A stretch of 64,000 bases of DNA, from NCBI RefSeq assembly GCF_003315245.1, contig NZ_QNRT01000002.1, positions 478,206 through 542,205 on the forward strand, given 5' to 3'. A program made the translations under genes and the position numbers. The stretch is from Arenicella xantha. GTDB taxonomy: Bacteria; Pseudomonadota; Gammaproteobacteria; Arenicellales; Arenicellaceae. Below the pieces are notes generated by a model. That model saw nothing but the letters and a program-made list of their open reading frames with translations, had not been told where the DNA came from and did not search any database. Below, piece after piece: positions 1 through 64,000 of this stretch (positions within the stretch are counted from its first letter, which is position 1; each line of letters begins with the position of its first letter).

Positions 1-675
1 AACACTGCAAGTGCATCTGTTGCGAGCAATCTTGACTTCATCGATAACCTGCCAGCAGGTTTAGTGATCGCAACGCCGGCAAATGCATTAACATCTTGCA
101 CCGGTGGAACACTCTCCGCTGTCGCAGGAAGTAGCTTAATATCCTATACCGGTGGCACAGTCGCTGCTGGTAATACCTGCAGCCTATCAGTCGATACAGT
201 CTCATCAACCAGCGGCTTGTTCATTAACGTGTCAGGAGATCTCACCTCTTCGATAGGAAACAGCGGGGTAGCGTCAGCCACTCTTACGGTAAGTGATGCC
301 AATCTCAACGACAATGACAACGACTCAATCTTAAACTCGGTCGACAACTGCCCATCTATTCCGAACCCAACTCAAGCGGACTTCGACTCGGATGGACTAG
401 GTGATGCCTGTGATTCAGACGATGATGGTGACGGCATGCCCGATAGCTTTGAACTTGCGAATGGCTTAGACCCCTTCAACTCATTTGACCAGCAAGCCGA
501 CGCGGACGCAGATGGTTTCACGAACCTCGAAGAGTTTAACTTTGGCAGCAATCCCAATATTGCAGATACAGACACTAACAATAATGGCATACCAGACTTG
601 GTTGACCAGCGCCGTAGAAATACTAGCCCATTACCGGCTATCTTATTACTTCTCGATGAACAAACCCCTGATTAG
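1..675 (+). CDS. C-terminal part of a large secreted repeat protein (5' end outside window) with thrombospondin type-3-like Ca-binding Asp-rich repeats, ending in [15 protein letters not shown]
   Basis: Frame 1 is open from base 1 (the listed ORF starts at an internal Met at 64). The DxDxDGxxDxxD-type repeats ([33 protein letters not shown]) resemble TSP3/OmpA-like calcium-binding repeats. The N-terminal part resembles DUF11-type adhesin repeats. The C-terminal motif recurs at the end of the S8 protease at 46453..48417. Confidence 0.6.
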
Positions 676-687
676 AGCGAGATCAAT

Positions 688-1068
688 ATGTCACATCAAA
701 AACGTACCAATTTGACATCGGACCTAGCGTCTGAAAACTTAAATAATGAGTTATCTGCCACTGAACAAGCTAGAAGAAAACAATTGCTGATGATCGCCGG
801 AGTCGCTGGCGGCACGCTACTGCTGACTGGCTGGGGTAAGCCTATCGTAAATGCCATTGTTTTACCTGCGCATGCCCAGACCAGCATTTGCACCACCGAC
901 ACTGTTGTCGGCGGGCCGCTTGCGGGCAATGCATCCGGTGCCACCTCATGCCAGACTGCCTGTGAGGCAGAAGCCGCAGACCAATCGGCACAGCTATGTC
1001 GAGTCGAAGAATCACTTGACGCAATGAGCGCGACGCAATGCAGTTGTGAGCTTGATCTACCGAATTAG
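688..1068 (+). CDS. Small Cys-rich hypothetical protein with an RRKQLL (Tat-like) N-terminal region followed by a hydrophobic segment
   Basis: 126-aa ORF followed by a strong intrinsic terminator. The N-terminus reads RRKQLLMIAGVAGGTLLL. I recognised no family. Confidence 0.4.
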   Translation: MSHQKRTNLTSDLASENLNNELSATEQARRKQLLMIAGVAGGTLLLTGWGKPIVNAIVLPAHAQTSICTTDTVVGGPLAGNASGATSCQTACEAEAADQSAQLCRVEESLDAMSATQCSCELDLPN

Positions 1069-1107
1069 GAGGCGACTGAAAACCAACGTAATTCAATTAA
1101 TTTGAAA

Positions 1108-1139
1108 ATGCCGCCGTCGTGATACGCGGCATTTTTTTT
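1108..1139 (+). terminator. Rho-independent terminator (7-bp GC stem atgccgc/gcggcat followed by T8)
   Basis: aaaatgccgccgtcgtgatacgcggcattttttttg seen directly downstream of the 688..1068 ORF; it could also serve the convergent minus-strand ORF. Confidence 0.75.
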
Positions 1140-1177
1140 GCAAAGAACTTTTTGCACAAGACTTCGCAACGAGATGA

Positions 1178-1429
1178 CTAATTAGAATGCAGACTCAGCA
1201 TCATTTGAATGCCGTGGCGATCCAGCCCCGCCAAAAGTTTTGATTGCTCAGCACTGAGTTGACCGGAAGCTTGAATATATTTTTCAATCTCGACCGCTAT
1301 CTCTATCGTCGATAAATAGTAGAACGATGGATGTGTTTCGCTCAATTTGGACATGATGTCCAAAACGACACGCTCTTGCTTTGCGCTTTTTAGTTCACTT
1401 TTTTTCTCTTGCATAGGCATATAGTACAC
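1178..1429 (-). CDS. Hypothetical small protein
   Basis: 83-aa ORF with no recognisable motifs. Weak call. Confidence 0.3.
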   Translation of the reverse strand: MYYMPMQEKKSELKSAKQERVVLDIMSKLSETHPSFYYLSTIEIAVEIEKYIQASGQLSAEQSKLLAGLDRHGIQMMLSLHSN

Positions 1430-1939
1430 CTAAGTACGTGAATTTGCCGCTGGCGGCTTGATCCTCTGAACTGAATAGGTAGAATGCCTTTGTGTGCCGT
1501 ATGCCACGTATTTATTGCCCCTATAACAGAGAGGCACGTGACATCAGCGCTCGCTTTGACTAACATCTATTAATACCAAACCACCGTGACAATAAAAATA
1601 AAATTGCGTTGGTGAGGCTATAGCACCATACCAGTGCGACTATAATTTTTGGCTCGTATCAGCCCTAACCCGCGACATCCTCGCTAAGTTAGACCAACTA
1701 GATACAAGCGCAACGACGCGCTTTGAATGTATACGGTAGTTGTATAGTGTCACTAAATTGATTTCTAGCTATTTTAGGAGAGGCGGCATTTGCCATAAAA
1801 ACCTCTTAGCTTGCCAGTCAAGGACACTCACGACGAATATTACGCGGGTCAAGCGTAACCCCCCGATGCAGGCCTGACGCTGGGTCGATGTGTTCTGAGC
1901 CACGATGTTATAACCACCTATAACTAATCGGATTCAAAA

Positions 1940-3091
1940 ATGATTAAACGATATTCTTATGGCAAAGCCTTAAGCATCGCTATATTGGCACTACTCGTTC
2001 ACAGCGCCTCAGCTCAAGAAGTTCAAGACTCAAACACTGCAGGTGCTAGCACTCAGGTCGCGCAAGTCGCGGCTACACAGAGTGCTTCACCGACTCTCGC
2101 ACAATTAAATGCAAATTATCAGCAAGCGGCTAATGCCGAAGATTGGAAGCAAGCCGCAACTATTGCCAACCAAGCTTACCTAGCTGGCAAACAACTCTAC
2201 AGTACAGAAGATCCCTTATTAGCCGATCTTGCGGGCCAACTCGGACATGCCCAACTGCAATTAGGTGATACCGCAAGCATTGACGCCTTAACACAGGCAC
2301 TAGGCATTAAAACCCGCGTGTTTGGCGAAGAGTCTGAAAAGATCTTGCCAAACCTCATGGATTTTGGTGCCTCCCAAGTGTTGGTCGGCAACTTAGATGC
2401 CGCGAAAGACACCTTTAATCGTGCGCTTGATATCGCTGAAGATACATTTGGCAAAGGTTCAACAATGCTCGCCAAATTGAGCTCAGAAGCGGGTAACGCA
2501 TACTTTAATGCTGGTGAGTATCGCCTTGCTTCATCGTACATTTACGACACCTACGATATTTATAAAACCATGTTTGGCGCATTCTCAACAAAAACTGGGG
2601 ATGCCGCCTATCGCGTAGCTAAATTAAAAGAAGCATTGGGCAACTATTCGGGAATGGCTCTGTCGCTCAAACAAGCAGTGGCAACATTCCCAGATCCAAC
2701 CACTCCGGCTAACGACTACGAACGCTCGGTTCATCAAGATTTGGTCATTGCGTACCATGCTTCCGACAAACCTGAAAAAGCAACGCCTCATGTCCTAGCG
2801 CTAGCTCGCACCTCCAAGACCGACACATCAGAACCAACCTTAGTGGTCAAACCTAGCCCATCGTACCGAGGCAGTAAGCTGGACGGTTTCGTAACAATCC
2901 GCTACGACGTAGACCAACAAGGGTTCGTAAAAAATACCCAACTAATTGAAAATGAAGGTAACCGCAAACTGGTTAGCGCGGCCATGAAAGCACTAGATGG
3001 CTACCGTTATATTCCAGTTTTCAAAGACGGCCAAACAATCAGCACCACAGGGTTAGAAACAAAGATCATCTTTAAGTGGGACGACGTCTAA
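1940..3091 (+). CDS. Secreted TPR-like protein with a TonB C-terminal domain
   Basis: Signal peptide MIKRYSYGKALSIAILALLVHSASAQ. The C-terminal ~90 aa (VVKPSPSYRGSKLDGFVTIRYDVDQQGFVKNTQLIENEGNRKL…) matches the TonB_C fold pattern. Confidence 0.6.
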   Translation: MIKRYSYGKALSIAILALLVHSASAQEVQDSNTAGASTQVAQVAATQSASPTLAQLNANYQQAANAEDWKQAATIANQAYLAGKQLYSTEDPLLADLAGQLGHAQLQLGDTASIDALTQALGIKTRVFGEESEKILPNLMDFGASQVLVGNLDAAKDTFNRALDIAEDTFGKGSTMLAKLSSEAGNAYFNAGEYRLASSYIYDTYDIYKTMFGAFSTKTGDAAYRVAKLKEALGNYSGMALSLKQAVATFPDPTTPANDYERSVHQDLVIAYHASDKPEKATPHVLALARTSKTDTSEPTLVVKPSPSYRGSKLDGFVTIRYDVDQQGFVKNTQLIENEGNRKLVSAAMKALDGYRYIPVFKDGQTISTTGLETKIIFKWDDV

Positions 3092-3117
3092 CAGCGCAAC
3101 TGAGCTTGCTCAGCAGT

Positions 3118-3777
3118 TCACTCCGCTTCGTCACCTTGCGGCGACGCTGTTAACTTAGTTCGCGCCTTAGCCCAAGGGTCTACGGTGCCTGTTTCGGCAG
3201 GGGGAACCGTGTCGGCGCTACTTACGCGCTCTGCGGTGACATACTCCTCGGCAGTTTCAACGTTAGCATCCATCTCGGTCTGCTCATCAAGCGCCGTAAC
3301 ATCGACGCCACTCCCTGCCGACTCCGACTGCGTGGCTCGTCTACTTACTGGTTGATGAGCCGGCGTTGAAGCCTGCTTACTCTTGGTTTGGGTCGCTAAA
3401 ACCTGACGCTTGCTAGGAAACACGGGGCCGCTCGCAGGGTCATCGAAAAACTCAGCATCATCCACCGTTAAAACCGCAGGCTCACCTCTTCCAGCCGACA
3501 TATCGATTGTTCGCTCGCGTGGTGGCAAAGTATGCTCTTCATCGCTAGGTCGAGGGTACTGACAATATTGATACAAGTAGAATGCTTCAACTCGCTGCCT
3601 CGCCCAAGGCGTTTTGCGTAAGAACGTCAAGCTAGACTTGATACTGGGATAGCTGGTGAAACAATTGATATTAATCTGGCCCGCCAAGACATCCCAGCCA
3701 TAATGATCAACCAGCTCGGTTAGCAAGGCGTTAAGCTTGATACCATTTAAAGGATGATTTTGTAGATGACTTTTCAT
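3118..3777 (-). CDS. DUF2132 (VF530-like) domain protein with a long acidic low-complexity C-terminal tail
   Basis: The internal Met [40 protein letters not shown]…[10 protein letters not shown] resembles the VF530/DUF2132 four-helix domain. The longer listed ORF (to 4005) overlaps the start of the convergent gene and is unlikely. Confidence 0.4.
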
Positions 3778-4026
3778 GGGCGCTAGCCTACCACGGGATT
3801 TGCTTAAACGCACCTGTATTGCTAGCTGTCTCGGCAAATCAGCGAGCAAATACACAAGCCAATCTACCCGCCCCAAACCCTCAACGCAAGACCTTAGACC
3901 TGCAATACTAATTGCGCTACGACTATATACAGCCTCGCACCTCGTGACCGACACAGTGCTATCATAGCAGGCAACAAAGCGCGAAATAGTTGCACAAAAA
4001 ACCAATATCCAGAGAAGATATCAGCA

Positions 4027-5102
4027 TGAAAATAATAAGAAGAAGTCTTTTAGGGCTATTCACAGCACTCATTCTAATCTGGTTAGCGACAATCCTAGCG
4101 CTGCAATTTGAACACCATGAATACACTCCAGTCAGTCAAGAGCAGCGCGATCAAGCGTCGCACTACTTAGCAAACAAGATCACACCAATACCCTCCGACT
4201 GGCAATGGGAATCGTTTGAGGCTGAACCTGGCGTTATACTTAGAACCGGCATACTTGATGTCGCGAACGCCAAAGGAACCGTGGTTTTCGTACCTGGATT
4301 TACCGGCTCCATCGACATGTCCATGAGCACCATTACCCAGCTCTCGCAAAATGGTTACCGCGTGGCCGCCATTGAGTATCGCGGCCAAGGCAAGTCGTAT
4401 CGTCCACTCGCGCACCCAGAAAAAGGTTACGTCCAAGACTATCAATTACTGGCCAACGATTTAGCCAAATTCGCACGTCATGTAAAACGCAACAACGAAC
4501 CGCTGTATTTCTTCTCAATCTCCAAAGGCGCCCACCTCACCATGCGCATGGCAGCCGAATTCGACGTCGACGCAAGCGCCTATGCGCTTGTCGTACCGAT
4601 GATTAAAATCAATACCGGCAACACGGATTACCAATGGGTAGAGCGCAGCGCGAACGCACTGAATGCGATTGGTTTAGGCAAAATGTACGCGCCAGGACAA
4701 GCGCAATGGCCTCCCCTACCATTAAAGTTTGGCGAAGCGAATGAATGCAACAGCAATCCCGACACAGCCCAACTTCAAAGCGCTATGTTTGCCCTCGATG
4801 AATCGTTGCGAGTGCGTGGCACCACAGTTAAATGGCTAATAGAAACGATTCACTCGAGCCATTTACTAATGTCCGACGGATTTATGCACGCACTGACGCA
4901 ACCGGTAAAGATTTTCACCGCTGGGGACGACCGCCTAGTCGATACCGATGCAGCCCAGCAGTTTTGCTCATCGCTAACGCAATGCGAAGTGCAACACTAT
5001 CCTGACGCGCGACACTGTATCAACAGAGAAGATCCAGAACGAATGCACGCTATTGTTGATGCCGCGGTTACACATTTTGAGTCAGCCAACAAACGGGCAT
5101 GA
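4027..5102 (+). CDS. Membrane-anchored alpha/beta-hydrolase (lysophospholipase-like)
   Basis: N-terminal TM segment (LLGLFTALILIWLATILAL). GTVVFVPGFTGS…YRGQGKS is an alpha/beta-hydrolase signature. I chose the start at the Met preceded by gagaag. Confidence 0.65.
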
Positions 5103-5219
5103 AATCGAGTTGTGTTGTACATTGAGATTTACATCGCACTACTCGAAAACAGTAGCCATACGCAAACAACACATTTGAGAATGCATTGTCAGAGCTTGAA
5201 CATGACCCTTAGCTTAACG

Positions 5220-5765
5220 CTACGGCTTGTAAGGGTCATCTGCTAATAGATAGGCAATCACCTCAGACCGCTCATCCATCTTGTCGATCTTTGCTCGAAA
5301 CGCCTTAATATCGGCGTAATGCTCGCCAAAACGCTTAGCGTATAATCCATCCAAAATATCAGCGGACTCCTTTGAGCGCACGTCGCTTTGCCAGTGATCG
5401 GTAAATATCTCATTCAATCGTCCGGCCAAGCCCTGCTCCTTGAGCAACGCCCACTCGCCTTTATCAAGCCAAACAGCATTAATATGCGGGCTCAAATCGA
5501 GTCGATGCTCGGTTTCTTTGGCTATCCGATACTTTGTCATCAAACGCCCAGTCTTCGGACATAACAGCGCTCGTTCAGTCTCTTGGATTTCAACCTTAGT
5601 CGAAGTATCGCTTATAAATAGCGCATTTTCATTAGCGTCCTGCCACCGTAAATAGTCACCAAGCATGACCAAATTACCGCCACAATCAGTACAAGTATGG
5701 CAAGGAAACAAACCTTCCAGATAAGCCGGAATCAATAATCCAGACTCACAAGCAGTACATTTCAT
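5220..5765 (-). CDS. Zinc-ribbon domain protein
   Basis: N-terminal CxxC…CxxC…CxxC cluster (MKCTACESG…CHTCTDCGG). Family unknown. Confidence 0.45.
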   Translation of the reverse strand: MKCTACESGLLIPAYLEGLFPCHTCTDCGGNLVMLGDYLRWQDANENALFISDTSTKVEIQETERALLCPKTGRLMTKYRIAKETEHRLDLSPHINAVWLDKGEWALLKEQGLAGRLNEIFTDHWQSDVRSKESADILDGLYAKRFGEHYADIKAFRAKIDKMDERSEVIAYLLADDPYKP

Positions 5766-5866
5766 CGTCAGTCACCTCCGTTAGAAAATTATTTTCACTT
5801 ATATCAACATAGCATAAGGTGTTGTCATCATTGAATATTTTGTTACTAGAGCCTCAGCAAAAATCC

Positions 5867-5923
5867 TTACATGTAATTTATATTTGACAAACTTACATGT
5901 AATAGTATAAATTTCTTACATGA
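5867..5923 (+). promoter_or_regulatory. Consensus sigma70 promoter (TTGACA-N16-TATAAA) carrying two perfect palindromes TTACATGTAA plus a half-site over the start codon
   Basis: TTACATGTAA sits at 5867-5876 and 5893-5902 and is its own reverse complement. TTGACA is at 5884-5889 and TATAAA at 5906-5911. TTACATGA at 5916-5923 overlaps the ATG at 5920. This is the classic layout of a repressor operator inside a promoter spacer. Confidence 0.5.
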
Positions 5924-6546
5924 CGAAAAAATCATCCGCAGAATACCAAAGAGAATATCGCCGACGGTTGCGCGAACAAGGCTTGGTTAAGAAAGAGGTT
6001 TGGGTACTTCCTGACAACAGCAAGCAGTTAAGTGCTTTTGAGCAGGAACTACGTAAACCACAACTCAATCACACCGCAGGGTTAACGACAGGAGAGAGCC
6101 ATATGAATGAAAAAGCTGCACACCGCTGGACCACTGAGAGTTTATTCACCGCACTGAAAGAGCGCCCAGCGTTTAGCAACGGTAGCTGTTCGATAGAAAT
6201 CATTGACGGCATTGACTCATCAATTGTGATTTTAATGCATCAATATGGCGACCTTCCGATCTTCATTACCGCTGGCGGCGAGCAAATCTTAGCAGAGGCG
6301 GTACTCTTCTCAGTTAACGATGTCGCCGATACCAGCAAATTTAACGAATATGTATTGCGCACACACAAGTACCTTCCACTGTCGACCATCAGCATTGAGA
6401 CAGACTTGGAACATGGCGATTACTACCACATGTTTGGCGCGCTGAGCTCGTCATCGAGTATCAACGCGGTAGTTCTTGAAGTAGAAACACTAGCCGAAAA
6501 CGTGATCCAAGCAACAGAAGCTTTCAAAGCATTTTTAACAGTTTAA
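5920..6546 (+). CDS. YbjN/DUF2170-like (E. coli YjfI-like) protein; the alternative internal start at 6103 has a strong SD (GGAGAGAG)
   Basis: The C-terminal 147 aa (from MNEKAAHRW…) have the size and hydrophobic pattern of YbjN/DUF2170-family proteins, which precede the PspA homologue yjfJ in E. coli. The 61-aa basic N-terminal extension (EYQREYRRRLREQGL) is in frame. If the promoter above is used, the long form would be leaderless. Confidence 0.4.
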   Translation: MTKKSSAEYQREYRRRLREQGLVKKEVWVLPDNSKQLSAFEQELRKPQLNHTAGLTTGESHMNEKAAHRWTTESLFTALKERPAFSNGSCSIEIIDGIDSSIVILMHQYGDLPIFITAGGEQILAEAVLFSVNDVADTSKFNEYVLRTHKYLPLSTISIETDLEHGDYYHMFGALSSSSSINAVVLEVETLAENVIQATEAFKAFLTV

Positions 6547-6589
6547 CCGGCCAGGAACGGCCACCATTAATATAAACACCGGAGATAAC

Positions 6590-7279
6590 ATGAACATTTG
6601 GTCCAAGATGATAACCGCATTACGTGGCGGCGTTAATGAAGCAGGCGAAGCCGTGATTGACGCTCAGGCGTTGCGCATACTTGATCAAGAGATAAGAGAT
6701 GCCTCTGAAGAGCTGAATAAGTCCAAAGACGGTCTCGCATCAATCATCGCACAACAAAAATTGGCTGAGGAAAAGGTCAATACGATCAAAGCGGACATCA
6801 AAAAGAACGAAGGCTTTATTCTTGCCGCATTAGAAAAAAAGGATGAATCATTAGCACAAGAGCTAGCGGTAAGAGTTGCCAACTTCGAAAACCAACTCGA
6901 GAGTGAAACCGAGGCTGCCAAAACGTTTAAACTACAAGCGGACAACTTGCGTGAATCGATCCGAACCGCCGACTCGCAGATAAAGCAACTCAAGCAGCAG
7001 ACCGAAACCGTTAAAGCCACCGAAGCCGTACAGCGTGCGCAAAAAGTAGTCGCCGAACGGCACAGCGGCAGCAACTCAAAGCTACGTACTGCGCTGGATT
7101 CTCTCGATAGAATCCATGAAAACCAGAAGTTAAGCGCCGCAAAAATGGCCGCCGCCACCGAGTTGGCACAAGAGTCTGGTGAATCGTCACTAGATCAAAA
7201 GCTGCGCGATGCTGGCATTACCGGCGCATCGAAAGCCGATGACGTACTGGCACGCATGAAAGCCAAAACAAAGAAGTAA
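6590..7279 (+). CDS. PspA/IM30 (phage-shock protein A / Vipp1) family protein
   Basis: 229-aa all-helical protein. MNIWSKMITALRGGVNEAGEAV…LRILDQEIRDA is the characteristic PspA N-terminus, with coiled-coil heptads throughout. Good RBS ggagataac. Confidence 0.8.
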   Translation: MNIWSKMITALRGGVNEAGEAVIDAQALRILDQEIRDASEELNKSKDGLASIIAQQKLAEEKVNTIKADIKKNEGFILAALEKKDESLAQELAVRVANFENQLESETEAAKTFKLQADNLRESIRTADSQIKQLKQQTETVKATEAVQRAQKVVAERHSGSNSKLRTALDSLDRIHENQKLSAAKMAAATELAQESGESSLDQKLRDAGITGASKADDVLARMKAKTKK

Positions 7280-7496
7280 ATGCACCATTTATGGGTTCCA
7301 GCCCCTATTCAGGAGAGTCCGCGACGCAGGAGCAAACGCAGGGCTGGGATCTGTAAAACTCGCAAGGACACAGGCCAAGTTTAAATGCGATAATCGCCTC
7401 GAAGCATTAGCCGAACACTCAAAACGAGCGTTTAACCAGAAGTCACTAATAATAAATCACTTCGCCATCGAATGGCGATAACTAGAGGGAGTCTGC

Positions 7497-8180
7497 ATGT
7501 TCGCTATATTTCTGCATGAAAGCATGAACCCATTCCATCAAACGGTGACATCATTTCCAACTGTGATTTACACCATCTTATTGATTATTTGCGCTATCTA
7601 TTGGTTAGTTGCAGTAATGGGGCTTGTTGAAATTGACATCCTTGACTTTGATTTAGACGGCGACATTGACGCTGCCGACTCAACATCACTGCAAGAAGGA
7701 ATCGCTGGCATTTTGCATCGAATCGGCCTGGCTGGCGTGCCACTTACCGTGGTGTTAACAATCATCGCCTGCATCGGCTGGTTACTGTGTTACTACACGA
7801 CCTATTTTATTCGACCGCTACTACCCGATGTGACCCTAATTAGGCTAGCCCTTGGCCTTGTCACCTTTGTGGTCGCCACCTACATCACGGTTCTGACCAC
7901 TGCGCAAATACTTAAGCCGATACGTAGCCTATTTCAACGACTCGACTACGACGAGACCAAATACATTCTCGGACAAACGGTGGTTGTTCGATCATCCATC
8001 GTCAACCGAGACCGAGGAGAAGCCGAGTTAAACGATGGTGGCGCAGGATTACTGCTTAATGTCAGAGCCACTGGAGATGAACAATTCACTAAAGGTCAGG
8101 AAGTGGTTGTCATTGAACAACTCGAAGACCAAAACCTATTTCGGGTTGTTGCCAAAGCAGAATTTGGCTCAACCGAATAA
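7497..8180 (+). CDS. YqiJ/NfeD-like inner-membrane protein (C-terminal OB-fold NfeD domain)
   Basis: Several TM helices followed by a C-terminal beta-rich segment (LGQTVVVRSSIVNRDRGEAELNDGGAGLLLNVRATG…VVVIEQLEDQNLFRVV) typical of short NfeD partners of flotillins. It sits immediately upstream of the flotillin gene, as in yqiJK/yuaFG. Confidence 0.6.
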   Translation: MFAIFLHESMNPFHQTVTSFPTVIYTILLIICAIYWLVAVMGLVEIDILDFDLDGDIDAADSTSLQEGIAGILHRIGLAGVPLTVVLTIIACIGWLLCYYTTYFIRPLLPDVTLIRLALGLVTFVVATYITVLTTAQILKPIRSLFQRLDYDETKYILGQTVVVRSSIVNRDRGEAELNDGGAGLLLNVRATGDEQFTKGQEVVVIEQLEDQNLFRVVAKAEFGSTE

Positions 8181-8212
8181 ACCTATTTAACTTTTTCTAT
8201 AAGGAGACAATT

Positions 8213-10075
8213 ATGGCTGATCTATCTGGATGGATACCTATCGCATCTATTGTGGGCTTCATTGCGTTTGTGCTTTTCATCGCGTTACCCATTGTACTGA
8301 AAAAATTCTACATCAAAGTAGAACAAGGAACCGCCTTGATCATTAATACCCTGCGTGCCAAACCACGCGTCACCTTTACCGGTGGCATGGTATTGCCGAT
8401 CATTCACATGAAAGAGTTGATGAAAATTTCACTCATCACGCTCGAAGTGGATCGACGCGGTAAAGACGGCCTTATCTGTAAAGATAATATGCGAGCTGAC
8501 ATCACCGTGGCGTTCTATTTGCGTGTTAACGAAACTGAACAAGACGTGTTACGCGTCGCTAAAGCAGTGGGAACTCAACGCGCCTCTGACAACCAAGCGG
8601 TTTACACCTTGTTCGCCGCCAAATTCAGTGAAGCTTTAAAAACCGTTGGCAAGAAAGTTGACTTCGAGGAACTATTCGAAGACCGACAACGCTTTCGCGA
8701 TGCGATTGTTGAAGCCATTGGCCGCGATTTAAACGGCTATTCACTCGAAGACGTGGCCATTGATTACTTGGAACAAACGCCTAAGTCTGCGCTCGACCCG
8801 AACAACATTCTAGACTCTCAAGGCATCAAGAAGATTACCGAGCTCACTGCCAAACAAAACATTCAAACCAACATCTTCGAGAAAGATGAAGAGCTCGCTA
8901 TCACCAAGAAAAATGTCGAAGCTCGTGAAGCGATGCTAGAACTCGAACGTCAACAAGCCGACGCCGAAGCCAAGCAAGCTCGCGAAGTAGCCAGCGTGAT
9001 TGCTCGTGAAGAAGCCGAAACACTTAAGATTCAAGAAGAAGAACGCCTTAAGTCCGAAACCGCTTCTATCGAAGTAGTGAGAGATCTGGCCATACAGTCT
9101 GAGAATCAACAACGCGAAATCGAGATCGCCAATGAAAATCGCCAACGCGCGGTAGCTATCGAGACTGAAAAGGTCGAGCGTACTAAGCGCATGGAACGTG
9201 TGCACAGTGACCGCGAAGTGGAACTAACGCGCATTGAAGCCGACAAAGAAGTAGAGCGTGAGAAAAAGAACATCGCCGACATTATTCGCGAGCGCGTTGC
9301 TGTCGACAAAACCGTCGCCATCGAAGAAGAGAAGATCAACGAAGTTCGCGAAGTATCCGAAGCCGACCGTCTTAAGCAAATTCAAGTTAAAGGTGCTGAA
9401 GCAGTTGCTGAAGAACAAAAAGTCAAAGAGGTCAAAGCTGCCGAAGCCGCTGAAATCGCCGCGAAGCATAAAGCAACCGAAGTAACCACACTAGCTGAAG
9501 CTAACCTCGAAGCGGCCGAGAAAGACGCTGCTGCCAAGATCAAGCTCGCCGAGGCCACCAAAGCTCAACAAGCAGCGGCTGGCTTAGCCGAAGCCGAAGT
9601 GATCCGTGCCATGGGCCAATCAGAAGCCGAAGTCATTCGACAAAAAGGGGAATCAGAAGCCGATGCCGAGCTCAAAGTAGGTTCATCTAAAGCCGACGTA
9701 ACGCTGAGACAGTTCCGCGCCGAAGCCGAAGGTCTTACTGAGAAGTTCGAAGCCATGAACAGTATGAGTCCAGATGCACGCTCGCACGAGGAGTTCCGTA
9801 TGACGCTTGAGACAGCTCTAAAAGAGACCTTGGCCTCAATCGAAGCCGGCAAACTAATCTCTAAAGAGAATGCAGAAGTGCTCGCCACGGCGCTGCGCGA
9901 AGCGAAGATTGACATCGTCGGCGGCGAAGAGCATTTCTTTGACACATTCGCTAAATCACTGTCTATGGGTAAGGCTATCGACGGCTTGGCCAACAAGAGC
10001 GAGACCATTCAAGGCTTGCTAGGTCAGTTGTCGCACTTTATCCCCACTAAAGACGACAGCAAGTCAGCCAGCTAA
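8213..10075 (+). CDS. Flotillin-like SPFH/band-7 protein (YqiK/FloT-like)
   Basis: N-terminal TM anchor, SPFH domain, then ~350 aa of EA-rich coiled coil (AEAKQAREVA… AEAEVIRAMGQSEAEVIRQKGESEA). Strong RBS aaggaga. Confidence 0.8.
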   Translation: MADLSGWIPIASIVGFIAFVLFIALPIVLKKFYIKVEQGTALIINTLRAKPRVTFTGGMVLPIIHMKELMKISLITLEVDRRGKDGLICKDNMRADITVAFYLRVNETEQDVLRVAKAVGTQRASDNQAVYTLFAAKFSEALKTVGKKVDFEELFEDRQRFRDAIVEAIGRDLNGYSLEDVAIDYLEQTPKSALDPNNILDSQGIKKITELTAKQNIQTNIFEKDEELAITKKNVEAREAMLELERQQADAEAKQAREVASVIAREEAETLKIQEEERLKSETASIEVVRDLAIQSENQQREIEIANENRQRAVAIETEKVERTKRMERVHSDREVELTRIEADKEVEREKKNIADIIRERVAVDKTVAIEEEKINEVREVSEADRLKQIQVKGAEAVAEEQKVKEVKAAEAAEIAAKHKATEVTTLAEANLEAAEKDAAAKIKLAEATKAQQAAAGLAEAEVIRAMGQSEAEVIRQKGESEADAELKVGSSKADVTLRQFRAEAEGLTEKFEAMNSMSPDARSHEEFRMTLETALKETLASIEAGKLISKENAEVLATALREAKIDIVGGEEHFFDTFAKSLSMGKAIDGLANKSETIQGLLGQLSHFIPTKDDSKSAS

Positions 10076-10087
10076 GCACGAGCTGAC

Positions 10088-10113
10088 GGGGCAGCGCACA
10101 CTTATGCGCTGCC
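10088..10113 (+). terminator. 9-bp GC-rich stem-loop (gggcagcgc…gcgctgccc) after the flotillin gene; possible terminator or attenuator
   Basis: Perfect 9-bp stem seen in sequence. The downstream T-run is interrupted, so this may be only a partial terminator. Confidence 0.45.
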
Positions 10114-10167
10114 CTACTCTGGTGATTCTTATAAATCTCAGGATCACGCCCAATCGACCCGCCACCG

Positions 10168-10419
10168 ATGGTGATTTTTATGACTAAGTCCTACGACTAT
10201 ATTGAAATGGCATTTCGTTCAATCGAGTGCTTCTCCAAAGACGGAAAACTCAAGGCACACGAACTAGGTCAGGTCCTCGCTATTGCGGAGCGTGACGGAA
10301 CCATCGATCAGAATGAAATTCGCGTCTTGAGAAAAATTATTGGCAAAATAAAACCGTCTGAAGTGGACCGCGCGATGCGTGACAAACTTCAGGAAATATC
10401 AAATAAAATCAATAATTAA
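10168..10419 (+). CDS. Small TerB-like (tellurite-resistance TerB / DjlA N-domain-like) protein; tentative
   Basis: 83 aa. DGKLKAHELGQVLAIAERDGTIDQNEIRVLRKII resembles the TerB helical repeat (DG.i…E…l). A shorter start is possible at 10183. Confidence 0.3.
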   Translation: MVIFMTKSYDYIEMAFRSIECFSKDGKLKAHELGQVLAIAERDGTIDQNEIRVLRKIIGKIKPSEVDRAMRDKLQEISNKINN

Positions 10420-10479
10420 GCGCAACAACCCTCCAGTTACGCACTCAATTCCATGCGACCCCAATCATAAACGGACGAT

Positions 10480-13400
10480 ATGAGCAAAGACGAAACACAA
10501 ATTATTGACAACGCGGTCGCCGAAGCCGGCGCCTACGATGTAATTCGCAAACGCCTTAACGAGCAAGGTTCTAATTTACAGACGCTAGCGCAACAACTGA
10601 ATCAACAACGTTTATCTGAGTTCGGTGGCGTCGAAATCCAAGCCATTGCTCGCACTCGAGTAAGAACCGAAAACAACTGTATAGCACGCGATATTGTGCG
10701 AGTTGGCGATCAGCTTTTATTCGGCTATAACGTGTTTATCGGTCTCAAAAAAGAAACTCATATCGACGACGTTTTTGCCCTATTTGAACTAGTGCAAGAC
10801 GGCGACACCTTTGAGTTACAAGCAGCTGACATCCAAAAATCATTTCTGGCCGACTCTCGTTTCCAAGGCGATTTCGACGAACTGTATCGCTACTATAAGG
10901 AATCTCGCCTGGTTCAATTACGCGTTATCGATGGCAAGCTACTCGCTGGATTCCAAGTGGGCGAACGCGCCACAGACATTCGCGTGTTTCGTTGGGCGAT
11001 CTCCGCTGACGGCAAGCAGTTTGATTACATTGACAATCGCGGGGAACGCGATATCGAGCTTCCCACTCAATACGACTTCGAGTGGATCGAAACCAGTCGC
11101 GACGACTTCGTACATGGCCGACATCCGCACGTTAACATCGCCGACACCGTATTTGTCGAAACCATTAATGGCGAGCTCACGGTCAAGGTTGAGGACAATA
11201 CTGAAGACGGTCTTGGTATCTATTCCGAACAAGTACAAGAAGCCAACCAGTCACTAGACGACGCAAGTATTAGCTATGCCAAGGTTGGCAATCTCATTCT
11301 ATTGGCCGTAACGCCATATAAAGAAGAAAAAACGCGCTACCTCGTCTTCAACTCCCTAACCCAACAAGTCGAGCGCATCGATGCCATTGGGCAGTCCTGC
11401 ATCGGCCTGCCCGAAGGCCACGGCATTATCTTCCCTGGCGGAATTTATTTAGACACGGGCGAATCGAAGTCGTTTCCAGATGACATTAATGGTTTGACCT
11501 TCAAACGCATGATTCGCTCGCCCAACGGCGAAGATGTGCTGTATGTGTTCTACGAGCAAGTCGAAGGCAAGTTCGGATTATTTAGCTACAACCTAATTAC
11601 TCGATCGCTACAAAACCCAATTTTTGGCAATGGTTATGGACTCTTTCCCGACGGCAAGTTGATCGTTTTCTCAGCGGAGGCTGAACCCACTCGTGTACAT
11701 CCAATGCAACTTTGGCAGACCTCGTATATCAGCGCCGAATTTGCCAGCGAACAACCCGAGAGCACTACCGAGCTAGGCAAGATTGGCAACTCAGAATTAG
11801 TCCGCGGCATTTCAGACCTGTTCTCTATTCACCAACTCATTGAGAAAAAAGAAGTATCAATGCGCCACTACGAGGAGCTTCGAGAGGCCACGCGTAAGAT
11901 CTTCGATATGCACTATTGGCTCGACTCCAGCGCACGACCTGAAATTGCCGCTACGTTACGCGAAGTCGGACAAACCTCTGAACTGGTTATCGATGAATTC
12001 GAAAAAGTTCAAAGCATTCAACTGCAATCGAGCCAAGCGCTGAGCGAAGCAAAATCTAAACAGCGCACACTACTAAGTCGTATTCAAACCACCACTTGGG
12101 AAACTGCCGAACAGTTTGTCGCATCGATTCTCGAAATACGTAAGCAACGCGGCCATATCGCCACCATTAAAAGCTACCGCTACATTAATGTCGAAGAGCT
12201 CGAACAACTCGAACAGGCGCTGACTGATGCTGAAACACAACTGGGAACCCAGACCACCGAATTTCTAACCGCAGAAGACTCGCTGCAGTCCTACAGTCAG
12301 CACACCGCCGCATACGCCGAACAAATCGACATGGCTCAAACGAATGCTGAAATCCGCCCCATCATTGAGTCGATTGGCGAGACCACGGCACAGTTAGACT
12401 TGCTCTCGGAACTGATCACCACCTTGAAAATCGACGACACCACAGTGCGAACGCGTATTGTCGACACGATCTCTGAGGTCTACGCCAACCTTAATCAAAC
12501 CAAGGCACGCGGCACGCAAAAGCAAAAGGGGCTCGGCTCAGAAGAAGCAATCGCGCAATTTTCAGCACAATTCAAACTATTCTCGCAGAGCATCACGAAT
12601 GCGCTCAGTGCGTCAGATACACCGGACAAATGTGATGAACAGCTAGCCAAACTATTAGTACAGCTCGAGGATCTGGAGAGCCAGTTTAGCGACTACGATC
12701 AATTTCTTGGCGACATTATGGACAAGCGCGAAGAGATCTATGAATCGTTCGAAGCGCACAAGCAAAGCCTAATGGAAGCGCGACAACGACGCGCACAAAC
12801 TCTGAGTGATTCCGCCGCGCGTATCCTCAATAGCATCGAGAAACGCTCACTTAAATTAGCTAACAGCGACGACCTAAACACTTACTTTGCATCCGATGCC
12901 TTAGTACTCAAGACCGACGAGCTAATCGAACAGTTACGCGCACTTGACGCGCAGATTAATGCCGATGATGTGCAGTCACGATTCAAGGGAATCAAAGAAC
13001 AAGCTATTCGGGCATTACGCGACAAGACCGACATCTATGAAGACGGTGGTAAAGTCATTAAGTTGGGGCCAAAACACAAATTCAGCGTCAACCAACAAGA
13101 ACTCGACCTCACCATAATTCCGCGCAACGATCAGCTCTACTTCCACCTTATTGGTACTGACTTCTATGAGCCAGTAAGCGACCCTAAACTGGCCGATGCA
13201 CAGCAATACTGGTCAATGTCGCTCGAGTCTGAAACACCGGATATCTACCGTGCCGAGACACTCGCATTTCTAGTCCTTGATGCCGCGCGACAAGGGCAAC
13301 ACGAGCTTAGTATGAAGGGTTTATACGAAGTTCTAAAAAAACCAGACGAGCTGACCAAGCTACTACGTGATTTCTCCACGCCGCTTTATAAACACGGCTA

Positions 13401-15864
13401 TCAAAAAGGCATACACGACTTCGATGCGTCACTTATTCTGCAAGCCATTTTACCGGCCATAACCGCAGCTGAGCTGTTAACCTTTGAACCGAGTGCTCGA
13501 GCACTTGCCACCGTGTTCTGGCACAACTTGCCGTTATTAGAAAACCAAGATGCAAAAGAGCTGCAAGCGGACTGGTCACAACGCGCTATTTCAAGCCGCG
13601 TATTGCGCGAGCTCTTTACCGACGATCAGGCTTTACGCCTACTCGCGGTTGAAATTCATAATGCCATTGAACGCTTCTTAGCCACCTTTCCGATTCCCAA
13701 TATGGCATCTTCCAGCTATCGAGCGGCGGAATACCTGGTCGAACATTTAGCTGAACACAGCGGCAAATTCATACAGAGTCGCTACGCACGTGATTTGCAA
13801 GCGCACTTTGACCGTAGCCTGAACAGCGAATCCAGCAAACTATTCCGTGAGTCGATCAAACGGCTGGCACATAAACCCGACCAAGCTTGGTCGAGTGCGC
13901 ACGCTTGGTTAACCGCCGTATCAAACTCCATGCGTGACTCACACCCTGAAGTATTGACCATGCAACGCTACATACCCGAAGTTATCGGTCAGCTGATAAC
14001 CGGCGTCGACACCGCAGCGTCCTCAGCAAAATTAGAACTCGAGGTTGAAGGCTTGCTCGGGGAACATAACAAGATTTCCCAACAAACCTTGTCGTTTAGT
14101 CTCGACGAATACCTGCAAAGAATGGAGCATCATCAACGTGTGACTTTGCCAGCATATCGTGATTATCTAACGCTACGTAGCGACGTCATGAAGTCCGAGC
14201 GGAACAAGCTCAAGCTCGAATCGTTTAAAGCAAAACCACTTAGTTCATTTGTGCGAAATCGCTTGGTGAATGAATCATACCTGCCGTTGATTGGTGACAA
14301 TCTCGCTAAGCAAATGGGCACAATCGGTGACACTAAACGAACCGATTTGATGGGCTTATTAATGATGATCTCGCCACCAGGCTACGGTAAAACCACATTA
14401 ATGGAATACGTGGCCAATCGTTTAGGGCTGATCTTTATGAAGATCAACTGTCCTTCGCTCGGGCATGATGTTACCTCGCTGGATCCAGAGCAAGCACCTA
14501 ACTCCACCGCACGCCAGGAGCTAGAGAAAATTAACTTGGCATTTGAGATGGGTAACAATGTGATGCTGTATCTGGACGATATTCAGCATACTCATCCAGA
14601 GTTTTTGCAAAAATACATTTCGCTGTGTGATGGCACACGACGCATTGATGGGGTATGGCGCGGTCAAACAAAGACCTATGATATGCGCGGCAAAAAGTTC
14701 TGCGTGGTAATGGCGGGCAACCCTTACACCGAATCTGGCGAAGTGTTTAAAGTTCCAGACATGCTCGCAAACCGCGCAGACATCTACAATTTGGGCGATA
14801 TATTAGGCGGCATGGACGAGCAGTTTGGGCTAAGTTATATAGAAAATGCATTAACATCCAATGCCGTACTCGCGCCGCTCGCCACACGTGACATGCAAGA
14901 TGTGTATCGACTCATCGATATGGCCAAAGGCAAGAACGTGGCAGCCACCGAACTTAGTCATCAATACAGCGGAGCTGAAATCAACGAGATCAGCAGCGTA
15001 TTCGAGAAGCTATTCGTCATTCAATCGCTAATCTTAAAAGTGAATCAGCAATACATTGCCTCCGCCGCACAGGCTGATCGCTATCGAGTTGAACCCCCTT
15101 TCAAACTACAAGGCAGTTATCGCAACATGAACAAAATGGCCGAGAAAGTATCGGCAGTAATGAATCATGACGAGCTAATGCAACTGATCGAAGACCACTA
15201 TCAAGGCGAGGCGCAGCTACTTACCAACGGTACGGAGCAGAATCTACTTAAGCTTGCCGAGTTACGCGGTAACTTAACGCCCGAAGAAACAGTTCGTTGG
15301 GAGCAAATTCGAGCCGACTTTAAGCGCAGTAAAGCATTAGGCGGAGAAGACATCGATGGCAGCACGCGAATCGCCAATCAGATGATGGACTTAGTAGCAC
15401 GACTAGACGAAATCAATGAGTCGGTTGCGAGTTCCGTGGCTGCCAGCAAACAACAACATGCTAGTGATGGAGCAGCTCAATCTAAATTGGCTGAGCAACG
15501 ACTCGAGTTAGAAGCGAAACAAACGCGCGCGTTACTAAAATCTCTGGCGTCCATTAGCGAAGCGCTGGGCACACAGGCCGCTCCTACCGTTGAAGTGATT
15601 AATCAGCCATCAGACAAAATGATCAATACACTAGACATCATGGCAGCCGCGATGGAAACCAGCATACAACCGCTACTCCTAAGCATGGAGAAGAAGATGG
15701 ATATTGATCTGCGCACCTTAGAAAAAATCCATGATTTAACGCAGCGCATCCAAACGATTAAAGATGAAGCATCCTTGACCACGCGCACGACTCAGCGCAA
15801 AACGAGCAAAACTCAGCAAGGGTCTAGTAGAGAAGCGACTAAGCAAAAGCCAAACAAGGACTAA
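10480..15864 (+). CDS. Giant (1794 aa) coiled-coil P-loop ATPase with a MoxR/AAA_5(dynein/midasin)-like module; function unknown
   Basis: Walker A SPPGYGKTTLMEY, Walker B VMLYLDDIQH, sensor-1-like VVMAGNPYT and an Arg in VPDMLANRADIYN are all present. The ATPase is preceded by a ~430-aa globular N-domain and ~600 aa of coiled coil, and followed by C-terminal coiled coil. No TM segment. Confidence 0.75.
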   Translation: MSKDETQIIDNAVAEAGAYDVIRKRLNEQGSNLQTLAQQLNQQRLSEFGGVEIQAIARTRVRTENNCIARDIVRVGDQLLFGYNVFIGLKKETHIDDVFALFELVQDGDTFELQAADIQKSFLADSRFQGDFDELYRYYKESRLVQLRVIDGKLLAGFQVGERATDIRVFRWAISADGKQFDYIDNRGERDIELPTQYDFEWIETSRDDFVHGRHPHVNIADTVFVETINGELTVKVEDNTEDGLGIYSEQVQEANQSLDDASISYAKVGNLILLAVTPYKEEKTRYLVFNSLTQQVERIDAIGQSCIGLPEGHGIIFPGGIYLDTGESKSFPDDINGLTFKRMIRSPNGEDVLYVFYEQVEGKFGLFSYNLITRSLQNPIFGNGYGLFPDGKLIVFSAEAEPTRVHPMQLWQTSYISAEFASEQPESTTELGKIGNSELVRGISDLFSIHQLIEKKEVSMRHYEELREATRKIFDMHYWLDSSARPEIAATLREVGQTSELVIDEFEKVQSIQLQSSQALSEAKSKQRTLLSRIQTTTWETAEQFVASILEIRKQRGHIATIKSYRYINVEELEQLEQALTDAETQLGTQTTEFLTAEDSLQSYSQHTAAYAEQIDMAQTNAEIRPIIESIGETTAQLDLLSELITTLKIDDTTVRTRIVDTISEVYANLNQTKARGTQKQKGLGSEEAIAQFSAQFKLFSQSITNALSASDTPDKCDEQLAKLLVQLEDLESQFSDYDQFLGDIMDKREEIYESFEAHKQSLMEARQRRAQTLSDSAARILNSIEKRSLKLANSDDLNTYFASDALVLKTDELIEQLRALDAQINADDVQSRFKGIKEQAIRALRDKTDIYEDGGKVIKLGPKHKFSVNQQELDLTIIPRNDQLYFHLIGTDFYEPVSDPKLADAQQYWSMSLESETPDIYRAETLAFLVLDAARQGQHELSMKGLYEVLKKPDELTKLLRDFSTPLYKHGYQKGIHDFDASLILQAILPAITAAELLTFEPSARALATVFWHNLPLLENQDAKELQADWSQRAISSRVLRELFTDDQALRLLAVEIHNAIERFLATFPIPNMASSSYRAAEYLVEHLAEHSGKFIQSRYARDLQAHFDRSLNSESSKLFRESIKRLAHKPDQAWSSAHAWLTAVSNSMRDSHPEVLTMQRYIPEVIGQLITGVDTAASSAKLELEVEGLLGEHNKISQQTLSFSLDEYLQRMEHHQRVTLPAYRDYLTLRSDVMKSERNKLKLESFKAKPLSSFVRNRLVNESYLPLIGDNLAKQMGTIGDTKRTDLMGLLMMISPPGYGKTTLMEYVANRLGLIFMKINCPSLGHDVTSLDPEQAPNSTARQELEKINLAFEMGNNVMLYLDDIQHTHPEFLQKYISLCDGTRRIDGVWRGQTKTYDMRGKKFCVVMAGNPYTESGEVFKVPDMLANRADIYNLGDILGGMDEQFGLSYIENALTSNAVLAPLATRDMQDVYRLIDMAKGKNVAATELSHQYSGAEINEISSVFEKLFVIQSLILKVNQQYIASAAQADRYRVEPPFKLQGSYRNMNKMAEKVSAVMNHDELMQLIEDHYQGEAQLLTNGTEQNLLKLAELRGNLTPEETVRWEQIRADFKRSKALGGEDIDGSTRIANQMMDLVARLDEINESVASSVAASKQQHASDGAAQSKLAEQRLELEAKQTRALLKSLASISEALGTQAAPTVEVINQPSDKMINTLDIMAAAMETSIQPLLLSMEKKMDIDLRTLEKIHDLTQRIQTIKDEASLTTRTTQRKTSKTQQGSSREATKQKPNKD

Positions 15865-15906
15865 GCAGCACGCTTGACCGATAATTCGCCGCCATACAGG
15901 AGACCT

Positions 15907-15941
15907 AGCGCTGGCATCAAACAGGTTTTGATACCAGCGCT
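15907..15941 (+). terminator. Imperfect long hairpin between convergent genes (possible bidirectional terminator)
   Basis: agcgctggcatcaaacaggttttgataccagcgct has near-palindromic 16-nt arms. Confidence 0.4.
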
Positions 15942-15953
15942 AAACTTGAACAG

Positions 15954-17498
15954 TTATTTAACAGAGTCAGGACAACAACCACACACCGTCATCGGTACGC
16001 CTTTGTTGGTCCACTGCCCGTTCCACTTCGAGAAACCAGCCTGTGGTGCACACGCCGTTGGGCACGCCGCATCAGCTTGCGCTTGATTATTAATAAGAGT
16101 GGCCGACGCTACGTCTTTGCATTGCCCCAAAATCATGTCATCAAAACTATGACTTAGATGCGCAGCAAACGAAGTATTTGGTTGGTTCGCCACATTCGCG
16201 GTGCCGTTGTAGTTGTGACATCCGAAACAATTCAATGCGCCGCCGCCGTTTGCCGCGCTCCCTTGAAAAGTTGTCTCCAATACCACATTCGCTAGCTCTA
16301 ATGAGCCACGCTGATTGGTGGTCGATGCGGGGCTAGACGAACCTGAGCCTTTACTGATATCCGAAACCCACAAAGCCCCATTGAATTCGTAACTTTTCCA
16401 CACATCAAGACTAGCCGGTACGCCTGCGCCAGCCAACACGGTTTGTTGCGCTGCATTCAACTTTTCAATCAACGCAATATTAAGGCCATTACGTGTATCA
16501 ATAGGGTCGCCCTCTACCGTGCCATACGGAAACTCTTGGCAGATATCATTGCCACGCTGACCTGACGGCAAGCTAACCGTCGTAAATGGTTGAGACTCGT
16601 TGAGTTTTTGGCAGGCTGTGGCGTCGACTGCGCAAGCCTCGCTGGTAAAATCGTACGCCGATTGACCTTTGGCCATGTCCGCACAATCAACCGCATTGGC
16701 CTGATGGTCGAGGGTAATCCACACCATTTCTGGATGATTATCCGCCGCCACAACGATATGCCAGCCAATCATGCCAAGTGTGTAATCTACTCCATCAATG
16801 GTCGCATCTGACAACACAAATCCATCAGTGCTCTCATTCGGCTTCATGACTCTCCAAGCCATTTTCATTTCCACCGTTTTAGCTGGAAAGTTTGGCTCTG
16901 ACTGAATCGCTGCATAGTCACACAGATTATGCGACAAACGAATTTCGTAGAAAACCACGTTACCGGCTTGATCATAGATCGCGTGAGCGCCCGCTTGGTC
17001 TGTTCTTTCCGGCAAAATAATAGCGCCAGTATCGTCAATGGTTTTAGCGGTACGAATACTCAAACCCCGATCCTTAGTTGCACCGTCGCACGAATTTGCG
17101 CCTATTTCCAGCACCGGATACTGGGCTTGATCTTGCCAATTAGCCAAACCCGGTTTAGCACTTGGTGAAATCAGATACAGAAACCAGTCTTGTGCGAATT
17201 GGTAGAATTCACAAAATTCAGGAGAACCCGTCACTGGGTTACTGGCAATACTTCCAGGCACCTGCGTCACCGAACGTTGCCACCAGTTGGCTGCCTGACT
17301 AAAATCACAATTTTTGACCTGATCGGCATTCGACAAGCTCGCTGCTACAGCACTCGGCTCAGCCGCCCAAAGGGTCGGGGAATAAGCACTTTGTGCTATC
17401 ACAAAACTGGTTACAAGACACACGGCAATCTGTTTAGCGAGCCACAGACGTGCCCTTTTGCCACGAACATTCATTTTTGCAAGGATAATTTTTCTCAT
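15954..17498 (-). CDS. Secreted hypothetical protein with a single CXXCH (CFGCH) heme-binding-type motif near the C-terminus
   Basis: Start chosen at MRKIILAKMN… (GGAG RBS) with signal peptide …VIAQSAYS. The C-terminal region is Cys-rich (CFGCHN, CPTACAPQ, CGCCPD). Confidence 0.5.
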   Translation of the reverse strand: MRKIILAKMNVRGKRARLWLAKQIAVCLVTSFVIAQSAYSPTLWAAEPSAVAASLSNADQVKNCDFSQAANWWQRSVTQVPGSIASNPVTGSPEFCEFYQFAQDWFLYLISPSAKPGLANWQDQAQYPVLEIGANSCDGATKDRGLSIRTAKTIDDTGAIILPERTDQAGAHAIYDQAGNVVFYEIRLSHNLCDYAAIQSEPNFPAKTVEMKMAWRVMKPNESTDGFVLSDATIDGVDYTLGMIGWHIVVAADNHPEMVWITLDHQANAVDCADMAKGQSAYDFTSEACAVDATACQKLNESQPFTTVSLPSGQRGNDICQEFPYGTVEGDPIDTRNGLNIALIEKLNAAQQTVLAGAGVPASLDVWKSYEFNGALWVSDISKGSGSSSPASTTNQRGSLELANVVLETTFQGSAANGGGALNCFGCHNYNGTANVANQPNTSFAAHLSHSFDDMILGQCKDVASATLINNQAQADAACPTACAPQAGFSKWNGQWTNKGVPMTVCGCCPDSVK

Positions 17499-18029
17499 AG
17501 TACACTCCATATAACGGGGCTTTTGATCTAGCTTTGTATAAAGCTATTCATCTAGCCCCAGATCGTTAATAACTTAACAACAAACTGTGCTGTTAATCAC
17601 TCAATATGAGGGCGTCTAAGCGTCAAAACGGTGATGCGTTGTCGCAACATTCCATGCGGTCCTTTCCTGCCAAGCGCTATACCGGCTGGACACAACAGTT
17701 TAGTTTTTAAAAACCGTAATGCGCCAGTTTCTCCATAAGCTCTACCAAAACTATAGTAAAGCTTAATGTGATATTACGTTGGCGATGCCGTATCGTCCGT
17801 ATGACACAAATTACTTAAATTGCCGACTCCACACCGCCCCCCAGCGCGCGGTAGTCAGTCAAAAACTTGTCTGCTAACCGACAAGCTCCTAATTACCGTA
17901 AACTCTTTTTCTGGACAATGATACTGACGTTAGTCTAATAATGTAACTGCGACAATACTCACCTAATATTCCACTTCGCCAATTAAAATATTGCTGCGCC
18001 CTTTAAATTAGCTCTTTAGGATCCTAAAC

Positions 18030-18944
18030 ATGAACGATTTTACCGACCACCAAAAGCACACTGATTCAAGCATTGCCATCCCACAAGAAGCCTTCGACTG
18101 GTATGACGAATACGCCCACGGAGACATCGATCGACGTACATTCTTAGCGCGCTTGGGCACCTTAGCGATTGTTGGACTCAGCGCCAGCACGATAGCTGCT
18201 GCGCTCATTCCTGACTACGCATTGGCCGAGCAGGTATCGTTCAACGACCCAGATATTCGCGCGGAATACACTACCTTTAGTACCCCCAAAGGTCACGGAG
18301 AAGGTCGTGGATACTTGGTGGTGCCCCAAGGCAATGAGAAGCCGATGCCGACCGTGCTAGTAGTGCATGAAAATCGAGGCTTGAACCCTTATATTGAAGA
18401 CGTAGCGCGCCGACTAGGCAAACAGGGATTTATCGCTTTTGCGCCCGATGCCTTGCACCCATTAGGCGGCTACCCAGGCAACGACGATGAAGGACGAGCG
18501 ATGCAACGAAGTCTAGATCGAGCTAAGATCGAACAAGACTTTTTGGCCGCGGCAAATTTCTTAAAGCAGCATACAAAAGGTAACGGCAAATTGGGCGTGG
18601 TAGGGTTCTGCTTTGGTGGTTATATCAGCAATATGTTGGCCGCGGCAGCACCTGAGATTATCGACGCCGCGGTTCCGTTCTACGGCACGCCCGCCAGCGC
18701 TGATTTGATTCCCAACGTGCGTGGCCCACTGTTGATTCAATTCGCCGAAAAAGACGATCGGGTGAATGCCTCTTGGCCTGACTACGAAGCTGCACTCAAA
18801 GCCAACAAAGCGCCATATCAAGCCTATGTTTACCCAGATACCAACCACGGGTTCCATAATGACTCGACCAGTCGATACGACAAAGAAGCAGCAGAGTTAG
18901 CGTGGTCACGAACCTTGGCGTTTTTTACTAAACACTTGGTCTAA
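18030..18944 (+). CDS. Tat-secreted dienelactone hydrolase family protein (carboxymethylenebutenolidase-like)
   Basis: Twin-arginine signal DRRTFLARLGTLAIVGLSAS, then a DLH-family alpha/beta-hydrolase core (GYLVVPQ…VVHENRGLNPYIEDVARRLGKQGFIAFAPD). Confidence 0.8.
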   Translation: MNDFTDHQKHTDSSIAIPQEAFDWYDEYAHGDIDRRTFLARLGTLAIVGLSASTIAAALIPDYALAEQVSFNDPDIRAEYTTFSTPKGHGEGRGYLVVPQGNEKPMPTVLVVHENRGLNPYIEDVARRLGKQGFIAFAPDALHPLGGYPGNDDEGRAMQRSLDRAKIEQDFLAAANFLKQHTKGNGKLGVVGFCFGGYISNMLAAAAPEIIDAAVPFYGTPASADLIPNVRGPLLIQFAEKDDRVNASWPDYEAALKANKAPYQAYVYPDTNHGFHNDSTSRYDKEAAELAWSRTLAFFTKHLV

Positions 18945-19000
18945 CGGAGAGAAATTACGTGCTTACCACACACGCACACTAGATATTTTACGAAAAAATG

Positions 19001-19025
19001 AGGGCCAGCAAGAACATGCTGGCCC
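19001..19025 (-). terminator. Rho-independent terminator for the minus-strand gene (10-bp stem agggccagca/tgctggccct, T-run on the minus strand)
   Basis: Seen in sequence; cattttttcg follows the hairpin on the minus strand. Confidence 0.55.
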
Positions 19026-19058
19026 TAGAATGACAACTATTGAACCTTACATCGAGTT

Positions 19059-19598
19059 TTAAATCGAATCATCAAACGCGCGTGCATACACATCAGCGTT
19101 CGCTTCATGCACGTATCTGCGAGCACGTCCTAGTAGTCCAACATAATCAGCTCGATAGTAGACTTTAAGCGTAGTGTCTGATGGAACCAAAGATGTAATA
19201 TCGAACACAAAGTCCATCTCGAGCGAATTGAGCCCGATAAGATTAGTGGTCAGTTCACCAGTAAGCGGAGTGCCAGAAACAAGACTGGTTATTGCTCCAC
19301 CTAAGCCTGACACGATTATGGTGTCGTCATATAACGTGGTCGCGGCGATTAAATCTTCTACTATGATGTGCACCATAACCGACCCACCAGCTAAAAAAGC
19401 GGTAGGCAACAAGGTTCCGTCCGTCATTTCAAACCGACTTGACGCGGTTACCTCAGTAGCATCAGTTACCCCGATTGAAAATGATTCCGAGACTGGTATC
19501 GCTTGCGCAAATACCGGAGAACTCGACAATACAAAGACGGCGAGTAGTGCGCTTGCTGTGTACTTCACAAAAATTGAATAAACGTTTTTTACTAACAT
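19059..19598 (-). CDS. Secreted hypothetical protein
   Basis: Start chosen at MLVKNVYSIFVKYTASALLAVFVLSSSPVFAQA (signal peptide). The mature part is Thr/Leu/Gly-rich and beta-rich. Confidence 0.4.
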   Translation of the reverse strand: MLVKNVYSIFVKYTASALLAVFVLSSSPVFAQAIPVSESFSIGVTDATEVTASSRFEMTDGTLLPTAFLAGGSVMVHIIVEDLIAATTLYDDTIIVSGLGGAITSLVSGTPLTGELTTNLIGLNSLEMDFVFDITSLVPSDTTLKVYYRADYVGLLGRARRYVHEANADVYARAFDDSI

Positions 19599-20069
19599 AG
19601 TGGTACTCCATAAGAGTTTGCGTGGTTCCCCGCCCATAGTGTCTATAAACCACTGATTGAATTGACATCATCATGTAGTAACAATGCCAATATTATTGAT
19701 TCTGAACACATCCAAACAACAACAAACTAGTGAAACTTAGACTCAAAAAACAGCCAAAGCACCAGCATTGAAATCCCCTGTAAAACTGTACAAAATCCAC
19801 CAACGCTGCTTAGCTATGATGCCGCTGCAACCATTGCCACGACACTGACCGCATACCTAAACAGCGCTAAATACATGCCCCAAATTTAAAACTCCCCTTC
19901 CCACGCTTCAGCCGAATTACGACGTCATTGCCGTTATCAGTCTGTTTGAGGCGGCAGATAAAACCTCTTTTTACTTTACGACGTGGCTGCCAGACTCTAC
20001 CCAGCCACACTCGTTCCAATCCTCATACCCCAAGATGATTACGCTAAATACTCTACGCAAACTCCCAGA

Positions 20070-22226
20070 CTAAGGATTGATCTTGAGCGCGGGATCCCCA
20101 AGCAAATGCCAACCAAGTTGCACCGCCGGAAAATCGCTATACTGAGCCAATGCTTGCTTGGCCTGAATCATTGCCTCGCCGATAGTCATACCCTTAAGAT
20201 ACATGCGCTTATTTAGCTCAATACCTAACGCGCGCTCACCGACAGAACTAGTCAATGTCGATGCGCCCATAACACTAGCCGCCCCGTTCTCACCGGACAG
20301 CAGCAACATGTCGGATATCGTGTTGCCTCGAGGATCCACAAAATACGTGTTCCAGCAGCCCCACTGAGTAACCACCGTGGGCTTATTAAGGTTCGTTAGA
20401 TCGGCCACCTGCGATGCTCGCAACATTGGAGGAGTGGTATATGCCCAGCTCTGTTGTGATGAGTGCCCAATGTAAGACACCACCGACACGCCTTGGTTGA
20501 TGAGGCTTAGTAGCTTGTCATGCGCTTGCTGGTGACCATCGATATCAGGATAAACGCGAAAGTCTTCACGTACTCCATCGGACCACTCGCTCGGAATCGC
20601 AGCGATCATGTCGTCGGCATCCTTAGAGAACGACACGCCATTACCAAGGTCGTTCTTATCGGTCACCACCACTGTTCTACCTAAATACCCTGAGCGATTC
20701 TCATAGGCCTTGATCTTGCTCACTACATTGGCCAACTCACTCGGTGTTCTCGCGGAAATACGCGCCACCACCAGTTCGGGTATGCCATCTTCATTGAGGT
20801 CACCGTAGGCAACATCAGACGGAGTTTGAGTAATAGTCAGCGCACCACCTGGCGTAGTCACATAGCGCGTAGGTACTAAACTGACTGAACTCGAAGTGAT
20901 GTTTTTGTAGTCCAGCGTATCGCTGCCAAGTAGCACAACCATCGTCGTGCCCATATGCGTCGCTGCGTGCTTAATGTACGACTGGATCCCTTCCGCGCCA
21001 AACATGTGATGACCGAACTGAGCATAGATATCCGCCACATCGACGACCTTAACGAGGTAGTCTTGTGCGCGTAGTGCAACGAGTTCGTCGAGCGCTGCCC
21101 CTTGCAAACTAGCATGCGTAATAATCAGATATTCAGCGGTACCCGAAGTAATGTCCGTTGGCTCGAGAACCTCTTGCACTGTGGGTTGCGGGTAAGCGGA
21201 TTCACCAATTACAAGATACTCAGCGGCTACACCGCCGGTATTAAACACCACCGAGTCATCTTGATAGCGGATTCCGCGCTTATTTAGTTTTTCGATATGG
21301 CCATCGTCCAAACGCCGATAGACATTAGCCGAAGCTTCACCAAAGTTAGATACTTCGAGTTGCTCGGCATCAACAAAGCCAGCCAGATATCGTTGACCTT
21401 CGGCATCAGCAGAACGTCGATAGCTTACGCTGAATTGGTTCAGCGCAATCCGATCAAACGGCACGCCGGCAATCGCACGATAATTATATTTAAGTGTATT
21501 CGTACCTGCCTGTAAGGGTGCATTGTCAATCGCAAGCTGAGTCGCCGAATTGCCATCAAACTGCTGATCACCAACGACTATGCCATTTACTTCAATTTCA
21601 AAGTGATGATCATTGCCTTCAATCGCAAAATCGAGCAATCCGTACATATCAACCGTAATATCACCTACCGTTGCCGCAAGATTATCAACCTCAAATTGGT
21701 AACTCGGCGTGGCAAAAAAACTAAACGTCTGACCAAAGTGATAAGGGTCAGTAGATGATGGTGAGGAGAAATCATAAGTAACATTACGCTCAATCACCGC
21801 GGTATGTAGATAACTTGAAGCAGACTCCAAGCGTCGATTAACTCGGGTATGAAATGTTTGTATTGACTTACGGTTTGCTAGCGAACGATTAGCCAGCATA
21901 TGTAGCACATACACTTGTTCGTCACGGTACAAACTATCAGCGGGTTCAGCATAAAATTCAATGTAGCCGCCTCCTCCAAACTGACGATTGCGACCACCGC
22001 CTTTACCCGCTGTGGCTAACTGAACCCACTCGCCATTCAGACTCAAACCAAACCGGTCGTGCCTTAAACCGGCCAGATCAGCTCCAGCGTCGACCAACTG
22101 CTCGTAGGTAATGCGATGCATACCAGCTTGTGTAGTACTCAACGTCAATAATTCGAACGCAGCCGCCGTGTTTACAAAACCGCAAACTGCGAGTGCACTA
22201 AAGAACCTAATAAATAAATTTTTCAT
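20070..22226 (-). CDS. Secreted peptidase C25 (gingipain/PorU-like, clan CD) family protein
   Basis: Signal peptide. The catalytic-domain start pattern AEYLIITHASLQGAALDELVALRAQDYLVKVVDVADIY is present. A His-Gly-type motif YIGHS sits ~36 aa before a hydrophobic-block Cys (VVTQWGC), the clan-CD spacing. It lies 25 bp downstream of the giant adhesin and is probably co-transcribed. Confidence 0.5.
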   Translation of the reverse strand: MKNLFIRFFSALAVCGFVNTAAAFELLTLSTTQAGMHRITYEQLVDAGADLAGLRHDRFGLSLNGEWVQLATAGKGGGRNRQFGGGGYIEFYAEPADSLYRDEQVYVLHMLANRSLANRKSIQTFHTRVNRRLESASSYLHTAVIERNVTYDFSSPSSTDPYHFGQTFSFFATPSYQFEVDNLAATVGDITVDMYGLLDFAIEGNDHHFEIEVNGIVVGDQQFDGNSATQLAIDNAPLQAGTNTLKYNYRAIAGVPFDRIALNQFSVSYRRSADAEGQRYLAGFVDAEQLEVSNFGEASANVYRRLDDGHIEKLNKRGIRYQDDSVVFNTGGVAAEYLVIGESAYPQPTVQEVLEPTDITSGTAEYLIITHASLQGAALDELVALRAQDYLVKVVDVADIYAQFGHHMFGAEGIQSYIKHAATHMGTTMVVLLGSDTLDYKNITSSSVSLVPTRYVTTPGGALTITQTPSDVAYGDLNEDGIPELVVARISARTPSELANVVSKIKAYENRSGYLGRTVVVTDKNDLGNGVSFSKDADDMIAAIPSEWSDGVREDFRVYPDIDGHQQAHDKLLSLINQGVSVVSYIGHSSQQSWAYTTPPMLRASQVADLTNLNKPTVVTQWGCWNTYFVDPRGNTISDMLLLSGENGAASVMGASTLTSSVGERALGIELNKRMYLKGMTIGEAMIQAKQALAQYSDFPAVQLGWHLLGDPALKINP

Positions 22227-22250
22227 AGCTATTTCTCGATCGTCGCTAGT

Positions 22251-25200
22251 TTAGTTTTTCGATTCAGACTCAATGCCTGTATCGTCCGCTTCTGGCAGAT
22301 CTAGATCGTACTCACCGGATGATCGTAGCTGGTTCAAACGTCTATTAATGTTAGTACGTACTGAGTCAACATCCTCCACCTTCGGGCGAATCCGTGACCA
22401 ATCGAACTCTTCTGGGGTAATCATATTTGCGCCATAAGAAGCATCAGTCTTGAATGGACCATGTGCTGTGACTTCCTCGGCATTTGATATATCCACCAAT
22501 GAAAACCACTTAGCATCGGTATTTACTCGGTGAACGTATTGTCGTGTTTCCATGGCTTCACCAGGGCGACCAACAATCATTTCAGGCGTTAATAGAGTCC
22601 ATTGATCGGCCTCACGAGAGTAGATTTGGAAACCCGCATGACCTACTTCGTTACTGGTTTCCCAACTAATTTCTACCCAATCGCCTTGACGCTCAGCTTT
22701 CAAATAATTGATGGTTACTGGCGTCGTTGCAAACTGTTGCTGATATGCGAAGTCAATGGCTGACTGCGTTGCGCCACCCGATAACGAGTAGCTCGGCGAT
22801 GCGTTGTCACACAGCGCTGCAGTCGGCGAATCACAAACGCGATCTTCTGGCAATGGTTCACCGGCTAGATCTGGGTCACCGGTCTGTCCGTAACCATCAA
22901 CCACAGAGCCACTGGTAACCACTTCGACTCGATAGTTACCGTCCGGCAAATTTGCAAAACTATAATCGCCATTGGCGTCTGTAGTGGTTTCCGAGAGCTT
23001 CACAAAACTACCGCCCTGCTCCACATACAACTCTACAACCACCGCTTGGGCTGGCACATCGGCATTACCACCAGGGCTACCGTCTAATTCCGTCGCTTCT
23101 AGTGTGCCGTTGTCATCAGGTTCGACCAAAGAGATATCCTCTATCACGATGGTGCCGCTAATTTCGTTCGACCCATTGACCCCGAAATCCGCGGTCAAAT
23201 TAGGCGAGTTAGTGGTCAGAGCATAGGTCCAAGGCTTAGCTAGATTGTCACCAACCCCGCCGGTCACCAAGGTTCCGTCACCAATTTCGCTATAACCTAC
23301 CGCATCGAGCACAACAACAATATATTGCCCGCTCGGCAAACTGGTGCAGTAATATTCACCATACTGATTAGTTCGTACCGTTCGAACCAAATTGTCCACA
23401 CCTGGCACTGGCGCATTAGTTACCAGACCTGGATCATTTGGCGTCTCGCTGGAATCACTGTCTAACCAACACTGAATAGTAACCCCCGAAATTCCCGGCT
23501 CATCGTCATCGATAATGCCATCGGCATTAACATCGAACCAAAACCGGTTGCCTATAGAACCTAATTTAACGTCCGACACATACCCTGCGTCTTGCCCAAC
23601 GATATCTGCACCGCCAGCAATAACGATTGGAGTAGGAATCACCTCAAGGGCATTCAAACCGCTTGTCACGCTCGATAAATCCGTGACCTGAATCGTATAG
23701 CTGTCATCTGGCAAACCATTGAAAACGTAGGATCCGTTGGCATTGGTTTTAGTGGTAGCCACCACATTTCCACCGCTATCTAGCAAGTTCAGCGTAACGC
23801 CTTGAAACTCACCGTCGTCAGCGGCGAGATAATCACCATTTGCATTTGAATCGGAGTAAATAGTGCCGGCAATGCTACCTAAATCGCTACCAACTTCAGG
23901 ATTAAAACCGAAGTCAAGGTTGCCAATATTGTTATCCGAATCACTCGCCAAATCGATTGGGAAGTAATTAAATGATCCAACCGACAGATTGGTCGGCTGT
24001 GTATCGTTTAAGTCAACGCCCGCCGCGCCATCAACATCAGCTGACTCATAGCCAACGATTAGCCCGTCAATTAAATCAGCGCCGGTGATACCGGAAATAA
24101 TCCAACTCCCATCAGCGTTGGTGGTAGTGGTTAGAATAATGTCGCCCTGTGGGTTCGCTCCGGTTGCAGTAGATGAGTCATAAATATTGACAGTCACTCC
24201 AGCAATTGGCGCTTCGCCAGCATCGTGAACGCCATCGTTGTCGACATCTACCCACATAAATCCTGACAGAATACCGTCACCGACACTCGGCTCGTAACCT
24301 ACATCCACCTCAGTCACACGTTCACCTTCTGATAATAGAACGGCTTGTGGGTCAACCGTCAAATCTAGGCCTGCCGGAATATCAGCGGGGTTTGCATCCA
24401 CCAGATATTCACCAGCCACCAGGTCAGGGAATATATATTCGCCATTCGCGTCAGTTTGAGTCGAAGCAACAAACTCGGGGTCAGTGGGATCACACGGAGG
24501 GGAAGCAATTGGGCTGGTACACAGATAAACTGTCATACCCGACAAATTCAACTCAGGATCATCAGCCAAACCATTGGTGGTGCCGCCGGCATTTGCCGCG
24601 TCCACAAACAATTCCCCAGAAATTGAGCCGGTCACTTCGTCGTTGATGTAACCGAAGTCAACATCACTTACATCGGCGCCGGCAACACTTACCGACAGCG
24701 CATCTAAACCACTGGTTAAGTCATAGCCAGACAATAGCGATGCCTGGTCTGTTACCGCTACCACATAGTCACCATCGGCTACACCCGAGAAGCTGTAATC
24801 GCCACTCGAATCCGTCACCGTGGTAGCTAGCACTACCGACGGCAACACACCGTCATCATCCGCCAAATCGGGCAAAACCACACTACCGTTGCCGTTCATA
24901 TCGAAGAGACCAGCAATCACCGCCACGCCGTTTACCGTGGCCGTATCTGCCGCGTCTATCAGCGCGTCACCATTGATGTCGATATTACCGTCAATTACGC
25001 TGTAGCCAAGATACAGTCCATCATCAGTGGCGTCGATCAAACCATCACCGTTGATATCAAGCTGGCCGTCAATGACTTCAAGTTCGGCACTTAGCAGTGA
25101 TAGTGTCACGTCCGCAAAGCCAACCTCACCAAGGTCTTCTACACCATCTTTGTCGGCATCCACAAACACCGTGCCAGAAACATCGTTCAGCGTTGCATCA

Positions 25201-28200
25201 ACATAACCAAAGTCCACGTTGCTAGCGCTGCTGCCTAGTTCCAGAGTTAACTCTGTGGCGTTGTTAACAGCACCATCTGGATCTTCGGTTTGCGCACCGC
25301 CAGGGGCGGTCACAAGCACTTGGTAATCACCAGGCACCAGACCATCAAAGGCATAGCTACCATCAGACCCAGAATTTACTACCGACACGGTTGTCTCGTA
25401 ACTTCCGTTGCCATCGGTGTCTTGCAGCAACGTTACCACCGTACCACCAATGCCTAACTCGCCATCAGTTTGATCTGCGCTGGAGTCTGCGTCGCTATAA
25501 ATTACGCCGCTTATCGAACCAGAATTGTTAAAACCGAAACTATCTTGGTTATCGGTGACGCCACCAGCGACGATTACGGCATCAGAGAGTAAATTCTCTG
25601 CTTCGGATGTCGTTCCATTAAAACCGTTTAATTGGCCCTCGGTATCGTTGACCGCTAATAAATAGGTACCATCCTCCAAACCAGTAAACGATACATCGCC
25701 GTTTTCATCAGTCTGCTGAGTCGACACCACATCCGGCTGGCCATCGCCATTTAGGTCATCCGGAATACCATTTGAATCATTGTCTAAGTAAAGATTAATT
25801 GACACGCCAGCAACACCATCTTCGCCAGGGTCTTTAATGCCGTCTTGGTTCGTGTCGATCCACACCGTATCTTCAATCGTATTGAGCGCAGGATTATCAA
25901 AACCAAAGTCCACGTCGGTTACGGTCGACACACCGATATTGAGTGTGATCGGCGAACTGGTATAAGCACCTTCGCTTTGGGCACCGAGCGTTGGCGTGTA
26001 ACCAACTAATTCGGGATCGGTGGCGCTTAAGCGCACAGTGTAGTCGTCGCCAAATGCCACATTGGTAAACAAGTATGACCCATCAGCACTGGTGGTCGTA
26101 GTGTCTAGCAATATGCCTGACGCGTTATACAGCTCAACCACCACACCAGCAATGCCAGCCTCACCAGCATCTTGAATACCATCGCCGTCAGCATCAGCCC
26201 AAACGAGGTTGCCAATTGCGCCAGTATTGGCCGGCGCAACATAACCAAAATCAATACCAGTAACTGCATCGTTGGGTTCCAAAGAAACCGCTTTAGGGTC
26301 AACACCGCCAACACCAAAGGTGTTGATTAAACCCGCTGGTAAGGTAGTGTCATCAACGTTAATCGTATAGTCGCCAACCGGAACATCCGTGAAGGAATAC
26401 GCCCCATTCGCATCGGTAACGGTGGTCGCTGCCACGCCGCCTAAGTCATCCAATAACTCAACAACAATACCAGACAGCTCGGCTTCTTCGAGATCGTTGA
26501 TCCCATCTCGGTCTTGATCTAACCAAACACTGCCGCCAACACTCGATGTTTGAGCATCAACAAAGTTGTTATTCGCGTCGACTTCGTCAACCGCCACCGA
26601 CACAGGAATCTGATTGTCATTGGCATTGCCGTTGCCCGCTGCATCGGTGTCTACTGATTGCGTATCACTCACCGATGAATAACCCGCAGGGTCGACCTCG
26701 ACAATCACGTAATCGCCAACTATGACGTCTTCAAATAGAAAGTCTCCGTTAATATCCGTCACAGCCGTATAAGCTAAAACTCCGTCGCTAGGATCACCGT
26801 CACCATTTGGGTCGGTGTACAACAGTATACTTACCCCAGCTAGATCAACATCACCAACACCATCGAAGTTCTGATCGGCTGATACATTGCCAGACACATC
26901 TCCCGTGGCAAGTTGGTCGGTCACTGAACCCTCAATCGGTGTGGGCAATTCTACCGACGTGGTCGACGCCGTGTTTTCTAGCTCCGTAATTCCGGCGGCA
27001 ATAGGGTCATCAACAATTACATCAAAAGTGACTACCAATGTCTCCCCTGGCGGCAAGTCTATATCATCGCCTGCGGTCACCATATTTGGTGGCGCACTCG
27101 CAGCATCGTTAATTGTTCCTAAGTACTCGTAGTTAACAGTGAAATCAAGCGAGCCTGAGGTGTTCGTGCCGCCAGACAAAGTGTATGTATCTCGCCATTC
27201 GAACGAATAGTTACCTACCGCGTTACCTGTCTGCGCATTTGGGCCAAAAGTTACGTTCCATGGACCTTGGTTATTGCCTCCAAAGCTTCCAGGGCCAAAG
27301 GCATATGTCGTGCCATTTGCTATCGACACATCAAGCCCTATGTCACTGCGCCAATCAGTTGTGCCGCCAGCACTTGCGAAGGCGAACGACGTTATAGAGC
27401 TGTCTGCTGGCAAATCAGGTGTTGTGTTGTAAGCTTGGGTCAGCGTGGATGCAAAGTTTTGATTCGCCGCGAATATATGATTAAAACTATCCGAAACGAG
27501 CCCAGGATAAGTTTTTTGCGCAGTTGCGTTCACATACGTCACACCGGGTGGCAATAAGTCGCTTAATGTAACGTCGTTGGCAGTGCCTGAACCGGTGTTG
27601 GTGACGGTAATGGTGTAGGTAAGCGTATCGCCAGGGCTCACAGCGGCGCCGGCCGCACTCGATACTTTAGTGATCTCGAGCTCGGGTTCATCGACCGCAC
27701 AAAAAGTAAATCCAGCCAACCTTATCGCATGACCATCACTTTCACCGTGCGGTGCTGGTTCGCCGCCACTGGCTTCCGCTGCCGCATCATCTGGCCCATT
27801 TGAGTAACTCACACTTAACGAATCAATCAAATTTGGCGCACTAATCGTAATCTGCCCTGCTGGATCAGTTGTCGCTACACCACCGGACACGCCTGTGACA
27901 TAGTTTGCCGAGGATGTCTGCCCTACCACTGTCACATTGCTGCCAGCGTTTGAAATTGTAATCGGCACATTCGAGCCACTTAGGCTTGCGTTGACTTGCA
28001 CCACGTCTTGGAACGATGACACAGGAAGCGTATTGCTTGGCGCGTTGTAACCAACATCGTCTATATCGGCAACCTGATAATCCACAACATAACCTGGTTC
28101 TGAAAACGAAAATTCAAAGCCGACCACATCGGTCGAGTCGCTTGAAGCCATGCCAACCGTTAAAAAGCCGGTACCAAAAGCCCCATTTGTTTCGGTAGTA

Positions 28201-28601
28201 ATATCCAAACCTGGCGGTGGATCAATGTCACAACTGCCACCGGCCGCTATGACATTAGCCGGACAAGTAAAATTTGAATCAAAATTTCGACCATCAGGAT
28301 CGATTAAGGTTGCAGTCACGACAACACTTTGCGGATTACCAAGCCCGTCCGTATAGTTGACCGTATAGTTTTGGCTCGCGCCATCCGTATTATTGGTGTC
28401 TAACCACTCATTGCCAGTACCCACGCCGGTCGACCAAGAAAAAGTCGCCGGAGAACTATTAGCCGGACATGTTTGTGCATACCCAGAGGTCGGGAATAGT
28501 AAAAATATTCCGATCGTGGCTAATAGCCCAGAGTGTTTTGCATCCAGCGAACCGAAAATACACCCAACCAAATCGCGAAACTTACGATTGAATTTCATCA
28601 A
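22251..28601 (-). CDS. Giant (2116 aa) secreted adhesin-like protein with DUF11 and many SdrD-B/Cna-B-type Ca-binding repeats
   Basis: Signal peptide. DUF11-like segment [34 protein letters not shown]. More than 10 repeats of the (F/W)xDx(N/D)xDGxxDxxExGxxGVxVxL type, giving extensive intragenic DNA repeats. Confidence 0.8.
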
Positions 28602-29178
28602 ATATCCCCCCAGGGAAAAATTGTGCGCTAGTTAACGCTCCTTTTAAAAGGCAGGGGGAGAACTGACAATATGATTGGCCACGACAGCGCCAACCATATT
28701 GTAGTGGGTCGGGGTAAACTAATTAGAGTACATAACAGTCGATAGCGAATCGATTTTGTGAGCCCTCACACAAACTACAACAAATTCTTTGACTGAATTC
28801 GATTGCCTAAAGTAGTAACACATTAGGTCAGAACAGCATAGCGCTATCGTATGTAATCTAACAGTAATTACCCCCCACGGATCAATCCCCCTGCTAGACT
28901 ATTGACACTAACTAATCAAGTCCCAAATGGCAAGCTGAAAACAATACAATCGGTTGTATTTTACAAAAAAAGACATTTGGCAAAGATATATGCAAGATGA
29001 TTGTCAAGTTTTACACTTTAATCGTTCCAATTAGGCTCGATACTAGTGCGCCGTTCTAACTAAGGGTCGCGTCCCACAGCCAGTCCTTTGCCCTTCCACA
29101 ATCGATTCGATAGAGCTTATTTCAACGTCGTTCGAGCACATGCCCACACACGACAATCAAGTGCTAGATGATTGATTG

Positions 29179-29940
29179 CTAGCAAACCCTATAATCGTTC
29201 TGTGACATAAGGTCGACACCACACGGCAAAGCCTCTATCCAGTCTAAAAACGCATTGACCATTTTCGGCCCTTTAAAAGATCGGCCATGCTGTGGCACCA
29301 TCCACTGCACGTCAAGCGACCGCACCATATTGGCCCAGTAACGACACACTGTATTGCTATTCATATAGCGTTGATGAAATCCTTTCATGCTTGGTATCGC
29401 TTCATCGAATGACTTGAATGGCATATCCAAATTGTCATGCGTGAGGTTAGCGCCCATATCCCCAGAAAAAAGCACTTTGCTAATGGGATCATAAAACTGA
29501 AAATTACCCTCAGAGTGCAGAAAGTGAGCAGGAATCGCTTTAATAACTGTTCGACCTAGCGGTATGTCCATGCCGCGATCTGGTATGGAAATGATTCGAT
29601 CTTGCATTTTGCCAGCGCGCGAGAAATGCGGAATAAATCGCTCCCAAATCTCCGGGCACACGAGCTTGCAATCGGTACCGTTCATCCAACGATTAATCGA
29701 TGCAACAATATCAGGGTCTTGATGCGATGCAAGTACGTATTCGAGCTCCTTACTATTCACATGCTTGTTCATTTCCATAAACAACCCACTGTAAGTTAAC
29801 TCACCGCCTGGATCGATTAACGCGGCTTGACCATTATTCGCAATTAAAAACTGATTCGACTGTACACTCGCCTGATCATTAACCAAGTCCGTGAAAGCGA
29901 TGTTTAGGTGGTTATCTTTATCAAATAACTTAATACTCAT
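29179..29940 (-). CDS. MBL-fold metallo-hydrolase
   Basis: HxHxDH-type motif LASHQDPDIV plus downstream His/Asp ligands. Confidence 0.7.
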   Translation of the reverse strand: MSIKLFDKDNHLNIAFTDLVNDQASVQSNQFLIANNGQAALIDPGGELTYSGLFMEMNKHVNSKELEYVLASHQDPDIVASINRWMNGTDCKLVCPEIWERFIPHFSRAGKMQDRIISIPDRGMDIPLGRTVIKAIPAHFLHSEGNFQFYDPISKVLFSGDMGANLTHDNLDMPFKSFDEAIPSMKGFHQRYMNSNTVCRYWANMVRSLDVQWMVPQHGRSFKGPKMVNAFLDWIEALPCGVDLMSQNDYRVC

Positions 29941-30402
29941 CGGCTTGCTATCCGCTCGCTATATTTATTTGAGCGCTATTTTAGTGAACGGATGTAAGTG
30001 ATAATTGATCTGTGTCAATTTATGCCAGCATAAACTAACTAACAGCTAACTGGTGTTAAAAGTAAGCGTCATCGCTCATCAATCAGCCTGTTGAACGAGC
30101 CATAAAAAATCAACCAATAACCCTAACTCTTTTTCCCTCAAGTAATTTCATTTTGAGCTTTCGCTCAAACCTAGATAAATTTTCTATTTTTTATTTGTAG
30201 GCTGAGAGCACTAACTCATCGGCCTAAAGTGCTTTGAGAGCAATACTCGACTTCAATTGACTAAACAATCGTAACCAATTGTATTAATTAGAATTTCACC
30301 TATTCTAAAACTAGGTTCTCGACGATAAAACCGCAATGAAATAGCACACTCCAGCTGCCCTATTAAAGTAGATTCTATATTTCACATGCCGATAAAAAGG
30401 TG

Positions 30403-30430
30403 TTGACAACATTTTTTATCGGCGTATATT
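30403..30430 (+). promoter_or_regulatory. Near-consensus sigma70 promoter TTGACA-N16-TATATT
   Basis: ttgacaacattttttatcggcgtatatt seen in sequence, with no annotated gene immediately downstream. Confidence 0.35.
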
Positions 30431-30642
30431 CCCGCCCCCATGAAATACACGTTAAACATATTCAACCTTCCAACGCTCTGCGTGCGGCCAAGTGCTGCCC
30501 ATTTGAGTGTGGATTTTTCGCGCCTGGAGAACATCAGCGCGGTCGCCATCGCGTATGGCGCACAAGACAATTTGATTAGTTAACGTAGTCTCGAAATATT
30601 CGAAGGCTGCGTAAGCGGCCTTCTTGGAAATGCATTTGCAGA

Positions 30643-30677
30643 AACCTCGGTGGTCGTATGACCTCGAGGTTTTTTTC
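30643..30677 (+). terminator. Terminator-like hairpin (aacctcg…cgaggtt) followed by T7
   Basis: gaaacctcggtggtcgtatgacctcgaggttttttt lies ~240 nt downstream of the promoter at 30403. Confidence 0.4.
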
Positions 30678-30921
30678 GTATTGGGAGCGACAAATACGAC
30701 ACCTCAGGGAACAAGAGATATCAGTGAGTACGATAAAAACCCACCATTGCATACGCCTCAAGGGGCACCTAGGTTCATGCAACCGTGGCATACCGTTCAC
30801 GCTGAACATAAGTTCGACATTGTTCATTCGTCTGAAACGAATGCTGGCTCGAGAGTCCAGCCTGGTGCCAACCGCGTGCGGTCTTGGTATACCTCAAATG
30901 AATGGCACGTCAAACACCAAC

Positions 30922-30991
30922 TTGGTTGTAGCTAAGCGGTCTAGCAATGAGATTTATCTCATGTACGCAGGTTCGATTCCTGCCATCCAAA
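30922..30991 (+). pseudogene. Degenerate tRNA-like sequence (cloverleaf with a perfect T-arm but a 6-nt anticodon loop and one acceptor mismatch)
   Basis: Acceptor TTGGTTG/CATCCAA (6/7), D-arm GCTA-AGCGGTC-TAGC, T-arm GCAGG-TTCGATT-CCTGC. The anticodon stem ATGAG/CTCAT leaves only ATTTAT as the loop. Confidence 0.4.
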
Positions 30992-30995
30992 CACT

Positions 30996-31063
30996 AGTAG
31001 CTCAGTGGGTAGAGCAGCGAACTATTAATTCGTCGGTCGCGGGTTCGAGTCCCGCCTACCAAC
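30996..31063 (+). pseudogene. 5'-truncated tRNA-like sequence (tRNA-Asn-like body; loop CTATTAA, anticodon ATT instead of GTT)
   Basis: Canonical D-arm GCTCAGTGGGTAGAGC, anticodon arm GCGAA-CTATTAA-TTCGT, T-arm GCGGG-TTCGAGT-CCCGC and a 3' acceptor strand CTACCAA, but no matching 5' acceptor strand. Confidence 0.45.
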
Positions 31064-31432
31064 CTATCACGTTGGATATTGCGCGAAAGCGCGTTTTAGC
31101 AAGTGGGAAGTTCCCGCGCTGAGTATCTTGGATGTCACGATAAACCAGGCTGGAAACGGCCTAGTTCTAAAAGGCAACAAGATGCTCAGCAACACACAAG
31201 AGACTTGTGCCGTTTATCAACGCAGATGAACTCTCTGGCAACGGTTTGTTACTGCAAGATCAGAAATCTGGAAGCAGTATCAAAACAGGCAGTTTTACCA
31301 ACCTGGTCCAGCGATGCAGTCCGCCAACATGAACCGCCCGTCGCCTGTGTGTGGGAACTTTCTACGACTTAGCAATTTTGCAATAACCCGTAGACGAATA
31401 TGTCTATACAAAAAAAGAGAGAGGAACCGATC

Positions 31433-32569
31433 ATGATCTTATCAAGAATCGTAATCGCCCAGCATGAACGCGGTCTTGTCCTCAAGGACAAACGAATTCA
31501 TGACATTTTGATGCCAGGTATTTATTGGCGTTGGAATTTCGGATCCCGCATCGAGGTGCTGGACACAAAAAACGCGGAAGTCAGCAACCCTGAGTTACAT
31601 AAGTTGTTGGACTCCACTGCAGAGAATGATCTGCAACTGATACAGCAGTATTTAAGCGTGGTTGAACTTAGCGAAACCGAGCTTGCGTTGGTCTACCAAC
31701 GTAAAGCTTTGCGTCAAGTTTTGACTAGCGGTACTCGTCACGTGTTCTGGAAACATGCCCCCGGTTTGGAAATCAAACTGGTGGACACCAAACAAGACTA
31801 TCGAGTAGACAAGTCACTAGCGAACATTCTAGCAAGACGTTCCGGTATTACCGGATTGCTGAACCAAGTCACCGCCGCCGAAGTGGGCTCCAAGCAATTG
31901 GGCCTATTGTGGGTAGACGGTGAGCTAGTCGACACGCTGGATGCTGGTTTGCATGCATTCTGGAAAACCAACCGTTCGATCAAGGTCGAGCTAATGGAAC
32001 TCCGTTTGCAAAACTTGGAAATCGCCGGTCAGGAGATTCTGACACGCGACAAAGTGAGTCTACGACTTAACTTGTCGGCCAGCTACCAAGTGACAGATGG
32101 CGTGCGAGCGCGTCTACAGTTGAAAGACTATGAAGATTATTTGTACCGTCAATTGCAATTCGCTTTGCGTGAAGCGGTCGGAACCAAAACTTTGGACAGC
32201 CTGTTGGCTGATAAAGAAGCGCTCAACGGCGAACTGTTCCGCTCCGTGGTAAAGCAAATGGCTGAGTACGGTATCAAAGTCTCCAGCGTCGGTGTGAAAG
32301 ACATCATCTTGCCTGGCGAGATGAAAGAAATTCTGAACCACGTAGTCGCAACTGAAAAAGCGGCGCAGGCCAACGTTATTCGCCGACGCGAAGAAACTGC
32401 GGCCACACGATCATTGCTGAACACCGCTAAGCTGATGGAGTCAAACCCAACGCTATTGCGCTTGAAGGAACTGGAAACGCTTGAAAAAGTAGTCGAGAAA
32501 GTCGACAAAATCAGCGTTTTCGATGGTCTTAACGGCCTACTTCGAGACACGGTGAAGTTGCAGGTCTAA
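31433..32569 (+). CDS. SPFH/band-7 (slipin-like) domain protein
   Basis: SPFH core with the C-terminal motif …GVKDIILPGEMKEILNHVVATEKAAQANVIRRREETAA. Start chosen at the second Met with RBS gagagagg. This is the second SPFH protein in the window. Confidence 0.7.
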   Translation: MILSRIVIAQHERGLVLKDKRIHDILMPGIYWRWNFGSRIEVLDTKNAEVSNPELHKLLDSTAENDLQLIQQYLSVVELSETELALVYQRKALRQVLTSGTRHVFWKHAPGLEIKLVDTKQDYRVDKSLANILARRSGITGLLNQVTAAEVGSKQLGLLWVDGELVDTLDAGLHAFWKTNRSIKVELMELRLQNLEIAGQEILTRDKVSLRLNLSASYQVTDGVRARLQLKDYEDYLYRQLQFALREAVGTKTLDSLLADKEALNGELFRSVVKQMAEYGIKVSSVGVKDIILPGEMKEILNHVVATEKAAQANVIRRREETAATRSLLNTAKLMESNPTLLRLKELETLEKVVEKVDKISVFDGLNGLLRDTVKLQV

Positions 32570-32759
32570 TGCAATAAATGAAAAGTCTCCTCACTCAATC
32601 CGGAGTGAGGAGCACAACAAAAGGTAAGAGCGTGAGCGATTTTGTTCTGAGATAAGGCGCAACAGGGCACAGGTGAGGCGCGTACAAATTGTACGTAACG
32701 AACCGAGCACTGTTGCAACGAAATATCAGGGCAAAAGTGCCACGCGGGAAAGAATCAAA

Positions 32760-33956
32760 ATGCCCATTTTACAAACAATTAACAAAGGCCATGTTCCCGT
32801 CAAAGTCTATACAGACGATATTGAGCACTCGGCCTACCAACAACTCGTGAATATGTCGCAGATGCCATTTATTCACTCCCATATCGCCGCCATGCCAGAT
32901 GTGCATTGTGGGATTGGCGCTACCGTAGGTTCAGTTATTCCAACCAAGGGCGCCATCATTCCTGCGGCAGTGGGCGTGGACATAGGCTGTGGCATGAACG
33001 CAATTCGTTTAAGTATCAAAGCAGATCAACTGCCCGATAACTTACGCGGATTAAGAAGTGCCATAGAACGTGATGTGCCCGTTGGCTTCAACATGCACAA
33101 ATACGATGCAGTACCCGACTCCACGGTCAGAGCTTTATCTAACGGCTTATCTAACATTTGGGAGAAACACCCAAAGTTGAAAAGCAAACAGAAACAGCCA
33201 TACCAAACCTGGATTCGCCAATTGGCGACCTTAGGCGGAGGCAACCACTTCATCGAATTGTGTCTAGACGAAAACGACGATGTGTGGGTAATGCTGCACT
33301 CCGGCAGTCGCGGTGTTGGCAATGCGATTGGTCAGTATTTTATTGAGATGGCACGGCGCGACATGGAAAAGGTTCAAATGAACCTACCCGACCGCGACCT
33401 AGCCTACTTCAATGAAGGTACGAGCCACTTTAACGACTACATAGAGGCGGTCGGCTGGGCGCAAGACTACGCCATGATCAACCGCCGAGAGATGATGCGA
33501 TTAGTACTCAAAGTGCTAAAAGCAAGATTGCCGAATTTTAAAGTAACGAAAGAAGCAATTAACTGTCATCACAACTACGTGTCAGAAGAGCATCACTTTG
33601 GCGAAACCGTGTTCGTGACCCGCAAAGGCGCGATTAGAGCAAGAGAAGGAGAGTTAGGAATCATCCCCGGCAGTATGGGCGCTAAATCGTTCATCGTAAG
33701 GGGCAAAGGTAACGAAAGCTCCTTCTGCTCTTGTTCACACGGAGCTGGCCGAGTGATGAGCCGCAGCAAGGCAAAACGGTTGTTCAACGAACAAGATTTG
33801 GCAACGCAAACCGCCGACGTGGAATGCAAAAAAGACAAATCCGTCATCGACGAAATACCCGCAGCCTACAAAGACATCGACAAAGTAATGGCCAACCAAA
33901 CCGACCTAGTAGATGTAGTACACACCCTAAAGCAAGTAGTTTGCATCAAGGGCTAA
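32760..33956 (+). CDS. rtcB: RtcB family RNA-splicing ligase (3'-phosphate/5'-hydroxyl RNA ligase)
   Basis: MPFIHSHIAAMPDVHCGIGATVGSVIPT is collinear with the E. coli RtcB N-terminus. The metal-binding His/Cys motifs (…NCHHNY…, CSCSHGAGR) are present. Confidence 0.9.
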   Translation: MPILQTINKGHVPVKVYTDDIEHSAYQQLVNMSQMPFIHSHIAAMPDVHCGIGATVGSVIPTKGAIIPAAVGVDIGCGMNAIRLSIKADQLPDNLRGLRSAIERDVPVGFNMHKYDAVPDSTVRALSNGLSNIWEKHPKLKSKQKQPYQTWIRQLATLGGGNHFIELCLDENDDVWVMLHSGSRGVGNAIGQYFIEMARRDMEKVQMNLPDRDLAYFNEGTSHFNDYIEAVGWAQDYAMINRREMMRLVLKVLKARLPNFKVTKEAINCHHNYVSEEHHFGETVFVTRKGAIRAREGELGIIPGSMGAKSFIVRGKGNESSFCSCSHGAGRVMSRSKAKRLFNEQDLATQTADVECKKDKSVIDEIPAAYKDIDKVMANQTDLVDVVHTLKQVVCIKG

Positions 33957-34053
33957 ACCGTCACGGCCGAGCAAAACTCGGTCGTGACACTTAACGAACA
34001 ACAACGGCGCAGCTCAAAGAGCGAGCCGTCTATAGACTCCCCGTTTGGGGTCG

Positions 34054-34147
34054 CCATAATTTAGTGTTCTTGAAAGGGGGTCGTCGGCGAGGACTGTCTG
34101 AGCGAAGCGAGTTCCGCAGCCGCCCTTTCAAGAACACTAAATTATGG
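34054..34147. repeat. Perfect 25-bp inverted repeat (ccataatttagtgttcttgaaaggg / ccctttcaagaacactaaattatgg) with a 44-nt loop
   Basis: Seen directly, 100 bp after the rtcB stop. No U-tract follows, so it is not a standard intrinsic terminator. Confidence 0.8.
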
Positions 34148-34362
34148 GAACCCGAAGGGCGACTACAACAGGGGCGTGTTTCTTTGGTTCCGTTTCTTTG
34201 CACGAGCAAAGCACCCCAAGGGCATCTGAAAATGAACGCCCGTCGCGGCGAGCGACAATCTCTAACAAAACGCAAAAACGAAATGATCAACCAACCACCA
34301 AAACAAAAATTGAAACCAAAACCAAAATAACCCCTGCCCAACAAGCAGGCAAAAAACAAAAA

Positions 34363-35379
34363 ATGAACACTCAACTACTAACAGACGTGATCACCTGCTT
34401 ACCAAAAGGAAAAACCCACTACCGATACTTCAAAGGCGCCTACGCCCCAAGACTCTTATCGATATTGCTTCCTGAGCAAGCCAGCGTTCACCAACTAAAA
34501 CAAACACGATTCAAGCGCTTGTTAGAGCATCCAACAGTCAAACCTATTGTGGCCAACTGTGGCAATGGCGTGCTCGACGCAAATCAACTGAATAACGTAT
34601 GGCAAGACCCCTCTCAACCCTTCCTACTCACAGTAAGCCGTTGGGGCGGCGAACGAGATCGCAGCTGGTTTCAAACTTCGCGCCATGGTGAAAACCTGGT
34701 GCTGCAATTGAACTTACCGGTTGAGCATCAGCGCCAATACCAAGCGCATATTGACGACAGCGGTAATGAAACACTGAACGGCGCCGACTCATGCCACCCA
34801 GTGCAACTGCCGAAAGACAATCCAAACTTTCGCGAAACCCTAGCGTGGTCACGCATCGACATAGACTTTGACACCAACGAAGCCCTAATCGAAGAAGTAC
34901 AAAGCGACGGCGCAAGATACCTTATGTGGTGGGAGAAACGCTACAAGCGCTGCCGCTGCGAACGCTGCCAGCAACGCCTGAAGTACATCGATTGGATGCA
35001 ACGCTACCGAGAGATATGGGCCGAAGCACTTCTGTGCGCAACCATCGAATTCATCCAAAACGAACTCGGTGTAGAACGCATCTTTATGCACACTGCTCGT
35101 TCTGGTTGGCAGGTAAAAAATATGGATCGAGACTGGCACGCGCCCCGCTCGTTGTATTCTGATTTGCCGAAGAAGTTTGCGTTTAAACAGACGTGGGCAG
35201 CACCGGAGTTTTTGTTGGCGACCAAGTGTTATCAGCGTTTGATTCGTAAGCAGCCGGATATTGATTTTTATCAGTTGAGTTTGGATGAGTTGCGTCAAAC
35301 TATCCGTCGTCCAGAGGAACGCAGCGACGCCGGATCTCGTCATGCAAATGTAGGAGGTGCATCATGTCACGCCGTGTAG
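34363..35379 (+). CDS. Hypothetical protein (338 aa) downstream of rtcB
   Basis: Start chosen at MNTQLLTDV…, after the hairpin. The listed longer ORF runs through the inverted repeat. The product is Cys/Trp/Arg-rich with no family I recognise. Confidence 0.45.
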   Translation: MNTQLLTDVITCLPKGKTHYRYFKGAYAPRLLSILLPEQASVHQLKQTRFKRLLEHPTVKPIVANCGNGVLDANQLNNVWQDPSQPFLLTVSRWGGERDRSWFQTSRHGENLVLQLNLPVEHQRQYQAHIDDSGNETLNGADSCHPVQLPKDNPNFRETLAWSRIDIDFDTNEALIEEVQSDGARYLMWWEKRYKRCRCERCQQRLKYIDWMQRYREIWAEALLCATIEFIQNELGVERIFMHTARSGWQVKNMDRDWHAPRSLYSDLPKKFAFKQTWAAPEFLLATKCYQRLIRKQPDIDFYQLSLDELRQTIRRPEERSDAGSRHANVGGASCHAV

Positions 35380-35874
35380 GAAATACCATCGTGCCGCGCA
35401 ACCATGTGGTGCGCGCTTCTGCGTCTCGGCGTGGCGGCGTGCATGAGCGTGGGCGGACTGCTGAGCGGATGGGGAGTCGGGCGAAAGTTCGGGAGATGGC
35501 TGAGGATTGGCGGGAGGATTTGGCGTTTGAGCGTGAAGTTCGGGTTGAGCTAAATGATGATGAATAACTGAGGGTAAGATGATGAGATTTAGAGAATTAC
35601 TTAGACTGCGAGGGTTTGGTTTCCATTAGTTACTTTTAGCTGATGGAGGCTGATATGAGATATGTTACTTGGTTTAGACAACCGCGTACTAAGAATGAAA
35701 TGTGGCAGTTTTATACTGCTTTTGATGATGAGTTGGGGGTTCGGATTAAGGTTCGGGTGCGTCGGAGTCCTAAGTACTTGCCTACTGCTTGGGATGATTT
35801 GGAGCGTGGTGAGTTTGGTGTGCGTTGTTGGAAGATTTATGGGAGGACCCAATGGAAGTGATGTTTATAAATTA

Positions 35875-36068
35875 TGGATGGGGCCAATTACTATGACAAT
35901 GCTGTTGAAGAACGATTCTTTGGCCGCTTGAAGTACGAATAGCTCGCCAATGTTATCCATTTAACTCGCGATGGAACTATCAATGACGTTAACCAATACA
36001 TCCGCTACTATAACGGCACTAGACTCCACGCAACATAAGATTACCAAACTCCAAACGAGTACGAAAAC
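35875..36068 (+). pseudogene. Relic of an IS3-family transposase (OrfB C-terminus) with two in-frame stops
   Basis: Translation GANYYDNAVEERFFGRLKYE*LANVIHLTRDGTINDVNQYIRYYNGTRLHAT*DYQTPNEYEN matches the conserved IS3 OrfB tail (C/Y-DNA-ESFF-LK-E … YI-FYN-R-HS-LGY-SP-EYE). Confidence 0.6.
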
Positions 36069-36331
36069 TCTCAAATCAATGTGTGCAACCAAACCAAACT
36101 AGTACATTACACTTCGGTCGCACACCGTGAGACGCAGAATACAGAACGCGGGCCTACTGTGCGTTTACTATTTATATGCTTGCAGAAATGATCGGCGATC
36201 TTTTGACTTTGTCAGCCTTCCAAATTTGGTCGGCGAACATGTAAGTCCCTCGTGGGCAGCTTCTCGTTGCTGGAGACTGCGTAGTCCGAGCCTAAGCTGC
36301 GGTACAGTACTTCTTTATATTTACACCGATC

Positions 36332-37033
36332 TTACTGTACTGCACAGCGATTAAATCGACCTTCGAGCTGATGTTGCACTTGGCGCCAATACTGCAAACA
36401 CATGACATCACGTGCCAATAGACGTGCGTTCAGGTCGGACTCACCCTTTACCTTGAGGGTGAATTTCGACTGAGCCTTGAAGCCTTGGAGTGCGTTTTGA
36501 AAACGATTACCTTCGCTTTCGTCAATCGATGTAATACAAGCCAGTGCAGTTGTATCAAGCTTATCCAAAAGGATCGCGCAATTTTTACCCATGCCCTCAG
36601 TCGACACGTCGACCTCTCTTGACGGCGCGTCCCAATCGACTAAGAAGTTGGTCTCACTGCTCCACTTGCCTGGGGCGCCGCCGCCTGCAAACCCGCTAGC
36701 CCCCTTTAAGTTCTCGGTGAAAATTTGCTCGAATTGCATACGATACGGAACGTACCAGTCAGATGGGGTATCAATATCCGGTAAACAATCAGCTGCATGC
36801 AGCATTTTTGCGCGCTTTCTAGCCGCTAGACCTGAGCCGTCAGAGATTGCTGGCATTGCCACGGCCGGCGATACGCTGACAATCGAACAGCCTTGGAAAG
36901 TGATGGCGAGCGAAGCATCTGGCAAATCTTTATCGGCGTTGGAGCCACAGGCGGCTAGTAACATGCAGACAACGATGAGCAGTGCAGTTGATGAGCGTGC
37001 AAGATTCGAGCAATCAATCATATAATTATTCAT
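36332..37033 (-). CDS. Hypothetical lipoprotein
   Basis: Signal peptide with lipobox LLAAC|GS. No family recognised. Confidence 0.5.
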   Translation of the reverse strand: MNNYMIDCSNLARSSTALLIVVCMLLAACGSNADKDLPDASLAITFQGCSIVSVSPAVAMPAISDGSGLAARKRAKMLHAADCLPDIDTPSDWYVPYRMQFEQIFTENLKGASGFAGGGAPGKWSSETNFLVDWDAPSREVDVSTEGMGKNCAILLDKLDTTALACITSIDESEGNRFQNALQGFKAQSKFTLKVKGESDLNARLLARDVMCLQYWRQVQHQLEGRFNRCAVQ

Positions 37034-37440
37034 TGACCTTCCATTGATGGAGCGTCACTATACTTGAAATTAGTAAATAGAACGAGTGAGGATGATCTGT
37101 TTTATGTAGTCAGCCTCGGGTGACGATGCGCGTCTAAGTCGTACCTAACCGACCGTTAAAGATCTTTAGCCCCAACTGCCATTTGACGTTAGATTATTGG
37201 TTGCAAGATGCCGTTTTGCAGTAGCGTGTTTTGAGGCGCCTACGCTGCCTTGTGTAAAATTGCCTTAGGCGTGGCTCATATTACAAGGACACCCCTCACT
37301 AGAACAGGTCAGCCTAAAAGTCCTCCATCATTAGAACGTTCCATAAAACTGTAGCGAATACTCGCCCTACTCCTCTAAAAGAAAGGACGGGGGTCAGGAT
37401 CGAGGGAGTCATAGATCAAAAACCTGCCCCTCCTTGCTTG

Positions 37441-37660
37441 TTCCGAATATCAACCCTTTCTGAGTCATCACACCGATATCGTTGAGTACGGCTTCGTCCA
37501 TCGTTTCGGAGAACAAATCGCGATAGTTCTCTAACCGCAACGCCACCGACGGCATATCGAACTCCGTTTCGATTCAATCCAAATTGTCTGGGTAGCTTAC
37601 CTTATCAGGCTGTCATTGTTAATTCGGCTCTGACCCCTTTTCTCTCCCCCTTTTCTTCTT
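37441..37660 (-). repeat. Copy A (shorter, ~80% identical) of a ~300-bp repeat derived from the 3' end of a COG1943/RAYT-like transposase gene plus ~90 bp of conserved flank
   Basis: It aligns with 39720-39935 and 42395-42610. The shared block ccgtttcgattcaat(c/t)(c/t)aaattgtc(t/a)gggtagcttaycttrtcaggctgtcattgttaattcggctctg(a/c)ccccttttc is present. Confidence 0.7.
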
Positions 37661-37702
37661 ATATCGATATCACCAATCGTGGCGGACTAGCATCGAACAA
37701 CG

Positions 37703-37732
37703 CAACACAACACAACACAACACAACACAACA
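37703..37732. repeat. Pentanucleotide microsatellite (CAACA)6
   Basis: caacacaacacaacacaacacaacacaaca seen, ~310 bp upstream of the start of the 38043 gene. Confidence 0.85.
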
Positions 37733-38042
37733 AATCATCGTTCAAGCGTCTGGATACTTCTATAAAAAATAGCGCTGACTGATGGTTATTTCAGAGAAAT
37801 ATACCGCAGATAGAGCAAACGCAGCCACCCAAGGTACAGCGTAAGTCTTTGAACGAAATTAATTCTCAGAAAAACCTTCTAAAGCCGTTCACGTATTTTT
37901 AAAAAAGACTCACTTAATTGAACCATACCTGTTCCGCTAAACACTTATAGGGAAGTACGTGTGTTTCCTCGTCAGGCATCACACAGTCATTAGCGGTGTT
38001 CGCCAACTTTGGTTGAACAATCTAGAAAGCGGAAGGTTTAAT

Positions 38043-39530
38043 ATGGTTCATTTCTCACGTCAATTGTGTCGGTCCTTGTCTTTGTTTTTCACGACTTTGG
38101 TTATTCATGGAATAGTCCTTTCAGCGTCTGCCGCCGAAGTTCCTGAGTATCAGGACATATTTCCTGAGCTGTCGTTAAATGGCAGCATCAACAGAATCCA
38201 AATGACGGAAAGCGGAAAACATCTGGTGGCATTGGTGGAGTCTGCCACTACCGGACAGAATGAACTATTTAGTATTCGCTTAGATAACAGAGTAGCTACC
38301 AAGCTGCATGTACCCTTAAACGGAGGTAACCAGGTTTCAGGTTTCAAAATAAGCCCGAATGGGAATCTGGTAGTGTATCGGACTCAATTTCTTACAGACT
38401 CGTCTGATCAACTATTTAGCGTCTCAATCAATGGTGGTGAGTCCGTCGTACTTAATCCCTTGTTGCTGAGCAATCGCTCTGTGAGGGATTTCTTGATTTC
38501 ACCCAACAGCCAATTTGTTGTTTTTCAAGGTGATATCGATGTCGACGAGAGAAGGGAAGTTTACAGCGTCCCCATTCAAGGAGGTACAGTAATTAAGCTG
38601 AACTCAAATCTTATAAACGGACAGTCTTTATTTGGCCTTGAGATAACGCCGAACAGTGATCGAGTTATCTACAGGAAGACAGACCCGAGCTTTAAGACTG
38701 ATCTTGTCAGTGTGCCAATCGGCGGCGGCTCAGAGGTGCGTTTGCATCCAACACGAACGAACGGCGCATCTGCAAAAAGTTTCGGCACGTATTCCTCGGA
38801 TGGTCGTTCAGTTTTATTGGGGTTTGGCTATGGACTTTTTCAGAGTGAAGATGTTTTTATAGCCACAATCGATGGAAGCACACCGCCACTGCATGTGGTT
38901 AAGCGGTCAACTACCGATTTCAAGATATCTGAAGCGCACTTTACTTTGGATGATCGATTCATCATTTTTCTCGGAAAAAATGAAAGCGCTACATCAAATA
39001 ATCAACAGCACTTATTTAGATCCGACCTTGCTGAGGACGCTGCGCTGGTGCGATTCACACCGATATTACCCAACGCCTTAGGTATTCGCCAACCTTTTCT
39101 TCACCCAGACGGTATCCACGTTGTCTATCGAGCAACACCTAGCACCTCGAATATATTTGAAGTATTTCAGATACCAATTGCCGGTGGCGAGCCAGAGTTA
39201 TTAAGTGGCGTCAGCTCTGCTAATTATACAACCAATGACTTTCTGGTAAGCAGGGATGGTAAACATATAATGTTCAACAAAATTCTATTACCTAGTTTCG
39301 TCCAACAACTATTTGTGACTTCGTTTAATGATAAAAAAACCAGCGCAATTAGCGACACCTTCTTCACCGAATCGGAAAGTACCATTGGCTATGACATAGG
39401 GTCGTCGATCTCAAACTCACTCTTCCTATCGCTAAATCGTGATGCCGTGTTTGTTCCTAAAGTCGAAAATGATGAGCTTTGTGTGCCTATTAAAGTTAAA
39501 AATGGTCGTGTCGCAGTAGTCTGTTTATAG
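38043..39530 (+). CDS. Secreted TolB-like PD40 beta-propeller repeat protein ending in ELCVPIKVKNGRVAVVCL
   Basis: Signal peptide MVHFSRQLCRSLSLFFTTLVIHGIVLSASAA (RBS ggaagg). Repeated blades of the form (F/Y)SxxxxGGxxxxL…(I/F)SP(N/D)…V(V/I)(Y/F). The C-terminal motif is shared with the protein at 58336..60066. Confidence 0.6.
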   Translation: MVHFSRQLCRSLSLFFTTLVIHGIVLSASAAEVPEYQDIFPELSLNGSINRIQMTESGKHLVALVESATTGQNELFSIRLDNRVATKLHVPLNGGNQVSGFKISPNGNLVVYRTQFLTDSSDQLFSVSINGGESVVLNPLLLSNRSVRDFLISPNSQFVVFQGDIDVDERREVYSVPIQGGTVIKLNSNLINGQSLFGLEITPNSDRVIYRKTDPSFKTDLVSVPIGGGSEVRLHPTRTNGASAKSFGTYSSDGRSVLLGFGYGLFQSEDVFIATIDGSTPPLHVVKRSTTDFKISEAHFTLDDRFIIFLGKNESATSNNQQHLFRSDLAEDAALVRFTPILPNALGIRQPFLHPDGIHVVYRATPSTSNIFEVFQIPIAGGEPELLSGVSSANYTTNDFLVSRDGKHIMFNKILLPSFVQQLFVTSFNDKKTSAISDTFFTESESTIGYDIGSSISNSLFLSLNRDAVFVPKVENDELCVPIKVKNGRVAVVCL

Positions 39531-39635
39531 GGGCAAGATAAGCACGACTGGAACCTAGATTGATAGGCTCGCACTGCGAGCCTTAGAGAACGCTACTGAG
39601 GTTTTAGATACCTACAAGTAAAAAGCAAGTAAAAA

Positions 39636-39935
39636 GGGTCAGAGCCGTTTTTTCGTTGGCCGCCCTATTGGGCGATGCTCAACCTCACGACCAAGTAGCT
39701 CAGCAACCTGCGACCGAAACTCATCGGATCCTAATATCAAACCTCTCGGAGTCGTCACACGGGTATCCTTAAGTACCGCTTCGTCCAACTTTCCAGAGAA
39801 CAAATCGCGATACTTCAATAACTGCGACGCCACCGACCGCATATCGAACTCCGTTTCGATTCAATCTAAATTGTCTGGGTAGCTTATCTTGTCAGGCTGT
39901 CATTGTTAATTCGGCTCTGCCCCCTTTTCTTCTTC
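39636..39935 (-). repeat. Copy B of the ~300-bp transposase-tail repeat
   Basis: ~88% identical to copy C over ~300 bp. The embedded ORF 39639..39842 (…LGSDEFRSQVAELLGREVEHRPIGRPTKKRL) matches the C-terminal tail of COG1943 IS200-like/RAYT-type proteins; the Y1 catalytic domain is absent (stop 7 codons upstream of the Met). Confidence 0.75.
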
Positions 39936-39936
39936 G

Positions 39937-42213
39937 TTATTTTTCAATATTAAACCAACTGGGCGTATCAAATTGGGGCTTGGCATTGATGTTCATTTCT
40001 GAATATTCGCCTTTAAATACCACTTCTTTTTTATCCATTAAACGAAACTTATGCGGCCACTGAATGCCGTTTTCCAAAGGGCGGTAATCCGATTCAAGAA
40101 TATAACGCCCATCATCAAAAAGCACTTTGCGAATGTGACCAGTGTCGCGATCTAAACCAATTGCAGGCGATAACAGGTCACCTGTATTCATGATCCACCA
40201 GCTTTGATCTCCGTGTTCTGGTATATCCAATGGACCTAACAACCTGAGCTCATCACTGCGCAAAAAACTTAAGAAGTTTAAATCCATATTATTCAAAAGT
40301 TGGTTTTGCTTGTTCTTTTTTAATGCTGAAATCTCTCCCTTCTTATGTTGCTCTGAACGTTCAGGAGTTCTTAAATACAATTCTTCTAATTCTGGAAGAG
40401 ATTGGGCAACATGCTTCTTAGAAAAATCAAAATATGAGCGAGAAACTTTAACTTTCTGTTGGCTATTTATCGTGGTGAGTGTGGTTGAGAATCTATCGAT
40501 ACTGGTGAGTAGTTCTTTTCCACCAAAGGCATTTCTCAACATCTCAAGCATATGTTTTTCTGTCGGTTCTTGTTCTGCAAGATGTTGATGGCGAATAAGA
40601 GGTTTACCTGCAAGGATGGTTGTTGCTTTGCCTTTCTCTAAAGCTATTTGGCCGTTGATCAATACATACTCTAATCCCTCTGAATATTGCTGAGAGTTTT
40701 CATAAGTGGCTTTATCTTTGAGCTCCGCTAAGTTGAAAATATTAATATCTGCGTAGTGGCCGACAGTTAACCTGCCTCTATCGGCTATGCCGAGAAATTG
40801 TGACGGTAGCGATGTCATACCTCGTATTGCAAATGGCAGGCTTATTAATTTTTCATCGACCACAAATTTACGTATTTTTTTAGTAAAGGCCGCAAAATCG
40901 CGCGGATGTCCCTGTCTGTCCCCGGCTGGCTCAGAGCCGCCATCGGTACTTGTCATCATCCATTCTTGTGTTGCCAACAAACGAATATTGTTCATATCGT
41001 ATAGGCCAATGTTCATCACACTCGCATCGTTTTGGGCGCGTACAATTTTGATAACCGTCTCGAACACAGAAAGGTTGTAGATCTCTGCGACTTCTTTTAA
41101 AGTTTTGCCATTGAGTTCAGGGTTGGCGTCGGCAAACATTAGCTTTCCGGCGCCGCCTCTAATATTTAACATACGTTTGCTGTCTTCTCGTATGCGTGCG
41201 TTTGTTTTAGCCTCTGTTAGCCTGTTGAATAATTGTTCAATGCCACCGGCTAAGGCCCAGTCGGGAAGAGTGTAAGCAAGCAGCGAGCTTCGCGTGGCGA
41301 TATATGGGTGCTGAGCGGCGACAACGTCAACACCTCGAAGGCGCGCATTATTGATTAGTTTTACACCGATATCTGCGCGACCGTAGTTGTGCCTTCCCTG
41401 CGGAGTAAAATGGCTAAAGATAACTCTATTGCCACTTTTCTCTCCGATATCGATGGCCTCAGCAACGGATGCATCATAGCCAATGCCATCGAGAACAGAC
41501 CCCATATCTCTATCGTGTGTGTCGTAAACCCCATTGTATTTACGCGCAATAGACGCAACCGAGATAACCTCTTCGGTAGAGGCGTAGGTAGCGGGTCTAT
41601 AGAATAGACCTGATGATATTCCAAACGCACCTTCTTGCATCCCGCGTTCAATAAACTGTTGCATTGCTTTCAATTGCGCCGGCGTTGGGGCGTCAGCACT
41701 CATTCCCAATACTTTCTGGCGCGCTGCATTAAAACCCACGTAAGAGGCCACATTGGCGCCAATGCCGTGTGCTATGTACTCAGCATATTGTTGTGCAACG
41801 TCATTGTTACCTTGGCCATCAACACCCAAGACAACAGTTGTTACTCCCTGGTATAACTGCGGCAGCATTTTTCTCGCCTCAGGATGCCCTGGCTCAGCGT
41901 GACTGTGCATATCAATAAATCCCGGTGTCACATAAAGTCCGTTGGCTTTGATAACCCGCTTTGCTTTAACTTGGTGGCTATCCGCATCGCCAATAAAAGC
42001 AATTCTTTCACCGGAGATGCCAATGTCCTGATACGCCCATGGATTGCCACTGCCATCTAAAACTTTACCACCGACTATCAAGGTATCAACGGTTGTTAAC
42101 GGAGCAGCATTGGGCTTGGATGCTGAGATCTCATTAGTGTTAGCCGACAGAGTTTGGGGCACGATAAGACAGACTACCAATGACAACTGTAAAAACTTTA
42201 GCCATTTTTTCAT
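39937..42213 (-). CDS. Secreted N-acyl-D-amino-acid deacylase (D-aminoacylase) family amidohydrolase with a ~200-aa C-terminal extension
   Basis: Signal peptide MKKWLKFLQLSLVVCLIVPQTLSA (RBS aaggaaac). Metal-binding motif GFIDMHSHAEP and D-aminoacylase-family collinearity. The stop codon abuts repeat B. Confidence 0.7.
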   Translation of the reverse strand: MKKWLKFLQLSLVVCLIVPQTLSANTNEISASKPNAAPLTTVDTLIVGGKVLDGSGNPWAYQDIGISGERIAFIGDADSHQVKAKRVIKANGLYVTPGFIDMHSHAEPGHPEARKMLPQLYQGVTTVVLGVDGQGNNDVAQQYAEYIAHGIGANVASYVGFNAARQKVLGMSADAPTPAQLKAMQQFIERGMQEGAFGISSGLFYRPATYASTEEVISVASIARKYNGVYDTHDRDMGSVLDGIGYDASVAEAIDIGEKSGNRVIFSHFTPQGRHNYGRADIGVKLINNARLRGVDVVAAQHPYIATRSSLLAYTLPDWALAGGIEQLFNRLTEAKTNARIREDSKRMLNIRGGAGKLMFADANPELNGKTLKEVAEIYNLSVFETVIKIVRAQNDASVMNIGLYDMNNIRLLATQEWMMTSTDGGSEPAGDRQGHPRDFAAFTKKIRKFVVDEKLISLPFAIRGMTSLPSQFLGIADRGRLTVGHYADINIFNLAELKDKATYENSQQYSEGLEYVLINGQIALEKGKATTILAGKPLIRHQHLAEQEPTEKHMLEMLRNAFGGKELLTSIDRFSTTLTTINSQQKVKVSRSYFDFSKKHVAQSLPELEELYLRTPERSEQHKKGEISALKKNKQNQLLNNMDLNFLSFLRSDELRLLGPLDIPEHGDQSWWIMNTGDLLSPAIGLDRDTGHIRKVLFDDGRYILESDYRPLENGIQWPHKFRLMDKKEVVFKGEYSEMNINAKPQFDTPSWFNIEK

Positions 42214-42312
42214 TGTTGTTTCCTTGTTCTTCTTTGCATAAAAACGCATTTATCCAGGTAAATCGTTGGTAGTGTAGTACCCCAAATTATAAGCGAAGTT
42301 CTAAATAAAAAA

Positions 42313-42610
42313 GGGGCCGTTTTTTCGTTGGCCGCCCTCTCGGGCAATGCGCGCCCTCACGACCGAGCAGCTCAGCAACCTGCGCCCGAAACTCATCGGT
42401 TCCTAATATCAAACCTCTCTGAGTCGTCACACGGATATCGTTAAATACCGCTTCGTCCAACTTTCCAGAGAACAAATCGCGAAACTTCTGTAACCGTAAC
42501 GCCACCGGCGGCATATCGAGTTCCGTTTCGATTCAACCTAAATTGTCAGGGTAGCTTACTTTATCAGGCTGTCATTGTTAATTCGGCTCTGCCCCCTTTT
42601 CTTCTGGGTT
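42313..42610 (-). repeat. Copy C of the ~300-bp transposase-tail repeat
   Basis: The embedded ORF 42287..42514 (…LGTDEFRAQVAELLGREGAHCPRGRPTKKR) is in the same orientation as copies A and B. Confidence 0.75.
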
Positions 42611-42716
42611 TTTCTCAAGTTACGAGTGGGCGCACACTCTTCCACAGGTGTCCACATTCTCCTAAATAAATGCTATAGTGACGCGCAAAATTAAATTTTG
42701 AAGGACTAGACTAAGG

Positions 42717-44129
42717 ATGCATTTACGTCAATTCAGCATTGGACTTATATTCTTTTTTTGCGCAGCCAATACCGCCTATGGCGCAGCTTACCGTACGTCT
42801 GAACTAAGCAGTGAGTTTAAGCAAGCTCCTCCTGGTGATGGATCTATAGCTCAGCTTAATGAGCGTTCTATTGTCTACGTCACAAAAGAGAGCTACGGTT
42901 TGGCAATCAGGCTTTTTGATCTCGGCACGCAAACCTCTAAGCTGCTAACTAAAGTTGAAGAAACGTCAGTTTTAGCTGCATCTAGCATTACTGCTGGAGA
43001 AGGTTACGCACTGCTAGATATATTAGGTCGAGTCTATGTGACTGATGGCACCACCACAGGTACAAAATTCATTAAGGACTTTGGGTACGGTTTTGCAGGT
43101 AACGTGGGGTCGGAATTTTCAAATCTCATTGAATCCTATGTGTCGGGCAACGTATTTTATATGCTGGTAAGGAATGTTGACAACGACCAAAATTATGCCC
43201 CAGTCTTATGGCGCTTTGATGCAGGCAAATCACAACTTAATAAATTAAACACTGACGCTTTGGGTATTATAAACGGCGTTACACCCAACAAAGGTGGTAC
43301 TGCGGGATCAGTGACATTACTGACACACAACGTCGGCGGTGGTACCAACGTTTGGAGAAATGATAGCCGTGGCTTTGACAATTTCGAATTGCGTGATTCG
43401 AGCACGTTCGATCTAGGAGATTCACTGGCATTTCGTAACGCCACATCAAACTCTAAGGGCACCTTTTTCTGTGTCATCGGATACGATCAACAAGGAAGTT
43501 ATTCGGCAGATAATTCCGGTTTAATGCGGATATCTAACTCCGGCCAGTTAGATAAACTAACCACGGGTTGTTCAGATACTCCTGTCGTAGTGAATGACAA
43601 ACTCTATTTCCAGAGAATTTCTGGGCAGACGCGAGCAATTTGGGAAACAAATGGAAACGTCGGAGCGATGAATCGACTGCTAATTTTGAACTCTTCTTAC
43701 CCAGTCAATGGATATGAAGGCGTCCAGTCAATCTGCGCAGTTCAACAACATATCTACATTCAAGACTATTCTTACGATCAAGGCGACTCGGACAATGCTC
43801 CGAATCGTTTGTTTAAAATCGATTTACCATCTTCATCAACAGAACACGTTGTGCAACGTCCCCTAACAGGAAGCCTCTTAAGCTGCTCGAAAACAAAAGC
43901 GGCGATTTCAGCGAGTGACTTATTGAGTCGCAAGGCGTTTTTTCTTGATGGTGGCACTCAGAAAATGCGTGTGATTCTGCCTACTGACGCAGTACCAGAT
44001 ATCGAGTTATGGGAATACAATGAGCACTATTACAGCATAGTTCATCTAGATTCGTATCGGACGTCTTATTTCGTCAAGCTAAAACTCACCTACCCCGAAC
44101 TCTCAGCGCTTAATTTGATTTTAGATTGA
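42717..44129 (+). CDS. Secreted hypothetical protein (470 aa)
   Basis: Signal peptide MHLRQFSIGLIFFFCAANTAYGAA. Beta-rich with no family recognised. Confidence 0.5.
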   Translation: MHLRQFSIGLIFFFCAANTAYGAAYRTSELSSEFKQAPPGDGSIAQLNERSIVYVTKESYGLAIRLFDLGTQTSKLLTKVEETSVLAASSITAGEGYALLDILGRVYVTDGTTTGTKFIKDFGYGFAGNVGSEFSNLIESYVSGNVFYMLVRNVDNDQNYAPVLWRFDAGKSQLNKLNTDALGIINGVTPNKGGTAGSVTLLTHNVGGGTNVWRNDSRGFDNFELRDSSTFDLGDSLAFRNATSNSKGTFFCVIGYDQQGSYSADNSGLMRISNSGQLDKLTTGCSDTPVVVNDKLYFQRISGQTRAIWETNGNVGAMNRLLILNSSYPVNGYEGVQSICAVQQHIYIQDYSYDQGDSDNAPNRLFKIDLPSSSTEHVVQRPLTGSLLSCSKTKAAISASDLLSRKAFFLDGGTQKMRVILPTDAVPDIELWEYNEHYYSIVHLDSYRTSYFVKLKLTYPELSALNLILD

Positions 44130-45102
44130 GGCAAAATTGCAGGGAGAAGTAAGTCGTCTACTAGTAGTGGTTAGTGTTTGGGTGACACCGTTTTTGTACG
44201 AGTCCGTTGGACTGTTCGTTTATAAACAAACTAACGCTCACTTTCGATTGCTCGCATTAACTAGAACACAGAACTCATCGACACTGCATTGATCGCTGCT
44301 TAACTTATAAATGCTGCTAAAGGCTCCCATCTATATTCTGGTAAAGGATCGGGACAACCACTCTAACGAAGTGCCGCAAACAGCTGGCTCATCAGTTTTA
44401 CCAATCAATGGTTGGAAAATACGCTTATGACTAGATTAACTCGCCGGTTACGAGCCGCAACTACACACTCGTTCGGTTCCGGCTGGATGCAAAGCTCTCC
44501 AGACAAGCCGTCCCTTCGCTTAAATAAGTTGAATGAGAAAAGTTCACCTAGATAACTCGTTTTCTATAAAAGCGCTTGGCAACCGCGAATCGCGGGTAGC
44601 TTATATAGCTGCCTTCGCACACTCACATTACAATATGCTCTGAACCAACCCAAGACTGAAACCGACTTTCAAACTTGGCGGCGAGCACCGCCCACGACTC
44701 CGAATCAAGCCCGAGCAACCTGAGTAGCAGCATCGCGTTGTGTGTTCTAACCCCACGTCTACCCTCACGCATAATTTACCCAGTGCAATCCACAAGCTCT
44801 AAATGGTGCTTCAGACTAAACGGAATACCTTATATAGCATTTGATGCTTATTTTGCGCCGTTATGTGATGGCAAACGCAGTGAATTACGATTTTTCCAGT
44901 ATGTTTTCCACCGCCGCTGAAGTGAAATTTAGATCTACGTACGCCATGTAAGTTTAAGCAAAGCAATGATTAACGATATCCGTGTGACGTATAAAAGAGG
45001 TTTGATATGATGCACCCTGCTCACCAACCTTTATCTTGGTATTTTTGGTGGTAGTCACTCCACTGTGTTGAACTGAAACACCAAACTTAATAGAGTCATA
45101 TA

Positions 45103-46194
45103 ATGTATACGTTGTTAATCACATTTTTTGTTCTTGCGATCTTCTTTTCTTTCATGTGCTCGCTATGGGAGGCGGTGCTGCTTAGTATTACGCCAACCTA
45201 CGCCCGTATCCAACAACAAAAAGGCACAGCTACTGGCAACTACCTCAACGCATTTAAGCAAGACATTGATCGTCCGTTATCAGCAATTTTGACGCTGAAC
45301 ACCATTGCTCATACTGTCGGTGCGATTGGCGTGGGCGAGCAAGCCGCGGCCATATGGTCCGAAAGCAATCCACTTATTACTCGTTTAGTCGTGCCGGCCG
45401 CCATGACGCTGGCAGTTCTATTATTATCTGAGATTGTGCCCAAGACCATCGGCGCACTTTATTGGCGCAAACTAGCGGGCTTTACGGTTGCTTCGCTACG
45501 ATTTCTACTCGTTGTATTGGCGCCGCTTGTATGGATGAGTCAACTACTAACAAAATTACTCAAGACAGACGGCCACGGCGCAGTGCTGACGCGAAATGAT
45601 TTTCTAGCCATGACAGAAATGGGGGCTGAGGACGGCGTCTTAGAAGCAGTCGAATCGAAGATGTTGGGTAGCATGCTGCGGTTTCAGGGGATCACGGCGA
45701 GCGACGTAATGACTCCACGCACAGTGGTTTCAGCCACTCCCGAAGAACAAAGCATTGGCGACTACTACAACGCACGCAAAAGTACTCAGTTTTCGCGTAT
45801 TCCCACATTCACGCAAAACAATAAAGATCATATTTCTGGTTACATCCTGAAAATGGACGTGATGGAAGCAATGATCGACAATCGTGAAAATGATTCCGTG
45901 GCGAGCTTAAAACGCGACATCATTGCTATTGGTCAAAATTTTGCATTGACTGAGCTATTTACTACATTGATGCAACGCAAAGAACATATAGCCGTGGTAC
46001 TCGATGACTTCGGTGGCATGGCTGGCATCGTCACGATGGAAGACGTGATTGAGACGATGCTGGGTATGGAGATAATAGATGAGACCGATACCGCGACCGA
46101 CATGCGAGTGCTCGCGCAAGGCCTTAGGAAAAAACGAGCCAAATTATTGGGAGCTATCGACTCGGCAGTCACCGATGACAACGTGACCCCATAA
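45103..46194 (+). CDS. CNNM/CorC-family transporter (DUF21 TM domain plus CBS pair; no CorC_HlyC domain)
   Basis: Four TM helices, then CBS-pair features (…GITASDVMTPRTVV… / …HIAVVLDDFGGMAGIVTMEDVIETM). Confidence 0.8.
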   Translation: MYTLLITFFVLAIFFSFMCSLWEAVLLSITPTYARIQQQKGTATGNYLNAFKQDIDRPLSAILTLNTIAHTVGAIGVGEQAAAIWSESNPLITRLVVPAAMTLAVLLLSEIVPKTIGALYWRKLAGFTVASLRFLLVVLAPLVWMSQLLTKLLKTDGHGAVLTRNDFLAMTEMGAEDGVLEAVESKMLGSMLRFQGITASDVMTPRTVVSATPEEQSIGDYYNARKSTQFSRIPTFTQNNKDHISGYILKMDVMEAMIDNRENDSVASLKRDIIAIGQNFALTELFTTLMQRKEHIAVVLDDFGGMAGIVTMEDVIETMLGMEIIDETDTATDMRVLAQGLRKKRAKLLGAIDSAVTDDNVTP

Positions 46195-46452
46195 AGTAAA
46201 GCAGGTTAGAATCAATTTTATCTCACGAAAAAGCATTGACTTCAAACCACACAAACTTTGTAGGCCAGCTACTGCAACGTACATTTAGAACTAACGAAAA
46301 CCGACAATAACTATTACTCATTTAAAGGGCCCTGAATCAAGATAGTTTAGGAAAGCCCGCCTCGTCAAGGCCTGATCGATATCTGCCGGCTAAAGACCAC
46401 ATAGCGTTTTTGGTTACACTGTTCTGAAAACTCGGTAGAATGCATTGCTATT

Positions 46453-48417
46453 TTGGATTTAAAAATGGGGCTTAGCTTGAAAAAACAAATCATTATTTGC
46501 GCTTTATTATTAAGTATAGGGTGCTCGAATTATTCTTTTGCCAGCGTATTTGATGAGGCTGGGTCGAACCAAGAAAACATGGTGACTAGTGAGCCCACAG
46601 CAAATCACACTACAAACAAGCGCGCCAAGTTGAAGCCTTTCAACACGCTTAAGAAAAACAACGATGTTCAATTTAAGCCAAGCCTGCGCAAATTTGGAAA
46701 ATTTCTTGCCAAAAGCCTGTCTAATCAAGAAGAAACGAGTGCTAAAACTGATGGTGCAAACACACCGAATACGAGCGCCTTCGTACATCGCAATCAGCAC
46801 GACCAAATCCAAGTTTATATTGACTTCTTTAACCTCGACGAGGCCGTTGAGAAGGCTATCAGAAATGCCGGCCTCACTATTGAACTAGTTAGTTCTGATT
46901 TAAACCGAGTACAGGGCTGGGCCAATGAACAAACTCTTCTAGCGCTAGCTGAAGATAGCAATGTCTTGAGAATTTCAGCGCCCAATTATGCGTTTCCAAA
47001 ATCGGGTGCCGCAGTAACTCAAGGAGACCAAATCCTAGGTAGTGACCTCCTGCGACAAATTGGTCATACGGGAAAAGGAGTACGTGTCGGGATTCTTTCT
47101 GATGGGGCGAAGAACTGGACGCAAGCACGAGATTCTGGTGACCTACCTGCCAAGATTACGCTCTATGGAAATTGTGATTCAGGCAGTACGAGCGCTGATC
47201 TTTGTCGAGCCGGTGGAGGCACCTGCAATGAAGGAACAGCTATGGCCGAGATAGTACATGACATCGCGCCCGATGCTGACATAGCGGTAGCATCAGTACG
47301 CACATCGCTGGAATTCATAGATAAGATAAACACTCTAATTAACGACTTTGGTGCCGATATCATCGTGGATGATCTTGGCTTTTATGGAGAACCATCGTTT
47401 TATGACGGTGACATCGCAACCGCCGTGGCGAATGCATCAAAGCGAGTGCTGTTCGTGTCCGCAGCAGGAAACGACGGGTATGGCCACTATCTGGCTAGTT
47501 ACCGAGGCTCTCATGAACCAATTTGGCTTGATAATCCAAATTATAGTAACACTTCCGTTCACACGTTTGTTGATCCGTTGAGAGGTAACACTTACTACCC
47601 TGCTGAAGAGGATCATTATCACGGGTTTATCGTCACAGCCAATAGCGCGTCAACCGTCATCTTACAGTGGGATGGTCGACTTGGCGGATTTGGTAGCCGA
47701 AATGCTCTTCGACTCAGAATACATGATAGCCAAGGATATGTTGTTTACGCGAGTGACGGCACTCGAACAGCTTCCCCCGAGGATGCAATCGAGGGCGTCT
47801 GCATTCCAAATCCATCTAACGATGATAAAGTTTATTTTGTCACCGTCGAGCTAACTAACGGTCCAGTTTATCAATTTCATTTTAGACTCTTTTTTCTAGG
47901 TCAGGGCGCCATCGAGTACCCTATGGCCGAGTCAAGCATATTTGGTCACCCAAGTGTTGAGCGAGTCTTGGCTGTCGGAACCATAAATTCAAGTCAAGTC
48001 AACACTGGAGAGGTCGCGTTTTACTCCTCTCAAGGCCCGGCCCTTATACACACAACCTCCAGAAATTCAGTGACTGGAGGTGCCCAGTTTGAATCACAAC
48101 AGAAAAGAAGAAAACCGGACTTAGTTGCGCTAGATCAAGTTTCCGTATCGGGGGCCGGTGGGTTCCCGTCGCTATTTTATGGCACCTCTGCTGCTGCACC
48201 TCACGTTGCAGGAATTGCCGCACAGCTAATGAGTGTCACAAATCTCGTGAAAGCTGACGATGTCCGCAGAGCACTTATAAACGGTGCACAAGATATAGGT
48301 AAAAAAGGGTTTGATTTCACGTCTGGCTACGGATTAGTAGACGCTGAGCAGGCTCTCGACAAGCTGCAATATGGGAACCCACTCCCTGCAATATTTTTAC
48401 TTCTGGATAAGCGGTGA
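46453..48417 (+). CDS. Secreted subtilisin-like serine protease (peptidase S8), lipoprotein-like signal, ending in NPLPAIFLLLDKR
   Basis: Classical Ser motif YGTSAAAPHVAGIAAQLMS and Asp-region GKGVRVGILSDG. N-terminal signal with LLSIGCS. Confidence 0.8.
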   Translation: MDLKMGLSLKKQIIICALLLSIGCSNYSFASVFDEAGSNQENMVTSEPTANHTTNKRAKLKPFNTLKKNNDVQFKPSLRKFGKFLAKSLSNQEETSAKTDGANTPNTSAFVHRNQHDQIQVYIDFFNLDEAVEKAIRNAGLTIELVSSDLNRVQGWANEQTLLALAEDSNVLRISAPNYAFPKSGAAVTQGDQILGSDLLRQIGHTGKGVRVGILSDGAKNWTQARDSGDLPAKITLYGNCDSGSTSADLCRAGGGTCNEGTAMAEIVHDIAPDADIAVASVRTSLEFIDKINTLINDFGADIIVDDLGFYGEPSFYDGDIATAVANASKRVLFVSAAGNDGYGHYLASYRGSHEPIWLDNPNYSNTSVHTFVDPLRGNTYYPAEEDHYHGFIVTANSASTVILQWDGRLGGFGSRNALRLRIHDSQGYVVYASDGTRTASPEDAIEGVCIPNPSNDDKVYFVTVELTNGPVYQFHFRLFFLGQGAIEYPMAESSIFGHPSVERVLAVGTINSSQVNTGEVAFYSSQGPALIHTTSRNSVTGGAQFESQQKRRKPDLVALDQVSVSGAGGFPSLFYGTSAAAPHVAGIAAQLMSVTNLVKADDVRRALINGAQDIGKKGFDFTSGYGLVDAEQALDKLQYGNPLPAIFLLLDKR

Positions 48418-49055
48418 AAATGAGCAAAGTAGTAATACAAGAACGCCCCACTAGACACTCAAAAGCCGACGCGAAGCTGGAGACCCATCACTACGTCCCT
48501 AGTTTCTCCACTTCTCGTCATAGGTGTCCTGATAAGTTTTTATGGAGCGAACAATTTCGTGGGCATTGGTAACAACCTTGTCTTGCTCTCCACCCAGCAA
48601 AAGCTGCAACTGAGGGAGGTGACTCATTCGAGCCCAGTGGAACAACAACTGTGCGATTTATGATTGATTCAAACATTAGACGCTCCCTTAAAACGAAACT
48701 TTAGGAAGGTGTCAGATCTTGCAGTTTGCACGATCAACCCGAAAGGGGAATGGTTGGGGTCAAAGCCGAGTCGAACTAAGCCGCGATACAGTTCATGGCG
48801 GCAACTAGATTAAGCTGATGCCTACATAAAACAGGTTCAAATAGCCCTAAATCAATCGTGTCATGCACCGCCCAATAGTTCCCTGACTTCAACCCTAGCA
48901 GAGCTCCTTAACACGCTTAGTTTGTTACCTCTGCAGTGCAGCTGAAACAGCTTAGGAGGCCGCCTTTAGACCCGACTAATCGTACACAAGCAATAGTGGC
49001 AAAACACAAGGTAAAGCCACTATTCCTGCAATCAAAGTCACACTCTATAACATAA

Positions 49056-49592
49056 TCACTTAGCTGCCTTAGTTATGCAGCCATTACTATTATTGATCAA
49101 ACATGACTGCTTGCTAGCGCACGACGCATCACGTTGTACCGTGCCACCATATGCCGTGCAGTCACTTGTACTAATGGCCGCGGAGTTAACTCTTGTGGAG
49201 TTCTGCTGCGACGTTTGTCTATGATCACGTGGCTTTCGTGTGCTGCTCGATGCGGGGGCGACTCTTTGTGGGCCACCAGCCTGAGGCGTTTTGTCTGGGC
49301 GATCTGCGACTCGATCGCGTGTTAGGCAGTCCGAAGTCGAGCCGTAGGCATTTTTACACGTATTCACCTCGCTCGACTGGCACAAACTGGATGCAAGATC
49401 TGTGCCGTAAGTTGAGTCACAATCCTCATTAGCGCTGTCAACACAGCTGCGCAGTTTAGCGTCACACCACTCAGTTCGATCCTCCGAACCAGGCGCACCC
49501 TTGCGCGCTGCTTCGGCGTTGGTAGCGTATGCTGTGAGTATGATAATCGTTGCCGCAAGCGTGAGATACTTGCTCTGTAGAAAGTGGTTCAT
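49056..49592 (-). CDS. Small secreted Cys-rich hypothetical protein
   Basis: Signal peptide MNHFLQSKYLTLAATIIILTAYATNAEA. About 12 Cys in the mature part. Confidence 0.4.
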   Translation of the reverse strand: MNHFLQSKYLTLAATIIILTAYATNAEAARKGAPGSEDRTEWCDAKLRSCVDSANEDCDSTYGTDLASSLCQSSEVNTCKNAYGSTSDCLTRDRVADRPDKTPQAGGPQRVAPASSSTRKPRDHRQTSQQNSTRVNSAAISTSDCTAYGGTVQRDASCASKQSCLINNSNGCITKAAK

Positions 49593-49624
49593 TCGATTGT
49601 CTCCCTGATTGACTATGTAATTGA

Positions 49625-50518
49625 CTATTGATTTTTCAACATCATGGCAGCCCATACTTCGGGGCGTAAATTTTTCTTGCTGGTGTATTTTTCGCTGCGA
49701 GTACGTAAGGTGGTGGCAAGGTACTCGGTGCTATCAGGCCAACCTAAATGCCCCGCATTGTCCCGCGCGTAGTAGATCATTGGTTGCTTATGCTTCACGT
49801 TATAGAGGATTACCCAATCTTTACCTGCCCGTACTGTGGTACCAGGCTTGCCACCAAGCACGGCCCACTCATAGACAGGCTTTTTGTCCCAGTTCAGGTT
49901 AATGCCCTTCTTACGTTTGCTGTACTTAAGAAATCTCCAACTGTTGTTCGGTGTACTTGCACCCGGTGAGCGTGGCTTCGGTTGACGACCAAGCGCAATT
50001 AGCTCCCCGTACTTGATGGGTTGCGCGCGAAGTGCTTCACCGCGATCTTTAACGCCGACACGTCGAGATTGATCCTTAGGCACGAAGACCCAGTAAGAGC
50101 TATCAGCAGCCGTTTTGGCGCTGGCGTTATTAGTCCAACCCAAGTTAATGCCGCCGAAATAACCCTGACGTTCGTACTGCAGAAACTTCCTATTGTCGAG
50201 GCCTTTGAGGTTGTAGCGACTTCCGATAGGTGACGTAGGCTTGATCACCGCATCGACTACCCCAGACCCATTAGCGCCAATCATCCATGTCTTAAACACA
50301 GCAACTTCATTTGCAGCACTTTCAAAGTTGACTCGATGATCGACGCTTGCCCGCTCTCGTTCAGCAGCGTGACCGTTTATGACAAACAGCATTAGTAAAG
50401 CAGCACCTAGCTGCAGCGCGGTCCGAATTGTTGTGTGCCAGTCAAACAGCTGGATTAGATTAGATCGCTGATCAACAGCATTGCCGGTACACTTACTGGC
50501 GAGTTTTTTATAATTCAT
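49625..50518 (-). CDS. Hypothetical secreted/membrane-anchored protein
   Basis: Hydrophobic segment ALQLGAALLMLFVINGHAA. No family recognised. Confidence 0.45.
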   Translation of the reverse strand: MNYKKLASKCTGNAVDQRSNLIQLFDWHTTIRTALQLGAALLMLFVINGHAAERERASVDHRVNFESAANEVAVFKTWMIGANGSGVVDAVIKPTSPIGSRYNLKGLDNRKFLQYERQGYFGGINLGWTNNASAKTAADSSYWVFVPKDQSRRVGVKDRGEALRAQPIKYGELIALGRQPKPRSPGASTPNNSWRFLKYSKRKKGINLNWDKKPVYEWAVLGGKPGTTVRAGKDWVILYNVKHKQPMIYYARDNAGHLGWPDSTEYLATTLRTRSEKYTSKKNLRPEVWAAMMLKNQ

Positions 50519-50779
50519 AGGGTTTACACCTTTATTGGGAACATGGTTGGTAGGGGGAATGGTTAAACGTTCTGGGTTAGATGACGTATCCTTGTCAAAT
50601 CGAAGTCAATCCTAAAGTTCGATCAGACTAGCCTTAACTTAAGCGGTATGAACTGTGATAGCTATTATCAAGTTGGATGAGGTTTCGGCAACAAAGAACG
50701 ACGGCCGCGTTCTACAGTAAGCAATTTACTCACGAGGATCCTCATGCCGGCCCCATACTTTGATAATTGCCGGGGCATA

Positions 50780-52348
50780 CTAAATCTCGAATGCGCCGAC
50801 ATCGCATTCGCCATCGAGGTTGATGACGGCGATTTTTTTGCTAGCAGTGACTATCGGAACAAACATACCGGCGATATCACGCACTTCACCGCGTTGATCG
50901 GTCGACGGGCATTGCGATGGGTTTGCAGTGCCGATCGCTGGGCTAGTTAGGCTTAGTGCATGTGTGTCAGTTGAACCACCGTTGTTTGCCAGGGGCAACA
51001 AGCCTGGGTCGCCAAAACGACTAGCCCCGCAGGAAGCATCTTCAATTATGGTAGCGTAGTCTACGGTAATGGTACTGTCGATATTGTCGCAGTCACCATC
51101 ACCAAGAGAATTAGCAATAATACTGTTGCTCAGGTTTATGGTAGCCGAACTTGCTGCAACTCCGCCACCGTATAGGTCAGCTGAATTATCCGAAACAGTG
51201 CTATTAATTAGGGTGATGCTACCGGAGTTAGCGTTAATTCCGCCGCCGCGATAATTCGATAAATTACTCGATACGGTACTGTTAACCAAGCTTACGTTGG
51301 CATAGTTACCAGCAAAAACCCCTCCGCCCGCATAATAAGCCGAATTACTCGACACGCTACTGTTGCTTATGCTCATACGGGTATAGTTACGGGTGAAAAT
51401 ACCGCCGCCGTTGTAGGCGTGATTACTCAATATATTGCTACCACTCAAGCTTGCGCTAGCGTAATCGCTTATCTGAATTCCACCGCCGGAACTAGCCGAA
51501 TTGCCAGACACGGTGCTGTTAATTAGGCTCACGCTGGCTGAGTTGACAGCATGAATTCCGCCGCCTCGAATTGCAAAATTAGCAGACACAATACCACTGT
51601 CGATATTCACGCTGGCAGAATTATGGGCGTAAATTCCACCGCCGTTGTCCGCTAAGTTACTCGATATGACACTGCTATTTAAACTTACGCTGGCTGAGTT
51701 AAGGTAAATTCCACCACCAAGACCTGCGACGTTTTCAGACACTGCACTGTTGTTTAAACTTAAGCTGGTGGACACCGTACTAGCATAGATTCCGCCACCG
51801 CCAAGATTTGCCGAATTACCAAACACTCTGCTGTCGCTTAGGCTTAGCTTGGCCGAGTTGATCGCGACCACGCCACCGCCAATGCTTGCGGATCCGCCAG
51901 TTATATTCAGGTTAAGTAAGCTTACGGTCGCTGAATTAATATAAAGAACACGCGACGCGTTATTTGCGTCAATGGTAATTCCGCCAGTGATGCTGCTGGC
52001 ATTAATCTCAATATTCTTACTTTCAAGCTCAAGCGCGCCGGCCAACAGAGTGATCGTGTTTGATGCCAAACTGTTTGCAAACGTAATCGTGTCGGTGCTC
52101 GTGGGGATACCCCCTGATACGCAGCCGTTGCCGAGACTCGAAGGATTGTTGGCCGACGCAATAGCCTCACGCAAACTGCAGCCAGTGACTGAATTGGTAT
52201 CTAAATTAGAATTAACCGAAATTGTGTTCGCCTGCACCGCACTGTGTGCCAAGCCGAGGCCGATAATGCTCGCGCGAATAGCTAGGTTTAATGGCGTCAA
52301 GCTGATCGCGGTACTTGCACTAGGCTTTTCGATACGATTCGATTTCAT
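50780..52348 (-). CDS. CSLREA-domain parallel beta-helix protein with tandem Pmp-like (polymorphic membrane protein) repeats
   Basis: N-terminal GCSLREAIASAN. About 15 tandem copies of a ~20-22-aa unit (NSASVSLxNSxVSxNxAxxGGGIxx). The C-terminal CDVGAFEI motif is present. Confidence 0.7.
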   Translation of the reverse strand: MKSNRIEKPSASTAISLTPLNLAIRASIIGLGLAHSAVQANTISVNSNLDTNSVTGCSLREAIASANNPSSLGNGCVSGGIPTSTDTITFANSLASNTITLLAGALELESKNIEINASSITGGITIDANNASRVLYINSATVSLLNLNITGGSASIGGGVVAINSAKLSLSDSRVFGNSANLGGGGIYASTVSTSLSLNNSAVSENVAGLGGGIYLNSASVSLNSSVISSNLADNGGGIYAHNSASVNIDSGIVSANFAIRGGGIHAVNSASVSLINSTVSGNSASSGGGIQISDYASASLSGSNILSNHAYNGGGIFTRNYTRMSISNSSVSSNSAYYAGGGVFAGNYANVSLVNSTVSSNLSNYRGGGINANSGSITLINSTVSDNSADLYGGGVAASSATINLSNSIIANSLGDGDCDNIDSTITVDYATIIEDASCGASRFGDPGLLPLANNGGSTDTHALSLTSPAIGTANPSQCPSTDQRGEVRDIAGMFVPIVTASKKIAVINLDGECDVGAFEI

Positions 52349-52513
52349 CGTCTATCCTAGTTTGGTAAAGAGAAGTTATGCACTGATTTACGATTGCATC
52401 TACTCAAGACTAACAGCCTGTTTGCATTATTTTTAACGTGCGTATTCATTAAATTTTTCCTATTTATCAATTTTGGTTCTGCGCTCTTGCTGCGCTTGGC
52501 GAATCAACATCAA

Positions 52514-53581
52514 CTAGAACCTTGCTTCAATTACCATGTTTGTGGCGGTCTCAGTGGCCCGGCGGACATTGCCAAAACCAGCTTGAGTAAGTACGTCAGT
52601 CAGTTTTTTCTCGCCAGCCTGCGCACCAAGACCCAAGCCCACTTCTTGTGCTCGTGATGCCGGAACGCAAACAGTGGTGGAAAAACCATAAAATATAGCG
52701 CCTAGCAAATTAAGGTTCTCTTCCAAACTGTCATTGGCTAATGGCTCGACCAACATGAAGCTGCCATCTTCCTTCATACATTGTTTGATATTTGCGGCAG
52801 CACCGACCGGGTCCCCCATGTCATGCAGCGCATCGAAAATACACACAAAATCAAAATCTCTGTCGGTTATTTCCTTGGCTGAAATTGTGTGAAATTCCAC
52901 ATTTGAGATGCCGGCGGCAAGTGCTTTTGCTTTGGCAGCGTCAATCGATGGTTGATGAAAGTCATAACCATGCACGGTTGAATTGGGGTAGTGTTGTGCC
53001 ATTAATAGACTTGAGGATCCGCGACCACAACCAATGTCTGCGACCTTTCCGCCCTGTTGTAGCTTTTCGTCAACGCCCTGCATCGCGGGGATCCAGTTAG
53101 CTATTAGGTTTACTTGATAGCCTGGGCGAAAAAATCGATCCGTGCCACAAAAGCAACCAGGATTATGATCACCCCAAGCACGACCCTCGCCAGTTTTTAG
53201 TGTCTCAATAGCTGTTTCGCTTTCCATTACTTGTGTAATTACTGATTGAAAAAAGCCTTGCAGACAAGTTGGCTCGCCTTCGTGCGCAAACAACGCTGCT
53301 TGCTCAGGGCTTAGTCCAAATTCACTGGTCTGCGGGTTATAGTCTATGTATCCTGCAGCCGCATTGGCCGACAGCCACTCAAGCAAATAACGCTCATCTA
53401 CATTCGCCTTTTGCGCCAACACCTCTGCCGTACATGCCCCCGCTTGATCCAAGGCTTTATATATCCCTGCTTGATCGCCCATGTAGGCCATAAACAGCCC
53501 CATGGCGCCGCCAATGTCGGCGAAGACTTTGCCAAAAAGCTGATTAAATTTTTCTTCGTTAATGTCCACTTCATTCTCCAA
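52514..53581 (-). CDS. Class I SAM-dependent methyltransferase
   Basis: Motif I VADIGCGRGSSSLLMAQ, acidic motif II …VHGYDF…, motif IV FDFVCIFDALHDMGDP. The N-terminal helical domain resembles the dimerisation domain of small-molecule MTases. Confidence 0.75.
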   Translation of the reverse strand: MENEVDINEEKFNQLFGKVFADIGGAMGLFMAYMGDQAGIYKALDQAGACTAEVLAQKANVDERYLLEWLSANAAAGYIDYNPQTSEFGLSPEQAALFAHEGEPTCLQGFFQSVITQVMESETAIETLKTGEGRAWGDHNPGCFCGTDRFFRPGYQVNLIANWIPAMQGVDEKLQQGGKVADIGCGRGSSSLLMAQHYPNSTVHGYDFHQPSIDAAKAKALAAGISNVEFHTISAKEITDRDFDFVCIFDALHDMGDPVGAAANIKQCMKEDGSFMLVEPLANDSLEENLNLLGAIFYGFSTTVCVPASRAQEVGLGLGAQAGEKKLTDVLTQAGFGNVRRATETATNMVIEARF

Positions 53582-53903
53582 ATTAATACACGATCAAACG
53601 TATTTATGCGGTGGTCCTCACCTGTCACTACACAACTTTGTGCAACAGCGGCTCGCATAAAATGCATTCAATTAGTTAGCGCTTGCTCAAGCTCGATCAT
53701 GGTAAACACCCTAAAGCGAACCACTATTCGGAACTTCACGCGCAGTAATATTACGCCGCAGTGTGCTACCCTCACTCTGCTTGGCATAACTTGACATCAG
53801 TCATTTTAGCTCTAAGCTGCGTATAAATTACTTAGGGAATTCTTGTGATTTTCTTGTGATTTCCCTATATTTTGCTGTCTATGGATGATTTAGATAAATA
53901 GTT

Positions 53904-55526
53904 TTGAAATACCAACTCGATGGTTACGAACTTTGCACTAACGCGATGGAGCTAACGCGTTTTGGCCGCCCACAACGAACCGAACCGCTGCATATTAAAT
54001 TACTGACGTTCATGTTTCAGAACCCAAACAGGGTATTGTTGTATGAAGAGCTAGTGGCGGCAGTATGGTATCCAGCTGTGGTATCAAACTCTGCGCTGAA
54101 TGCAGCAATAAGCAATACCCGAAAAGCCTTAGGTGATAGTGGAAAGTGTCAGAAATACATCAAGACTGTGTCAGGGTCTGGGTACCGTTTTATTGCCGAT
54201 TTCAGCATCATCGATACACCACAATTTGCTAATTACGCGCAAAACAGCTCTCAAAACGTGAAGCTTCCACGTTCCGATCAAACGAACTCTACACATAAAG
54301 AACCGGCACTACCCAACAAACCATCCATCGCCGTACTCGATTTTGATTGTGTGGCGGCAGACCAATTCAGCACCTTGTTCGCACGCGGGCTTTGTATCGA
54401 TATCAACGCACAACTCTCTCGACAGTCACATATATTTACCATCGCTAGAGCGTCCGCAGCCCGGCTAAACCCCAACCTAATGCGGCCCGAAGATATTGGT
54501 CGGATTCTTGGTGTGCGGTATTTAGTGTACGGACACGTTTTGCATACCGGTTCACAGTTTCGCATTACACTGTCAATCACCGATGCGACTCAAGATTGTG
54601 AGATTTGGTCAGAACAATTTGATTGCAGCGCTGATGGTCTTTTAATGCTGCAATTGGAAATTATACTGGCCATCGCCAGCGCGATTGATCGCGCGGTCGA
54701 GACCTGTGAAATCGAACGAGCTTTCCTGTTACCAACTGAAGATTTAAACGCATGGGAGGCGTATCACAGAGGGCTTTGGCATATAGATAAACCAACACCA
54801 AAAGACATTGCCATTGCTCAAGCTCACTTTCAATACGCGATCAAACTTGACCCACGTCTTTGCAGAGCCTACGCAGGACTTTCAATTATTCACACCAATA
54901 AAGTTTTCATCAACGTAGACGGCAATACCACTGAAGACATGTCTCAGGCCAGCGATTATGCCAAAAGAGCTATCGAACACGGAGACCGAGATGCATTAGC
55001 GCATTGGTCTTGGGGCAAGGTATTATTCCTTGCTGGAGAGCATCAACAATCTCTTCAGGTTTACCGCAACGTCGTGTCCCTAAGCCCCAGCTACGCGCAC
55101 GCCTACGTGGCTATCGCGGCAGTATGTGCGCACCATGATAAAAATACTGAGGCTTTAACCCACATCGCGCAAGGTGAACGCTTGAGCCCATGCGACCCCT
55201 TACAATTTGCCCAAGACTCGATGCGCGCAGTGGCTTTGGCAAATCTGCAACATTATCAACAAGCCGCCGACTCGGCCGTAAACGCAGTCGCGGCCCCAAA
55301 TGCCTACTTTATGACCTATGCGGTGGCTGCCGCCTGCCTCTACTTATCCCAAGATATTCAATCAGCAAAAGCCATGGCCGACAAGGCCCTACAATGCCAA
55401 CCAGACTTTTCTGTTTCGGCCTACCAACGTTGCTTTCCAGCTAGTGATGAATCGTCTAGATCTGATTTCATTGAGGCAATGATTGCTTCAGGTTTACCAA
55501 GAACTCAGACAGTTAGTCAGAATTAA
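53904..55526 (+). CDS. CadC/ToxR-type winged-helix transcriptional regulator fused to a TPR-like domain (no obvious TM)
   Basis: N-terminal OmpR/PhoB-like wHTH (…LLYEELVAAVWYPAVVSNSALNAAISNTRKALGD…YIKTVSGSGYRFIA). The C-terminal half is helical-repeat rich. Confidence 0.6.
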   Translation: MKYQLDGYELCTNAMELTRFGRPQRTEPLHIKLLTFMFQNPNRVLLYEELVAAVWYPAVVSNSALNAAISNTRKALGDSGKCQKYIKTVSGSGYRFIADFSIIDTPQFANYAQNSSQNVKLPRSDQTNSTHKEPALPNKPSIAVLDFDCVAADQFSTLFARGLCIDINAQLSRQSHIFTIARASAARLNPNLMRPEDIGRILGVRYLVYGHVLHTGSQFRITLSITDATQDCEIWSEQFDCSADGLLMLQLEIILAIASAIDRAVETCEIERAFLLPTEDLNAWEAYHRGLWHIDKPTPKDIAIAQAHFQYAIKLDPRLCRAYAGLSIIHTNKVFINVDGNTTEDMSQASDYAKRAIEHGDRDALAHWSWGKVLFLAGEHQQSLQVYRNVVSLSPSYAHAYVAIAAVCAHHDKNTEALTHIAQGERLSPCDPLQFAQDSMRAVALANLQHYQQAADSAVNAVAAPNAYFMTYAVAAACLYLSQDIQSAKAMADKALQCQPDFSVSAYQRCFPASDESSRSDFIEAMIASGLPRTQTVSQN

Positions 55527-55617
55527 ATAGACAAGTAAGCGTTCACATCAGCCGGAACCGAGGGCCGATCACGCAAATTGCCATATAACTAACCATTATC
55601 ACTTGCTAGTAGCATCG

Positions 55618-56027
55618 TTAGCCTTCAATTAACCGCATTTTAGTGCCCGCAGCTCCGTTGAGCTGAACTAATCGCTGCCCCCACGACTCAGTCAACTCAC
55701 AGTCTTGATCCATGATAAATTCCATTCGGTAGAATTTTGCATCACACCGAAAGACCAACTCATCAAGCTGACCTGATACCTGGTCGACGGTGAAGCGATT
55801 CACCAGTAGCCAGCATAGTTCATACCCACGATCTGATTTTTGAGCATTGCTCGCAACGATTCCCGCTCGGCTGTAACCTTTTCGATCTGTCTTAAGGGTT
55901 CGGCAAAAGGCCCCGATTCAAGATTGACTAAATTCAGCAGTTGCCAATGACTTCCCTTAAACTGTTGAAGATATTGAACCTGCATCAATATCGCCTCTAG
56001 GCTAACGTCTTTAGACCTGACTATCAC
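55618..56027 (-). CDS. Two small overlapping ORFs (75 aa and 61 aa, ATGA overlap); possible two-gene module such as a TA pair, or one frameshifted gene
   Basis: The ORFs 55800..56027 and 55618..55803 are translationally coupled. Neither matches a motif I recognise. Confidence 0.25.
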
Positions 56028-56381
56028 CGTGTGCTCTGCGGTGAAAAAGCTAGTGCCCTAAACAAAATTGGGAACACTGTTCACCGACCTTTTACAAAGC
56101 GCGCATAGAATTCTTCTGCCTTCCTTTTTAGGCAGCCCAACTTCCTATGACGAAAAATCATGCTAGTAGACCGTAACCTAGTTTAGAGTCTAGACTCGAG
56201 GAACAACTGGAAAATCGTGATCTAGCATTTATAAGTCTAGTGAACATATCGGTCCAGCATAAATACCTGGCGAGCGCTAAGTCATTGAGGTGTACTTTTC
56301 GATCGAACCGACTAGGCCTTAAAGGCGATCTGCTCGCGCGTTTTGCAATTATTTTTAACGATGTTGTAGTGGAGGCTTTGA

Positions 56382-58253
56382 ATGACAATTAAGCGGTTGA
56401 TGATAGTCGGAAAATTTTTAGGTATTTGCGCATTAGTACTGATTGTCTCAATCTGGTTAGCGAGTGTGCTCGATCAACCAGAGCTGGTTGAATGGCAAGA
56501 CCCGTGGCAGCAAAAACGCGAACATGTGCAAGCCCAAGACTATATGGTTGTCGCCGGCACGCCATGGGCAGCTCAGGCCGCGGCCGACATATTAGACAAT
56601 GGTGGCAACGCGTTTGATGCAGCGGTGGCGGCTCTATTAGTATTGAACGTTACCTTTGGTGAAGCGGCCAGCTTTCCGAGCATTGCGCCATTACTAATTT
56701 ATGACGCTAAAAATAATGAATCGCGTTCCTATGTCGGTGTAGGCACAGCACCAGCCGCCGCTACGATTGACGCTTTCAATGCCCGAGGGTTTAAAGTTGT
56801 ACCCAAAATGGACATCTACTCGCAGTTGATCCCTGCATCGCCAGATGTGATTGCCCGCTTACTCAGCCAGTATGGCACTCGATCTTTTAAAGAAGTCAGC
56901 GCACCTGCGATACAGATTGCTACGGATGGTTTTCCCGTACATAAAATCATGTTGCGTAACCTCGACCTCAATGTGTTTGAGCGATTTGCTTATAATTATT
57001 TATTACCTTATAACGCGAAGGTGTACCTCGATAACCGGTGGTGGCGCCCTTTGCGTCATAAACAAAGGTTTACGCGGCCCGATTTAGCCAAGACGTTAAG
57101 CCAGTTAGCTCAAGCAGAAACGAAAGCGCTCCTAAATGGCGGAGATCGCAATGCCGGTTTACAAGCAATGCGAGATTATTTCTATAACGGCCCGTTAGCT
57201 GAGAAGATTGTTAAATTGCATAAGGAAAAGTCAGGCTTGATTAGCGCTGATGATTTGGCAAACTATTCTGGCCATTGGGAAAAACCATTGTCCGGCGATT
57301 TTCAGGATTTCGAGATTCAAACCAACGGCACATGGACCCAAGGTATTGTTGTGCCAATGGTGCTACAGATACTAGATGGTATCGACTTAAAATCCATGGG
57401 CCATAACTCAGAGCAGTACGTTCATACGGTTGCCCAAGCAATTGAATTAGTAATGGCTGACCGAGAAACCTTTATTGGCGACCCTGAGTTTAATGACGTG
57501 CCGATTGAGCAGTTATTGAGCAAAGAATATGCGGCTTTACGCCGTGGTTTAATGAACAAGAAGGCCTTTAACGCCATCCCCAATGCCGGTGCGCCGCTTG
57601 AGATGCAAGCAAATGGTGAGCAAGTTAATTTGAATGCGCACGTGGCATCGCTGTATAACAAAACGATTGGTAGAGACACCAGCTACCTTAGTATTGTAGA
57701 CAAAGATGGCAACGCGGTATCGATGACACCAAGCGACTTCCCACACTCTCCGATGGTGCCAGACACTGGTATGACGCTGGGTATTCGGATGACGCAATTC
57801 AGGCTAGATGACACTCATCCATCATCATTAGAGCCAGGCAAACGCCCACGGGTAACTCCTCATGCACTGATGGTTTTTAACAAGTCTGATCAATCGCTTT
57901 ATATGAGTTTAGGAACCCCTGGGGCTGATATGCAAACCCAGGCGTTAATTCAAGTTCTTCTAAATCACTTGGTGTTTGATATGGACATTCAAACAGCAGT
58001 AGACCAGCCCCGTTTTCGCTCGAGGAACTTACCAGACTCTTTTTCACCGCACAGCTATTCACCGGCCACCTTGGATCTAGAGGATGACTTGTATCAGTCG
58101 ATCTCGGTAAGCTTGAATAAACGTGGCTATACCACCAAGCGTTTTGAAAAGCTGCACAATCATTTTAGCGCCGTAGGCGCTATTGTGCTAAAAAATAACC
58201 GCTTGTTTGCCGGTGCCGACCCGAGAGAAGGCACCACCGCGATCGGTCATTAG
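56382..58253 (+). CDS. Gamma-glutamyltransferase (GGT) family protein with N-terminal membrane anchor
   Basis: Autoprocessing/nucleophile region DTSYLSIVDKDGNAVSMTPS (T-nucleophile context) and GGT collinearity. N-terminal TM/signal. Confidence 0.75.
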   Translation: MTIKRLMIVGKFLGICALVLIVSIWLASVLDQPELVEWQDPWQQKREHVQAQDYMVVAGTPWAAQAAADILDNGGNAFDAAVAALLVLNVTFGEAASFPSIAPLLIYDAKNNESRSYVGVGTAPAAATIDAFNARGFKVVPKMDIYSQLIPASPDVIARLLSQYGTRSFKEVSAPAIQIATDGFPVHKIMLRNLDLNVFERFAYNYLLPYNAKVYLDNRWWRPLRHKQRFTRPDLAKTLSQLAQAETKALLNGGDRNAGLQAMRDYFYNGPLAEKIVKLHKEKSGLISADDLANYSGHWEKPLSGDFQDFEIQTNGTWTQGIVVPMVLQILDGIDLKSMGHNSEQYVHTVAQAIELVMADRETFIGDPEFNDVPIEQLLSKEYAALRRGLMNKKAFNAIPNAGAPLEMQANGEQVNLNAHVASLYNKTIGRDTSYLSIVDKDGNAVSMTPSDFPHSPMVPDTGMTLGIRMTQFRLDDTHPSSLEPGKRPRVTPHALMVFNKSDQSLYMSLGTPGADMQTQALIQVLLNHLVFDMDIQTAVDQPRFRSRNLPDSFSPHSYSPATLDLEDDLYQSISVSLNKRGYTTKRFEKLHNHFSAVGAIVLKNNRLFAGADPREGTTAIGH

Positions 58254-58335
58254 AACAATTCCTACTTAGCGGCATAAGCGCACAACTCTGCATGTTAATT
58301 ACTGGTTTCTGCGTACACCGAAGCCACACCTAACA

Positions 58336-60066
58336 TTACAAACAAACCAGAGCGCCTTTGCCGTTACTCGGGAGTATCGGAAAACAAAGCTCATCGCGGT
58401 ACTCTACCGCGCCGATATCGCATGCCCTGCCATCAAAACGCGAAGAACGTAATTGGTCGTCTCTAAACGGCGGTGGTGGCAGCGCTGCCGATTGGATTAC
58501 CGTCTCTGTACCACGACAGCCTTGTATGTAAACTGTTTGTGGCCCACTTGGCGACGAGATTGTAAAGGTATCTATAAAAGCAACGGCAGCGTCAATCGCT
58601 GGGCTCCCACTGGCCAATGCGTGATGCGCACGACTTGTTCCGCTCTGCTGGAGCGGCTTAATAATTCCATTTAGCGCCGTTGGTCGATCACCATCCACAG
58701 TGAGAATTAGATTATCGTTCTGCGAAAAATTATAAGCAATAGGTGGCGAGTCAGGCGCAGCTTTGTAAGTTGCTTGATGGGACGAAAAAGTAAATGCTTC
58801 CGATGAGCCAAACACCGAATGGCTAGGGATAAAGTTAGTTTTATTGTCATAGATCAAAAAAATATTCTTGCCCGACGACAGAGATGCATCTGCACCAAGG
58901 TTGCCGGCTATAATGGAATTCGTGATAAAAAATTTGCTATTCAATTCATTTGCCGCATGGGTAAAGGCGACATTGACCGCGGCGAAATCACCCAAGTTAT
59001 TCGCAATAGTAGAATTCGTTATCAAAAGGTCAACTTGCCCAAGCGCACCCGATATAGCACTCCCCGATTTGGCTCTATTACCGGAAAGGGTTGAGTCGAG
59101 GATCGACACATTTAAATTGCGGCTGATTCGAAGGGCTCCACCGGTCGACGTGCTGATTGATCCTTCTTTGTAACAAGTATTGTTTGCGAAAGCCGATCGC
59201 ATAATAACAACTCTCGGTCTAAGATCAGACGTGACAACGCCAGTTTTTCCACTAGCGATATTAATGGCGCCGCCGGAGCACCCCCTATTTAGACTTGAAT
59301 CAGTCTCAGCGACGTTGGCTTGAAACACGCTATCGATAATTGTTACATTGCCAAACAAGTTGCTGATTGTAATCGCGCCTCCAGACAGTAATCGAGATGC
59401 GCTATTATCACTGCTGTTTACACGAGCTCCGTTACTAATAAATCTCGTGTTTTCAATGGTGACATCTGCGCCATCCACACCGTTGAAAAAGATTGCCCCA
59501 CCTACTGCCCCGCTATTAGAGTCCACACTTGTCGCTGCATTCTGTAGAAAGTCAGAATTACGGATAGTCAAACTGCCACCAATCACACTGACCGCCCCTC
59601 CGCGCGGTGTAGTAGTCATACCTGGAAGCGAGTGGTTTCCTTTAGAGAAAATCAAATTCTCTAAAGTGAGAGAGGCTTGCAGCACACTAATAAACCTGAA
59701 TGGTTGACTGGCAGAATTAGCTCGCGTAATCAAAGCCTTGCCACCCACGCCACGAATCGTGAGTGGATCCACATTGGTATATTCTATAAATGCATTCCGC
59801 GCATCATGCGCCTGAGTGACGTGTGTTTCAATTGAGCTCGGCACCAATATCAAATTTGAAAAAGGTTGAGTGGCACTACTAGTTGCCAACACGCAACCAC
59901 CGACACTACTTTCTACATTCATCGATTGCATTGCTTCAGACAAACTGCAACCACCGGCATCCGTAGCCGAGTCTACGGTGGTTTCCCATACCGACGGTGC
60001 TGATCGCGCCAGCGCACCGTAAGAGCAACACAACACCGATACCAATATTAATGCTAGACCTTTCAT
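58336..60066 (-). CDS. Secreted CSLREA-domain parallel beta-helix protein ending in ACDIGAVEY…ELCFPILPSNGKGALVCL
   Basis: Signal peptide. N-terminal GGCSLSEAMQSMN (CSLREA-like). Beta-helix repeats of the form N…G. The C-terminal CDIGAVE motif resembles that of 50780..52348; the final 18 aa match the tail of 38043..39530. Confidence 0.6.
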   Translation of the reverse strand: MKGLALILVSVLCCSYGALARSAPSVWETTVDSATDAGGCSLSEAMQSMNVESSVGGCVLATSSATQPFSNLILVPSSIETHVTQAHDARNAFIEYTNVDPLTIRGVGGKALITRANSASQPFRFISVLQASLTLENLIFSKGNHSLPGMTTTPRGGAVSVIGGSLTIRNSDFLQNAATSVDSNSGAVGGAIFFNGVDGADVTIENTRFISNGARVNSSDNSASRLLSGGAITISNLFGNVTIIDSVFQANVAETDSSLNRGCSGGAINIASGKTGVVTSDLRPRVVIMRSAFANNTCYKEGSISTSTGGALRISRNLNVSILDSTLSGNRAKSGSAISGALGQVDLLITNSTIANNLGDFAAVNVAFTHAANELNSKFFITNSIIAGNLGADASLSSGKNIFLIYDNKTNFIPSHSVFGSSEAFTFSSHQATYKAAPDSPPIAYNFSQNDNLILTVDGDRPTALNGIIKPLQQSGTSRAHHALASGSPAIDAAVAFIDTFTISSPSGPQTVYIQGCRGTETVIQSAALPPPPFRDDQLRSSRFDGRACDIGAVEYRDELCFPILPSNGKGALVCL

Positions 60067-60383
60067 AGACTCTCCCTAAAAACGTATTCTCACGCGTATG
60101 CACAAAGACCGAAGAGTCTAACCTTGTTGGACAATAATGAAATTATCCTATGATAATTTCGCTCTATTTTTTGAACGTTGCCATAAGAAACTATGTGCAC
60201 GACGATCATTCAAAAAAAACAAGAATAAAACAAACGTGACCAATGAGTTAACGCAGTATCTCTGCTGTTTATTACTACGAGTCAGCAGTCTAAAACCCCA
60301 CGCTGATTCGCCAGTTAGCGTATTGATGCAGTGTATTGATCATGATTTTGAGTAATATAGTGGTACTCGTTCTCAGGGATGTG

Positions 60384-60767
60384 CTATTTCCAAAAATACT
60401 TCTGAGTCGCTAAACTACTTACTTGATACTTTTCAATTACCCGTCTGGGCTCGAACACATTGAATTCGGCATGCCAAAAGTACCATTGCTTATGACCAAT
60501 AACTACGGTGCCGTGCTCTCTATACAGCTCGCACAGCGACACCGGAATCTTGAACCCGTGCGTATCTTCAAGTAACTCGTTCAACTCCTCACGCGAGAAT
60601 TCCTTCACCCACTTCGGTAAATAACACTCTCCAACATTTCGCTCATAGCCCTCTCCCAGATGGGTACTGTAGTCAGTCAGAAAACGTTCGAAACAGACCA
60701 AGTAATCCGTAAGCGAAACATTGCCTGGTAGAATCAATTGATCAAAATACTGAGTCGAACTAGTCAT
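60384..60767 (-). CDS. Hypothetical cytoplasmic protein (127 aa)
   Basis: Trp/Tyr/Glu-rich with no motifs I can name. Weak call. Confidence 0.3.
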   Translation of the reverse strand: MTSSTQYFDQLILPGNVSLTDYLVCFERFLTDYSTHLGEGYERNVGECYLPKWVKEFSREELNELLEDTHGFKIPVSLCELYREHGTVVIGHKQWYFWHAEFNVFEPRRVIEKYQVSSLATQKYFWK

Positions 60768-60951
60768 TCTTATACGCGTAGTGAGCTGGATTGAAGACGA
60801 CCTTTAAAAAGTTCGCTTCCTGCGTCTCTCGTATTGTCCAGAGATACAGCGCTAGATCAGTTCAAGACAGGTTTGCTAGCATGTTGCTGAGCACATGAGA
60901 TACTTTGGGCTAAAAACTCACACAGAAGAACAGCTTAAGGTTGAATCCAAC

Positions 60952-61560
60952 TTACTCAGGCAAACTATTTAAATAGTCGATCAACCGAGTAAAGTCATCA
61001 GCTGACGATACCGCGGCAAGGATGACTTGGTAGCGACCATTAACAACGAAGCTCGGCACGCTTTGAACCTTGCGGTTAATCCCCTCCTTATTCATCTGAC
61101 GCAGTTTAGTATCCGCTGAGAAAGATCTAAATAACTGTTCAACTTTTAGGCGCTCATAGCCAATATCGACAAAATAGCCGATGATCTCCTCATCACTATC
61201 GAATAAGTCTTGCTGCAGGTGAATTCGCTCAAAAATCGCATTTTTATATTGTTCGGCATGGAGCAAGGTCATCAATACAAATACTTTCTGAGACTGTTTG
61301 GCTTTTCTACCGCCATAAGGCATGTGCACACGACGCAAATTGATCTCTGGCATTGCGGCTTGCATTGACTCTACTAATGGTTCCATGGCGTAGCAACCGG
61401 GGCAGCTGAACGAGAAAAACTCGACCACCTCTGGTGATTCTGAAAGTGTAGAGTGCTCAACAACAGAATAATGAGTGCCTTCTACAAAGCTTTGTGCCTG
61501 AGCCGATTGAACGACAAACAGTGACAGGCATAACGCTAAAGCTATAAGTATGGCTCTCAT
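60952..61560 (-). CDS. dsbA: DsbA-family periplasmic thiol:disulfide oxidoreductase (active site CPGC)
   Basis: Signal peptide MRAILIALALCLSLFVVQSAQA. FFSFSCPGCYAMEP thioredoxin-fold active site. DsbA-like length. Confidence 0.7.
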   Translation of the reverse strand: MRAILIALALCLSLFVVQSAQAQSFVEGTHYSVVEHSTLSESPEVVEFFSFSCPGCYAMEPLVESMQAAMPEINLRRVHMPYGGRKAKQSQKVFVLMTLLHAEQYKNAIFERIHLQQDLFDSDEEIIGYFVDIGYERLKVEQLFRSFSADTKLRQMNKEGINRKVQSVPSFVVNGRYQVILAAVSSADDFTRLIDYLNSLPE

Positions 61561-61595
61561 CGTAAAAACACGATTGCTAATATAAAAACAGCTGA

Positions 61596-62336
61596 TCATA
61601 GCGGCGCTCCGTCTAAATCATTTAGTCGTCGATTTGCGAGTTCGATCAGGCTCATAAGACGATCCGGTGTCATAAAACCAGGTTTAAGCTCGCCATTCGG
61701 TAACACGACGGTCGGCGTCGATGTAATGCTCAGCGCTCGTGCTAATGACATTTGCTGATTCAGCTGCGTAGCTTCGCAATTCTGAGGCGCGGGTATCTGT
61801 CCTTGCATTGCATCGGTAATCGCCGCCGCAGGCGTATCAGAACATAGAGCATTGAGTGTCTTGGTATAGGATGCGGAGTCAACTCCGGCCCTTGGAAGCA
61901 TCACGTAGTTCACGGTAATGCCACGTTGATTCATATCGTCCATATAATTATGTAGCTTGCGGCAATAGGGGCAGTCGATGTCGGTGAACACCGTGATCTG
62001 ATGTTTTTGGCCATTGCTACTTGGGTAACGAATGAATAAGGACTCTGGCTGCTCACTCAGCAACGTTTTGCGCGCCAGGGCTTCTTTCTCGGCAACTAGA
62101 TCAACCTGACGTTGGGTATCAATTACTGGCCCAGCAAACACATACCGTCCGTCATGAGTTGTATAGAAGTTAGAGGTACCGACTACCACCGATTTAAGTT
62201 GTGCATCGTGGTCACTGACTTGAATCGATTGATCGCCAAACACCGCTTGCAAACGTTCTTCCAAACCTTCAGCTCGCACTTCGCTGATCGCCCCACAGAC
62301 CATGGCGACATAAAGAGTTAATATGATGTTTTTCAC
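61596..62336 (-). CDS. dsbC: DsbC/DsbG-family disulfide isomerase (active site CPYC)
   Basis: Signal peptide, N-terminal dimerisation region and TDIDCPYCRKLH active site. There is a 4-bp overlap between its start and the dsbA stop. Confidence 0.75.
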   Translation of the reverse strand: MKNIILTLYVAMVCGAISEVRAEGLEERLQAVFGDQSIQVSDHDAQLKSVVVGTSNFYTTHDGRYVFAGPVIDTQRQVDLVAEKEALARKTLLSEQPESLFIRYPSSNGQKHQITVFTDIDCPYCRKLHNYMDDMNQRGITVNYVMLPRAGVDSASYTKTLNALCSDTPAAAITDAMQGQIPAPQNCEATQLNQQMSLARALSITSTPTVVLPNGELKPGFMTPDRLMSLIELANRRLNDLDGAPL

Positions 62337-62438
62337 TGGTTAATTACCTCATGTTGAGGCCGCAGTGTGGGTTAATCGAACGCTATAAATAAAGTATAAA
62401 AATCTATAAGTATCTAAATATCCATATTTATCAGAAAC

Positions 62439-63458
62439 TTAAGACACACCTATCACCCGACTTTCGGTAGTGCTCGCATAATAACTGTCGGTATCTTCAG
62501 GCTCGCAGTAAGAGGTTTTCTTAGTGTCAGTGTTTAATTGTCCGCATTGTGTTTCATAGTTTTCAGGTCTGGTACCGTTGGATTCAGAACCAGAACCATC
62601 AGCGCCTTGCTGCTCACCTGAGGATGCTACCGGCAAGCCTAACTCTCCCTCTAGCATTTCAATTCGTCGCTCGACCACGTCGACCGAACATTGCGCGATC
62701 ACGTTTGCTTGCCCTGACTCTCGCGCATAACGCAGAGCGTCATGCAACCGGCCCTCACGCTGACGCACACGGCTGAGCAAATCCGTAGCGGTCATTTTGT
62801 TGTATGCGTCAAGCGTGGGTTTTTCTAATAGCGCCTGCAACTGTGCTGAAGACTCCGCTGTTTTATCTTGTTTGAGCAGGGTCTCGGCCAAGAACAAGGA
62901 CGACTCCACTGACTCCGGATTCTCAGTCAATGCAAATTCAAACCATTCAGCAGCCAGCTCATTGTCTTCGCGTTCCAATGCCACCACGCCCTTAGAAAAA
63001 GCGCTATGCGCCGGCAGTCGATCGGACTTAGCGGTCGTTATATCGCCCCCGTTCATTGTTGTCGAAATGGTGGCAGTCATTGTGAACCACGCCATCAAAC
63101 AGAGCGCAGCCGAAGCCATGCTTGCAACGAACTTCAGCGGCATGCGAATTGGGCGTCGCACCACCTTAGTCGGCACCGTCCATTGGTATCCTTCATTGGG
63201 CTGGGTTCGCAGGAAATCTGCTCTTAGTGGCGGTTTGCGTAACTCACTGATTAGCTGAAACAAGAGATGATCACGCGCATAGTTCGAGTCCCAAACACTC
63301 GCCATAATCTCTGACTTGGCAATTACTCGCTCGCGATTTTGAATAAGTAAATTCAATAGCTTCTGCGCCTTCGGCCGCAACGCCACTTGCTTGCCTCGAT
63401 GCGTGAGTTGGTAATTCATTGAGTCAAACCTAAACTCATCAAATTTATATACGGTCAT
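62439..63458 (-). CDS. ToxR-like transmembrane transcriptional regulator (wHTH + TM + periplasmic TPR-like domain)
   Basis: Start chosen at MTVYKFDEFRFDS…. OmpR-like wHTH (…KSEIMASVWDSNYARDHLLFQLISELRK…NEGYQW), one TM (LKFVASMASAALCLMAWFTM), periplasmic helical domain. Confidence 0.6.
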   Translation of the reverse strand: MTVYKFDEFRFDSMNYQLTHRGKQVALRPKAQKLLNLLIQNRERVIAKSEIMASVWDSNYARDHLLFQLISELRKPPLRADFLRTQPNEGYQWTVPTKVVRRPIRMPLKFVASMASAALCLMAWFTMTATISTTMNGGDITTAKSDRLPAHSAFSKGVVALEREDNELAAEWFEFALTENPESVESSLFLAETLLKQDKTAESSAQLQALLEKPTLDAYNKMTATDLLSRVRQREGRLHDALRYARESGQANVIAQCSVDVVERRIEMLEGELGLPVASSGEQQGADGSGSESNGTRPENYETQCGQLNTDTKKTSYCEPEDTDSYYASTTESRVIGVS

Positions 63459-63610
63459 TTGAGACACCACTTGGAAGCTTCTATCAGAGTTAATAAGCTT
63501 AGCATATCTCACATAGATCATTTCCTTTGCAGCGGTAGTTAGCAGCCAAGGCTTACCGCGCCCTACGCCCTGCCATTAGCAAAGACACGCTAAATTAATA
63601 CACACATTAA

Positions 63611-64000
63611 TTACCGCAACTCAACAGTGTTAGAGACCACACGTAGATCCCCCCAACTTCTCGGTAGCACAGAATCAGGGCGTGCCTGCAAGAGCCGTTG
63701 TCCCTCATTCCCTAAGCCATAACGAAAGCCATTCACCTGTAGGCTTACATCGGTCTCATGTCGACTCACTGATAAACTGAGTGTGAATGACCGACATTGC
63801 CGGCCATGGCAGGAGAAGCGACTGGTGCCAGCATCAGCACTGGCAATTCCATTGAGCGTCATTGAGTTAACGATCACCGCTTTGGGTTTGACACGCCCCG
63901 TAATAATGTCGCTGTCGGGCGCAGTAACTTTGAGAACCAGCAAACGTTCATCAGCCACGATTTCATCACTTTCAATCCGGACTTCAACGCCCTCTGTAGC
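63611..64000 (-). CDS. Hypothetical protein, N-terminus outside window
   Basis: The minus-strand frame is open to base 64000. No motifs recognised. Confidence 0.3.
   Translation of the reverse strand, partial: ATEGVEVRIESDEIVADERLLVLKVTAPDSDIITGRVKPKAVIVNSMTLNGIASADAGTSRFSCHGRQCRSFTLSLSVSRHETDVSLQVNGFRYGLGNEGQRLLQARPDSVLPRSWGDLRVVSNTVELR

Follow-up and report, generated by a model that had tools for sequence, protein, structure and literature searches.

The PspA-flotillin-giant AAA+ gene cluster of Arenicella xantha as a member of the bac operon family

The cluster and its genes

The stretch of DNA analysed here (the window) is 64 kb of Arenicella xantha contig NZ_QNRT01000002.1 (GCF_003315245.1; forward strand, 478,206-542,205). 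Within it six co-directional genes on the + strand, all present as open reading frames where a preliminary description had placed them, follow one another with intergenic gaps of 32-218 bp, and no convincing + strand terminator was found inside the cluster. We name the genes after their counterparts in Pseudomonas aeruginosa, bacABCDEF (the 'biofilm-associated cluster', PA3732-PA3727 or PA14_16140-16200).

The first gene (bacA-like, 5920..6546, + strand) encodes 208 aa and was rightly proposed to be YjfI-like, since an HMM search matches it to Pfam DUF2170 (YjfI) with E = 1.5e-46. The NCBIfam BacA model (NF050185, biofilm formation regulator, equivalog) scores 272.7 bits, aligning residues 1-207 with model positions 1-203 of 206; because the cut-off is 300 bits, the window protein counts by the NCBI rule as a homologue and not as an equivalog. 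Residues 1-47 are basic, MazE-like and conserved, and are followed by a variable linker and a DUF2170/CesT-Tir-like chaperone domain (70-206). Across 24 orthologs no other part of the protein is as well conserved as these first 47 residues, and the codon-position entropy over this extension (0.73/0.43/1.36) indicates that it is coding. PF11455 (MazE-like) is matched just below the Pfam threshold by 16 of the 24 orthologs and no solved structure matching the domain was found; we regard residues 1-47 as a putative DNA-binding domain. The crystallised P. aeruginosa BacA (PDB 8Q8O) spans only residues 67-206 and so lacks this domain, which is apparently not discussed in the accessible portions of published work on the bac operon.

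The second gene (bacB-like, 6590..7279, + strand) encodes a 229-aa PspA/IM30 protein of ESCRT-III type, as had been proposed (Pfam PspA_IM30, E = 5.9e-42 by HMM search, profile positions 1-217 of 220). Its orthologs lie directly after bacA in 49 loci and share the C-terminal motif L..KL..AGI-(5-6 aa)-A..VL.RLK. For the 227-aa product of the third gene (bacC-like, 7497..8180, + strand) and the 620-aa product of the fourth (bacD-like, 8213..10075, + strand), Pfam searches with the window proteins themselves gave no match above threshold. Their ortholog profiles bear out the proposed YqiJ-flotillin pair: that of BacC matches E. coli YqiJ (hhalign probability 93.7%, E = 2e-7) and that of BacD the flotillin YqiK (99.9%, E = 1.4e-34 over 390 columns). 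Individual orthologs reach Pfam models in places, with YqiJ_N matched by 11 of 37 BacC proteins (best E = 6.9e-5), Band_7 by 5 of 38 BacD proteins (best 1.3e-7) and Flot by 2. BacC combines N-terminal transmembrane helices with a C-terminal beta-rich domain; BacD joins a transmembrane segment, an SPFH/band-7 domain and a long coiled-coil region. The bacC gene was recorded in 72 loci, in each of them directly upstream of the flotillin gene.

The last gene (10480..15864, + strand) encodes a giant AAA+ ATPase (1794 aa) that corresponds to P. aeruginosa bacE/PA3728 and has more than 5600 homologues. Pfam models DUF3686 (4.8e-198), DUF7902 (2.4e-24) and AAA/AAA_5 score above their gathering thresholds, giving a layout of DUF3686 (aa 33-479; described as a beta-propeller in the accessible part of PMC11237479), DUF7902 (600-683), a helical middle, an AAA+ module (~1250-1620) and a helical tail. 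The Walker A (PPGYGKTT, 1299-1306), Walker B (LYLDD, 1363-1367), sensor-1 (AGNP, 1412-1415) and arginine (ANRAD, 1430-1434) motifs are invariant in 21 homologues, and with these motifs intact the protein is predicted to be ATPase-competent. The proposed MoxR/AAA_5 type is less secure than first stated. AAA_5 scores 29 bits (cut-off 22; profile positions 2-126 of 139), with PF00004 scoring similarly, and the MoxR-specific AAA_3 gives E = 0.16. PDB sequence matches are limited to a short stretch around Walker A. A modest-quality AF2 model (pLDDT 65) that covers residues 1150-1794 places a beta-hairpin before sensor 1, and Foldseek with the AAA+ model returned generic AAA+ folds only, with MCM, ClpA, Lon, RuvB, NorQ and Cdc48 at similar E-values. 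The AAA+ domain of the protein appears to be a divergent one whose motif pattern resembles AAA_5.

Between bacD and the ATPase gene lies a small gene (10168..10419, + strand) for an 83-aa four-helix protein with two DG-x-h-x3-E motifs; the NCBI annotation and orthologs favour a start at 10180, giving 79 aa. The small gene stands as proposed, but its TerB label is weaker than claimed: Pfam TerB (PF05099) scores 16 bits (E = 0.015) where 24.4 are required, EF-hand models do equally well, and two fold searches with the protein did not recover TerB. Found in 14 of 80 loci, and in decayed form in the sister species, this sporadic gene is an accessory and not a core component. A second accessory of the bac-type system, beyond the region first described, is a divergent gene (5220..5765, - strand) for a 181-aa Zn-ribbon protein (Pfam Zn_ribbon_TFIIB, E = 7e-5). 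It is 41% identical (E = 1e-35) to the product of a Cellvibrio gene situated between the PLD and TerB-like genes of that locus, and its homologues adjoin the cluster in 13 of 80 loci. An HKD/PLD gene follows the ATPase gene in ~20 of 74 related loci. This hydrolase (bacF, optional and present 'in some Proteobacteria') is absent after the ATPase gene of the window, where the next gene is convergent and encodes 518 aa.

Conservation and family membership

Chance adjacency, which the preliminary description had named as an outcome that would undo its reading, is not the case, as gene order and adjacency are kept in 80 related loci from many genera. The YqiJ-like, flotillin and giant ATPase genes are adjacent in all 72 loci with upstream DNA available, and the DUF2170-PspA pair lies directly upstream and co-directional in ~50 (about two thirds), from distant lineages. 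The window shows the features of the bac family: a DUF2170 gene immediately upstream of a PspA_IM30 gene, 43 bp apart, a YqiJ-flotillin pair recognised through the ortholog profiles, and a giant AAA+ gene with N-terminal DUF3686 directly downstream. Membership of the Arenicella cluster in this bac, or PspA-flotillin-giant-AAA+, operon family is essentially settled. The reading of the genes as one functional module is supported, their linkage being kept in Gamma- and Betaproteobacteria and also outside these groups.

We also considered that the cluster might consist of two independent neighbouring units, one a PspA dyad of YjfI-YjfJ type and the other a flotillin-YqiJ-AAA+ unit able to function without PspA. 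Such an arrangement would account for the ~22 of 72 loci (e.g. Stenotrophomonas, Glaciecola, Xenorhabdus) without bacA-bacB directly upstream of bacC, bacD and the giant gene, for the divergent dyads of two loci (L039, L067) and for the abbreviated operons without PspA noted in the accessible part of Ravi et al. (PMC11237479). However, the dyad is immediately upstream and co-directional in the ~50 loci mentioned above, no terminator or good promoter was found in the window between bacB and bacC despite their 217-bp spacer, and in P. aeruginosa bacABCDEF are co-transcribed by RT-PCR and co-regulated (Wallart et al. 2024, PMC10948618). We therefore consider two separate units unlikely.

The operon type is already known and named bac in Pseudomonas; the Arenicella copy is not a new system. 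The suggestion that no described system joins these genes with a ~1800-aa AAA+ protein fails: an operon of this type already appears in the accessible text of Ravi et al. (mSystems 2024, PMC11237479), and the cluster matches a named stress system, bacABCDEF (PMC10948618), an outcome that the preliminary description had itself listed as refuting.

The bacA promoter and its predicted operators

Two copies of the palindrome TTACATGTAA, both matching TYACATGTRA, lie upstream of bacA, one at 5867..5876 (predicted distal BacA operator) and one at 5893..5902 (predicted proximal operator, within the promoter spacer), and a half-site, TTACATGA (5916-5923), overlaps the bacA start codon. The promoter is sigma70-like (5884..5913, + strand), with TTGACA, an 18-nt spacer and TAAATT agreeing at 10 of 12 positions, and is the best promoter-like match across 5600-16200. 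The whole window contains two matches to TYACATGTRA against 0.31 expected, both of them at this promoter. At least two sites of this type are found in 38 of 47 related loci, at ~-49 and -27 from the bacA ATG, and of 96 core sites detected in 1.8 Mb, 82 lie within these 160-bp bacA promoter segments. Loci whose DUF2170 protein has no N-terminal domain (L062, L066, L076 and, in Kangiella, L082) are also without the palindromes.

The -10 hexamer TAAATT ends 6 nt before the bacA ATG, and a leaderless bacA mRNA is therefore predicted. A TANNNT hexamer ends 6-7 nt before the conserved ATG in nearly all of 38 loci, and a Shine-Dalgarno-like 4-mer is found upstream of 3 of 41 bacA genes compared to 36 of 39 bacB genes. 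A sigma54 promoter upstream of bacA has been proposed in the P. aeruginosa papers; a scan for TGGCAC-N5-TTGCW with up to two mismatches, which as a consensus scan is not proof, found none in 4832-10932.

Since the two palindromes occupy fixed positions over a sigma70-like promoter, we predict direct autorepression. BacA may be a self-contained autorepressor, with the MazE-like domain on the two TYACATGTRA operators, the CesT-like domain holding the PspA homologue BacB, and membrane damage causing derepression; we put this forward tentatively, at somewhat below even odds. In P. aeruginosa PA14 a bacA::Tn mutant has BacB-F raised 6-13 fold (PMC10948618). Derepression in such a transposon mutant could stem from read-through out of the transposon cassette instead of repressor loss. 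If BacA is such an autorepressor, the operon would represent a phage-shock circuit of partner-switch type that needs neither PspF nor sigma54, and work on P. aeruginosa BacA so far, from annotation to crystallisation and interpretation, would have dealt with a truncated form. Neither the operators nor the leaderless sigma70-like promoter appears to be discussed in the published bac literature, as far as its accessible text extends.

A probable membrane-stress role and comparison with known systems

A role in membrane stress, as first suggested, is the best reading of the cluster because it combines PspA with the flotillin/YqiJ pair and because expression of PA3731 in P. aeruginosa rises on osmotic shock (PMC2587700). 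We give a probability of about 0.6 to the full account, in which the bac-family operon is a PspA-type inner-membrane stress and remodelling system working as follows. In the unstressed cell a BacA dimer, formed through the CesT/Tir-like C-terminal domain, would repress the operon by binding DNA with its MazE-like N-terminal domain at two TYACATGTRA palindromes that flank the -35 element and take up the spacer in a sigma70-type promoter for leaderless mRNA. The chaperone domain would also hold BacB; membrane damage would pull BacB to the membrane, alter the occupancy of BacA and so derepress the operon. BacB, an ESCRT-III-fold polymer, may then assemble on the damaged bilayer in or beside a microdomain built by BacD, the flotillin of YqiK type, together with BacC, its partner of YqiJ type. 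The giant AAA+ protein would dock by way of the DUF3686/propeller region at its N-terminus and of its long helical arm, and would spend ATP to assemble, remodel or recycle the polymers, a function that may parallel that of Vps4 on ESCRT-III. Lineage-specific additions would complete the system, here the 83-aa four-helix and Zn-ribbon proteins and elsewhere a PLD or rhomboid-like protein.

The structure of the P. aeruginosa operon and its biofilm and virulence phenotypes have been reported (PMC10948618, PMC2587700). Such effects, seen in rhamnolipids, swarming and biofilm, are indirect and need not hold for the marine Arenicella.

An anti-phage, abortive-infection-like defence, also raised in the preliminary description, would use PspA and flotillin as sensors of phage-caused membrane disturbance and the giant ATPase (joined by the PLD protein in other species) as effector. 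The variable accessory gene content and the HKD/PLD gene of some loci would suit such a system, and PA3728-PA3732 are among 17 genes upregulated in all phage-infected P. aeruginosa samples (PMC12041424). However, this induction is the only link to phage, Psp systems respond to envelope stress of any kind, phage included, by induction, and the Arenicella locus is without PLD. PADLOC (PADLOC-DB 2.0) returned only low-scoring coiled-coil noise, with PspA matching JetC/LmuB; base composition matches the flanks, no mobile, integrase or defence genes were found near the cluster, and the core order is kept across many genera, like that of a housekeeping stress operon. The idea thus found no direct support, and we judge it improbable. 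Less credible still is that the giant protein is a DNA-repair ATPase beside membrane genes by accident, as the Pfam description of DUF3686, the NCBI product name 'DNA repair ATPase' and a RecJ gene 1-6 kb downstream in several Pseudomonas loci might suggest, given that no experimental basis for the name was found (a full-text literature search for DUF3686 was empty), domain searches of the protein revealed neither a nucleic-acid-binding nor a nuclease domain, the RecJ linkage is Pseudomonas-only and not adjacent, and the giant gene is always in an operon with flotillin/YqiJ and usually PspA too.

The membrane-stress operon of the window unites homologues of two E. coli pairs, yjfIJ (DUF2170 and a PspA paralogue) and yqiJK (YqiJ and the flotillin YqiK), which in E. 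coli are unlinked and have no adjoining DUF3686 ATPase. E. coli YjfI is a short protein that is not known to have the N-terminal domain. By analogy, the PspA/ESCRT-III polymer, negative transcriptional feedback and AAA+ partner may recall the E. coli PspA-PspF circuit and eukaryotic and archaeal ESCRT-III-Vps4. Unlike E. coli Psp, the cluster has no sigma54 site by the consensus scan, PspF, PspB and PspC had no match among the cluster and flanking genes, and the proposed regulator is a putative DNA-binding, chaperone-like protein. The giant ATPase also differs from Vps4 and the classical AAA group, fitting neither in any test run, with short PDB matches and the modelled beta-hairpin before sensor 1.

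The class of Ravi et al. 2024 (mSystems 9:e00847-23), CesT/Tir-PspA with band-7/flotillin, YqiJ/YuaF and a novel AAA+, has the same components, each with its counterpart here or, for the optional PLD, in related loci; for this operon type the accessible part of that article is silent on the small TerB/EF-hand-like gene, on rhomboid-like and Zn-ribbon accessories, on the BacA N-terminal domain and on the operators. Compared to P. aeruginosa, Arenicella lacks the PLD gene bacF, has the 83-aa gene between bacD and the ATPase gene, the divergent Zn-ribbon gene and the long bacB-bacC spacer, and has a BacA below the equivalog cut-off. The order of the DUF2170 protein BacA, PspA-like BacB, YqiJ-like BacC, flotillin-like BacD and giant DUF3686-AAA+ BacE is the same. 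In P. paraeruginosa, a close relative of P. aeruginosa, where the giant ATPase gene follows bacD and is itself followed by PLD, phmmer matches the five proteins from BacA to BacE at 3e-53, 1e-58, 2e-51, 3e-206 and 0, and the P. aeruginosa operon carries the same palindromic sites and promoter geometry upstream of bacA.

Gene content and a described operon family

The six co-directional ORFs of the preliminary description were confirmed at 5920–15864 of the window, and base composition is flat over the locus and its flanks. The bacA-like ORF1 matches DUF2170 in Pfam (E = 1.5e-46) and aligns over its full length with the NCBIfam model 'biofilm formation regulator BacA', scoring 272.7 bits where the equivalog cut-off is 300; the bacB-like ORF2 matches PspA_IM30 (E = 5.9e-42, Pfam). 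The sequences of ORF3 and ORF4 (bacC- and bacD-like, 227 and 620 aa) gave no match in Pfam or NCBIfam and direct PDB sequence searches with them were empty. Their homology is visible only via scans of orthologs and hhalign against E. coli YqiJ and YqiK. In Pfam scans, YqiJ_N was matched by 11/37 ORF3 orthologs (best 6.9e-5), and Band_7 and Flot by 5/38 (best 1.3e-7) and 2/38 ORF4 orthologs; in hhalign the ORF3 ortholog profile matched YqiJ (93.7%, E = 2e-7) and that of ORF4 the flotillin YqiK (99.9%, E = 1.4e-34, 390 columns). Thus the label of a YqiJ/NfeD and flotillin pair, first given from the sequence alone, is right.

The cluster had been put forward as undescribed, and this proved wrong. 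An operon class made of a CesT/Tir (DUF2170)-PspA dyad and three further proteins is described in the relevant passages of Ravi et al. (mSystems 2024; bioRxiv 2020; PMC11237479), where the addition of a PLD in some Proteobacteria and abbreviated operons without PspA are also noted. In P. aeruginosa the locus is a biofilm-associated cluster: mutation of PA3731 (PspA-like) impairs biofilm, swarming, rhamnolipids and virulence, and osmotic shock induces this gene (PMC2587700). Wallart et al. (PMC10948618) showed that the six genes bacA-F are co-transcribed and determined the structure of BacA. In P. paraeruginosa (L027 in our survey), bacD is followed by the giant ATPase gene and then by that of a PLDc_2 protein, so that bacE is the giant and bacF the PLD; this agrees with the name 'ATPase involved in DNA repair' used for PA14_16190 (PMC8855297). 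The match to a system already named settles the question against novelty: the window locus is a new member of an operon family already known, with accessories that differ slightly.

For the survey, a giant-protein profile was run against GTDB genomes, one for each species; it found 583 relatives, of which the best 80 loci were kept, and the six window proteins served as queries against the ORFs of these loci. Genes for the YqiJ-like protein, flotillin and giant ATPase are adjacent, in that order, in 72/72 of these best 80 loci that have upstream DNA. The DUF2170-PspA dyad lies co-directional and directly upstream in about 50 of them and is divergent in two. The taxa include Pseudomonas, Cellvibrio, Lysobacter/Stenotrophomonas, Comamonas, Xenorhabdus, Gilliamella, a zetaproteobacterial MAG and Longimicrobium. 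Such conserved gene order excludes chance adjacency, a question that the preliminary description had left to a comparison of gene neighbourhoods. The invariant core is therefore YqiJ-like protein, flotillin and giant AAA+ protein, with PspA/BacA as a frequent front end and with PLD, rhomboid-like, Zn-ribbon and small four-helix proteins as swappable accessories.

Two local features of the front end were also seen. The bacB-bacC spacer (7280–7496) is 217 bp long, compared to about 15–100 bp in other loci, and contains a 17-bp stem (7288–7304/7341–7357) and a small hairpin (7462–7478). It folds marginally better than shuffled sequences (z = −1.8) without conservation elsewhere, and an Rfam search of 5000–16500 gave no match; the spacer could act as an attenuator or stabiliser setting the ratio of BacAB to BacC-F. 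Beyond its PspA core, BacB (6590–7279) carries a conserved C-terminal peptide, L..KL..AGI-(5–6 variable residues)-A..VL.RLK, a putative docking site of BacA or the ATPase that loosely resembles the MIM motifs of ESCRT-III.

The giant ATPase and accessory genes

ORF6, the 1794-aa bacE counterpart (10480–15864), has Pfam matches to DUF3686 (aa 33–479, E = 4.8e-198), DUF7902 (aa 600–683) and an AAA/AAA_5 domain (about aa 1294–1417). The AAA_5 alignment takes in nearly the entire profile and exceeds the gathering score; PF00004 does equally well, and AAA_3, the MoxR-specific profile, did not match. Across 21 homologues there is no variation in the Walker A (PPGYGKTT), Walker B (LYLDD), AGNP or ANRAD motifs; more than 5600 homologues were found in total. 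A PDB profile search with the full-length protein found nothing, and the isolated AAA+ segment matched p97/Rix7 only along a short stretch around Walker A. The AF2 model of residues 1150–1794 is mediocre (pLDDT 65, pTM 0.36) and places a β-hairpin before sensor 1; in Foldseek, MCM, ClpA, Lon, RuvB, NorQ and Cdc48 score alike, assigning no clade. The AAA+ domain is divergent and probably active. A full-text literature search for DUF3686 returned no papers.

ORF5, the 83-aa gene (10168–10419), had been called TerB-like, which we would treat as a lead rather than a finding. The protein scores 16 bits against TerB (cut-off 24.4) and itself gives weak EF-hand matches only (Pfam/NCBIfam); 9/15 orthologs match TerB, though below threshold, and EF-hand models do as well. 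By inspection of the sequence, the two DG-x-h-x3-E motifs of the protein are without the acidic residues that canonical EF loops have at positions 1 and 3. The gene is found in or near the cluster in 14 of the best 80 loci: in six it lies between the flotillin and ATPase genes, as in the window; in four it comes straight after the ATPase gene; two have it about 2 kb downstream; and in two, as weak matches, it is about 3–5 kb upstream of bacA. In Kangiella a homologue sits before the DUF2170 gene, and 4/5 other homologues on long contigs have unrelated neighbourhoods. The sister Arenicella sp. 4NH20-0111 (L001, 9781–9894) retains, at the flotillin-ATPase junction, a decayed copy that is truncated to a 47-aa ORF and has neither DG motif. 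The gene is a facultative add-on, linked far above chance yet dispensable.

Other accessories vary similarly. PLD is present in about 20/74 loci. A gene labelled rhomboid-like from its sequence motifs, encoding a membrane protein, directly follows the giant ATPase gene in 20 of the best 80 loci (15290–15844 in the Cellvibrio locus L008, and 19 others), often with PLD next, and is absent from the window. The window does carry a 181-aa Zn-ribbon (PF13453) gene on the minus strand at 5220–5765, divergent from the cluster, and such proteins occur in 13 of the best 80 loci. Its product is a homologue of the operon-embedded Zn-ribbon protein of Cellvibrio (41% identity, E = 1e-35) and of other genera, and so the gene probably belongs to the system, which would extend the module one gene past the cluster as first delimited. 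Just after the ATPase gene lies a convergent 518-aa gene (15954–17510, minus strand) with a C-terminal MVL mannan-binding domain, an adjacency not conserved in other genomes. Further along, at 20070–28601 (minus strand), the gene of a C25-family peptidase (718 aa) lies beside that of a 2116-aa SdrD-B/CarboxypepD_reg repeat surface protein; these are unrelated to the cluster.

The BacA N-terminal domain and the bacA promoter

In an alignment of 24 BacA orthologs the most conserved part is residues 1–47 (MxxKSSAxYQRxxRxRLRExGLVKKEVWILPE..L...E..LR.P; 5920–6060 in the window, 5686–5830 in L027); the linker that leads on to the DUF2170 domain is variable. Codon-position entropies of 0.73/0.43/1.36 (38 loci) and an invariant ATG indicate translation of this extension. 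With PDB 8Q8O, the P. aeruginosa BacA that was crystallised (146 aa), only residues 67–206 align; the structure begins at the equivalent of residue 65 and the 47-aa domain is missing from it; the term 'DNA-binding' is absent from the text of the structure paper (PMC10948618). The domain falls just under threshold for PF11455 'antitoxin MazE-like' in 16/24 orthologs, and a PDB search with it was uninformative. A library-wide phmmer search returned only 70 representatives, of BacA type plus a few stand-alone proteins of 60–85 aa, and among those compared with Pfam none scored above the subthreshold range of MazE-like.

Immediately upstream of bacA, TTACATGTAA occurs at 5867–5876 and 5893–5902, the only two TYACATGTRA matches in the 64-kb window (0.31 expected), and a half-site overlaps the bacA start codon. 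Across the 80 loci (1.8 Mb), 82/96 YACATGTR sites lie within 160 bp upstream of bacA; at least two are present in 38/47 loci, near positions −49 and −27, with a usual spacing of 21–24 bp. No such sites were found at loci whose DUF2170 proteins lack the N-terminal domain (L062, L066, L076 and Kangiella). A TTGAC(A) −35 element lies between the sites, which also occupy the spacer; the best σ70-like match in the region scanned is at 5884–5913. In nearly all loci a TANNNT hexamer, the −10 element, ends 6–7 nt before the bacA ATG. A Shine-Dalgarno-like 4-mer is rare upstream of bacA (3/41 genes), unlike upstream of bacB (36/39), bacC (13/15) and bacD (13/15). Together these indicate that the bacA mRNA is probably leaderless, which could be the reason for the internal start annotated in P. 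aeruginosa.

Direct autorepression by BacA at the palindromes would be the simplest reading. It fits the 6–13 fold rise of BacB-F in a bacA transposon mutant (PMC10948618), for which transposon read-through is an alternative. The predicted regulation of the bac operon through an N-terminal domain, operators and a leaderless promoter appears to be new.

Mechanism and comparison with known systems

The best supported reading is that the cluster encodes a PspA-type membrane-stress and remodelling machine. Here PspA would form an ESCRT-III-like polymer, flotillin and YqiJ a membrane scaffold, the giant AAA+ protein would be the ATP-driven assembly or recycling factor, and BacA both chaperone and repressor; the ATPase-substrate and partner-switch steps are ones we infer. 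That the locus consists of two independent units side by side is partly true, in that some lineages lack PspA, but co-transcription and widespread fusion contradict it. An anti-phage defence role is a weak alternative: phage infection induces PA3728-PA3732 (PMC12041424) and PLD is an optional component, but PADLOC was negative, with no model for any cluster component. We rejected a true DNA-repair factor, which is a name only, taken from the NCBI label 'DNA repair ATPase' of the 100% identical Arenicella xantha 1794-aa entry. Thus, of the original interpretation, the functional membrane module stands, and its undescribed and defensive character does not.

The cluster opens no new category and adds one more example of a widespread operon. 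What it offers is material for comparison: the survey defines core, front end and swappable accessories and gives a concrete, cheap test of operon regulation. How the ATPase may act on PspA/flotillin assemblies is a question bearing on ESCRT-III-like systems in bacteria. The predicted regulatory role of BacA is the most useful by-product of the analysis: should BacA prove to be a DNA-binding autorepressor of a leaderless transcript, the σ54 model and the truncated BacA structure of P. aeruginosa would need revisiting, which is relevant as biofilm and virulence depend in part on the operon there. For the P. aeruginosa bac operon a σ54 promoter was proposed, whereas consensus scans near bacA gave no σ54-like site for either the window or P. 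paraeruginosa, and the window has a σ70-like promoter instead.

Follow-up and report, generated by a model that had tools for sequence, protein, structure and literature searches.

The 64-kb stretch of DNA from the marine gammaproteobacterium Arenicella xantha analysed here, hereafter the window, encodes on its minus strand a giant secreted adhesin and, directly behind it, a PorU-like cysteine peptidase of family C25. We see about an even chance that these two genes are the split form of a cassette made up of a cargo, an FN3-like domain and a PorU-like C25 module, and that the C25 protein serves as a dedicated, T9SS-independent processing partner of the neighbouring adhesin (occasionally of more than one) and not as a general sortase. 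The pair is read as a split form because, elsewhere, the FN3-like domain of the adhesin directly precedes the C25 module, often within one reading frame. To our knowledge, nearly all work on C25 peptidases has dealt with the gingipains and PorU of Bacteroidota, and searches of a literature library for C25 outside Bacteroidota and for Arenicella together with C25 returned no paper describing this architecture. A PorU-like enzyme is now tied, by fusion or by adjacency, to diverse secreted cargo in Gammaproteobacteria, Chloroflexota, Acidobacteriota and Myxococcota, which points to an undescribed and widespread cargo-handling module, related to PorU, outside the lineages that possess the T9SS.

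The adhesin and its C-terminal domain

The adhesin gene spans 22251..28601 (minus strand) and, according to the list of open reading frames, its translation and Pfam, encodes a secreted, repeat-rich protein of 2116 aa. Translation starts at a TTG codon, with an ATG one codon further on, and residues ~1-42 (28476..28601), ending in LLFPTSGYA before a Q, resemble a signal peptide when the translation is inspected by eye. Pfam recognised SdrD_B in 11 stretches (E 5e-117) and a single DUF11 domain, as well as CarboxypepD_reg and SpaA. The DUF11 domain lies at residues 308-369 (27495..27680; PF01345, E 2.8e-11; TIGR01451, E 3e-13), and the diverged repeats of SdrD_B or CNA-B type extend, with approximate boundaries, over residues ~560-1930 (22812..26924), with D.D.DG motifs resembling calcium sites at residues 576-1690. 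The description of this protein as an SdrD-B/DUF11 adhesin, given in the first-pass annotation of the window, is thus upheld. However, the B-repeat domain type is the only thing that the adhesin has in common with MSCRAMM SdrD-type proteins: its score against NF012181 was 201.7 bits, below the cut-off of 2500, and no LPXTG motif is present at its C-terminus.

It had also been proposed that the gene contains more than ten near-identical DNA repeats, which could act as substrates for recombinational length variation. This was contradicted by Tandem Repeats Finder, which gave no result at score 30 for this gene, and by a repeat finder, which recovered only three imperfect families of 23-34 nt. 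The adhesin repeats are diverged at the protein level and are poor substrates for such variation. A search for riboswitches and other RNA elements upstream of the gene gave none, and the whole window contains only two tRNAs.

Towards its C-terminus the adhesin carries an FN3-like beta-sandwich (residues ~1957-2060; 22422..22733, minus strand), the partner domain that travels with the C25 module; together with the 'FDW' behind it, it makes up about 110 residues (about 1957-2068). Pfam and NCBIfam scans returned no matching model for this domain, whose fold is generic FN3-like and not recognisable as a T9SS C-terminal domain. The conserved F-D-W motif, C-terminal to the domain (residues 2066-2068; 22398..22406), belongs to a tail with the family consensus (I/F)DW..(I/V)(R/K), in which D and W show at least 90% conservation (n = 42 sequences). 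Further on, the tail contains a predicted amphipathic helix (residues 2078-2094; 22320..22370), taken from AF2 secondary structure (model residues 124-140, pLDDT 84-90), which matches the start of the linker in fused relatives, and similar tails are found in Arenicella relatives. In fused forms the DW motif is often followed by a basic residue, but this residue is unconserved in Arenicella-type tails, for which reason no cleavage site can be named.

The adhesin gene is separated from the C25 gene by a spacer of 24 nt (22227..22250), with a GAGAAA ribosome-binding-like site. The close adjacency claimed earlier therefore stands, the distance being 24 nt and not 25 bp. A terminator scan detected no terminator-like site inside the spacer, and the nearest match, a weak one with a 5-pair stem (22192..22180), falls within the first codons of the C25 gene. 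As candidates for a third conserved gene of Arenicella-type loci we considered the downstream 192-aa secreted protein and a dienelactone hydrolase, both of which were rejected, being common only to the closest relative (L002).

The C25 peptidase and its relation to PorU

The gene for the PorU-like C25 peptidase (20070..22226, minus strand) encodes a secreted protein of 718 aa, which already bears the annotation 'C25 family cysteine peptidase' in A. xantha. Its residues 1-23 (22158..22226), ending in NTAAA before FE, again look like a signal peptide by eye, in agreement with the earlier view that both proteins are secreted; the alignment with fused relatives puts the mature N-terminus at the module's first conserved strand and at the module boundary. 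A beta-rich N-terminal region (residues 24-365; 21132..22157), homologous to the N-terminal domains of PorU, is followed by the Peptidase_C25 catalytic domain (residues 366-715; 20082..21131), identified by Pfam and by PDB matches to Kgp and RgpB. This domain covers positions 1-373 of the 374 in PF01364 (E 2e-59; 202.2 bits, cut-off 23), and the protein ends straight after it, with LLGDPALKINP.

Alignment places His588 (IGHSS; codon 20463..20465) on RgpB His211 and Kgp His444, and Cys624 (QWGCW; codon 20355..20357) on RgpB Cys244. Both residues are invariant among 14 diverse homologues, and in the 35 proteins found via the FN3-like domain the conservation of the catalytic His and Cys is at least 90%. 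As judged from its sequence, the 718-aa protein belongs to family C25 and has both catalytic residues in place, so that the proposed family and the expected dyad are confirmed. In addition, D536 aligns in the profile alignment to RgpB Asp163, which we take to be the S1 specificity residue, and the consensus motif SFxxD is kept in 11 of the 14 homologues. The caspase-like alpha/beta fold is supported by the AF2 model of a fused homologue, P0091, which stands in for the 718-aa protein in this comparison (33% identical in the modelling alignment, pLDDT >90) and which gave Foldseek matches to RgpB and Kgp.

Full-length homology, including N-terminal beta domains, C25 domain and His/Cys dyad, relates the 718-aa protein to PorU, the C-terminal signal peptidase and sortase of the T9SS (MEROPS C25). 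Namely, PorU (PDB: 6ZA2) was matched by the family profile over its residues 32-786 (E 2.7e-28), the P0091 model was aligned with PorU by Foldseek over 786 columns (E 1.3e-26), and NCBIfam PorU models span residues 29-717 of the C25 protein. The secreted cargo of both enzymes, moreover, has an Ig-like beta-sandwich beside the place of action. There are, however, clear differences. First, the 718-aa protein scored 136.8 bits against NF033707 (PorU), with a cut-off of 420 and model positions 10-733 of 1095 covered, and 131.6 bits against NF052324 (PorU2), with a cut-off of 450; it lacks the last ~360 model positions, which include PorU's own T9SS C-terminal domain. Second, Pfam and NCBIfam found no T9SS C-terminal domain in either the C25 protein or the adhesin, with no match to Por_Secre_tail or related models, and the A. 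xantha adhesin, the cargo in this case, has an FN3-like domain instead. Third, PorU serves ~30 cargoes in trans, whereas the cassette enzyme is usually fused to its cargo or present as one per cargo. The T9SS sorting role modelled on PorU, which the first reading of the window had brought up, is therefore not borne out by the score of the C25 protein (137 bits against 420), by the missing T9SS C-terminal domain or by the generic FN3-like end of the adhesin. T9SS genes have been reported absent outside the FCB group of phyla, and the cassette is found in phyla reported to be T9SS-less (PMC11285876). Among the annotated reading frames of the window, a part of which was covered by a scan not specific to the T9SS, no component of this system was matched.

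Fused and split forms across phyla

In 79 of 81 related loci the C25 module is immediately preceded by the FN3-like domain; the other two are cut contigs. Both elements share one reading frame in 48 loci, from Chloroflexota, Acidobacteriota, Myxococcota and other Gammaproteobacteria, and in 31 loci the FN3-like domain terminates a separate upstream gene, as in the A. xantha window. The expectation that C25 homologues are linked to large secreted proteins elsewhere was thus well founded. Based on this arrangement we defined the cassette, which is a construct of the present analysis and not a curated family, as a PorU-like C25 module preceded directly, within the same protein or in the next gene upstream, by an FN3-like domain with an (I/F)DW tail. 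It is always C-terminal, and it also exists in a two-gene form. The window pair shows the same order, with the FN3-like domain and FDW at adhesin residues ~1957-2068 and the C25 gene 24 nt on.

The same association was recovered when starting from the FN3-like domain. A word-indexed search with the short FN3-like alignment proved too insensitive (2 matches), and an exhaustive profile search was used instead. Among the best 150 representatives obtained in this way, 113 combine the domain with a C25 module in one protein, and in 26 the domain is C-terminal; in one of the latter, P0215, a 741-aa C25 gene follows with an overlap of 4 nt. The passengers of the fused relatives are diverse, with GEVED, DUF7933, DUF11, DUF7507, SdrD_B, FG-GAP and CAP domains, and GEVED is directly N-terminal to the FN3-like domain in several of these proteins. 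In the AF2 model of the fused P0091, pLDDT exceeds 90 over the FN3-like domain, most of the linker and the whole remainder up to the C25 C-terminus; within the linker it dips to ~78 at residues 441-450.

Where a genome has several C25 paralogues, each adjoins an adhesin of its own. Two do so in A. xantha, including P0010, situated 15 nt downstream of a 3629-aa SdrD_B protein, and tandem pairs occur in L005/L008 and in L080. In one locus, L100, a single C25 gene is shared between two adhesins with FN3-like tails, and hence the pairing of adhesin and C25 is not strictly one to one.

Lasso-peptide clusters beside fused relatives

Fused relatives are usually located within a conserved lasso-peptide gene cluster: of the 37 fused loci whose downstream flank measures 3 kb or more, 29 have genes for a lasso cyclase, kinase, B1 and B2 beside the C25 gene, and stop and start codons often overlap. 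The precursor peptides, too, show conservation, with the core G-G/A-S/T-P-G-x-G-D-S, and the unexpected linkage is reciprocal: when the precursor was used as the query, in the form of a 6-sequence alignment, an FN3-like/C25 gene was present in, or directly beside, the lasso cluster in 4/4 loci with enough flank. Cyclase, kinase, B1, B2 and precursor gave no match anywhere in the 64-kb window at E up to 10, and no lasso genes were seen in the loci of the genus Arenicella (L001-L024). No paper describing a link between lasso peptides and C25 was found in the searched library. This linkage offers a possible, testable biological context for one family of lasso peptides.

Proposed function and alternative readings

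The reading of the pair as a split cassette involved in processing is favoured by the linkage in 79/81 loci, the invariant dyad, the full-length homology to PorU, the confident P0091 model, the diversity of passengers and the position of the mature C25 N-terminus at the module boundary of fused proteins. The conserved secreted architecture would consist of a signal peptide, a variable passenger, the FN3-like domain with its DW tail, a linker and the PorU-like module, in which beta-rich domains precede the C25 catalytic domain. The break in Arenicella would have occurred inside the linker, such that the adhesin retains the FN3-like domain and a 56-residue tail and the C25 half gained a signal peptide of its own. 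The most likely role of the C25 protein is to dock on its own adhesin and process it, and three steps may be envisaged. First, both products would be exported by Sec, as their leader sequences suggest. Second, the FN3-like domain and tail of the adhesin would dock on the C25 protein, restoring the unit that other phyla make as one chain; this docking is proposed because of the fission and of the confident single-chain AF2 model of the fused relative. Third, the His/Cys centre would cut the C-terminal tail or linker of the adhesin, which could then be released or transferred to a surface acceptor in the fashion of PorU. What stands of the original suggestion of a processing or attachment protease for large surface proteins is the link of each C25 gene, usually one apiece, to its own neighbouring adhesin; what does not stand is a PorU-like action on sorting domains or on tagged proteins.

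The fact that the dyad is retained although fission leaves no linker needing cleavage allows the substrate to be something else. Hence, it is possible, though we find it clearly less probable than processing of the adhesin, that the C25 protein is an effector protease that degrades external proteins, for nutrition or attack, and that the adhesin or passenger only directs it there, the adhesin itself not being a substrate. Such an arrangement would resemble the complexes of gingipains, in which the catalytic part remains associated with adhesin domains. The likeness of the catalytic domain to RgpB and Kgp, the placement of D536 at the Asp163 position with SFxxD in 11/14 homologues, and the enzyme-like appearance of some passengers, such as that of L046 with GH13-like motifs seen by eye, all agree with such a role. 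Nevertheless, the very wide range of passengers on one C-terminal cassette fits cargo handling better, the closest full-length homology is to PorU and not to gingipains, and GEVED, which is usually N-terminal to C-terminal sorting signals, lies directly ahead of the FN3-like domain in several fused proteins. It is also conceivable, but unlikely in our judgement, that the C25 module is mainly structural, for instance a base that holds the adhesin at the surface, with a protease centre that is unimportant or serves self-maturation only. Such a subunit would explain the mostly stoichiometric pairing, gene to gene or in one chain, and the compact and confident AF2 model of FN3-like domain plus C25; yet the invariance of His and Cys across phyla and in split forms argues for retained catalysis, and neither the translation nor the Pfam scan of the 718-aa protein showed a membrane anchor, a lipobox or a known wall-binding domain.

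Two further alternatives concern partners other than the adhesin. The conserved precursors, the lasso genes at 29 of 37 fused loci and the reciprocal linkage could mean that the C25 module works with the lasso peptide, as its target, its regulator or its processing enzyme, in a system of which the Arenicella pair would be a remnant. We regard this as quite improbable, given that lasso genes are absent from the 64-kb window and from L001-L024, that lasso biosynthesis is cytoplasmic whereas the C25 protein is exported, and that no mechanism connects the two. Least probable of all, and in our view very doubtful, is a general sortase or signal peptidase of PorU type that would strip many surface proteins of their C-terminal sorting tags, the 'PLPAI' and 'VCL' proteins of the window among them. 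These tagged proteins do exist, as first noticed, two of them with a choice-of-anchor Q domain, and the PorU-like architecture and the C25 gene behind two adhesins in L100 would suit such an enzyme. However, none of the 81 loci has a PLPAI or VCL tag within 10 kb of its C25 gene, genomes hold multiple C25 paralogues, each by its own adhesin, the enzyme is fused to cargo in most phyla, and its score lies under the PorU family cut-off, with no T9SS C-terminal domain detected.

Beyond the split cassette, it is tempting to speculate, albeit with little confidence, that the FN3-like domain and the PorU-like C25 module constitute a self-contained, T9SS-free C-terminal sorting device, in which a built-in sortase would cut off the cargo for release or covalent attachment to the surface. 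This device would operate in at least four phyla and on very different passengers, in many lineages with a lasso peptide in the same operon, and Arenicella would have a two-gene derivative minus the lasso link. If so, the PorU of the T9SS may derive from, or may have given rise to, enzymes fused to their cargo. Should the module process or anchor its cargo, it would represent a new route for handling giant surface proteins and would also make a useful annotation rule, since neither Pfam nor NCBIfam has a model for the FN3-like partner domain. The Arenicella pair provides a natural two-component version in a cultured organism, in which binding and cleavage are directly testable.

Comparison with other surface-protein proteases

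The gingipains RgpB and Kgp of Porphyromonas gingivalis share with the C25 protein the catalytic fold and dyad (P0091 Foldseek E 4e-17 to 3e-14, target TM-score 0.6-0.65), and in both cases a protease is combined with adhesin domains. The order is reversed, though, with the adhesin first and the protease last in the present pair; the N-terminal half of the C25 protein is PorU-like and not gingipain-like, and neither a gingipain-type prodomain nor a T9SS C-terminal domain was found in it. In the LapG–LapA system of Pseudomonas, a periplasmic cysteine protease cuts a giant repeat adhesin, which parallels the gammaproteobacterial giant repeat adhesin and its dedicated cysteine protease proposed here. 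LapG nonetheless is a member of a different protease family, and its target is the N-terminal retention module of a T1SS adhesin, which it cleaves under the control of c-di-GMP, whereas here Sec-type leaders are present on both proteins and the link is at the adhesin C-terminus.

Pairs of a sortase, exosortase or rhombosortase with a single target likewise have the enzyme gene beside its one cargo and the recognition element at the cargo C-terminus. Their tags are short and include a transmembrane helix, and their enzymes are membrane-embedded or membrane-anchored; in the Arenicella pair, by contrast, a folded domain of ~100 residues is combined with a soluble C25 peptidase. Lastly, caspase-like autoprocessing domains of clan CD, such as the MARTX cysteine protease domain, occur in large surface proteins and toxins. 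They resemble the fused cassette in that a large secreted protein contains a clan CD peptidase, which is proposed to cut the chain it belongs to (PMC3482391), but they are placed internally, differ in type from C25/PorU and have no FN3-like partner.

The gene pair and the catalytic residues of the C25 protein

The adhesin gene (2116 aa; 22251..28601, minus strand) and the gene of the C25 protein (718 aa; 20070..22226, minus strand), both delimited by ORF translation, are parted by a spacer of 24 nt. This spacer contains a ribosome-binding-like site, GAGAAA, and no terminator-like site in a terminator scan, which makes co-transcription plausible; a weak terminator-like match with a 5-pair stem (22192..22180) lies just within the start of the C25 gene. 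The adhesin begins with a signal-peptide-like segment and contains a single DUF11 domain as well as 11 SdrD_B stretches (Pfam, E 5e-117), and the C25 protein has a signal-peptide-like start with a predicted cut between …NTAAA and FE. Two adjoining tRNA genes (30922-31058, plus strand; Rfam RF00005, 47.6 and 54 bits) lie upstream of the adhesin gene at a distance of about 2.3 kb. The first-pass annotation had described near-identical DNA repeats in the adhesin gene, from which it predicted recombinational length variation. At a score as low as 30, Tandem Repeats Finder still reports none in this gene, and a repeat finder yielded just three imperfect families, 23-34 nt long. The adhesin repeats are old, diverged protein repeats, and given the absence of DNA-level repeats the proposed length variation is left without support.

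The assignment of the 718-aa protein to peptidase family C25 held, as the Peptidase_C25 model matches it end to end (E 2e-59; 202 bits versus a cut-off of 23). An NCBI record of Arenicella xantha that is 100% identical to this protein is named 'C25 family cysteine peptidase', so its membership is annotated knowledge; the adhesin-C25 gene pair per se is likewise annotated already and at first sight unremarkable. Searched against the PDB as a single sequence, the C25 protein matched Kgp (E 1.4e-7), placing His588 on Kgp His444, and a profile of 14 homologues matched PorU (6ZA2, E 2.7e-28), RgpB (E 1e-18) and also Kgp. The predicted His/Cys dyad was recovered upon alignment with RgpB, whose H211 and C244 fall on the family 'GH' and 'GC', namely, H588 and C624. 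These two residues do not vary among the 14 diverse homologues, and the catalytic His and Cys are also at least 90% conserved in the set found via the FN3-like domain, independently of C25.

NCBIfam PorU models align to residues 29-717 of the C25 protein with 137 bits, against a cut-off of 420, and this alignment spans just the first 733 of 1095 model positions; the C-terminal part of PorU, its own T9SS domain included, is missing. The C25 protein is a true member of family C25 that fails the tests for being PorU. Its module nonetheless has a PorU-like fold together with the conserved dyad: for the AF2 model of P0091, a fused protein from Myxococcota (1128 aa), Foldseek ranks PorU first in the PDB (E 1.3e-26, 786 aligned columns), ahead of RgpB and Kgp.

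The adhesin and the C25 protein as a probable split protein

A scan with the C25 protein, one genome per species, gave 355 relatives, and the best 80 loci of these, which come from Arenicellales, other Gammaproteobacteria, Chloroflexota, Acidobacteriota, Myxococcota and a few other taxa, were taken for comparison. For the linkage test, the query was taken from the C-terminus of the window adhesin: its final ~105 structured residues, a segment running to HGPF. In 79 of 81 loci this FN3-like domain immediately precedes the C25 module, and the two exceptions are contigs that end there. In 31 loci, as for the window pair, it closes an independent gene ahead of the C25 gene, whereas in 48 loci it shares one reading frame with the C25 module, across a linker of 27-294 residues. 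A conserved (I/F)DW..(I/V)(R/K) motif comes after the domain, and the fused proteins have the first conserved strand of the module at the position where the mature window C25 protein begins. A. xantha also encodes a C25 paralogue, P0010, 15 nt downstream of a giant SdrD_B protein of 3629 aa. Moreover, the order adhesin, C25, adhesin, C25 occurs in tandem at L005/L008 (overlapping ranges of chromosome OY769919.2) and at L080:1-14635, so the pair duplicates as a unit. We regard the architecture and linkage of this cassette, 'cargo – FN3-like – PorU-like C25', as established, and the adhesin and the C25 protein are very probably a split protein, that is, functional partners derived from one chain. 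In the libraries and literature searched, neither the conserved cassette across phyla nor its split Arenicella form appears to have been described.

Some fused proteins of Arenicellales retain a Lys/Arg-rich linker and an internal signal-like hydrophobic segment. In four fused forms from Arenicellales and other Pseudomonadota (L028, L033, L065 and P0082), a long Lys/Arg/Glu-rich linker is followed, mid-frame, by a signal-peptide-like segment with AxA. These may be fused-to-split intermediates, or an internal start may be in use.

An exhaustive profile search with the FN3-like domain against 1.84 billion representative proteins returned 32,058 matches at E ≤ 1e-3 and 4,748 at E ≤ 1e-10. Among the best 150, 113 carry a C25 module in the same protein, with the domain ~700-830 residues before the C-terminus; 26 have it 13-160 residues from the C-terminus (split forms or fragments); nine have several copies and no C25 module, with Pfam fibronectin type III repeats in three of the seven scanned; and two appear truncated. 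One split-type match, P0215, is followed by a C25 gene of 741 aa with a 4-nt overlap. From this make-up, the broad superfamily is FN3-like, and a specific subfamily with an HGPF…YG…DW ending is tied to C25. Pfam and NCBIfam scans of the domain gave zero matches in 26 members. In the AF2 model of the last 162 adhesin residues (mean pLDDT 86.5), residues 1963-2057 make a sandwich of 7-8 strands; the other two elements are the FDW turn and a helix at 2078-2094. In P0091, pLDDT exceeds 90 from the FN3-like domain to the C-terminus, except for linker residues 441-450 (~78), which suggests that domain and module would form one compact unit.

Cargo and genomic neighbourhood of the cassette

The N-terminal parts of 35 fused representatives include GEVED (8), DUF7933 (6), DUF11 (6), DUF7507 (5) and SdrD_B (2), as well as FG-GAP, CAP or CARDB domains, and many contain nothing recognisable. 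The passenger of an Anaerolineales fused protein (L046:73-7839) has by eye four GH13 alpha-amylase motifs (DGVFNH, GWRFDVGGD, GEEWG and GSHD), so that the cargo can, on these motifs, be an enzyme and not an adhesin alone. Such a constant C-terminal cassette, borne by very varied cargo, is what one expects of a sorting, anchoring or processing module, and not of a protease evolved for a single target. Two SdrD_B adhesins stand in a tandem array on a metagenome contig (BBAY85_10000014; L100:4365-25115), and the coding sequence of each is divided between two ORFs with a 4-nt overlap at a conserved '...HLTLM*' junction. This junction might reflect either a programmed frameshift or a genuine two-gene design. 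The FN3-like tail closes the second ORF of both adhesins, and a single C25 gene comes after the array.

When neighbours were clustered across the 81 loci, a conserved set of genes emerged immediately downstream of the C25 gene, in which the stop codon of one gene often overlaps the start codon of the next. It encodes asparagine-synthase-like (~650 aa), HPr-kinase-like (~300 aa), PqqD and Transglut_core3 proteins. This is a lasso-peptide set (cyclase C, kinase, B1 and B2), and it is present in 29 of the 37 fused loci having at least 3 kb of downstream flank. Small genes between those of the cyclase and the kinase encode typical precursors, with a leader Y..P.L…GD.R..T(L), a core G-G/A-S/T-P-G-x-G-D-S and a ring-forming Asp or Glu at position 8-9. 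Starting from the precursor, a scan of metagenome contigs gave 16 loci, and in all four with enough flank the FN3-like/C25 gene lies in or directly beside the lasso genes; fused genes so placed include L032:12056-15939, L046:7932-11488, L087:3085-11728 and L097:3190-11737. These data suggest joint action of the ancestral cassette and a lasso peptide; no paper in the literature searched describes the linkage of the two gene sets. The gene set occurs in none of the Arenicella-genus loci, and since lasso genes are absent from the 64-kb window, this link does not explain the Arenicella pair.

Possible function of the pair

Adhesin and C25 protein would both be exported by Sec, after which the C25 protein would serve as docking partner for the FN3-like domain and tail of the adhesin, which is what gene fission leads one to expect; the enzyme would then cut the adhesin tail or linker, leading to release or to a PorU-like transfer to a surface acceptor. 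We give this full chain an even chance. Counted against its processing step are the lack of a conserved cleavage residue in Arenicella-type tails, the retention of the dyad though fission ended the need to cut a linker, and the two tailed adhesins that share one C25 gene in L100. The main rival, in which the C25 protein is an effector protease tethered by the adhesin, is possible, if somewhat doubtful. A mainly structural role is less likely, because the catalytic dyad is invariant.

The first-pass annotation was thus confirmed in part as to what it observed, peptidase and dyad standing and the DNA repeats not. Its interpretation, a dedicated protease for large surface proteins, is also supported in part, namely for the adjoining adhesin. 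That the enzyme serves as a general sortase for the window proteins with PLPAI and VCL tags is unlikely, as there are several C25 paralogues, each with its own adjoining adhesin, most phyla have enzyme and cargo in one fused protein, and these tags are found near none of the 81 loci.

The pair resembles LapG–LapA and dedicated sortase–substrate pairs. It also recalls the gingipain protease–adhesin complexes, but with the domain order reversed, and the cassette recalls clan CD autoprocessing domains in large surface proteins (PMC3482391). The C25 module seems most like PorU, as a putative C-terminal processing enzyme beside the Ig-like domain of its cargo; however, the C25 protein scores under the family cut-off and neither enzyme nor cargo has a T9SS C-terminal domain. 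The T9SS is reported absent from the host phyla of the cassette (PMC11285876).

Other proteins encoded in the window

A partial repeat protein (64-675, plus strand) and a subtilisin-like protease of 654 aa (46453-48417, plus strand) both end in ...NPLPAI(L/F)LLLD..., a tag that is short, hydrophobic and C-terminal and matches no NCBIfam sorting domain. Three further proteins are encoded at 37959-39530 (plus strand), 58336-60066 (minus strand) and 50780-52348 (minus strand); two, both secreted, end in ELC(V/F)PI...NG.x.A.VCL and the third has a related end. No copy of this VCL-type ending lies close to a C25 gene in any of the 81 loci; the ending may be a C-terminal tag not described before. 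The choice-of-anchor Q domain, a type usually found ahead of a sorting signal, occurs in two of the three (NF041518; E 4e-9 and 3e-17). A membrane protein of 620 aa with no Pfam match (8213-10075) precedes a protein of 1794 aa (10480-15864, plus strand) with DUF3686 (E 5e-198), DUF7902 and an AAA ATPase domain. Finally, a secreted protein of 518 aa (15954-17510, minus strand) bears a C-terminal cysteine-rich MVL (mannan-binding lectin) domain (E 3e-6).

Follow-up and report, generated by a model that had tools for sequence, protein, structure and literature searches.

Internally deleted mini-TIRtron units interleaved with single genes in a variable locus of Arenicella xantha

Why should a repeat of about 300 bp, carrying the tail of a transposase-like gene, alternate with single genes in Arenicella xantha? 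Within the window, the 64-kb stretch of DNA analysed here, repeat search and blastn resolved three direct copies, A (37441-37660), B (39631-39935) and C (42307-42607), all on the minus strand. Copy B aligned to C with 88% identity over 317 nt (39620-39950 against 42308-42618, E 3e-113) and to A with 88% over 202 nt (37442-37643, E 7e-71), in agreement with the three same-orientation, 80-90% identical copies of a sequence-only reading that preceded this work. The same reading had placed an inverted core fragment at 44972-45008, which the repeat search recovered with wider limits (D, 44961-45016, 80% identity over 56 nt). The units A, B and C are mutually 11-12% diverged, share one identical 28-mer (0 expected by chance), and have in common a block of about 95 nt 5′ of the coding remnant. 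All four copies, counting the relic, fall inside 7.6 kb, with none in the other 56 kb of the window, and a motif-core scan of the 64 kb gave matches limited to 37390-42588, plus one at 40915 within the amidohydrolase gene that is probably due to chance. The repeats and their parts are as follows; M5 and M3 denote the 5′ and 3′ terminal motifs.

39631-39935, minus strand: unit B, the most intact mini-TIRtron copy (repeat search, blastn, alignment, ssDNA fold)
39631-39655: M3 of unit B, overlapping the stop codon, AAAAAGGGTCAGAGCCGTTTTTTCG on the plus strand
39639-39842, minus strand: mini-ORF of unit B, 67 codons
39843-39860, minus strand: ribosome-binding site (RBS) hairpin of unit B, ATCGAA-ACGGAG-TTCGAT
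up to 39905, minus strand: 5′ UTR of unit B
39906-39935, minus strand: M5 of unit B
39615-39636, no strand: outermost 11 nt of M3, tandemly duplicated (CAAGTAAAAAG, twice; sequence comparison)
42307-42607, minus strand: unit C (repeat search, blastn, alignment), with its RBS, on the same strand, mutated to GGAA
42307-42325, minus strand: M3 of unit C, central TCTGAC hexamer lost
42512-42514, minus strand: start of the unit C mini-ORF, which, with its M3-internal stop codon deleted, continues to 42287 (75 aa)
42578-42607, minus strand: M5 of unit C
37441-37660, minus strand: unit A, truncated on its 3′ side (blastn, alignment)
37619-37660, minus strand: M5 of unit A with a partial tandem M5 copy
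37553-37555, minus strand: ATG of unit A, followed by 38 codons of the fused ORF ending at 37441
37383-37432, no strand: degenerate inverted motif-core pair GGAGGGGCAGG ... CCTGACCCCCGTCC in gene orientation (direct reading; motif-core scan match at 37390)
44961-45016, plus strand: relic D, an inverted internal piece of a fourth unit, mini-ORF codons ~22-40 (repeat search, blastn)

Each unit joins the ATG plus a single codon after it, in frame, to a gene's final ~64 codons, with the inverted 3′ terminal motif behind them, and the in-frame deletion spans codons ~3-165, the whole HUH/Y1 catalytic core. M5 reads GAAGAAAAGGGG(T/G)CAGAGCCGA(A/T)TTAA and M3 is its inverse, the motifs measuring ~25-28 nt; in unit B the two match as inverted repeats at 18 of 25 positions, and folding of the single strand brings the termini into pairing (z = -2.65). 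Hardly any variation separates A, B and C over the first ~42 nt, which cover M5 and the beginning of the UTR, and unit A retains the 5′ UTR and the RBS hairpin. The translations of B and C (...YRDLFSGKLDEAV...LGS/TDEFR.QVAELLGRE...GRPTKKR) bear out the earlier statement that each copy ends in the last ~70 codons of a gene, but A keeps only ~38. The ~90-bp block described as non-coding is indeed shared, but it consists of the gene's own 5′ motif, UTR, RBS and start codon. A single deletion junction, with MP joined to SVALRL..YRDLF, is common to A, B and C, which supports the earlier view that the unit was propagated whole after one truncation. The copies resemble one another precisely as far as the terminal motif at either end, and the flanks beyond are unrelated, so that the MITE-like character proposed earlier is upheld by discrete ends. 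The motif-core pair at 37383-37432 adjoins the truncated end of unit A and may be a small TIR dimer, and relic D lies between a pseudogene remnant and the conserved upstream region of CNNM. A scan for promoters and terminators gave counts no higher than in shuffled sequence, and Rfam detected no RNA or DNA family in the repeat region. In the strain's short-read assembly a break falls within unit C.

The parentage of the units can be traced through this C-terminal remnant. TIRYT or subclass 2.1 Y1 proteins form the second-largest group of RAYT-like genes, and to our knowledge there is no biochemical demonstration of a TIRYT acting on its own TIRs, nor any demonstrated activity. Lineage L002 has a full-length Y1_Tnp gene whose C-terminus is, at 57% identity, the nearest homolog of the mini-ORF, and the upstream flank of this gene matches the supposed non-coding block of the window motif for motif, through the ATG. 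A phmmer search of 1.8 billion proteins returned 48 matches, all to the C-terminal extension region, and phmmer, alignment and tblastn together place this extension (..YRxLF..IR..T..G..LG...F......GRR......GRPxK) in the units. The closest full-length relative has a Y1 core (Y1_Tnp, 5.6e-14; REP_Tyr_transpos, 68 bits against a cutoff of 80), and matching inverted motifs flank all full-length relatives examined (L002, L005, L006-L012, L017, L018). These relatives form a family with an NHVH motif, ~230-238 aa, a C-terminal extension and TIRs containing GGGGWSAS; NHVH, ~230 aa, a C-terminal extension and GGGGWSAS TIRs are the traits described for TIRYT or subclass 2.1 (PMC3733652, PMC6006769). TIRs of the GGGGWSAS type bound unit B, with the core GGGGGCAG in B and C (G at the W position) and GGGGTCAG / GGGTCAG in unit A and in M3 of unit B. 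Since both gene ends are kept around the internal deletion, each unit is, judged by its sequence, an internally deleted, TIR-bounded mini TIRYT/TIRtron (TnpA_Y1 subclass 2.1).

No full-length master gene was recovered in a search of 5.8 billion proteins, which returned only the two A. xantha mini-ORFs, and no close full-length TIRYT is annotated in A. xantha. A tblastn search of the window with the reconstructed L002 protein recovered residues 166-233 only and no HUH (NHVH)/Tyr core, Pfam and NCBIfam gave no domain on the mini-ORFs, and a metagenome scan for the UTR/RBS/ATG pattern gave no match.

The single shared junction and the unrelated flanks argue that the unit multiplied as a MITE-like element. 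The element family has left further derivatives elsewhere, namely solo motifs and a 114-nt TIR dimer. We consider it rather probable that the copies are deletion derivatives of a TIRtron that were amplified TIR-to-TIR and are now decaying in a variable locus. In this view a single in-frame deletion removed codons ~3-165 from a TIRtron and left M5, the 5′ UTR with its RBS hairpin, the ATG, ~64 codons and M3, and at least four intergenic sites then received copies of the ~300-bp product, amplified from TIR to TIR. Most likely, a full-length TIRYT mobilised the unit in trans via the terminal motifs. Such motif-ended elements, like REPs, would tend to settle in short spacers just after stop codons, and the element ends may double as preferred points of breakage and joining. 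The cassette look of the locus could thus arise because motif-ended elements settle in the spacers of a variable region. On this account the claim that the pattern speaks against ordinary IS activity was overstated, the unit being a textbook non-autonomous deletion derivative. Within the window the four copies are confined to 7.6 kb, and a local process fits this at least as well as dispersive transposition. No target-site duplication was found as direct repeats flanking any unit, nor a shared target sequence; Y1 HUH elements (IS200/IS605) make no target-site duplications, so their lack is uninformative rather than supportive. TIRtrons and REPtrons, the class to which the parent of the unit belongs, are reported not to transpose as units (PMC6006769), which counts against mobilisation.

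The following genes and remnants lie between or beside the units.

37959-39530, plus strand: gene between A and B, 523-aa ORF of unassigned function (Pfam, signal-peptide check)
39938-42276, minus strand: single-gene module of an amidohydrolase, N-acyl-D-amino-acid deacylase family (Pfam, cross-lineage comparison)
39937-42213, minus strand: amidohydrolase CDS, 758 aa
42717-44129, plus strand: gene between C and relic D, 470-aa secreted-looking protein, UniRef 'ELWxxDGT repeat protein'
44605-44952, minus strand: pseudogene remnant (tblastn, 49% over 75 aa, E 1e-15)

Signal-peptide-like N-termini in all three flanked proteins make their earlier description as secreted plausible, and the 523-aa ORF likely starts at a later ATG that is followed by a signal peptide. 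The assignment of this ORF to a PD40 propeller was not borne out, as Pfam gave no PD40 match. Stop codons had also been said to abut the repeat ends, but this is true only of the amidohydrolase, whose stop codon lies 1-2 nt from copy B; the 523-aa gene stops ~100 nt away from copy B, and a terminator hairpin of its own lies at ~39567-39585. No relatives of the 470-aa protein at 90% identity or above were found outside A. xantha. In A. chitinivorans a 322-aa gene stands upstream of CNNM in divergent orientation, and the pseudogene is what remains of its ortholog; from 45019 onward the two species are homologous again. The genes next to CNNM are not the same in both. The copies sit in a hypervariable stretch in which genes are replaced one at a time.

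The amidohydrolase itself is 98% identical to copies in other Arenicella lineages, with dS of 0.02-0.04 between the window, L013 and L016 against 0.6-1.5 for core genes, which shows its very recent exchange among Arenicella lineages. Its neighbourhood differs in A. chitinivorans and in L013, and in the other lineages it adjoins solo terminal motifs. Homology with those lineages gives out at the stop codon on the 3′ side and ~65 nt before the ATG on the 5′ side. One alternative, in which homologous recombination replaced the allele of an amidohydrolase long resident at the site, was rejected: a ~40-nt margin of lower identity upstream of the gene is compatible with it, but identity holds at 97-100% as far as the stop codon, past which the flanks are not homologous, so that the 3′ junction is left unexplained. 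Against the account of amplified TIRtron derivatives, the units are 11-12% diverged but the junctions of the amidohydrolase are recent (dS ~0.03), and simple old insertions therefore fail as an explanation for the exact junction at the end of unit B. The idea of cassettes is partly sustained, in that the amidohydrolase was recently swapped.

These junctions raise the possibility, which we hold to be unlikely, that the motif-ended units are recombination sites that build the array, gene-sized segments bounded by motifs being excised and re-inserted. A Y1 HUH nuclease could nick and rejoin at directly repeated motifs via a single-stranded circle, or a circular 'unit + gene' could integrate into a resident unit by homologous recombination, much as IS26 translocatable units or Campbell integration would; every event would add one same-orientation unit. 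The alternation of three such units with single genes is what this process would leave. On its 3′ side the homologous amidohydrolase tract breaks off 2 nt away from M5 of unit B in the window, and in L013 and L016 the distance to a solo M5 is 5 nt. In L013 and L016 the 97.6%-identical tract runs from motif to motif, with flanks that are 84% identical or unrelated. Adjoining full-length TIRYT genes, single small genes stand between motif copies in L002 (91 aa) and L005 (123 aa), and the copy number of the 28-nt M5 varies among contigs with the same TIRYT protein. The motif centre is a breakage hotspot, with a ~240-bp insert with a CTCTGA duplication at this point in L013 and the TCTGAC hexamer missing from unit C, and partial tandem duplications of the outer end of the motif, seen at M3 of unit B, recur beside it in L002, L006, L019 and L027, five lineages in all.

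Against such site-directed shuffling, the motif beside the amidohydrolase stop codon has opposite orientations in the window and in L013/L016, which one conservative site-specific exchange does not predict, and the transferred amidohydrolase tract contains nothing of the unit. Divergence between units B and C is 12%, whereas the gene between them differs by 2%. The window contains no TIRYT, and the annotation of A. xantha lists none whose C-terminus is related. Furthermore, gene-sized mosaicism also occurs away from any motif: in lineage L031 a 148-aa gene 96.7% identical to the L013 copy occupies yet another context. Breakpoints that fall at the ends of genes may therefore be no more than the outcome of selection to keep genes intact. 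The motifs may catalyse the exchange or may merely co-occur with it.

It is still less probable, and in our judgement improbable, that the copies are a static relic of local duplication, in which tandem or segmental duplication multiplied a single decayed TIRtron with no movement of the unit, and unrelated genes were inserted or rearranged between the copies later. The clustering of all copies, their age as measured by divergence and the lack of a transposase gene nearby fit this scenario. However, segmental duplication normally carries flanks along, whereas similarity here ends at the motifs; the fourth copy is inverted, and the region is non-syntenic in relatives. A static, syntenic duplication is thus not what the comparison returned, the amidohydrolase being located elsewhere in A. 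chitinivorans and L013 and the surroundings of CNNM having changed.

Could the mini-ORFs instead be functional small genes, encoding a stand-alone C-terminal DNA-binding domain that acts, for example, as a repressor of the parental transposase? The in-frame fusion to a native RBS and ATG, the intact ORFs of B and C and the near constancy of the first ~42 nt would suit such a role. Nevertheless, the mini-ORFs of B and C give a dN/dS of 1.0, which indicates neutral evolution without selection at the protein level and leads us to reject the small-protein reading as very improbable. In unit C the RBS is mutated and the stop codon gone, the 3′ part of copy A is missing, and the AlphaFold model consists of three loose helices (pTM 0.36) with no significant fold match in the PDB by Foldseek; a PDB sequence search with a profile of the C-terminal domain likewise gave no significant match, and the HTH/DnaA_C assignment published for the C-terminal extension of TIRYT or subclass 2.1 was therefore not corroborated. 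The copies are now decaying, as shown by the divergence among the units, the truncation of A, the damaged M3 of C, the 56-nt stub of D and the neutral evolution of the mini-ORF.

Barely conceivable, finally, is an integron-like accretion, in which a tyrosine recombinase inserts modules at the 3′ end of a RAYT-like gene and each module brings a replacement 3′ end: direct repeats with a gene 3′ end do alternate with single genes, and a Phage_integrase gene lies 1.2 kb upstream of TIRYT in L006, but every repeat also has the 5′ motif, UTR, ATG and the same internal deletion, an intact target gene stands at neither end of the array, the 64-kb window yielded no integrase, recombinase or Y1 transposase gene (Pfam on the large ORFs tested; tblastn), and no Rfam or attC-like family occurs in the region. 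The missing integrase and the 5′ end in every unit thus lead us to reject both the integron reading and the 3′-end re-creation part of the cassette proposal, and the cognate tyrosine or Y1 recombinase suggested in the sequence-only reading was not found within the window. A second repeat family, X, of L013 and L016, checked as an attC-like site, had no inverted-repeat structure and is absent from the window.

Returning to the favoured account, that of amplified and decaying TIRtron derivatives, a deletion derivative that was amplified while keeping exactly the two terminal motifs is natural evidence for those motifs as the functional ends of a mobilisable unit, and the ~300-bp unit offers a ready minimal substrate for transposition or cleavage assays. 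The motif ends coincide with breakpoints of recent single-gene transfer, and the motifs may therefore help to shuffle individual genes. It would be a long shot to propose that the 28-nt TIRYT motif is a Y1 HUH recognition and cleavage site that moves any DNA between two copies; if it were so, TIRtron loci and their mini derivatives would constitute an integrase-free, single-strand-based system of gene capture and exchange, comparable in function to integron cassettes or IS26 translocatable units, and this system would account both for the recent passage of the amidohydrolase module between species and for the small genes between motifs near TIRYT. If the coincidence of breakpoints is fortuitous, the locus would be an ordinary decaying MITE cluster in a variable region.

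Among known systems, arrays of IS26 translocatable units and integron cassettes resemble the locus in that same-orientation repeats alternate with single genes, at least one of which is horizontally mobile, but the window has no DDE transposase, IntI, attI or attC, its repeats are non-coding relics, and the transferred gene moves without the repeat. MITEs and the PATEs derived from IS200/IS605 are likewise short, have TIRs and no transposase, originate by internal deletion and occur in several copies with unrelated flanks; the parent class of the present unit, in contrast, is regarded as domesticated and single-copy, no target-site duplication accompanies the units, and no cognate autonomous copy was found. 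REPtrons or REPIN-RAYT systems (Nunvar 2010; Bertels & Rainey 2011; Ton-Hoang 2012) also place a Y1 HUH gene between inverted short repeats, which occur non-autonomously elsewhere, typically just 3′ of stop codons, and are targets for other insertions. By direct reading, however, the motif of the window is not self-complementary and has neither a GTAG foot nor a palindromic hairpin; it is low-copy in the available sequence, and the amplified unit contains part of the gene rather than just flanking repeats. The closest likeness is to the TIRtron/TIRYT of Di Nocera, De Gregorio & Rocco 2013 (PMC3733652), equivalent to TnpA_Y1 subclass 2.1 of Quentin et al. 2018 (PMC6006769), with which the parental family shares the Y1_Tnp NHVH core, a length of ~230-238 aa, a C-terminal extension ending in GRPxK, long TIRs with GGGGWSAS (here GGGGTCAG) that overlap the gene ends, and TIR copies that are also single, dimeric or grouped. 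Amplified deletion derivatives of a whole TIRtron unit are not described in PMC3733652 or PMC6006769; the window, which has no TIRYT gene, holds only such ~300-bp derivatives, with both TIRs, the 5′ UTR and the C-terminal third, in three to four copies interleaved with single genes.

The repeat search of the window returned one direct-repeat family of three members together with inverted matches to 44961-45016, and blastn with unit B as the query against the window gave 88% identity to unit C over 317 nt (E 3e-113), 88% to unit A over 202 nt (E 7e-71), and 82% to the inverted relic D over 39 nt. With refined limits, the copies and the genes between them are as follows:

37441-37660, minus strand, unit A
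37959-39530, plus strand, gene of unknown function
39631-39935, minus strand, unit B
39937-42249, minus strand, amidohydrolase gene
42307-42607, minus strand, unit C
42717-44129, plus strand, gene of a protein named ELWxxDGT repeat protein
44961-45016, inverted, relic D

The minus-strand translation of units B and C reads M(R/P)(S/P)VA..L.K(Y/F)RDLFSGKLDEAV...IRVTT.RGLILG(S/T)DEFR.QVAELLGRE..H.P.GRPTKKR, the coding part of unit A comprises the first 38 codons only, and the three copies have in common an exact 28-mer within the block preceding the coding part, with a chance expectation of none. Repeat search, blastn, translations, and this common 28-mer confirm the three-copy repeat and inverted fragment described in the sequence-only reading. 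Two of the internally deleted ORFs inside the units (mini-ORFs) are annotated in A. xantha, on a 1.38-Mb contig, as a hypothetical protein and a ‘transposase’, with neighboring proteins RBP51028-RBP51035. An (ACAAC)n pentanucleotide microsatellite lies at 37705-37735, in the interval separating unit A from the start of the gene at 37959-39530.

In a full HMMER scan, the 73-aa mini-ORF fragment matched 48 proteins, all via the same C-terminal region. With 57% identity, P0003 was the best match; it corresponds to the frameshifted C-terminal portion of a Y1_Tnp gene that occurs at full length on metagenomic contig L002. The DNA directly 5′ of that gene (aaaaagggtcagagccgaattaa...caatttgagttgaatcgaaaaggagttcgatATGcc) aligns with the window block, previously taken for non-coding sequence beyond a truncation point, via the 5′ motif, AATCGAAAnGGAGTTCGAT (where the Shine-Dalgarno sequence occupies the loop of a 6-bp inverted repeat), and the ATG (alignment A4); this alignment identifies the block as the gene's native 5′ terminus. 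The mini-ORF begins at the native ATG and then runs in frame with residue ~166 of a ~230-aa protein. At the 3′ end of the unit, M3 (cggctctgaccc), the inverse of the 5′ terminal motif M5, overlaps the stop codon (alignment A5), and the termini of unit B match as inverted repeats at 18 of 25 positions and pair together in a single-strand fold (z = -2.65). The inverted motif pair was present in every full-length relative examined (L002, L005, L006-L012, L017, and L018). The parent family has an NHVH motif, ~230 aa, a conserved C-terminal extension, and terminal inverted motifs (TIRs) containing GGGGTCAG. These features are those of the TIRYT/TIRtron class, RAYT-like Y1 transposase genes with two TIRs that share GGGGWSAS (Di Nocera et al. 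2013, PMC3733652), and of TnpA_Y1 subclass 2.1, with a median of 238 aa, NHVH, a C-terminal extension, and no REP hairpins (Quentin et al. 2018, PMC6006769). Since the L002 protein scored 68 bits against the NCBIfam REP-associated tyrosine transposase model, under its cutoff of 80, the family is called RAYT-like and not an equivalog. In L006, a Phage_integrase gene and a DUF5131 gene lie directly upstream of the TIRtron. The 73-aa fragment was also matched in 5-10 stretches each (query ~8-49) in P0004 (2352 aa), P0009 (1636 aa), and P0011 (1684 aa), which could be proteins built of repeats or else translations of repeat DNA.

All three units share one deletion junction, at which ATG CCG is joined to TCG GTG GCG ..., inter-copy similarity stops at the terminal motifs, and the flanks outside are unrelated, so that the units are copies of a discrete, TIR-bounded, non-autonomous (MITE-like) element that multiplied after one internal deletion. 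The earlier view that the unit was propagated whole, and not truncated three times, is thereby borne out. No target-site duplication was seen at the units in the window, which argues neither for nor against this reading, because Y1 enzymes of the IS200/IS605 type do not generate such duplications. Outside the window, the TIRtron family occurs in further deletion states, as solo motifs (L019, L020, L022, L023, and L026-L028) and as a 114-nt TIR dimer (L029). One solo terminal motif is embedded in an ORF of ~300 aa (L022 3712-3732 / L028 793-813), an intragenic insertion as reported for some REPs.

The copies have since decayed. Unit-to-unit divergence is 11-12%, and dN/dS between the mini-ORFs of B and C is 1.0 (pS = pN = 0.111), indicating that the peptide is without selection. 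Unit C has a mutated RBS, and its M3 lacks the central TCTGAC, by which the stop codon is gone; unit A is cut after codon 38 and adjoins two degenerate motif cores in inverted arrangement (37383-37432); of relic D, a stub of 56 nt remains. Near-invariance among copies is confined to the first ~42 nt, which cover M5 and the beginning of the UTR, and may reflect element-level constraint or gene conversion. The AlphaFold model of the mini-ORF has three helices (pLDDT 74, pTM 0.36) and no significant fold match in the PDB, and a profile search of PDB sequences gave no match, thus lending no support here to the published HTH assignment.

As a whole, the region lacks the synteny among relatives that the sequence-only reading had named as a mark of a static relic: the CNNM gene (45103-46194) is conserved in A. 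chitinivorans, and its neighbors differ between the species. A 322-aa gene found divergently upstream of CNNM in A. chitinivorans survives in the window only as a pseudogene remnant at 44605-44952 (49% identity across 75 aa), and relic D sits exactly between this remnant and the restart of homology at 45019; what had looked like a 970-nt ‘intergenic’ stretch (44130-45100) is therefore made up of decayed coding DNA and relic D. Gene-sized mosaicism seems general in the genomes compared. A 148-aa gene is 96.7% identical at the nucleotide level between L031 (1663-2116) and the Arenicella-like metagenomic contig L013 (8935-9388), with gene-limited homology and wholly different neighbors, and in L030-L033 it stands within a run of small same-strand genes resembling an immunity-gene or cassette array. 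Single genes in L013 (12165-12425) and A. chitinivorans (L016 9554-9940, 13868-15296, and 17196-17344) are separated by same-orientation copies of a second repeat family, X (~150-340 bp, core AGGCCAATTCACCTCT...GGCTGTCCATRTTTAC), which is unrelated to the units and has no copy in the window. In L016, recA is called as two ORFs of 136 and 193 aa (954-1950), owing to either a frameshift or an assembly error.

Elsewhere in the window, two adjacent tRNA-like elements lie at 30922-31058 (Rfam tRNA 47.6 and 54 bits), and ARAGORN gives one of them an unusual anticodon of 2 nt. Both are covered by a weak YrlA (Y RNA-like) match that scores 25.5 bits, below gathering. A Band_7 gene and RtcB (32673-33956) follow downstream; the tRNA-like pair and RtcB may form a Y-RNA-like/RtcB RNA-repair module.

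All three products of the genes between the units have signal-peptide-like N-termini, in line with their earlier description as secreted proteins; of the stop codons said to abut the repeats, that of the amidohydrolase does adjoin unit B and those of the other two genes do not. The amidohydrolase gene on its own demonstrably makes up a mobile module. In A. chitinivorans (L016) and L013, copies that match exactly window positions 39938-42276 at 98% identity lie downstream of recA...valine-pyruvate transaminase, among neighbors unlike those in the window. Synonymous divergence across the three lineages is 0.02-0.04, against core-gene dS of 0.60 for CNNM (window vs A. chitinivorans) and, for L013 vs L016, 0.84 for valine-pyruvate transaminase and 1.5 for FGGY. 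On the 3′ side, identity is 97-100% up to the stop codon with none past it, and on the upstream side identity is lower across a ~40-nt margin. M5 of unit B begins 1-2 nt after the stop codon in the window, and a solo M5 in reverse orientation relative to the window lies 5 nt after it in L013 and L016, where the high-identity tract spans one solo motif to the next. These results show that the gene was exchanged horizontally and recently and that, in two independent contexts, one of its breakpoints lies at a motif end.

No cognate tyrosine/Y1 recombinase, for which the sequence-only reading had suggested a search, is encoded in the window: tblastn found the Y1 core nowhere in the 64 kb, and the large ORFs tested there contained no recombinase/transposase domain. 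Among 5.8 billion proteins, a word-indexed search recovered the two mini-ORFs and no others, so a close full-length master gene is not annotated in A. xantha. By analogy with REP/REPIN-RAYT systems and IS200/IS605 miniature elements, we infer that a full-length TIRYT would recognize the terminal motifs and mobilize the unit in trans. Motif-ended elements would settle, like REPs, in short spacers 3′ of stop codons; solo motifs in L020, L023, and L005 are found 4-90 nt from stop codons. Such settling, in a locus with gene-by-gene replacement, would produce the cassette-like picture.

The motifs could possibly play a more active role in gene exchange. Their center is a hotspot of breakage/insertion, given that a ~240-bp element, one family X copy, is inserted there within a solo terminal motif in L013 with a 6-bp CTCTGA duplication, and that TCTGAC is deleted in unit C. 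The outer 10-13 nt (CCCCTTTTAC-like) of the motif recur as partial tandem duplications in five independent lineages, which may be a footprint of end processing:

window 39615-39636
L002 3935-3956
L006 ~10700-10735
L019 ~6865-6890
L027 ~1367-1390

The 28-nt M5 also varies from one to three tandem copies among contigs encoding the identical TIRYT protein P0053 (L006 9746-9950; L008 341-441; L009 341-390; L010 280-300), and small single genes lie between motif copies beside the TIRYT genes of L002 and L005. Nevertheless, the opposite motif orientations at the amidohydrolase 3′ junction in its two contexts speak against a simple site-specific mechanism, the transferred tract contains no unit sequence, units B and C are far older than the gene between them, and the 148-aa gene is mosaic with no motif nearby. 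That TIRYT motifs define an integrase-free gene-capture system is improbable, and settling of motif-ended elements beside stop codons is the preferred reading.

Transposable elements are well known to give rise to miniature deletion derivatives, and TIRtron/subclass 2.1, which includes the parent of the window units, is a described class. Loci of this class are said not to move as a unit (PMC6006769). Three points are new relative to PMC3733652 and PMC6006769: the amplification of a derivative in which both TIRs are retained along with the UTR and the gene's C-terminal third, the alternation of its same-orientation copies with single genes, and the fact that motif ends coincide with a very recent transfer of a gene between species.

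Follow-up and report, generated by a model that had tools for sequence, protein, structure and literature searches.

Two exported proteins with a common ending

We investigated a 64-kb stretch of the Arenicella xantha genome (the window), and identified the same 19-residue ending, containing two Cys residues, on two unrelated exported proteins (Table 1). The first is a PD40-like beta-propeller that ends in ...VENDELCVPIKVKNGRVAVVCL-stop, and the second is a CSLREA/choice-of-anchor-Q beta-helix protein that ends in ...EYRDELCFPILPSNGKGALVCL-stop, confirming a preliminary description of this DNA, in which a shared tail on two otherwise unrelated proteins had been noted. Both tails follow the pattern D-E-L-C-x-P-I-x3-N-G-x2-A-x-V-C-L-stop; the spacing of PI-x5/6-NG given in that description is accordingly corrected to PI-x3-NG in both. 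The segment from ELC to VCL, with its stop codon, occupies positions 39474..39530 in the first gene and 58336..58392 in the second. In a gapless alignment the two tails were identical at 12 of 19 residues and 36 of 60 nucleotides, and seven of the 12 identical residues were encoded by different codons, indicating conservation at the level of the protein and not a recent duplication of the DNA. A degenerate form of the pattern was found twice in the window, against 0.00 matches expected from the shuffled window.

Table 1. Positions of the tagged genes and associated features in the window.
Feature	Position	Strand	Identification
Tag copy 1, DELCVPIKVKNGRVAVVCL and stop codon	39471..39530	+	44.5 bits against the 86-tail HMM
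Carrier 1, PD40-like beta-propeller, exported, 495 aa	38043..39530; ORF 38043(37959)..39530	+	Arenicella xantha hypothetical / WD40 repeat protein, P0003
Carrier 1 Sec signal peptide (approximate), MVHFSRQLCRSLSLFFTTLVIHGIVLSASAA	38043..38135	+	Sequence reading; N-terminal helix 2-26 in model
Tag copy 2, DELCFPILPSNGKGALVCL and stop codon	58336..58395	-	36.4 bits against the 86-tail HMM
Carrier 2, CSLREA / choice-of-anchor-Q beta-helix, exported, 576 aa	58336..60066	-	P0001
Carrier 2 Sec signal peptide (approximate), MKGLALILVSVLCCSYGALA	60007..60066	-	Sequence reading
Cys-less hairpin-like internal insert MFVPIVTASKKIAVINL, possibly related to the tag	50816..50866	-	Within the choice-of-anchor-Q domain of ORF 50780..52348, 11 residues before the C-terminus
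Secreted Peptidase_C25 protein, 718 aa	20070..22226	-	Pfam E 2e-59

Both proteins begin with signal-peptide-like sequences, as had been described, the extents of which are approximate, being read directly from the sequence. In carrier 2 the tag directly follows ...CDIGAVEY at the end of the Q domain, and starts four residues past the end of the match to the choice-of-anchor Q model NF041518 (36.7 bits, above the cutoff of 25). Homologs of carrier 1 in other lineages end in a different short tail.

Distribution of the tail and diversity of its carriers

We identified about ninety further unrelated exported proteins with the same tail. Scanning the DNA of 185,579 species genomes with a degenerate pattern recovered 24 further copies, all 24 with the full motif and a stop codon directly after it, against approximately one match expected for this 40-bit pattern in 596 Gb; the named records were all from Arenicella or Poriferihabitaceae, within the order Arenicellales. 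Seven more copies were found in a metagenome scan. A profile of four sequences (the two window tails and two homolog tails), searched against 1.84 billion proteins, gave 64 matches at E<=1e-3, of which 63 end at the last residue of the protein. The single internal match (P0052), a hairpin in a GAF domain that lacks the second Cys, was rejected as a false positive. No match was obtained in a word-indexed protein search with an alignment of 23 tails. When a local HMM built from the 86 unique tails was tested on 5,382 six-frame ORFs, tagged ORFs scored 33-50 bits, as opposed to 14 bits or less for all others. Under the strict pattern, at least four copies were present in each of two MAGs and two in the window, and tandem paralog pairs of tagged proteins also occur. 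The tag is restricted to the gammaproteobacterial order Arenicellales, which accounts for all the named records.

Among 51 representatives, the carriers comprised 30 Pfam families. These included propellers (DUF5122/delta-60, PD40, Kelch and FG-GAP), proteases (S8 subtilases and reprolysin-like proteases), other enzymes (GSDH/PQQ dehydrogenases, a lactonase plus di-haem peroxidase, and a GDSL-like lipase), and repeat or helix proteins (TSP3, Calx-beta repeats and CSLREA/choice-of-anchor-Q beta-helices). Most of the complete carriers have an N-terminal signal peptide. The best named relative of a TSP3 carrier was the MYXO-CTERM protein MtsC, and that of a related beta-helix protein was rhombotarget A. 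Taken with the position directly after a choice-of-anchor-Q domain and the alternative tail in homologs of carrier 1, these relatives indicate that the tag occupies the slot of known sorting signals.

The conserved region spans 19-21 residues, and no conservation across carriers was found upstream of position -21. The motif is present on many unrelated carriers and does not form part of a larger homologous domain, so that neither of the two refuting conditions set out in the preliminary description holds. Chance similarity, or the remnant of a larger C-terminal domain inherited by ordinary descent, is in our view a practically negligible explanation, given this lack of upstream conservation, the counts in the shuffled window, and the terminal position of all the genome-scan matches and all but one of the profile matches. 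The data support the view of the tail as a conserved modular tag, placed at the extreme C-terminus of many unrelated proteins with signal peptides.

In NCBIfam 20.0 and Pfam-A, no model, including those for sorting signals, matched the tail, either in the full proteins or in the tails alone at E<=10, in agreement with the earlier statement that it does not match LPXTG, PEP-CTERM, GlyGly-CTERM or the T9SS CTD. A profile search of the PDB with the tail retrieved no relative, and a literature search found no description of the motif. The tail therefore looks undescribed in the curated models and the literature searched.

Sequence and predicted structure of the tail

The consensus of the tail is [DE]-[ED]-L-C-[VFLI]-P-I-[KR]-[AT]-x-N-[GN]-x-[VIL]-A-[VL]-[IV]-C-L-COOH, preceded by an acidic, proline-rich linker. 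Both Cys are present in all 92 unique tails, and the terminal residue is Leu in 88 of these, and L, I or V in all 92. AlphaFold, supplied with the tail alignment, predicted a 5+5 beta-hairpin (pLDDT 92-95) with Cys opposite Cys; in the model of carrier 1 the predicted hairpin pairs strands E480-484 and E490-494, with C480 opposite C494. One face of the predicted hairpin is entirely hydrophobic (L-17, V/F-15, I-13, A-5, I/V-3 and L-1), and the strands are joined by an x-x-N-G-x loop, in a basic region that contrasts with the acidic linker.

The preliminary description had proposed a sorting or processing signal, possibly a disulfide loop recognised by a sortase-like or rhombosortase-like enzyme, or a site of lipidation. 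The disulfide loop is supported by the two Cys present in every tail and their opposed positions in the predicted hairpin, but the proposed enzyme is unlikely, as the tail has neither a transmembrane segment nor a basic cluster, and we found no evidence for lipidation. In all 92 tails the longest uncharged run within the last 25 residues was only 5-8 residues, none of the 92 had a K or R in the last five residues, and the proteins end in -C-L. Together with the absence of any NCBIfam, Pfam or PDB match, this sets the tail apart from PEP-CTERM, GlyGly-CTERM, MYXO-CTERM, LPXTG and T9SS signals. A classical tripartite signal, cut by exosortase, rhombosortase or myxosortase, or by sortase, has in common with the tag the logic of many cargo proteins, signal peptides and a C-terminal position, but appears extremely unlikely in view of these uncharged runs, which are too short to span a membrane, the missing basic cluster, the lack of any match to a sorting-signal model, and the lack of rhomboid, exosortase and CPBP genes in the window and among the Pfam-annotated genes of nine further loci.

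We additionally rejected four other kinds of signal. In CaaX-type prenylation the modified Cys is fourth from the end, whereas the Cys of the tag is penultimate, and the proteins are exported. The sequence D-E-L-C does not fit the lipobox L-[AS]-[GA]-C, and its site is C-terminal. An LPXTG/sortase signal would have an LPXTG-like pentapeptide, a transmembrane segment and a basic tail, none of which is found in the tag. Finally, the beta-signal of outer membrane proteins is a C-terminal aromatic residue closing an alternating hydrophobic strand of a beta-barrel, whereas all 92 tails end in L, I or V and the tag sits on soluble propellers, beta-helices and enzymes.

Gene neighbourhoods of the tagged loci

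We could not find a neighbouring gene family common to the approximately 40 tagged loci, beyond ubiquitous SDRs, which counts against a tag with a dedicated partner. When 212 ORFs taken from 25 loci were clustered all against all, short-chain dehydrogenases were the only family to recur, and another nine contexts, of 22 kb at most, had no family in common.

The window encodes a secreted Peptidase_C25 protein (Table 1). Its best NCBIfam match, which covers almost the entire protein, is PorU, the sortase of the T9SS (NF033707, E 5.6e-40, although at 137 bits it is far under the family cutoff of 420), and its catalytic His/Cys dyad aligns with that of Kgp. In two other loci (L013 and L036), a C25 module is found at a distance of 0.1-0.8 kb from a tagged S8 protease, the two proteases not being orthologous. 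The tag might accordingly direct cleavage and attachment by a PorU-like C25 cysteine peptidase, in the style of the T9SS but outside the Bacteroidota, whereby the hairpin would be removed at the surface and the new C-terminus joined to a surface polymer. These proteins and their positions point in that direction; we nonetheless consider this explanation improbable, as a C25 gene is nearby in only two of the approximately 40 loci, and, given genes that span 6-8 kb and occur in multiple copies, we estimate that about 0.6 such coincidences would be expected by chance. The C25 module moreover forms the C-terminal part of a giant repeat adhesin, or directly follows one, and may serve that protein alone, and the tag has 19 residues, against 70-100 in the beta-sandwich CTD read by PorU. 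The PorU-like peptidase of the window is thus a weak candidate for the partner of the tag.

Genes for DsbC-like and DsbA-like proteins adjoin carrier 2. The sole other instance among the loci with annotated genes is a DsbC-like gene in locus L040, 3.4 kb away, and we treat this adjacency as a coincidence or as housekeeping.

Comparison with known systems and a proposed function

Short C-terminal tags on unrelated exported proteins have previously led to the identification of sortase, exosortase, archaeosortase, rhombosortase and myxosortase. To our knowledge, the tags of these enzymes all include a helix that spans the membrane, by which the cleavage site is presented to a membrane protease. 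The PEP-CTERM/exosortase, GlyGly-CTERM/rhombosortase and MYXO-CTERM/myxosortase systems resemble the tag in being short homology regions at the extreme C-terminus of unrelated signal-peptide proteins, several of which appear to occur per genome, in their lineage-restricted distribution, and in standing at the same place behind choice-of-anchor, delta-60, TSP3 and subtilase passengers; MYXO-CTERM further resembles it in having an invariant Cys. In contrast to all three, the tag has no transmembrane helix or Arg/Lys cluster, the tagged protein ends seven residues past the turn, with its two Cys placed to staple the predicted hairpin, no curated HMM matches it, and no intramembrane protease was found in the window or the nine annotated loci. 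The choice-of-anchor Q family, to which carrier 2 belongs, is named for its alternative C-terminal anchors, but this domain is a passenger, not a tag, and is absent from most of the tag carriers.

The T9SS CTD of the Bacteroidota is likewise a folded signal without a transmembrane segment, read after Sec export as we propose for the tag, and PorU-like C25 peptidases are encoded both in the window and close to two tagged genes of other loci. The systems differ in the size of the signal and the phylum in which it is found; no Por_Secre_tail match to the tag was obtained, and the C25 protein of the window has a score well short of the PorU cutoff and is linked to a giant adhesin.

In shape, the predicted tag resembles the cationic peptides arenicin, tachyplesin and thanatin, and also the disulfide loop at the C-terminus of type IV pilins, through a ring of about 15 residues with a single closing disulfide and a hairpin of two strands with a basic turn, exposed at a C-terminus. 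The first three are free peptides, however, and the pilin loop is a part of one family, not a tag on unrelated large proteins, and none has sequence similarity to the tag. We regard as very unlikely that the hairpin is itself a released bioactive peptide, antimicrobial-like or signalling, that is cut from its carriers. The predicted 16-residue disulfide ring with a basic loop, and the presence of proteases among the carriers, would fit such a peptide, but dozens of large and enzymatically diverse carriers form an odd set of precursors, the sequence is strongly conserved and not diversified, and in the nine Pfam-annotated loci we found no neighbouring genes dedicated to maturation or immunity.

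The architecture of the tagged proteins instead suggests a sorting signal, and we think it on balance somewhat probable that the tail is a lineage-restricted, modular hairpin tag for sorting or surface retention, read after export by a shared partner. The carrier precursor would be exported by Sec, and we infer that in the periplasm the two invariant Cys, 13 residues apart, would be oxidised, presumably by DsbA, forming a disulfide that staples the 5+5-residue antiparallel beta-hairpin around its x-x-N-G-x loop. The folded hairpin would then serve as a handle for a single partner common to the carriers, located in the periplasm or at the outer membrane, which would bring the cargo to the cell surface, keep it there, or both. 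Passage across the outer membrane would most likely be through the type II secretion system, by analogy with the cargo of GlyGly-CTERM and MYXO-CTERM, for which this route has a precedent (Haft 2023, doi 10.1101/2023.06.07.544157).

As the tag has no membrane-spanning segment, intramembrane proteases like exosortase, rhombosortase or myxosortase could not recognise it, and the reader of so small a hairpin, predicted to fold oxidatively, must work differently. More tentatively, the tag may represent a new class of Gram-negative sorting signal: a 19-residue disulfide-stapled beta-hairpin without a transmembrane segment that, once folded, would be read by dedicated machinery, such as a PorU-like C25 sortase outside the Bacteroidota or a specialised T2SS adaptor, and would send dozens of enzymes and adhesins to the cell surface in Arenicellales.

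The near-invariant 19-residue motif makes its cargo of proteases, dehydrogenases, lipases, propellers and adhesins easy to recognise, giving annotators a handle on the surface and secreted proteome of a widespread and poorly studied marine order, the members of which are abundant associates of marine sediments, seaweeds and sponges. As the tag is present in Arenicella xantha, a culturable type species, the question is directly testable.

Cys-less variants of the hairpin

We identified three variants of the hairpin without Cys, in which both residues are missing together. One Cys-less variant is terminal. The window contains a Cys-less internal insert (Table 1), in an ORF for which the Q-domain match covers 75 residues for 56 model positions, indicating an insertion in the domain. 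The homolog of this ORF in locus L002 has the insert FMVPIKTANSNIAVVDL, which scored 14.3 bits (E 0.008) against the 86-tail HMM.

The hairpin might therefore be a self-contained binding or anchoring module that is kept on the mature protein and needs no sorting machine, such as an LPS-binding or receptor-binding mini-dockerin, or an oligomerisation strand. Cationic disulfide beta-hairpin peptides, the architecture of which resembles the predicted tag hairpin, bind LPS or Lpt proteins. The amphipathic form of the predicted hairpin, with its hydrophobic face and basic loop, and the Cys-less internal and terminal variants within mature domains are consistent with such a module, which we nevertheless judge rather unlikely: the strict confinement of the tag to the extreme C-terminus, with its nearly constant terminal Leu, better fits recognition of a free C-terminus, and the acidic linker balances its modest net charge.

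This alternative overlaps with a sorting or retention tag, since both involve retention at the surface. The Cys-less internal insert and terminal variant count against a dedicated tag, as they show that a mature protein can include a hairpin of this type as an ordinary part. The insert MFVPIVTASKKIAVINL is a possible relative of the tag. Hairpins of the form VPI...turn...IxV also occur in unrelated folds, for example in a GAF domain.

A common C-terminal tail on unrelated exported proteins

We identified a common 19-residue tail, D-E-L-C-x-P-I-x3-N-G-x2-A-x-V-C-L-stop, at the C-termini of two proteins in the window: carrier 1, a PD40-like propeller, and carrier 2, an Arenicella xantha CSLREA/choice-of-anchor-Q beta-helix protein. 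The two tails align without gaps and are identical at 12 of 19 residues, and both carriers have signal-peptide-like N-termini, bearing out the preliminary description of a shared tail on two otherwise unrelated proteins with signal peptides. The five or six residues given there between PI and NG were wrong, as both tails read PI-x3-NG. Nucleotide identity between the tails is 36/60, and different codons are used at 7 of the 12 identical residues, indicating that the tail is conserved at the peptide level and is not a recent DNA copy. In the window, the degenerate DNA pattern [DE][LF]CxP[h]x3NGx4[h]C[h]-stop matches these two tails and nothing else; the number expected from shuffled sequence is 0.00.

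Locations of tagged proteins and other features (in the window unless a locus of another genome is named)
Feature	Location	Strand	Remarks
Carrier 1	38043(37959)..39530	+	C-terminus ...VENDELCVPIKVKNGRVAVVCL-stop
Carrier 2	58336..60066	-	C-terminus ...EYRDELCFPILPSNGKGALVCL-stop
Second CSLREA/choice-of-anchor-Q protein	50780..52348	-	17-residue insert without Cys, 50816..50866: MFVPIVTASKKIAVINL
Homolog of the preceding, locus L002	7044..8000	-	insert FMVPIKTANSNIAVVDL at same place
Choice-of-anchor-Q proteins, locus L035 (GCA_041156785.1)	13119..13391; 15703..17184; 17285..18796	+; -; -	Cys-less FFV[VI]PLxNGK[AS]VIF[DE]L-COOH
DsbA-like and DsbC-like genes	60952..61599; 61596..62336	-	4-nt overlap
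ORF of unknown family, 127 aa	60384..60767	-	
Secreted Peptidase_C25 (C25) protein, 718 aa	20070..22226	-	PorU-like; His/Cys dyad conserved
SdrD_B/DUF11/SpaA repeat adhesin, 2116 aa	22251..28601	-	C25 gene 25 nt downstream
Small protein, family unknown	688..1068	+	possible twin-arginine-like start ARRKQLLMIAGVAGG
Relative of small protein, locus L013	6785..7318	-	
Relative of small protein, locus L036	9478..9984	+	
DUF7933/TSP3 protein fragment	1..675	+	ends in PLPAI[LF]LLLD-type motif
Subtilase-like protein, 654 aa	46453..48417	+	ends ...NPLPAIFLLLDKR
Two membrane-associated ORFs without family	7497..10075	+	
DUF3686 ('ATPase involved in DNA repair')/DUF7902/AAA protein, 1794 aa	10480..15864	+	
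Exported protein, 518 aa	15954..17510	-	C-terminal MVL mannan-binding repeat; end ...CGCCPDSVK

Distribution and carriers of the tag

The preliminary description had called for a proteome-wide search for the motif, and the motif proved to extend far beyond the window. For the DNA pattern (approximately 40 bits), we calculated about one chance match in 596 Gb over both strands; a scan of 185,579 species, each represented by a single genome, yielded 24 matches, all containing, when translated, the full motif, including positions left free in the pattern. Thirteen of these were in records named Arenicella, one in Candidatus Poriferihabitaceae, likewise Arenicellales, and ten in gammaproteobacterial or Pseudomonadota MAGs without a name, with no match in other named taxa. 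A relaxed scan added one adjacent copy and no internal copies, and a metagenome scan seven more. A profile of only four tails, two from the window and two from carrier 1 homologs, was searched exhaustively through 1.84 billion representative proteins and gave 64 matches at E<=1e-3, of which 63 end at the last residue of the protein; the sole internal match, a GAF-domain hairpin without the second Cys, was rejected as a false positive. With an HMM of 86 unique tails, tagged ORFs scored 33-50 bits, against 14 bits for the next best among 5,382 six-frame ORFs. Multiple tags are found per genome: by the strict pattern alone, two MAGs have at least four apiece, and tandem paralogs are often both tagged.

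The tagged carriers are mutually unrelated, with 30 Pfam families among 51 representatives. They include propellers (DUF5122/delta-60, PD40-like, Kelch and FG-GAP), proteases (S8 subtilases of at least two unrelated groups and a reprolysin-like metalloprotease), other enzymes (PQQ glucose/sorbosone dehydrogenases, a lactonase-propeller/di-haem peroxidase fusion and a GDSL-like lipase), TSP3 and Calx-beta repeat proteins, a cytochrome-c-like protein and beta-helix proteins. Most of the complete carriers start with a signal peptide, and most seeming exceptions are visible signal peptides missed by a crude heuristic, mis-called starts or fragments.

In other lineages, members of several of the carrier families have recognised sorting signals where the tag lies. 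In carrier 2, the tag starts four residues past the end of a choice-of-anchor-Q domain; the best named relative of one TSP3 carrier is the MYXO-CTERM protein MtsC, and that of a related beta-helix protein is rhombotarget A. Carrier 1 homologs of other lineages have a different short tail, ...YDYQxVYLPLLxx; the database proteins P0008, P0010, P0012, P0013, P0014 and P0016 end in ...[YF]D[YFR][QH]x[VIL][YF]LP[LYQ]... and three further residues (e.g. YDYQVVYLPLLRR), and this tail of P0008-type propellers may be yet another short tag.

Residue composition and comparison with known signals

Across 92 unique tails, numbered from the C-terminus, Cys-16, Pro-14 and Cys-2 are invariant (one P-to-S variant was met later), and Asn-9 (91/92), Leu-1 (88), Lys or Arg at -12 (80), Ile-13 (79) and Ala-5 (76) are nearly so or frequent. 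Position -8 is Gly in 70 tails, Asn in 12 and Ser in 5. Asp or Glu almost always occupies -19 and -18, and Glu, Pro and Asp are enriched from -20 to -31, with no conservation across carriers upstream of about -21. Uncharged runs reach at most 5-8 residues, and the last five residues never include Lys or Arg, indicating that the tail lacks the TM segment and basic cluster of known sorting domains.

No NCBIfam 20.0 or Pfam-A model matched the tail, whether within full-length proteins or by itself at E<=10, no relative was found among PDB sequences, and literature searches returned no description of the motif. CPBP intramembrane proteases cleave MYXO-CTERM-type sorting domains (doi 10.1101/2023.06.07.544157); the tail has neither the TM segment nor the basic cluster of such a signal. 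The tail contains no LPXTG and is far too short for a T9SS CTD, and its last residue is not the aromatic one of an outer-membrane beta-signal. The tag is absent from curated libraries and different in kind from tripartite signals. The earlier proposal of a sorting tag is supported by architecture and distribution, though still unproven, while its suggested rhombosortase-like enzyme is disfavoured by the missing TM segment and basic cluster. We rate the tag among C-terminal targeting or anchoring tags, with a considerable probability that a new sorting mechanism lies behind it.

Predicted structure and proposed route

In the AlphaFold2 model of full-length carrier 1, strands 480-484 and 490-494 form a hairpin with C480 facing C494 at moderate confidence, and an alignment of 63 tails gave the same hairpin at pLDDT 92-95, with a basic predicted loop. 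From the strand register, one face would be wholly hydrophobic (L-17, V/F-15, I-13, A-5, I/V-3 and L-1), and the other would carry the disulfide, Pro, Lys and two Val. Both cysteines are missing together in all three Cys-less variants met, as a disulfide pair predicts.

We propose that Sec exports the tagged precursor, that oxidation of the Cys pair would yield a stapled amphipathic hairpin, and that one shared partner in the periplasm or outer membrane would bind the folded hairpin and the free -V-C-L terminus, with the cargo delivered to, or retained at, the cell surface. Outer-membrane transit would most plausibly be via the type II secretion system, by analogy with GlyGly-CTERM and MYXO-CTERM cargo, for which this route has been shown (doi 10.1101/2023.06.07.544157).

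We keep alive the alternative that the hairpin is a binding module retained on the mature protein. A Cys-less hairpin-like insert lies inside the Q domain of the second window CSLREA protein, between the DQRG..R and CDVGAFE motifs and 11 residues from the C-terminus, and in its L002 homolog. Additionally, three Q-domain proteins of locus L035 end in a Cys-less tail, FFV[VI]PLxNGKxVIF[DE]L, matched by no NCBIfam model, and adjoin two tandem Cys-tagged DUF5122 proteins in the same genome.

Candidate partners of the tag

For the partner proposed under the sorting-tag reading, ORF clustering over 25 loci identified only short-chain dehydrogenases as a recurring neighbour family, which is uninformative, and no family was common to another nine contexts, each up to 22 kb long. 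Genes for a rhomboid, exosortase, CPBP protease or sortase are absent from the window. As one of two leads, the DsbA-like and DsbC-like genes lie just upstream of the 127-aa ORF and carrier 2 on the same strand, an arrangement not repeated beside tagged genes in other annotated loci.

The other lead, a PorU-like C25 peptidase, is a low-probability candidate. In two loci, L013 and L036, C25 modules occur less than 1 kb from tagged subtilases that are not orthologous to each other. Yet the module either makes up the C-terminus of a giant repeat adhesin or comes straight after one (single proteins of 2,500-2,800 aa combine the two in L036), and we estimate that two coincidences among approximately 40 loci are not significant, given gene size and copy number. 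For the window C25 protein, PorU, the T9SS sortase of Bacteroidota, is the best NCBIfam match over nearly the full length (5.6e-40), but its score of 137 bits falls well short of the 420-bit cutoff; the His/Cys dyad of the window protein can be aligned with the Kgp dyad. The C25 family is unusual for a gammaproteobacterium.

Relatives of the small protein at the start of the window (one at 52% identity, E 7e-16, the other weaker at E 1e-3) lie in two other genomes between large surface proteins or C25 modules, which they immediately follow, and tagged subtilases.

Other features of the window

We additionally identified a second short C-terminal motif, PLPAI[LF]LLLD, on two exported window proteins, the DUF7933/TSP3 fragment and the subtilase-like protein. 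It is too short for a membrane span and was not seen in the other fetched loci, and may be a second orphan tag of the same genome. Elsewhere, an exported protein with a mannan-binding repeat was found, and two membrane-associated ORFs come before the DUF3686 protein, an arrangement that resembles a defence or repair locus.
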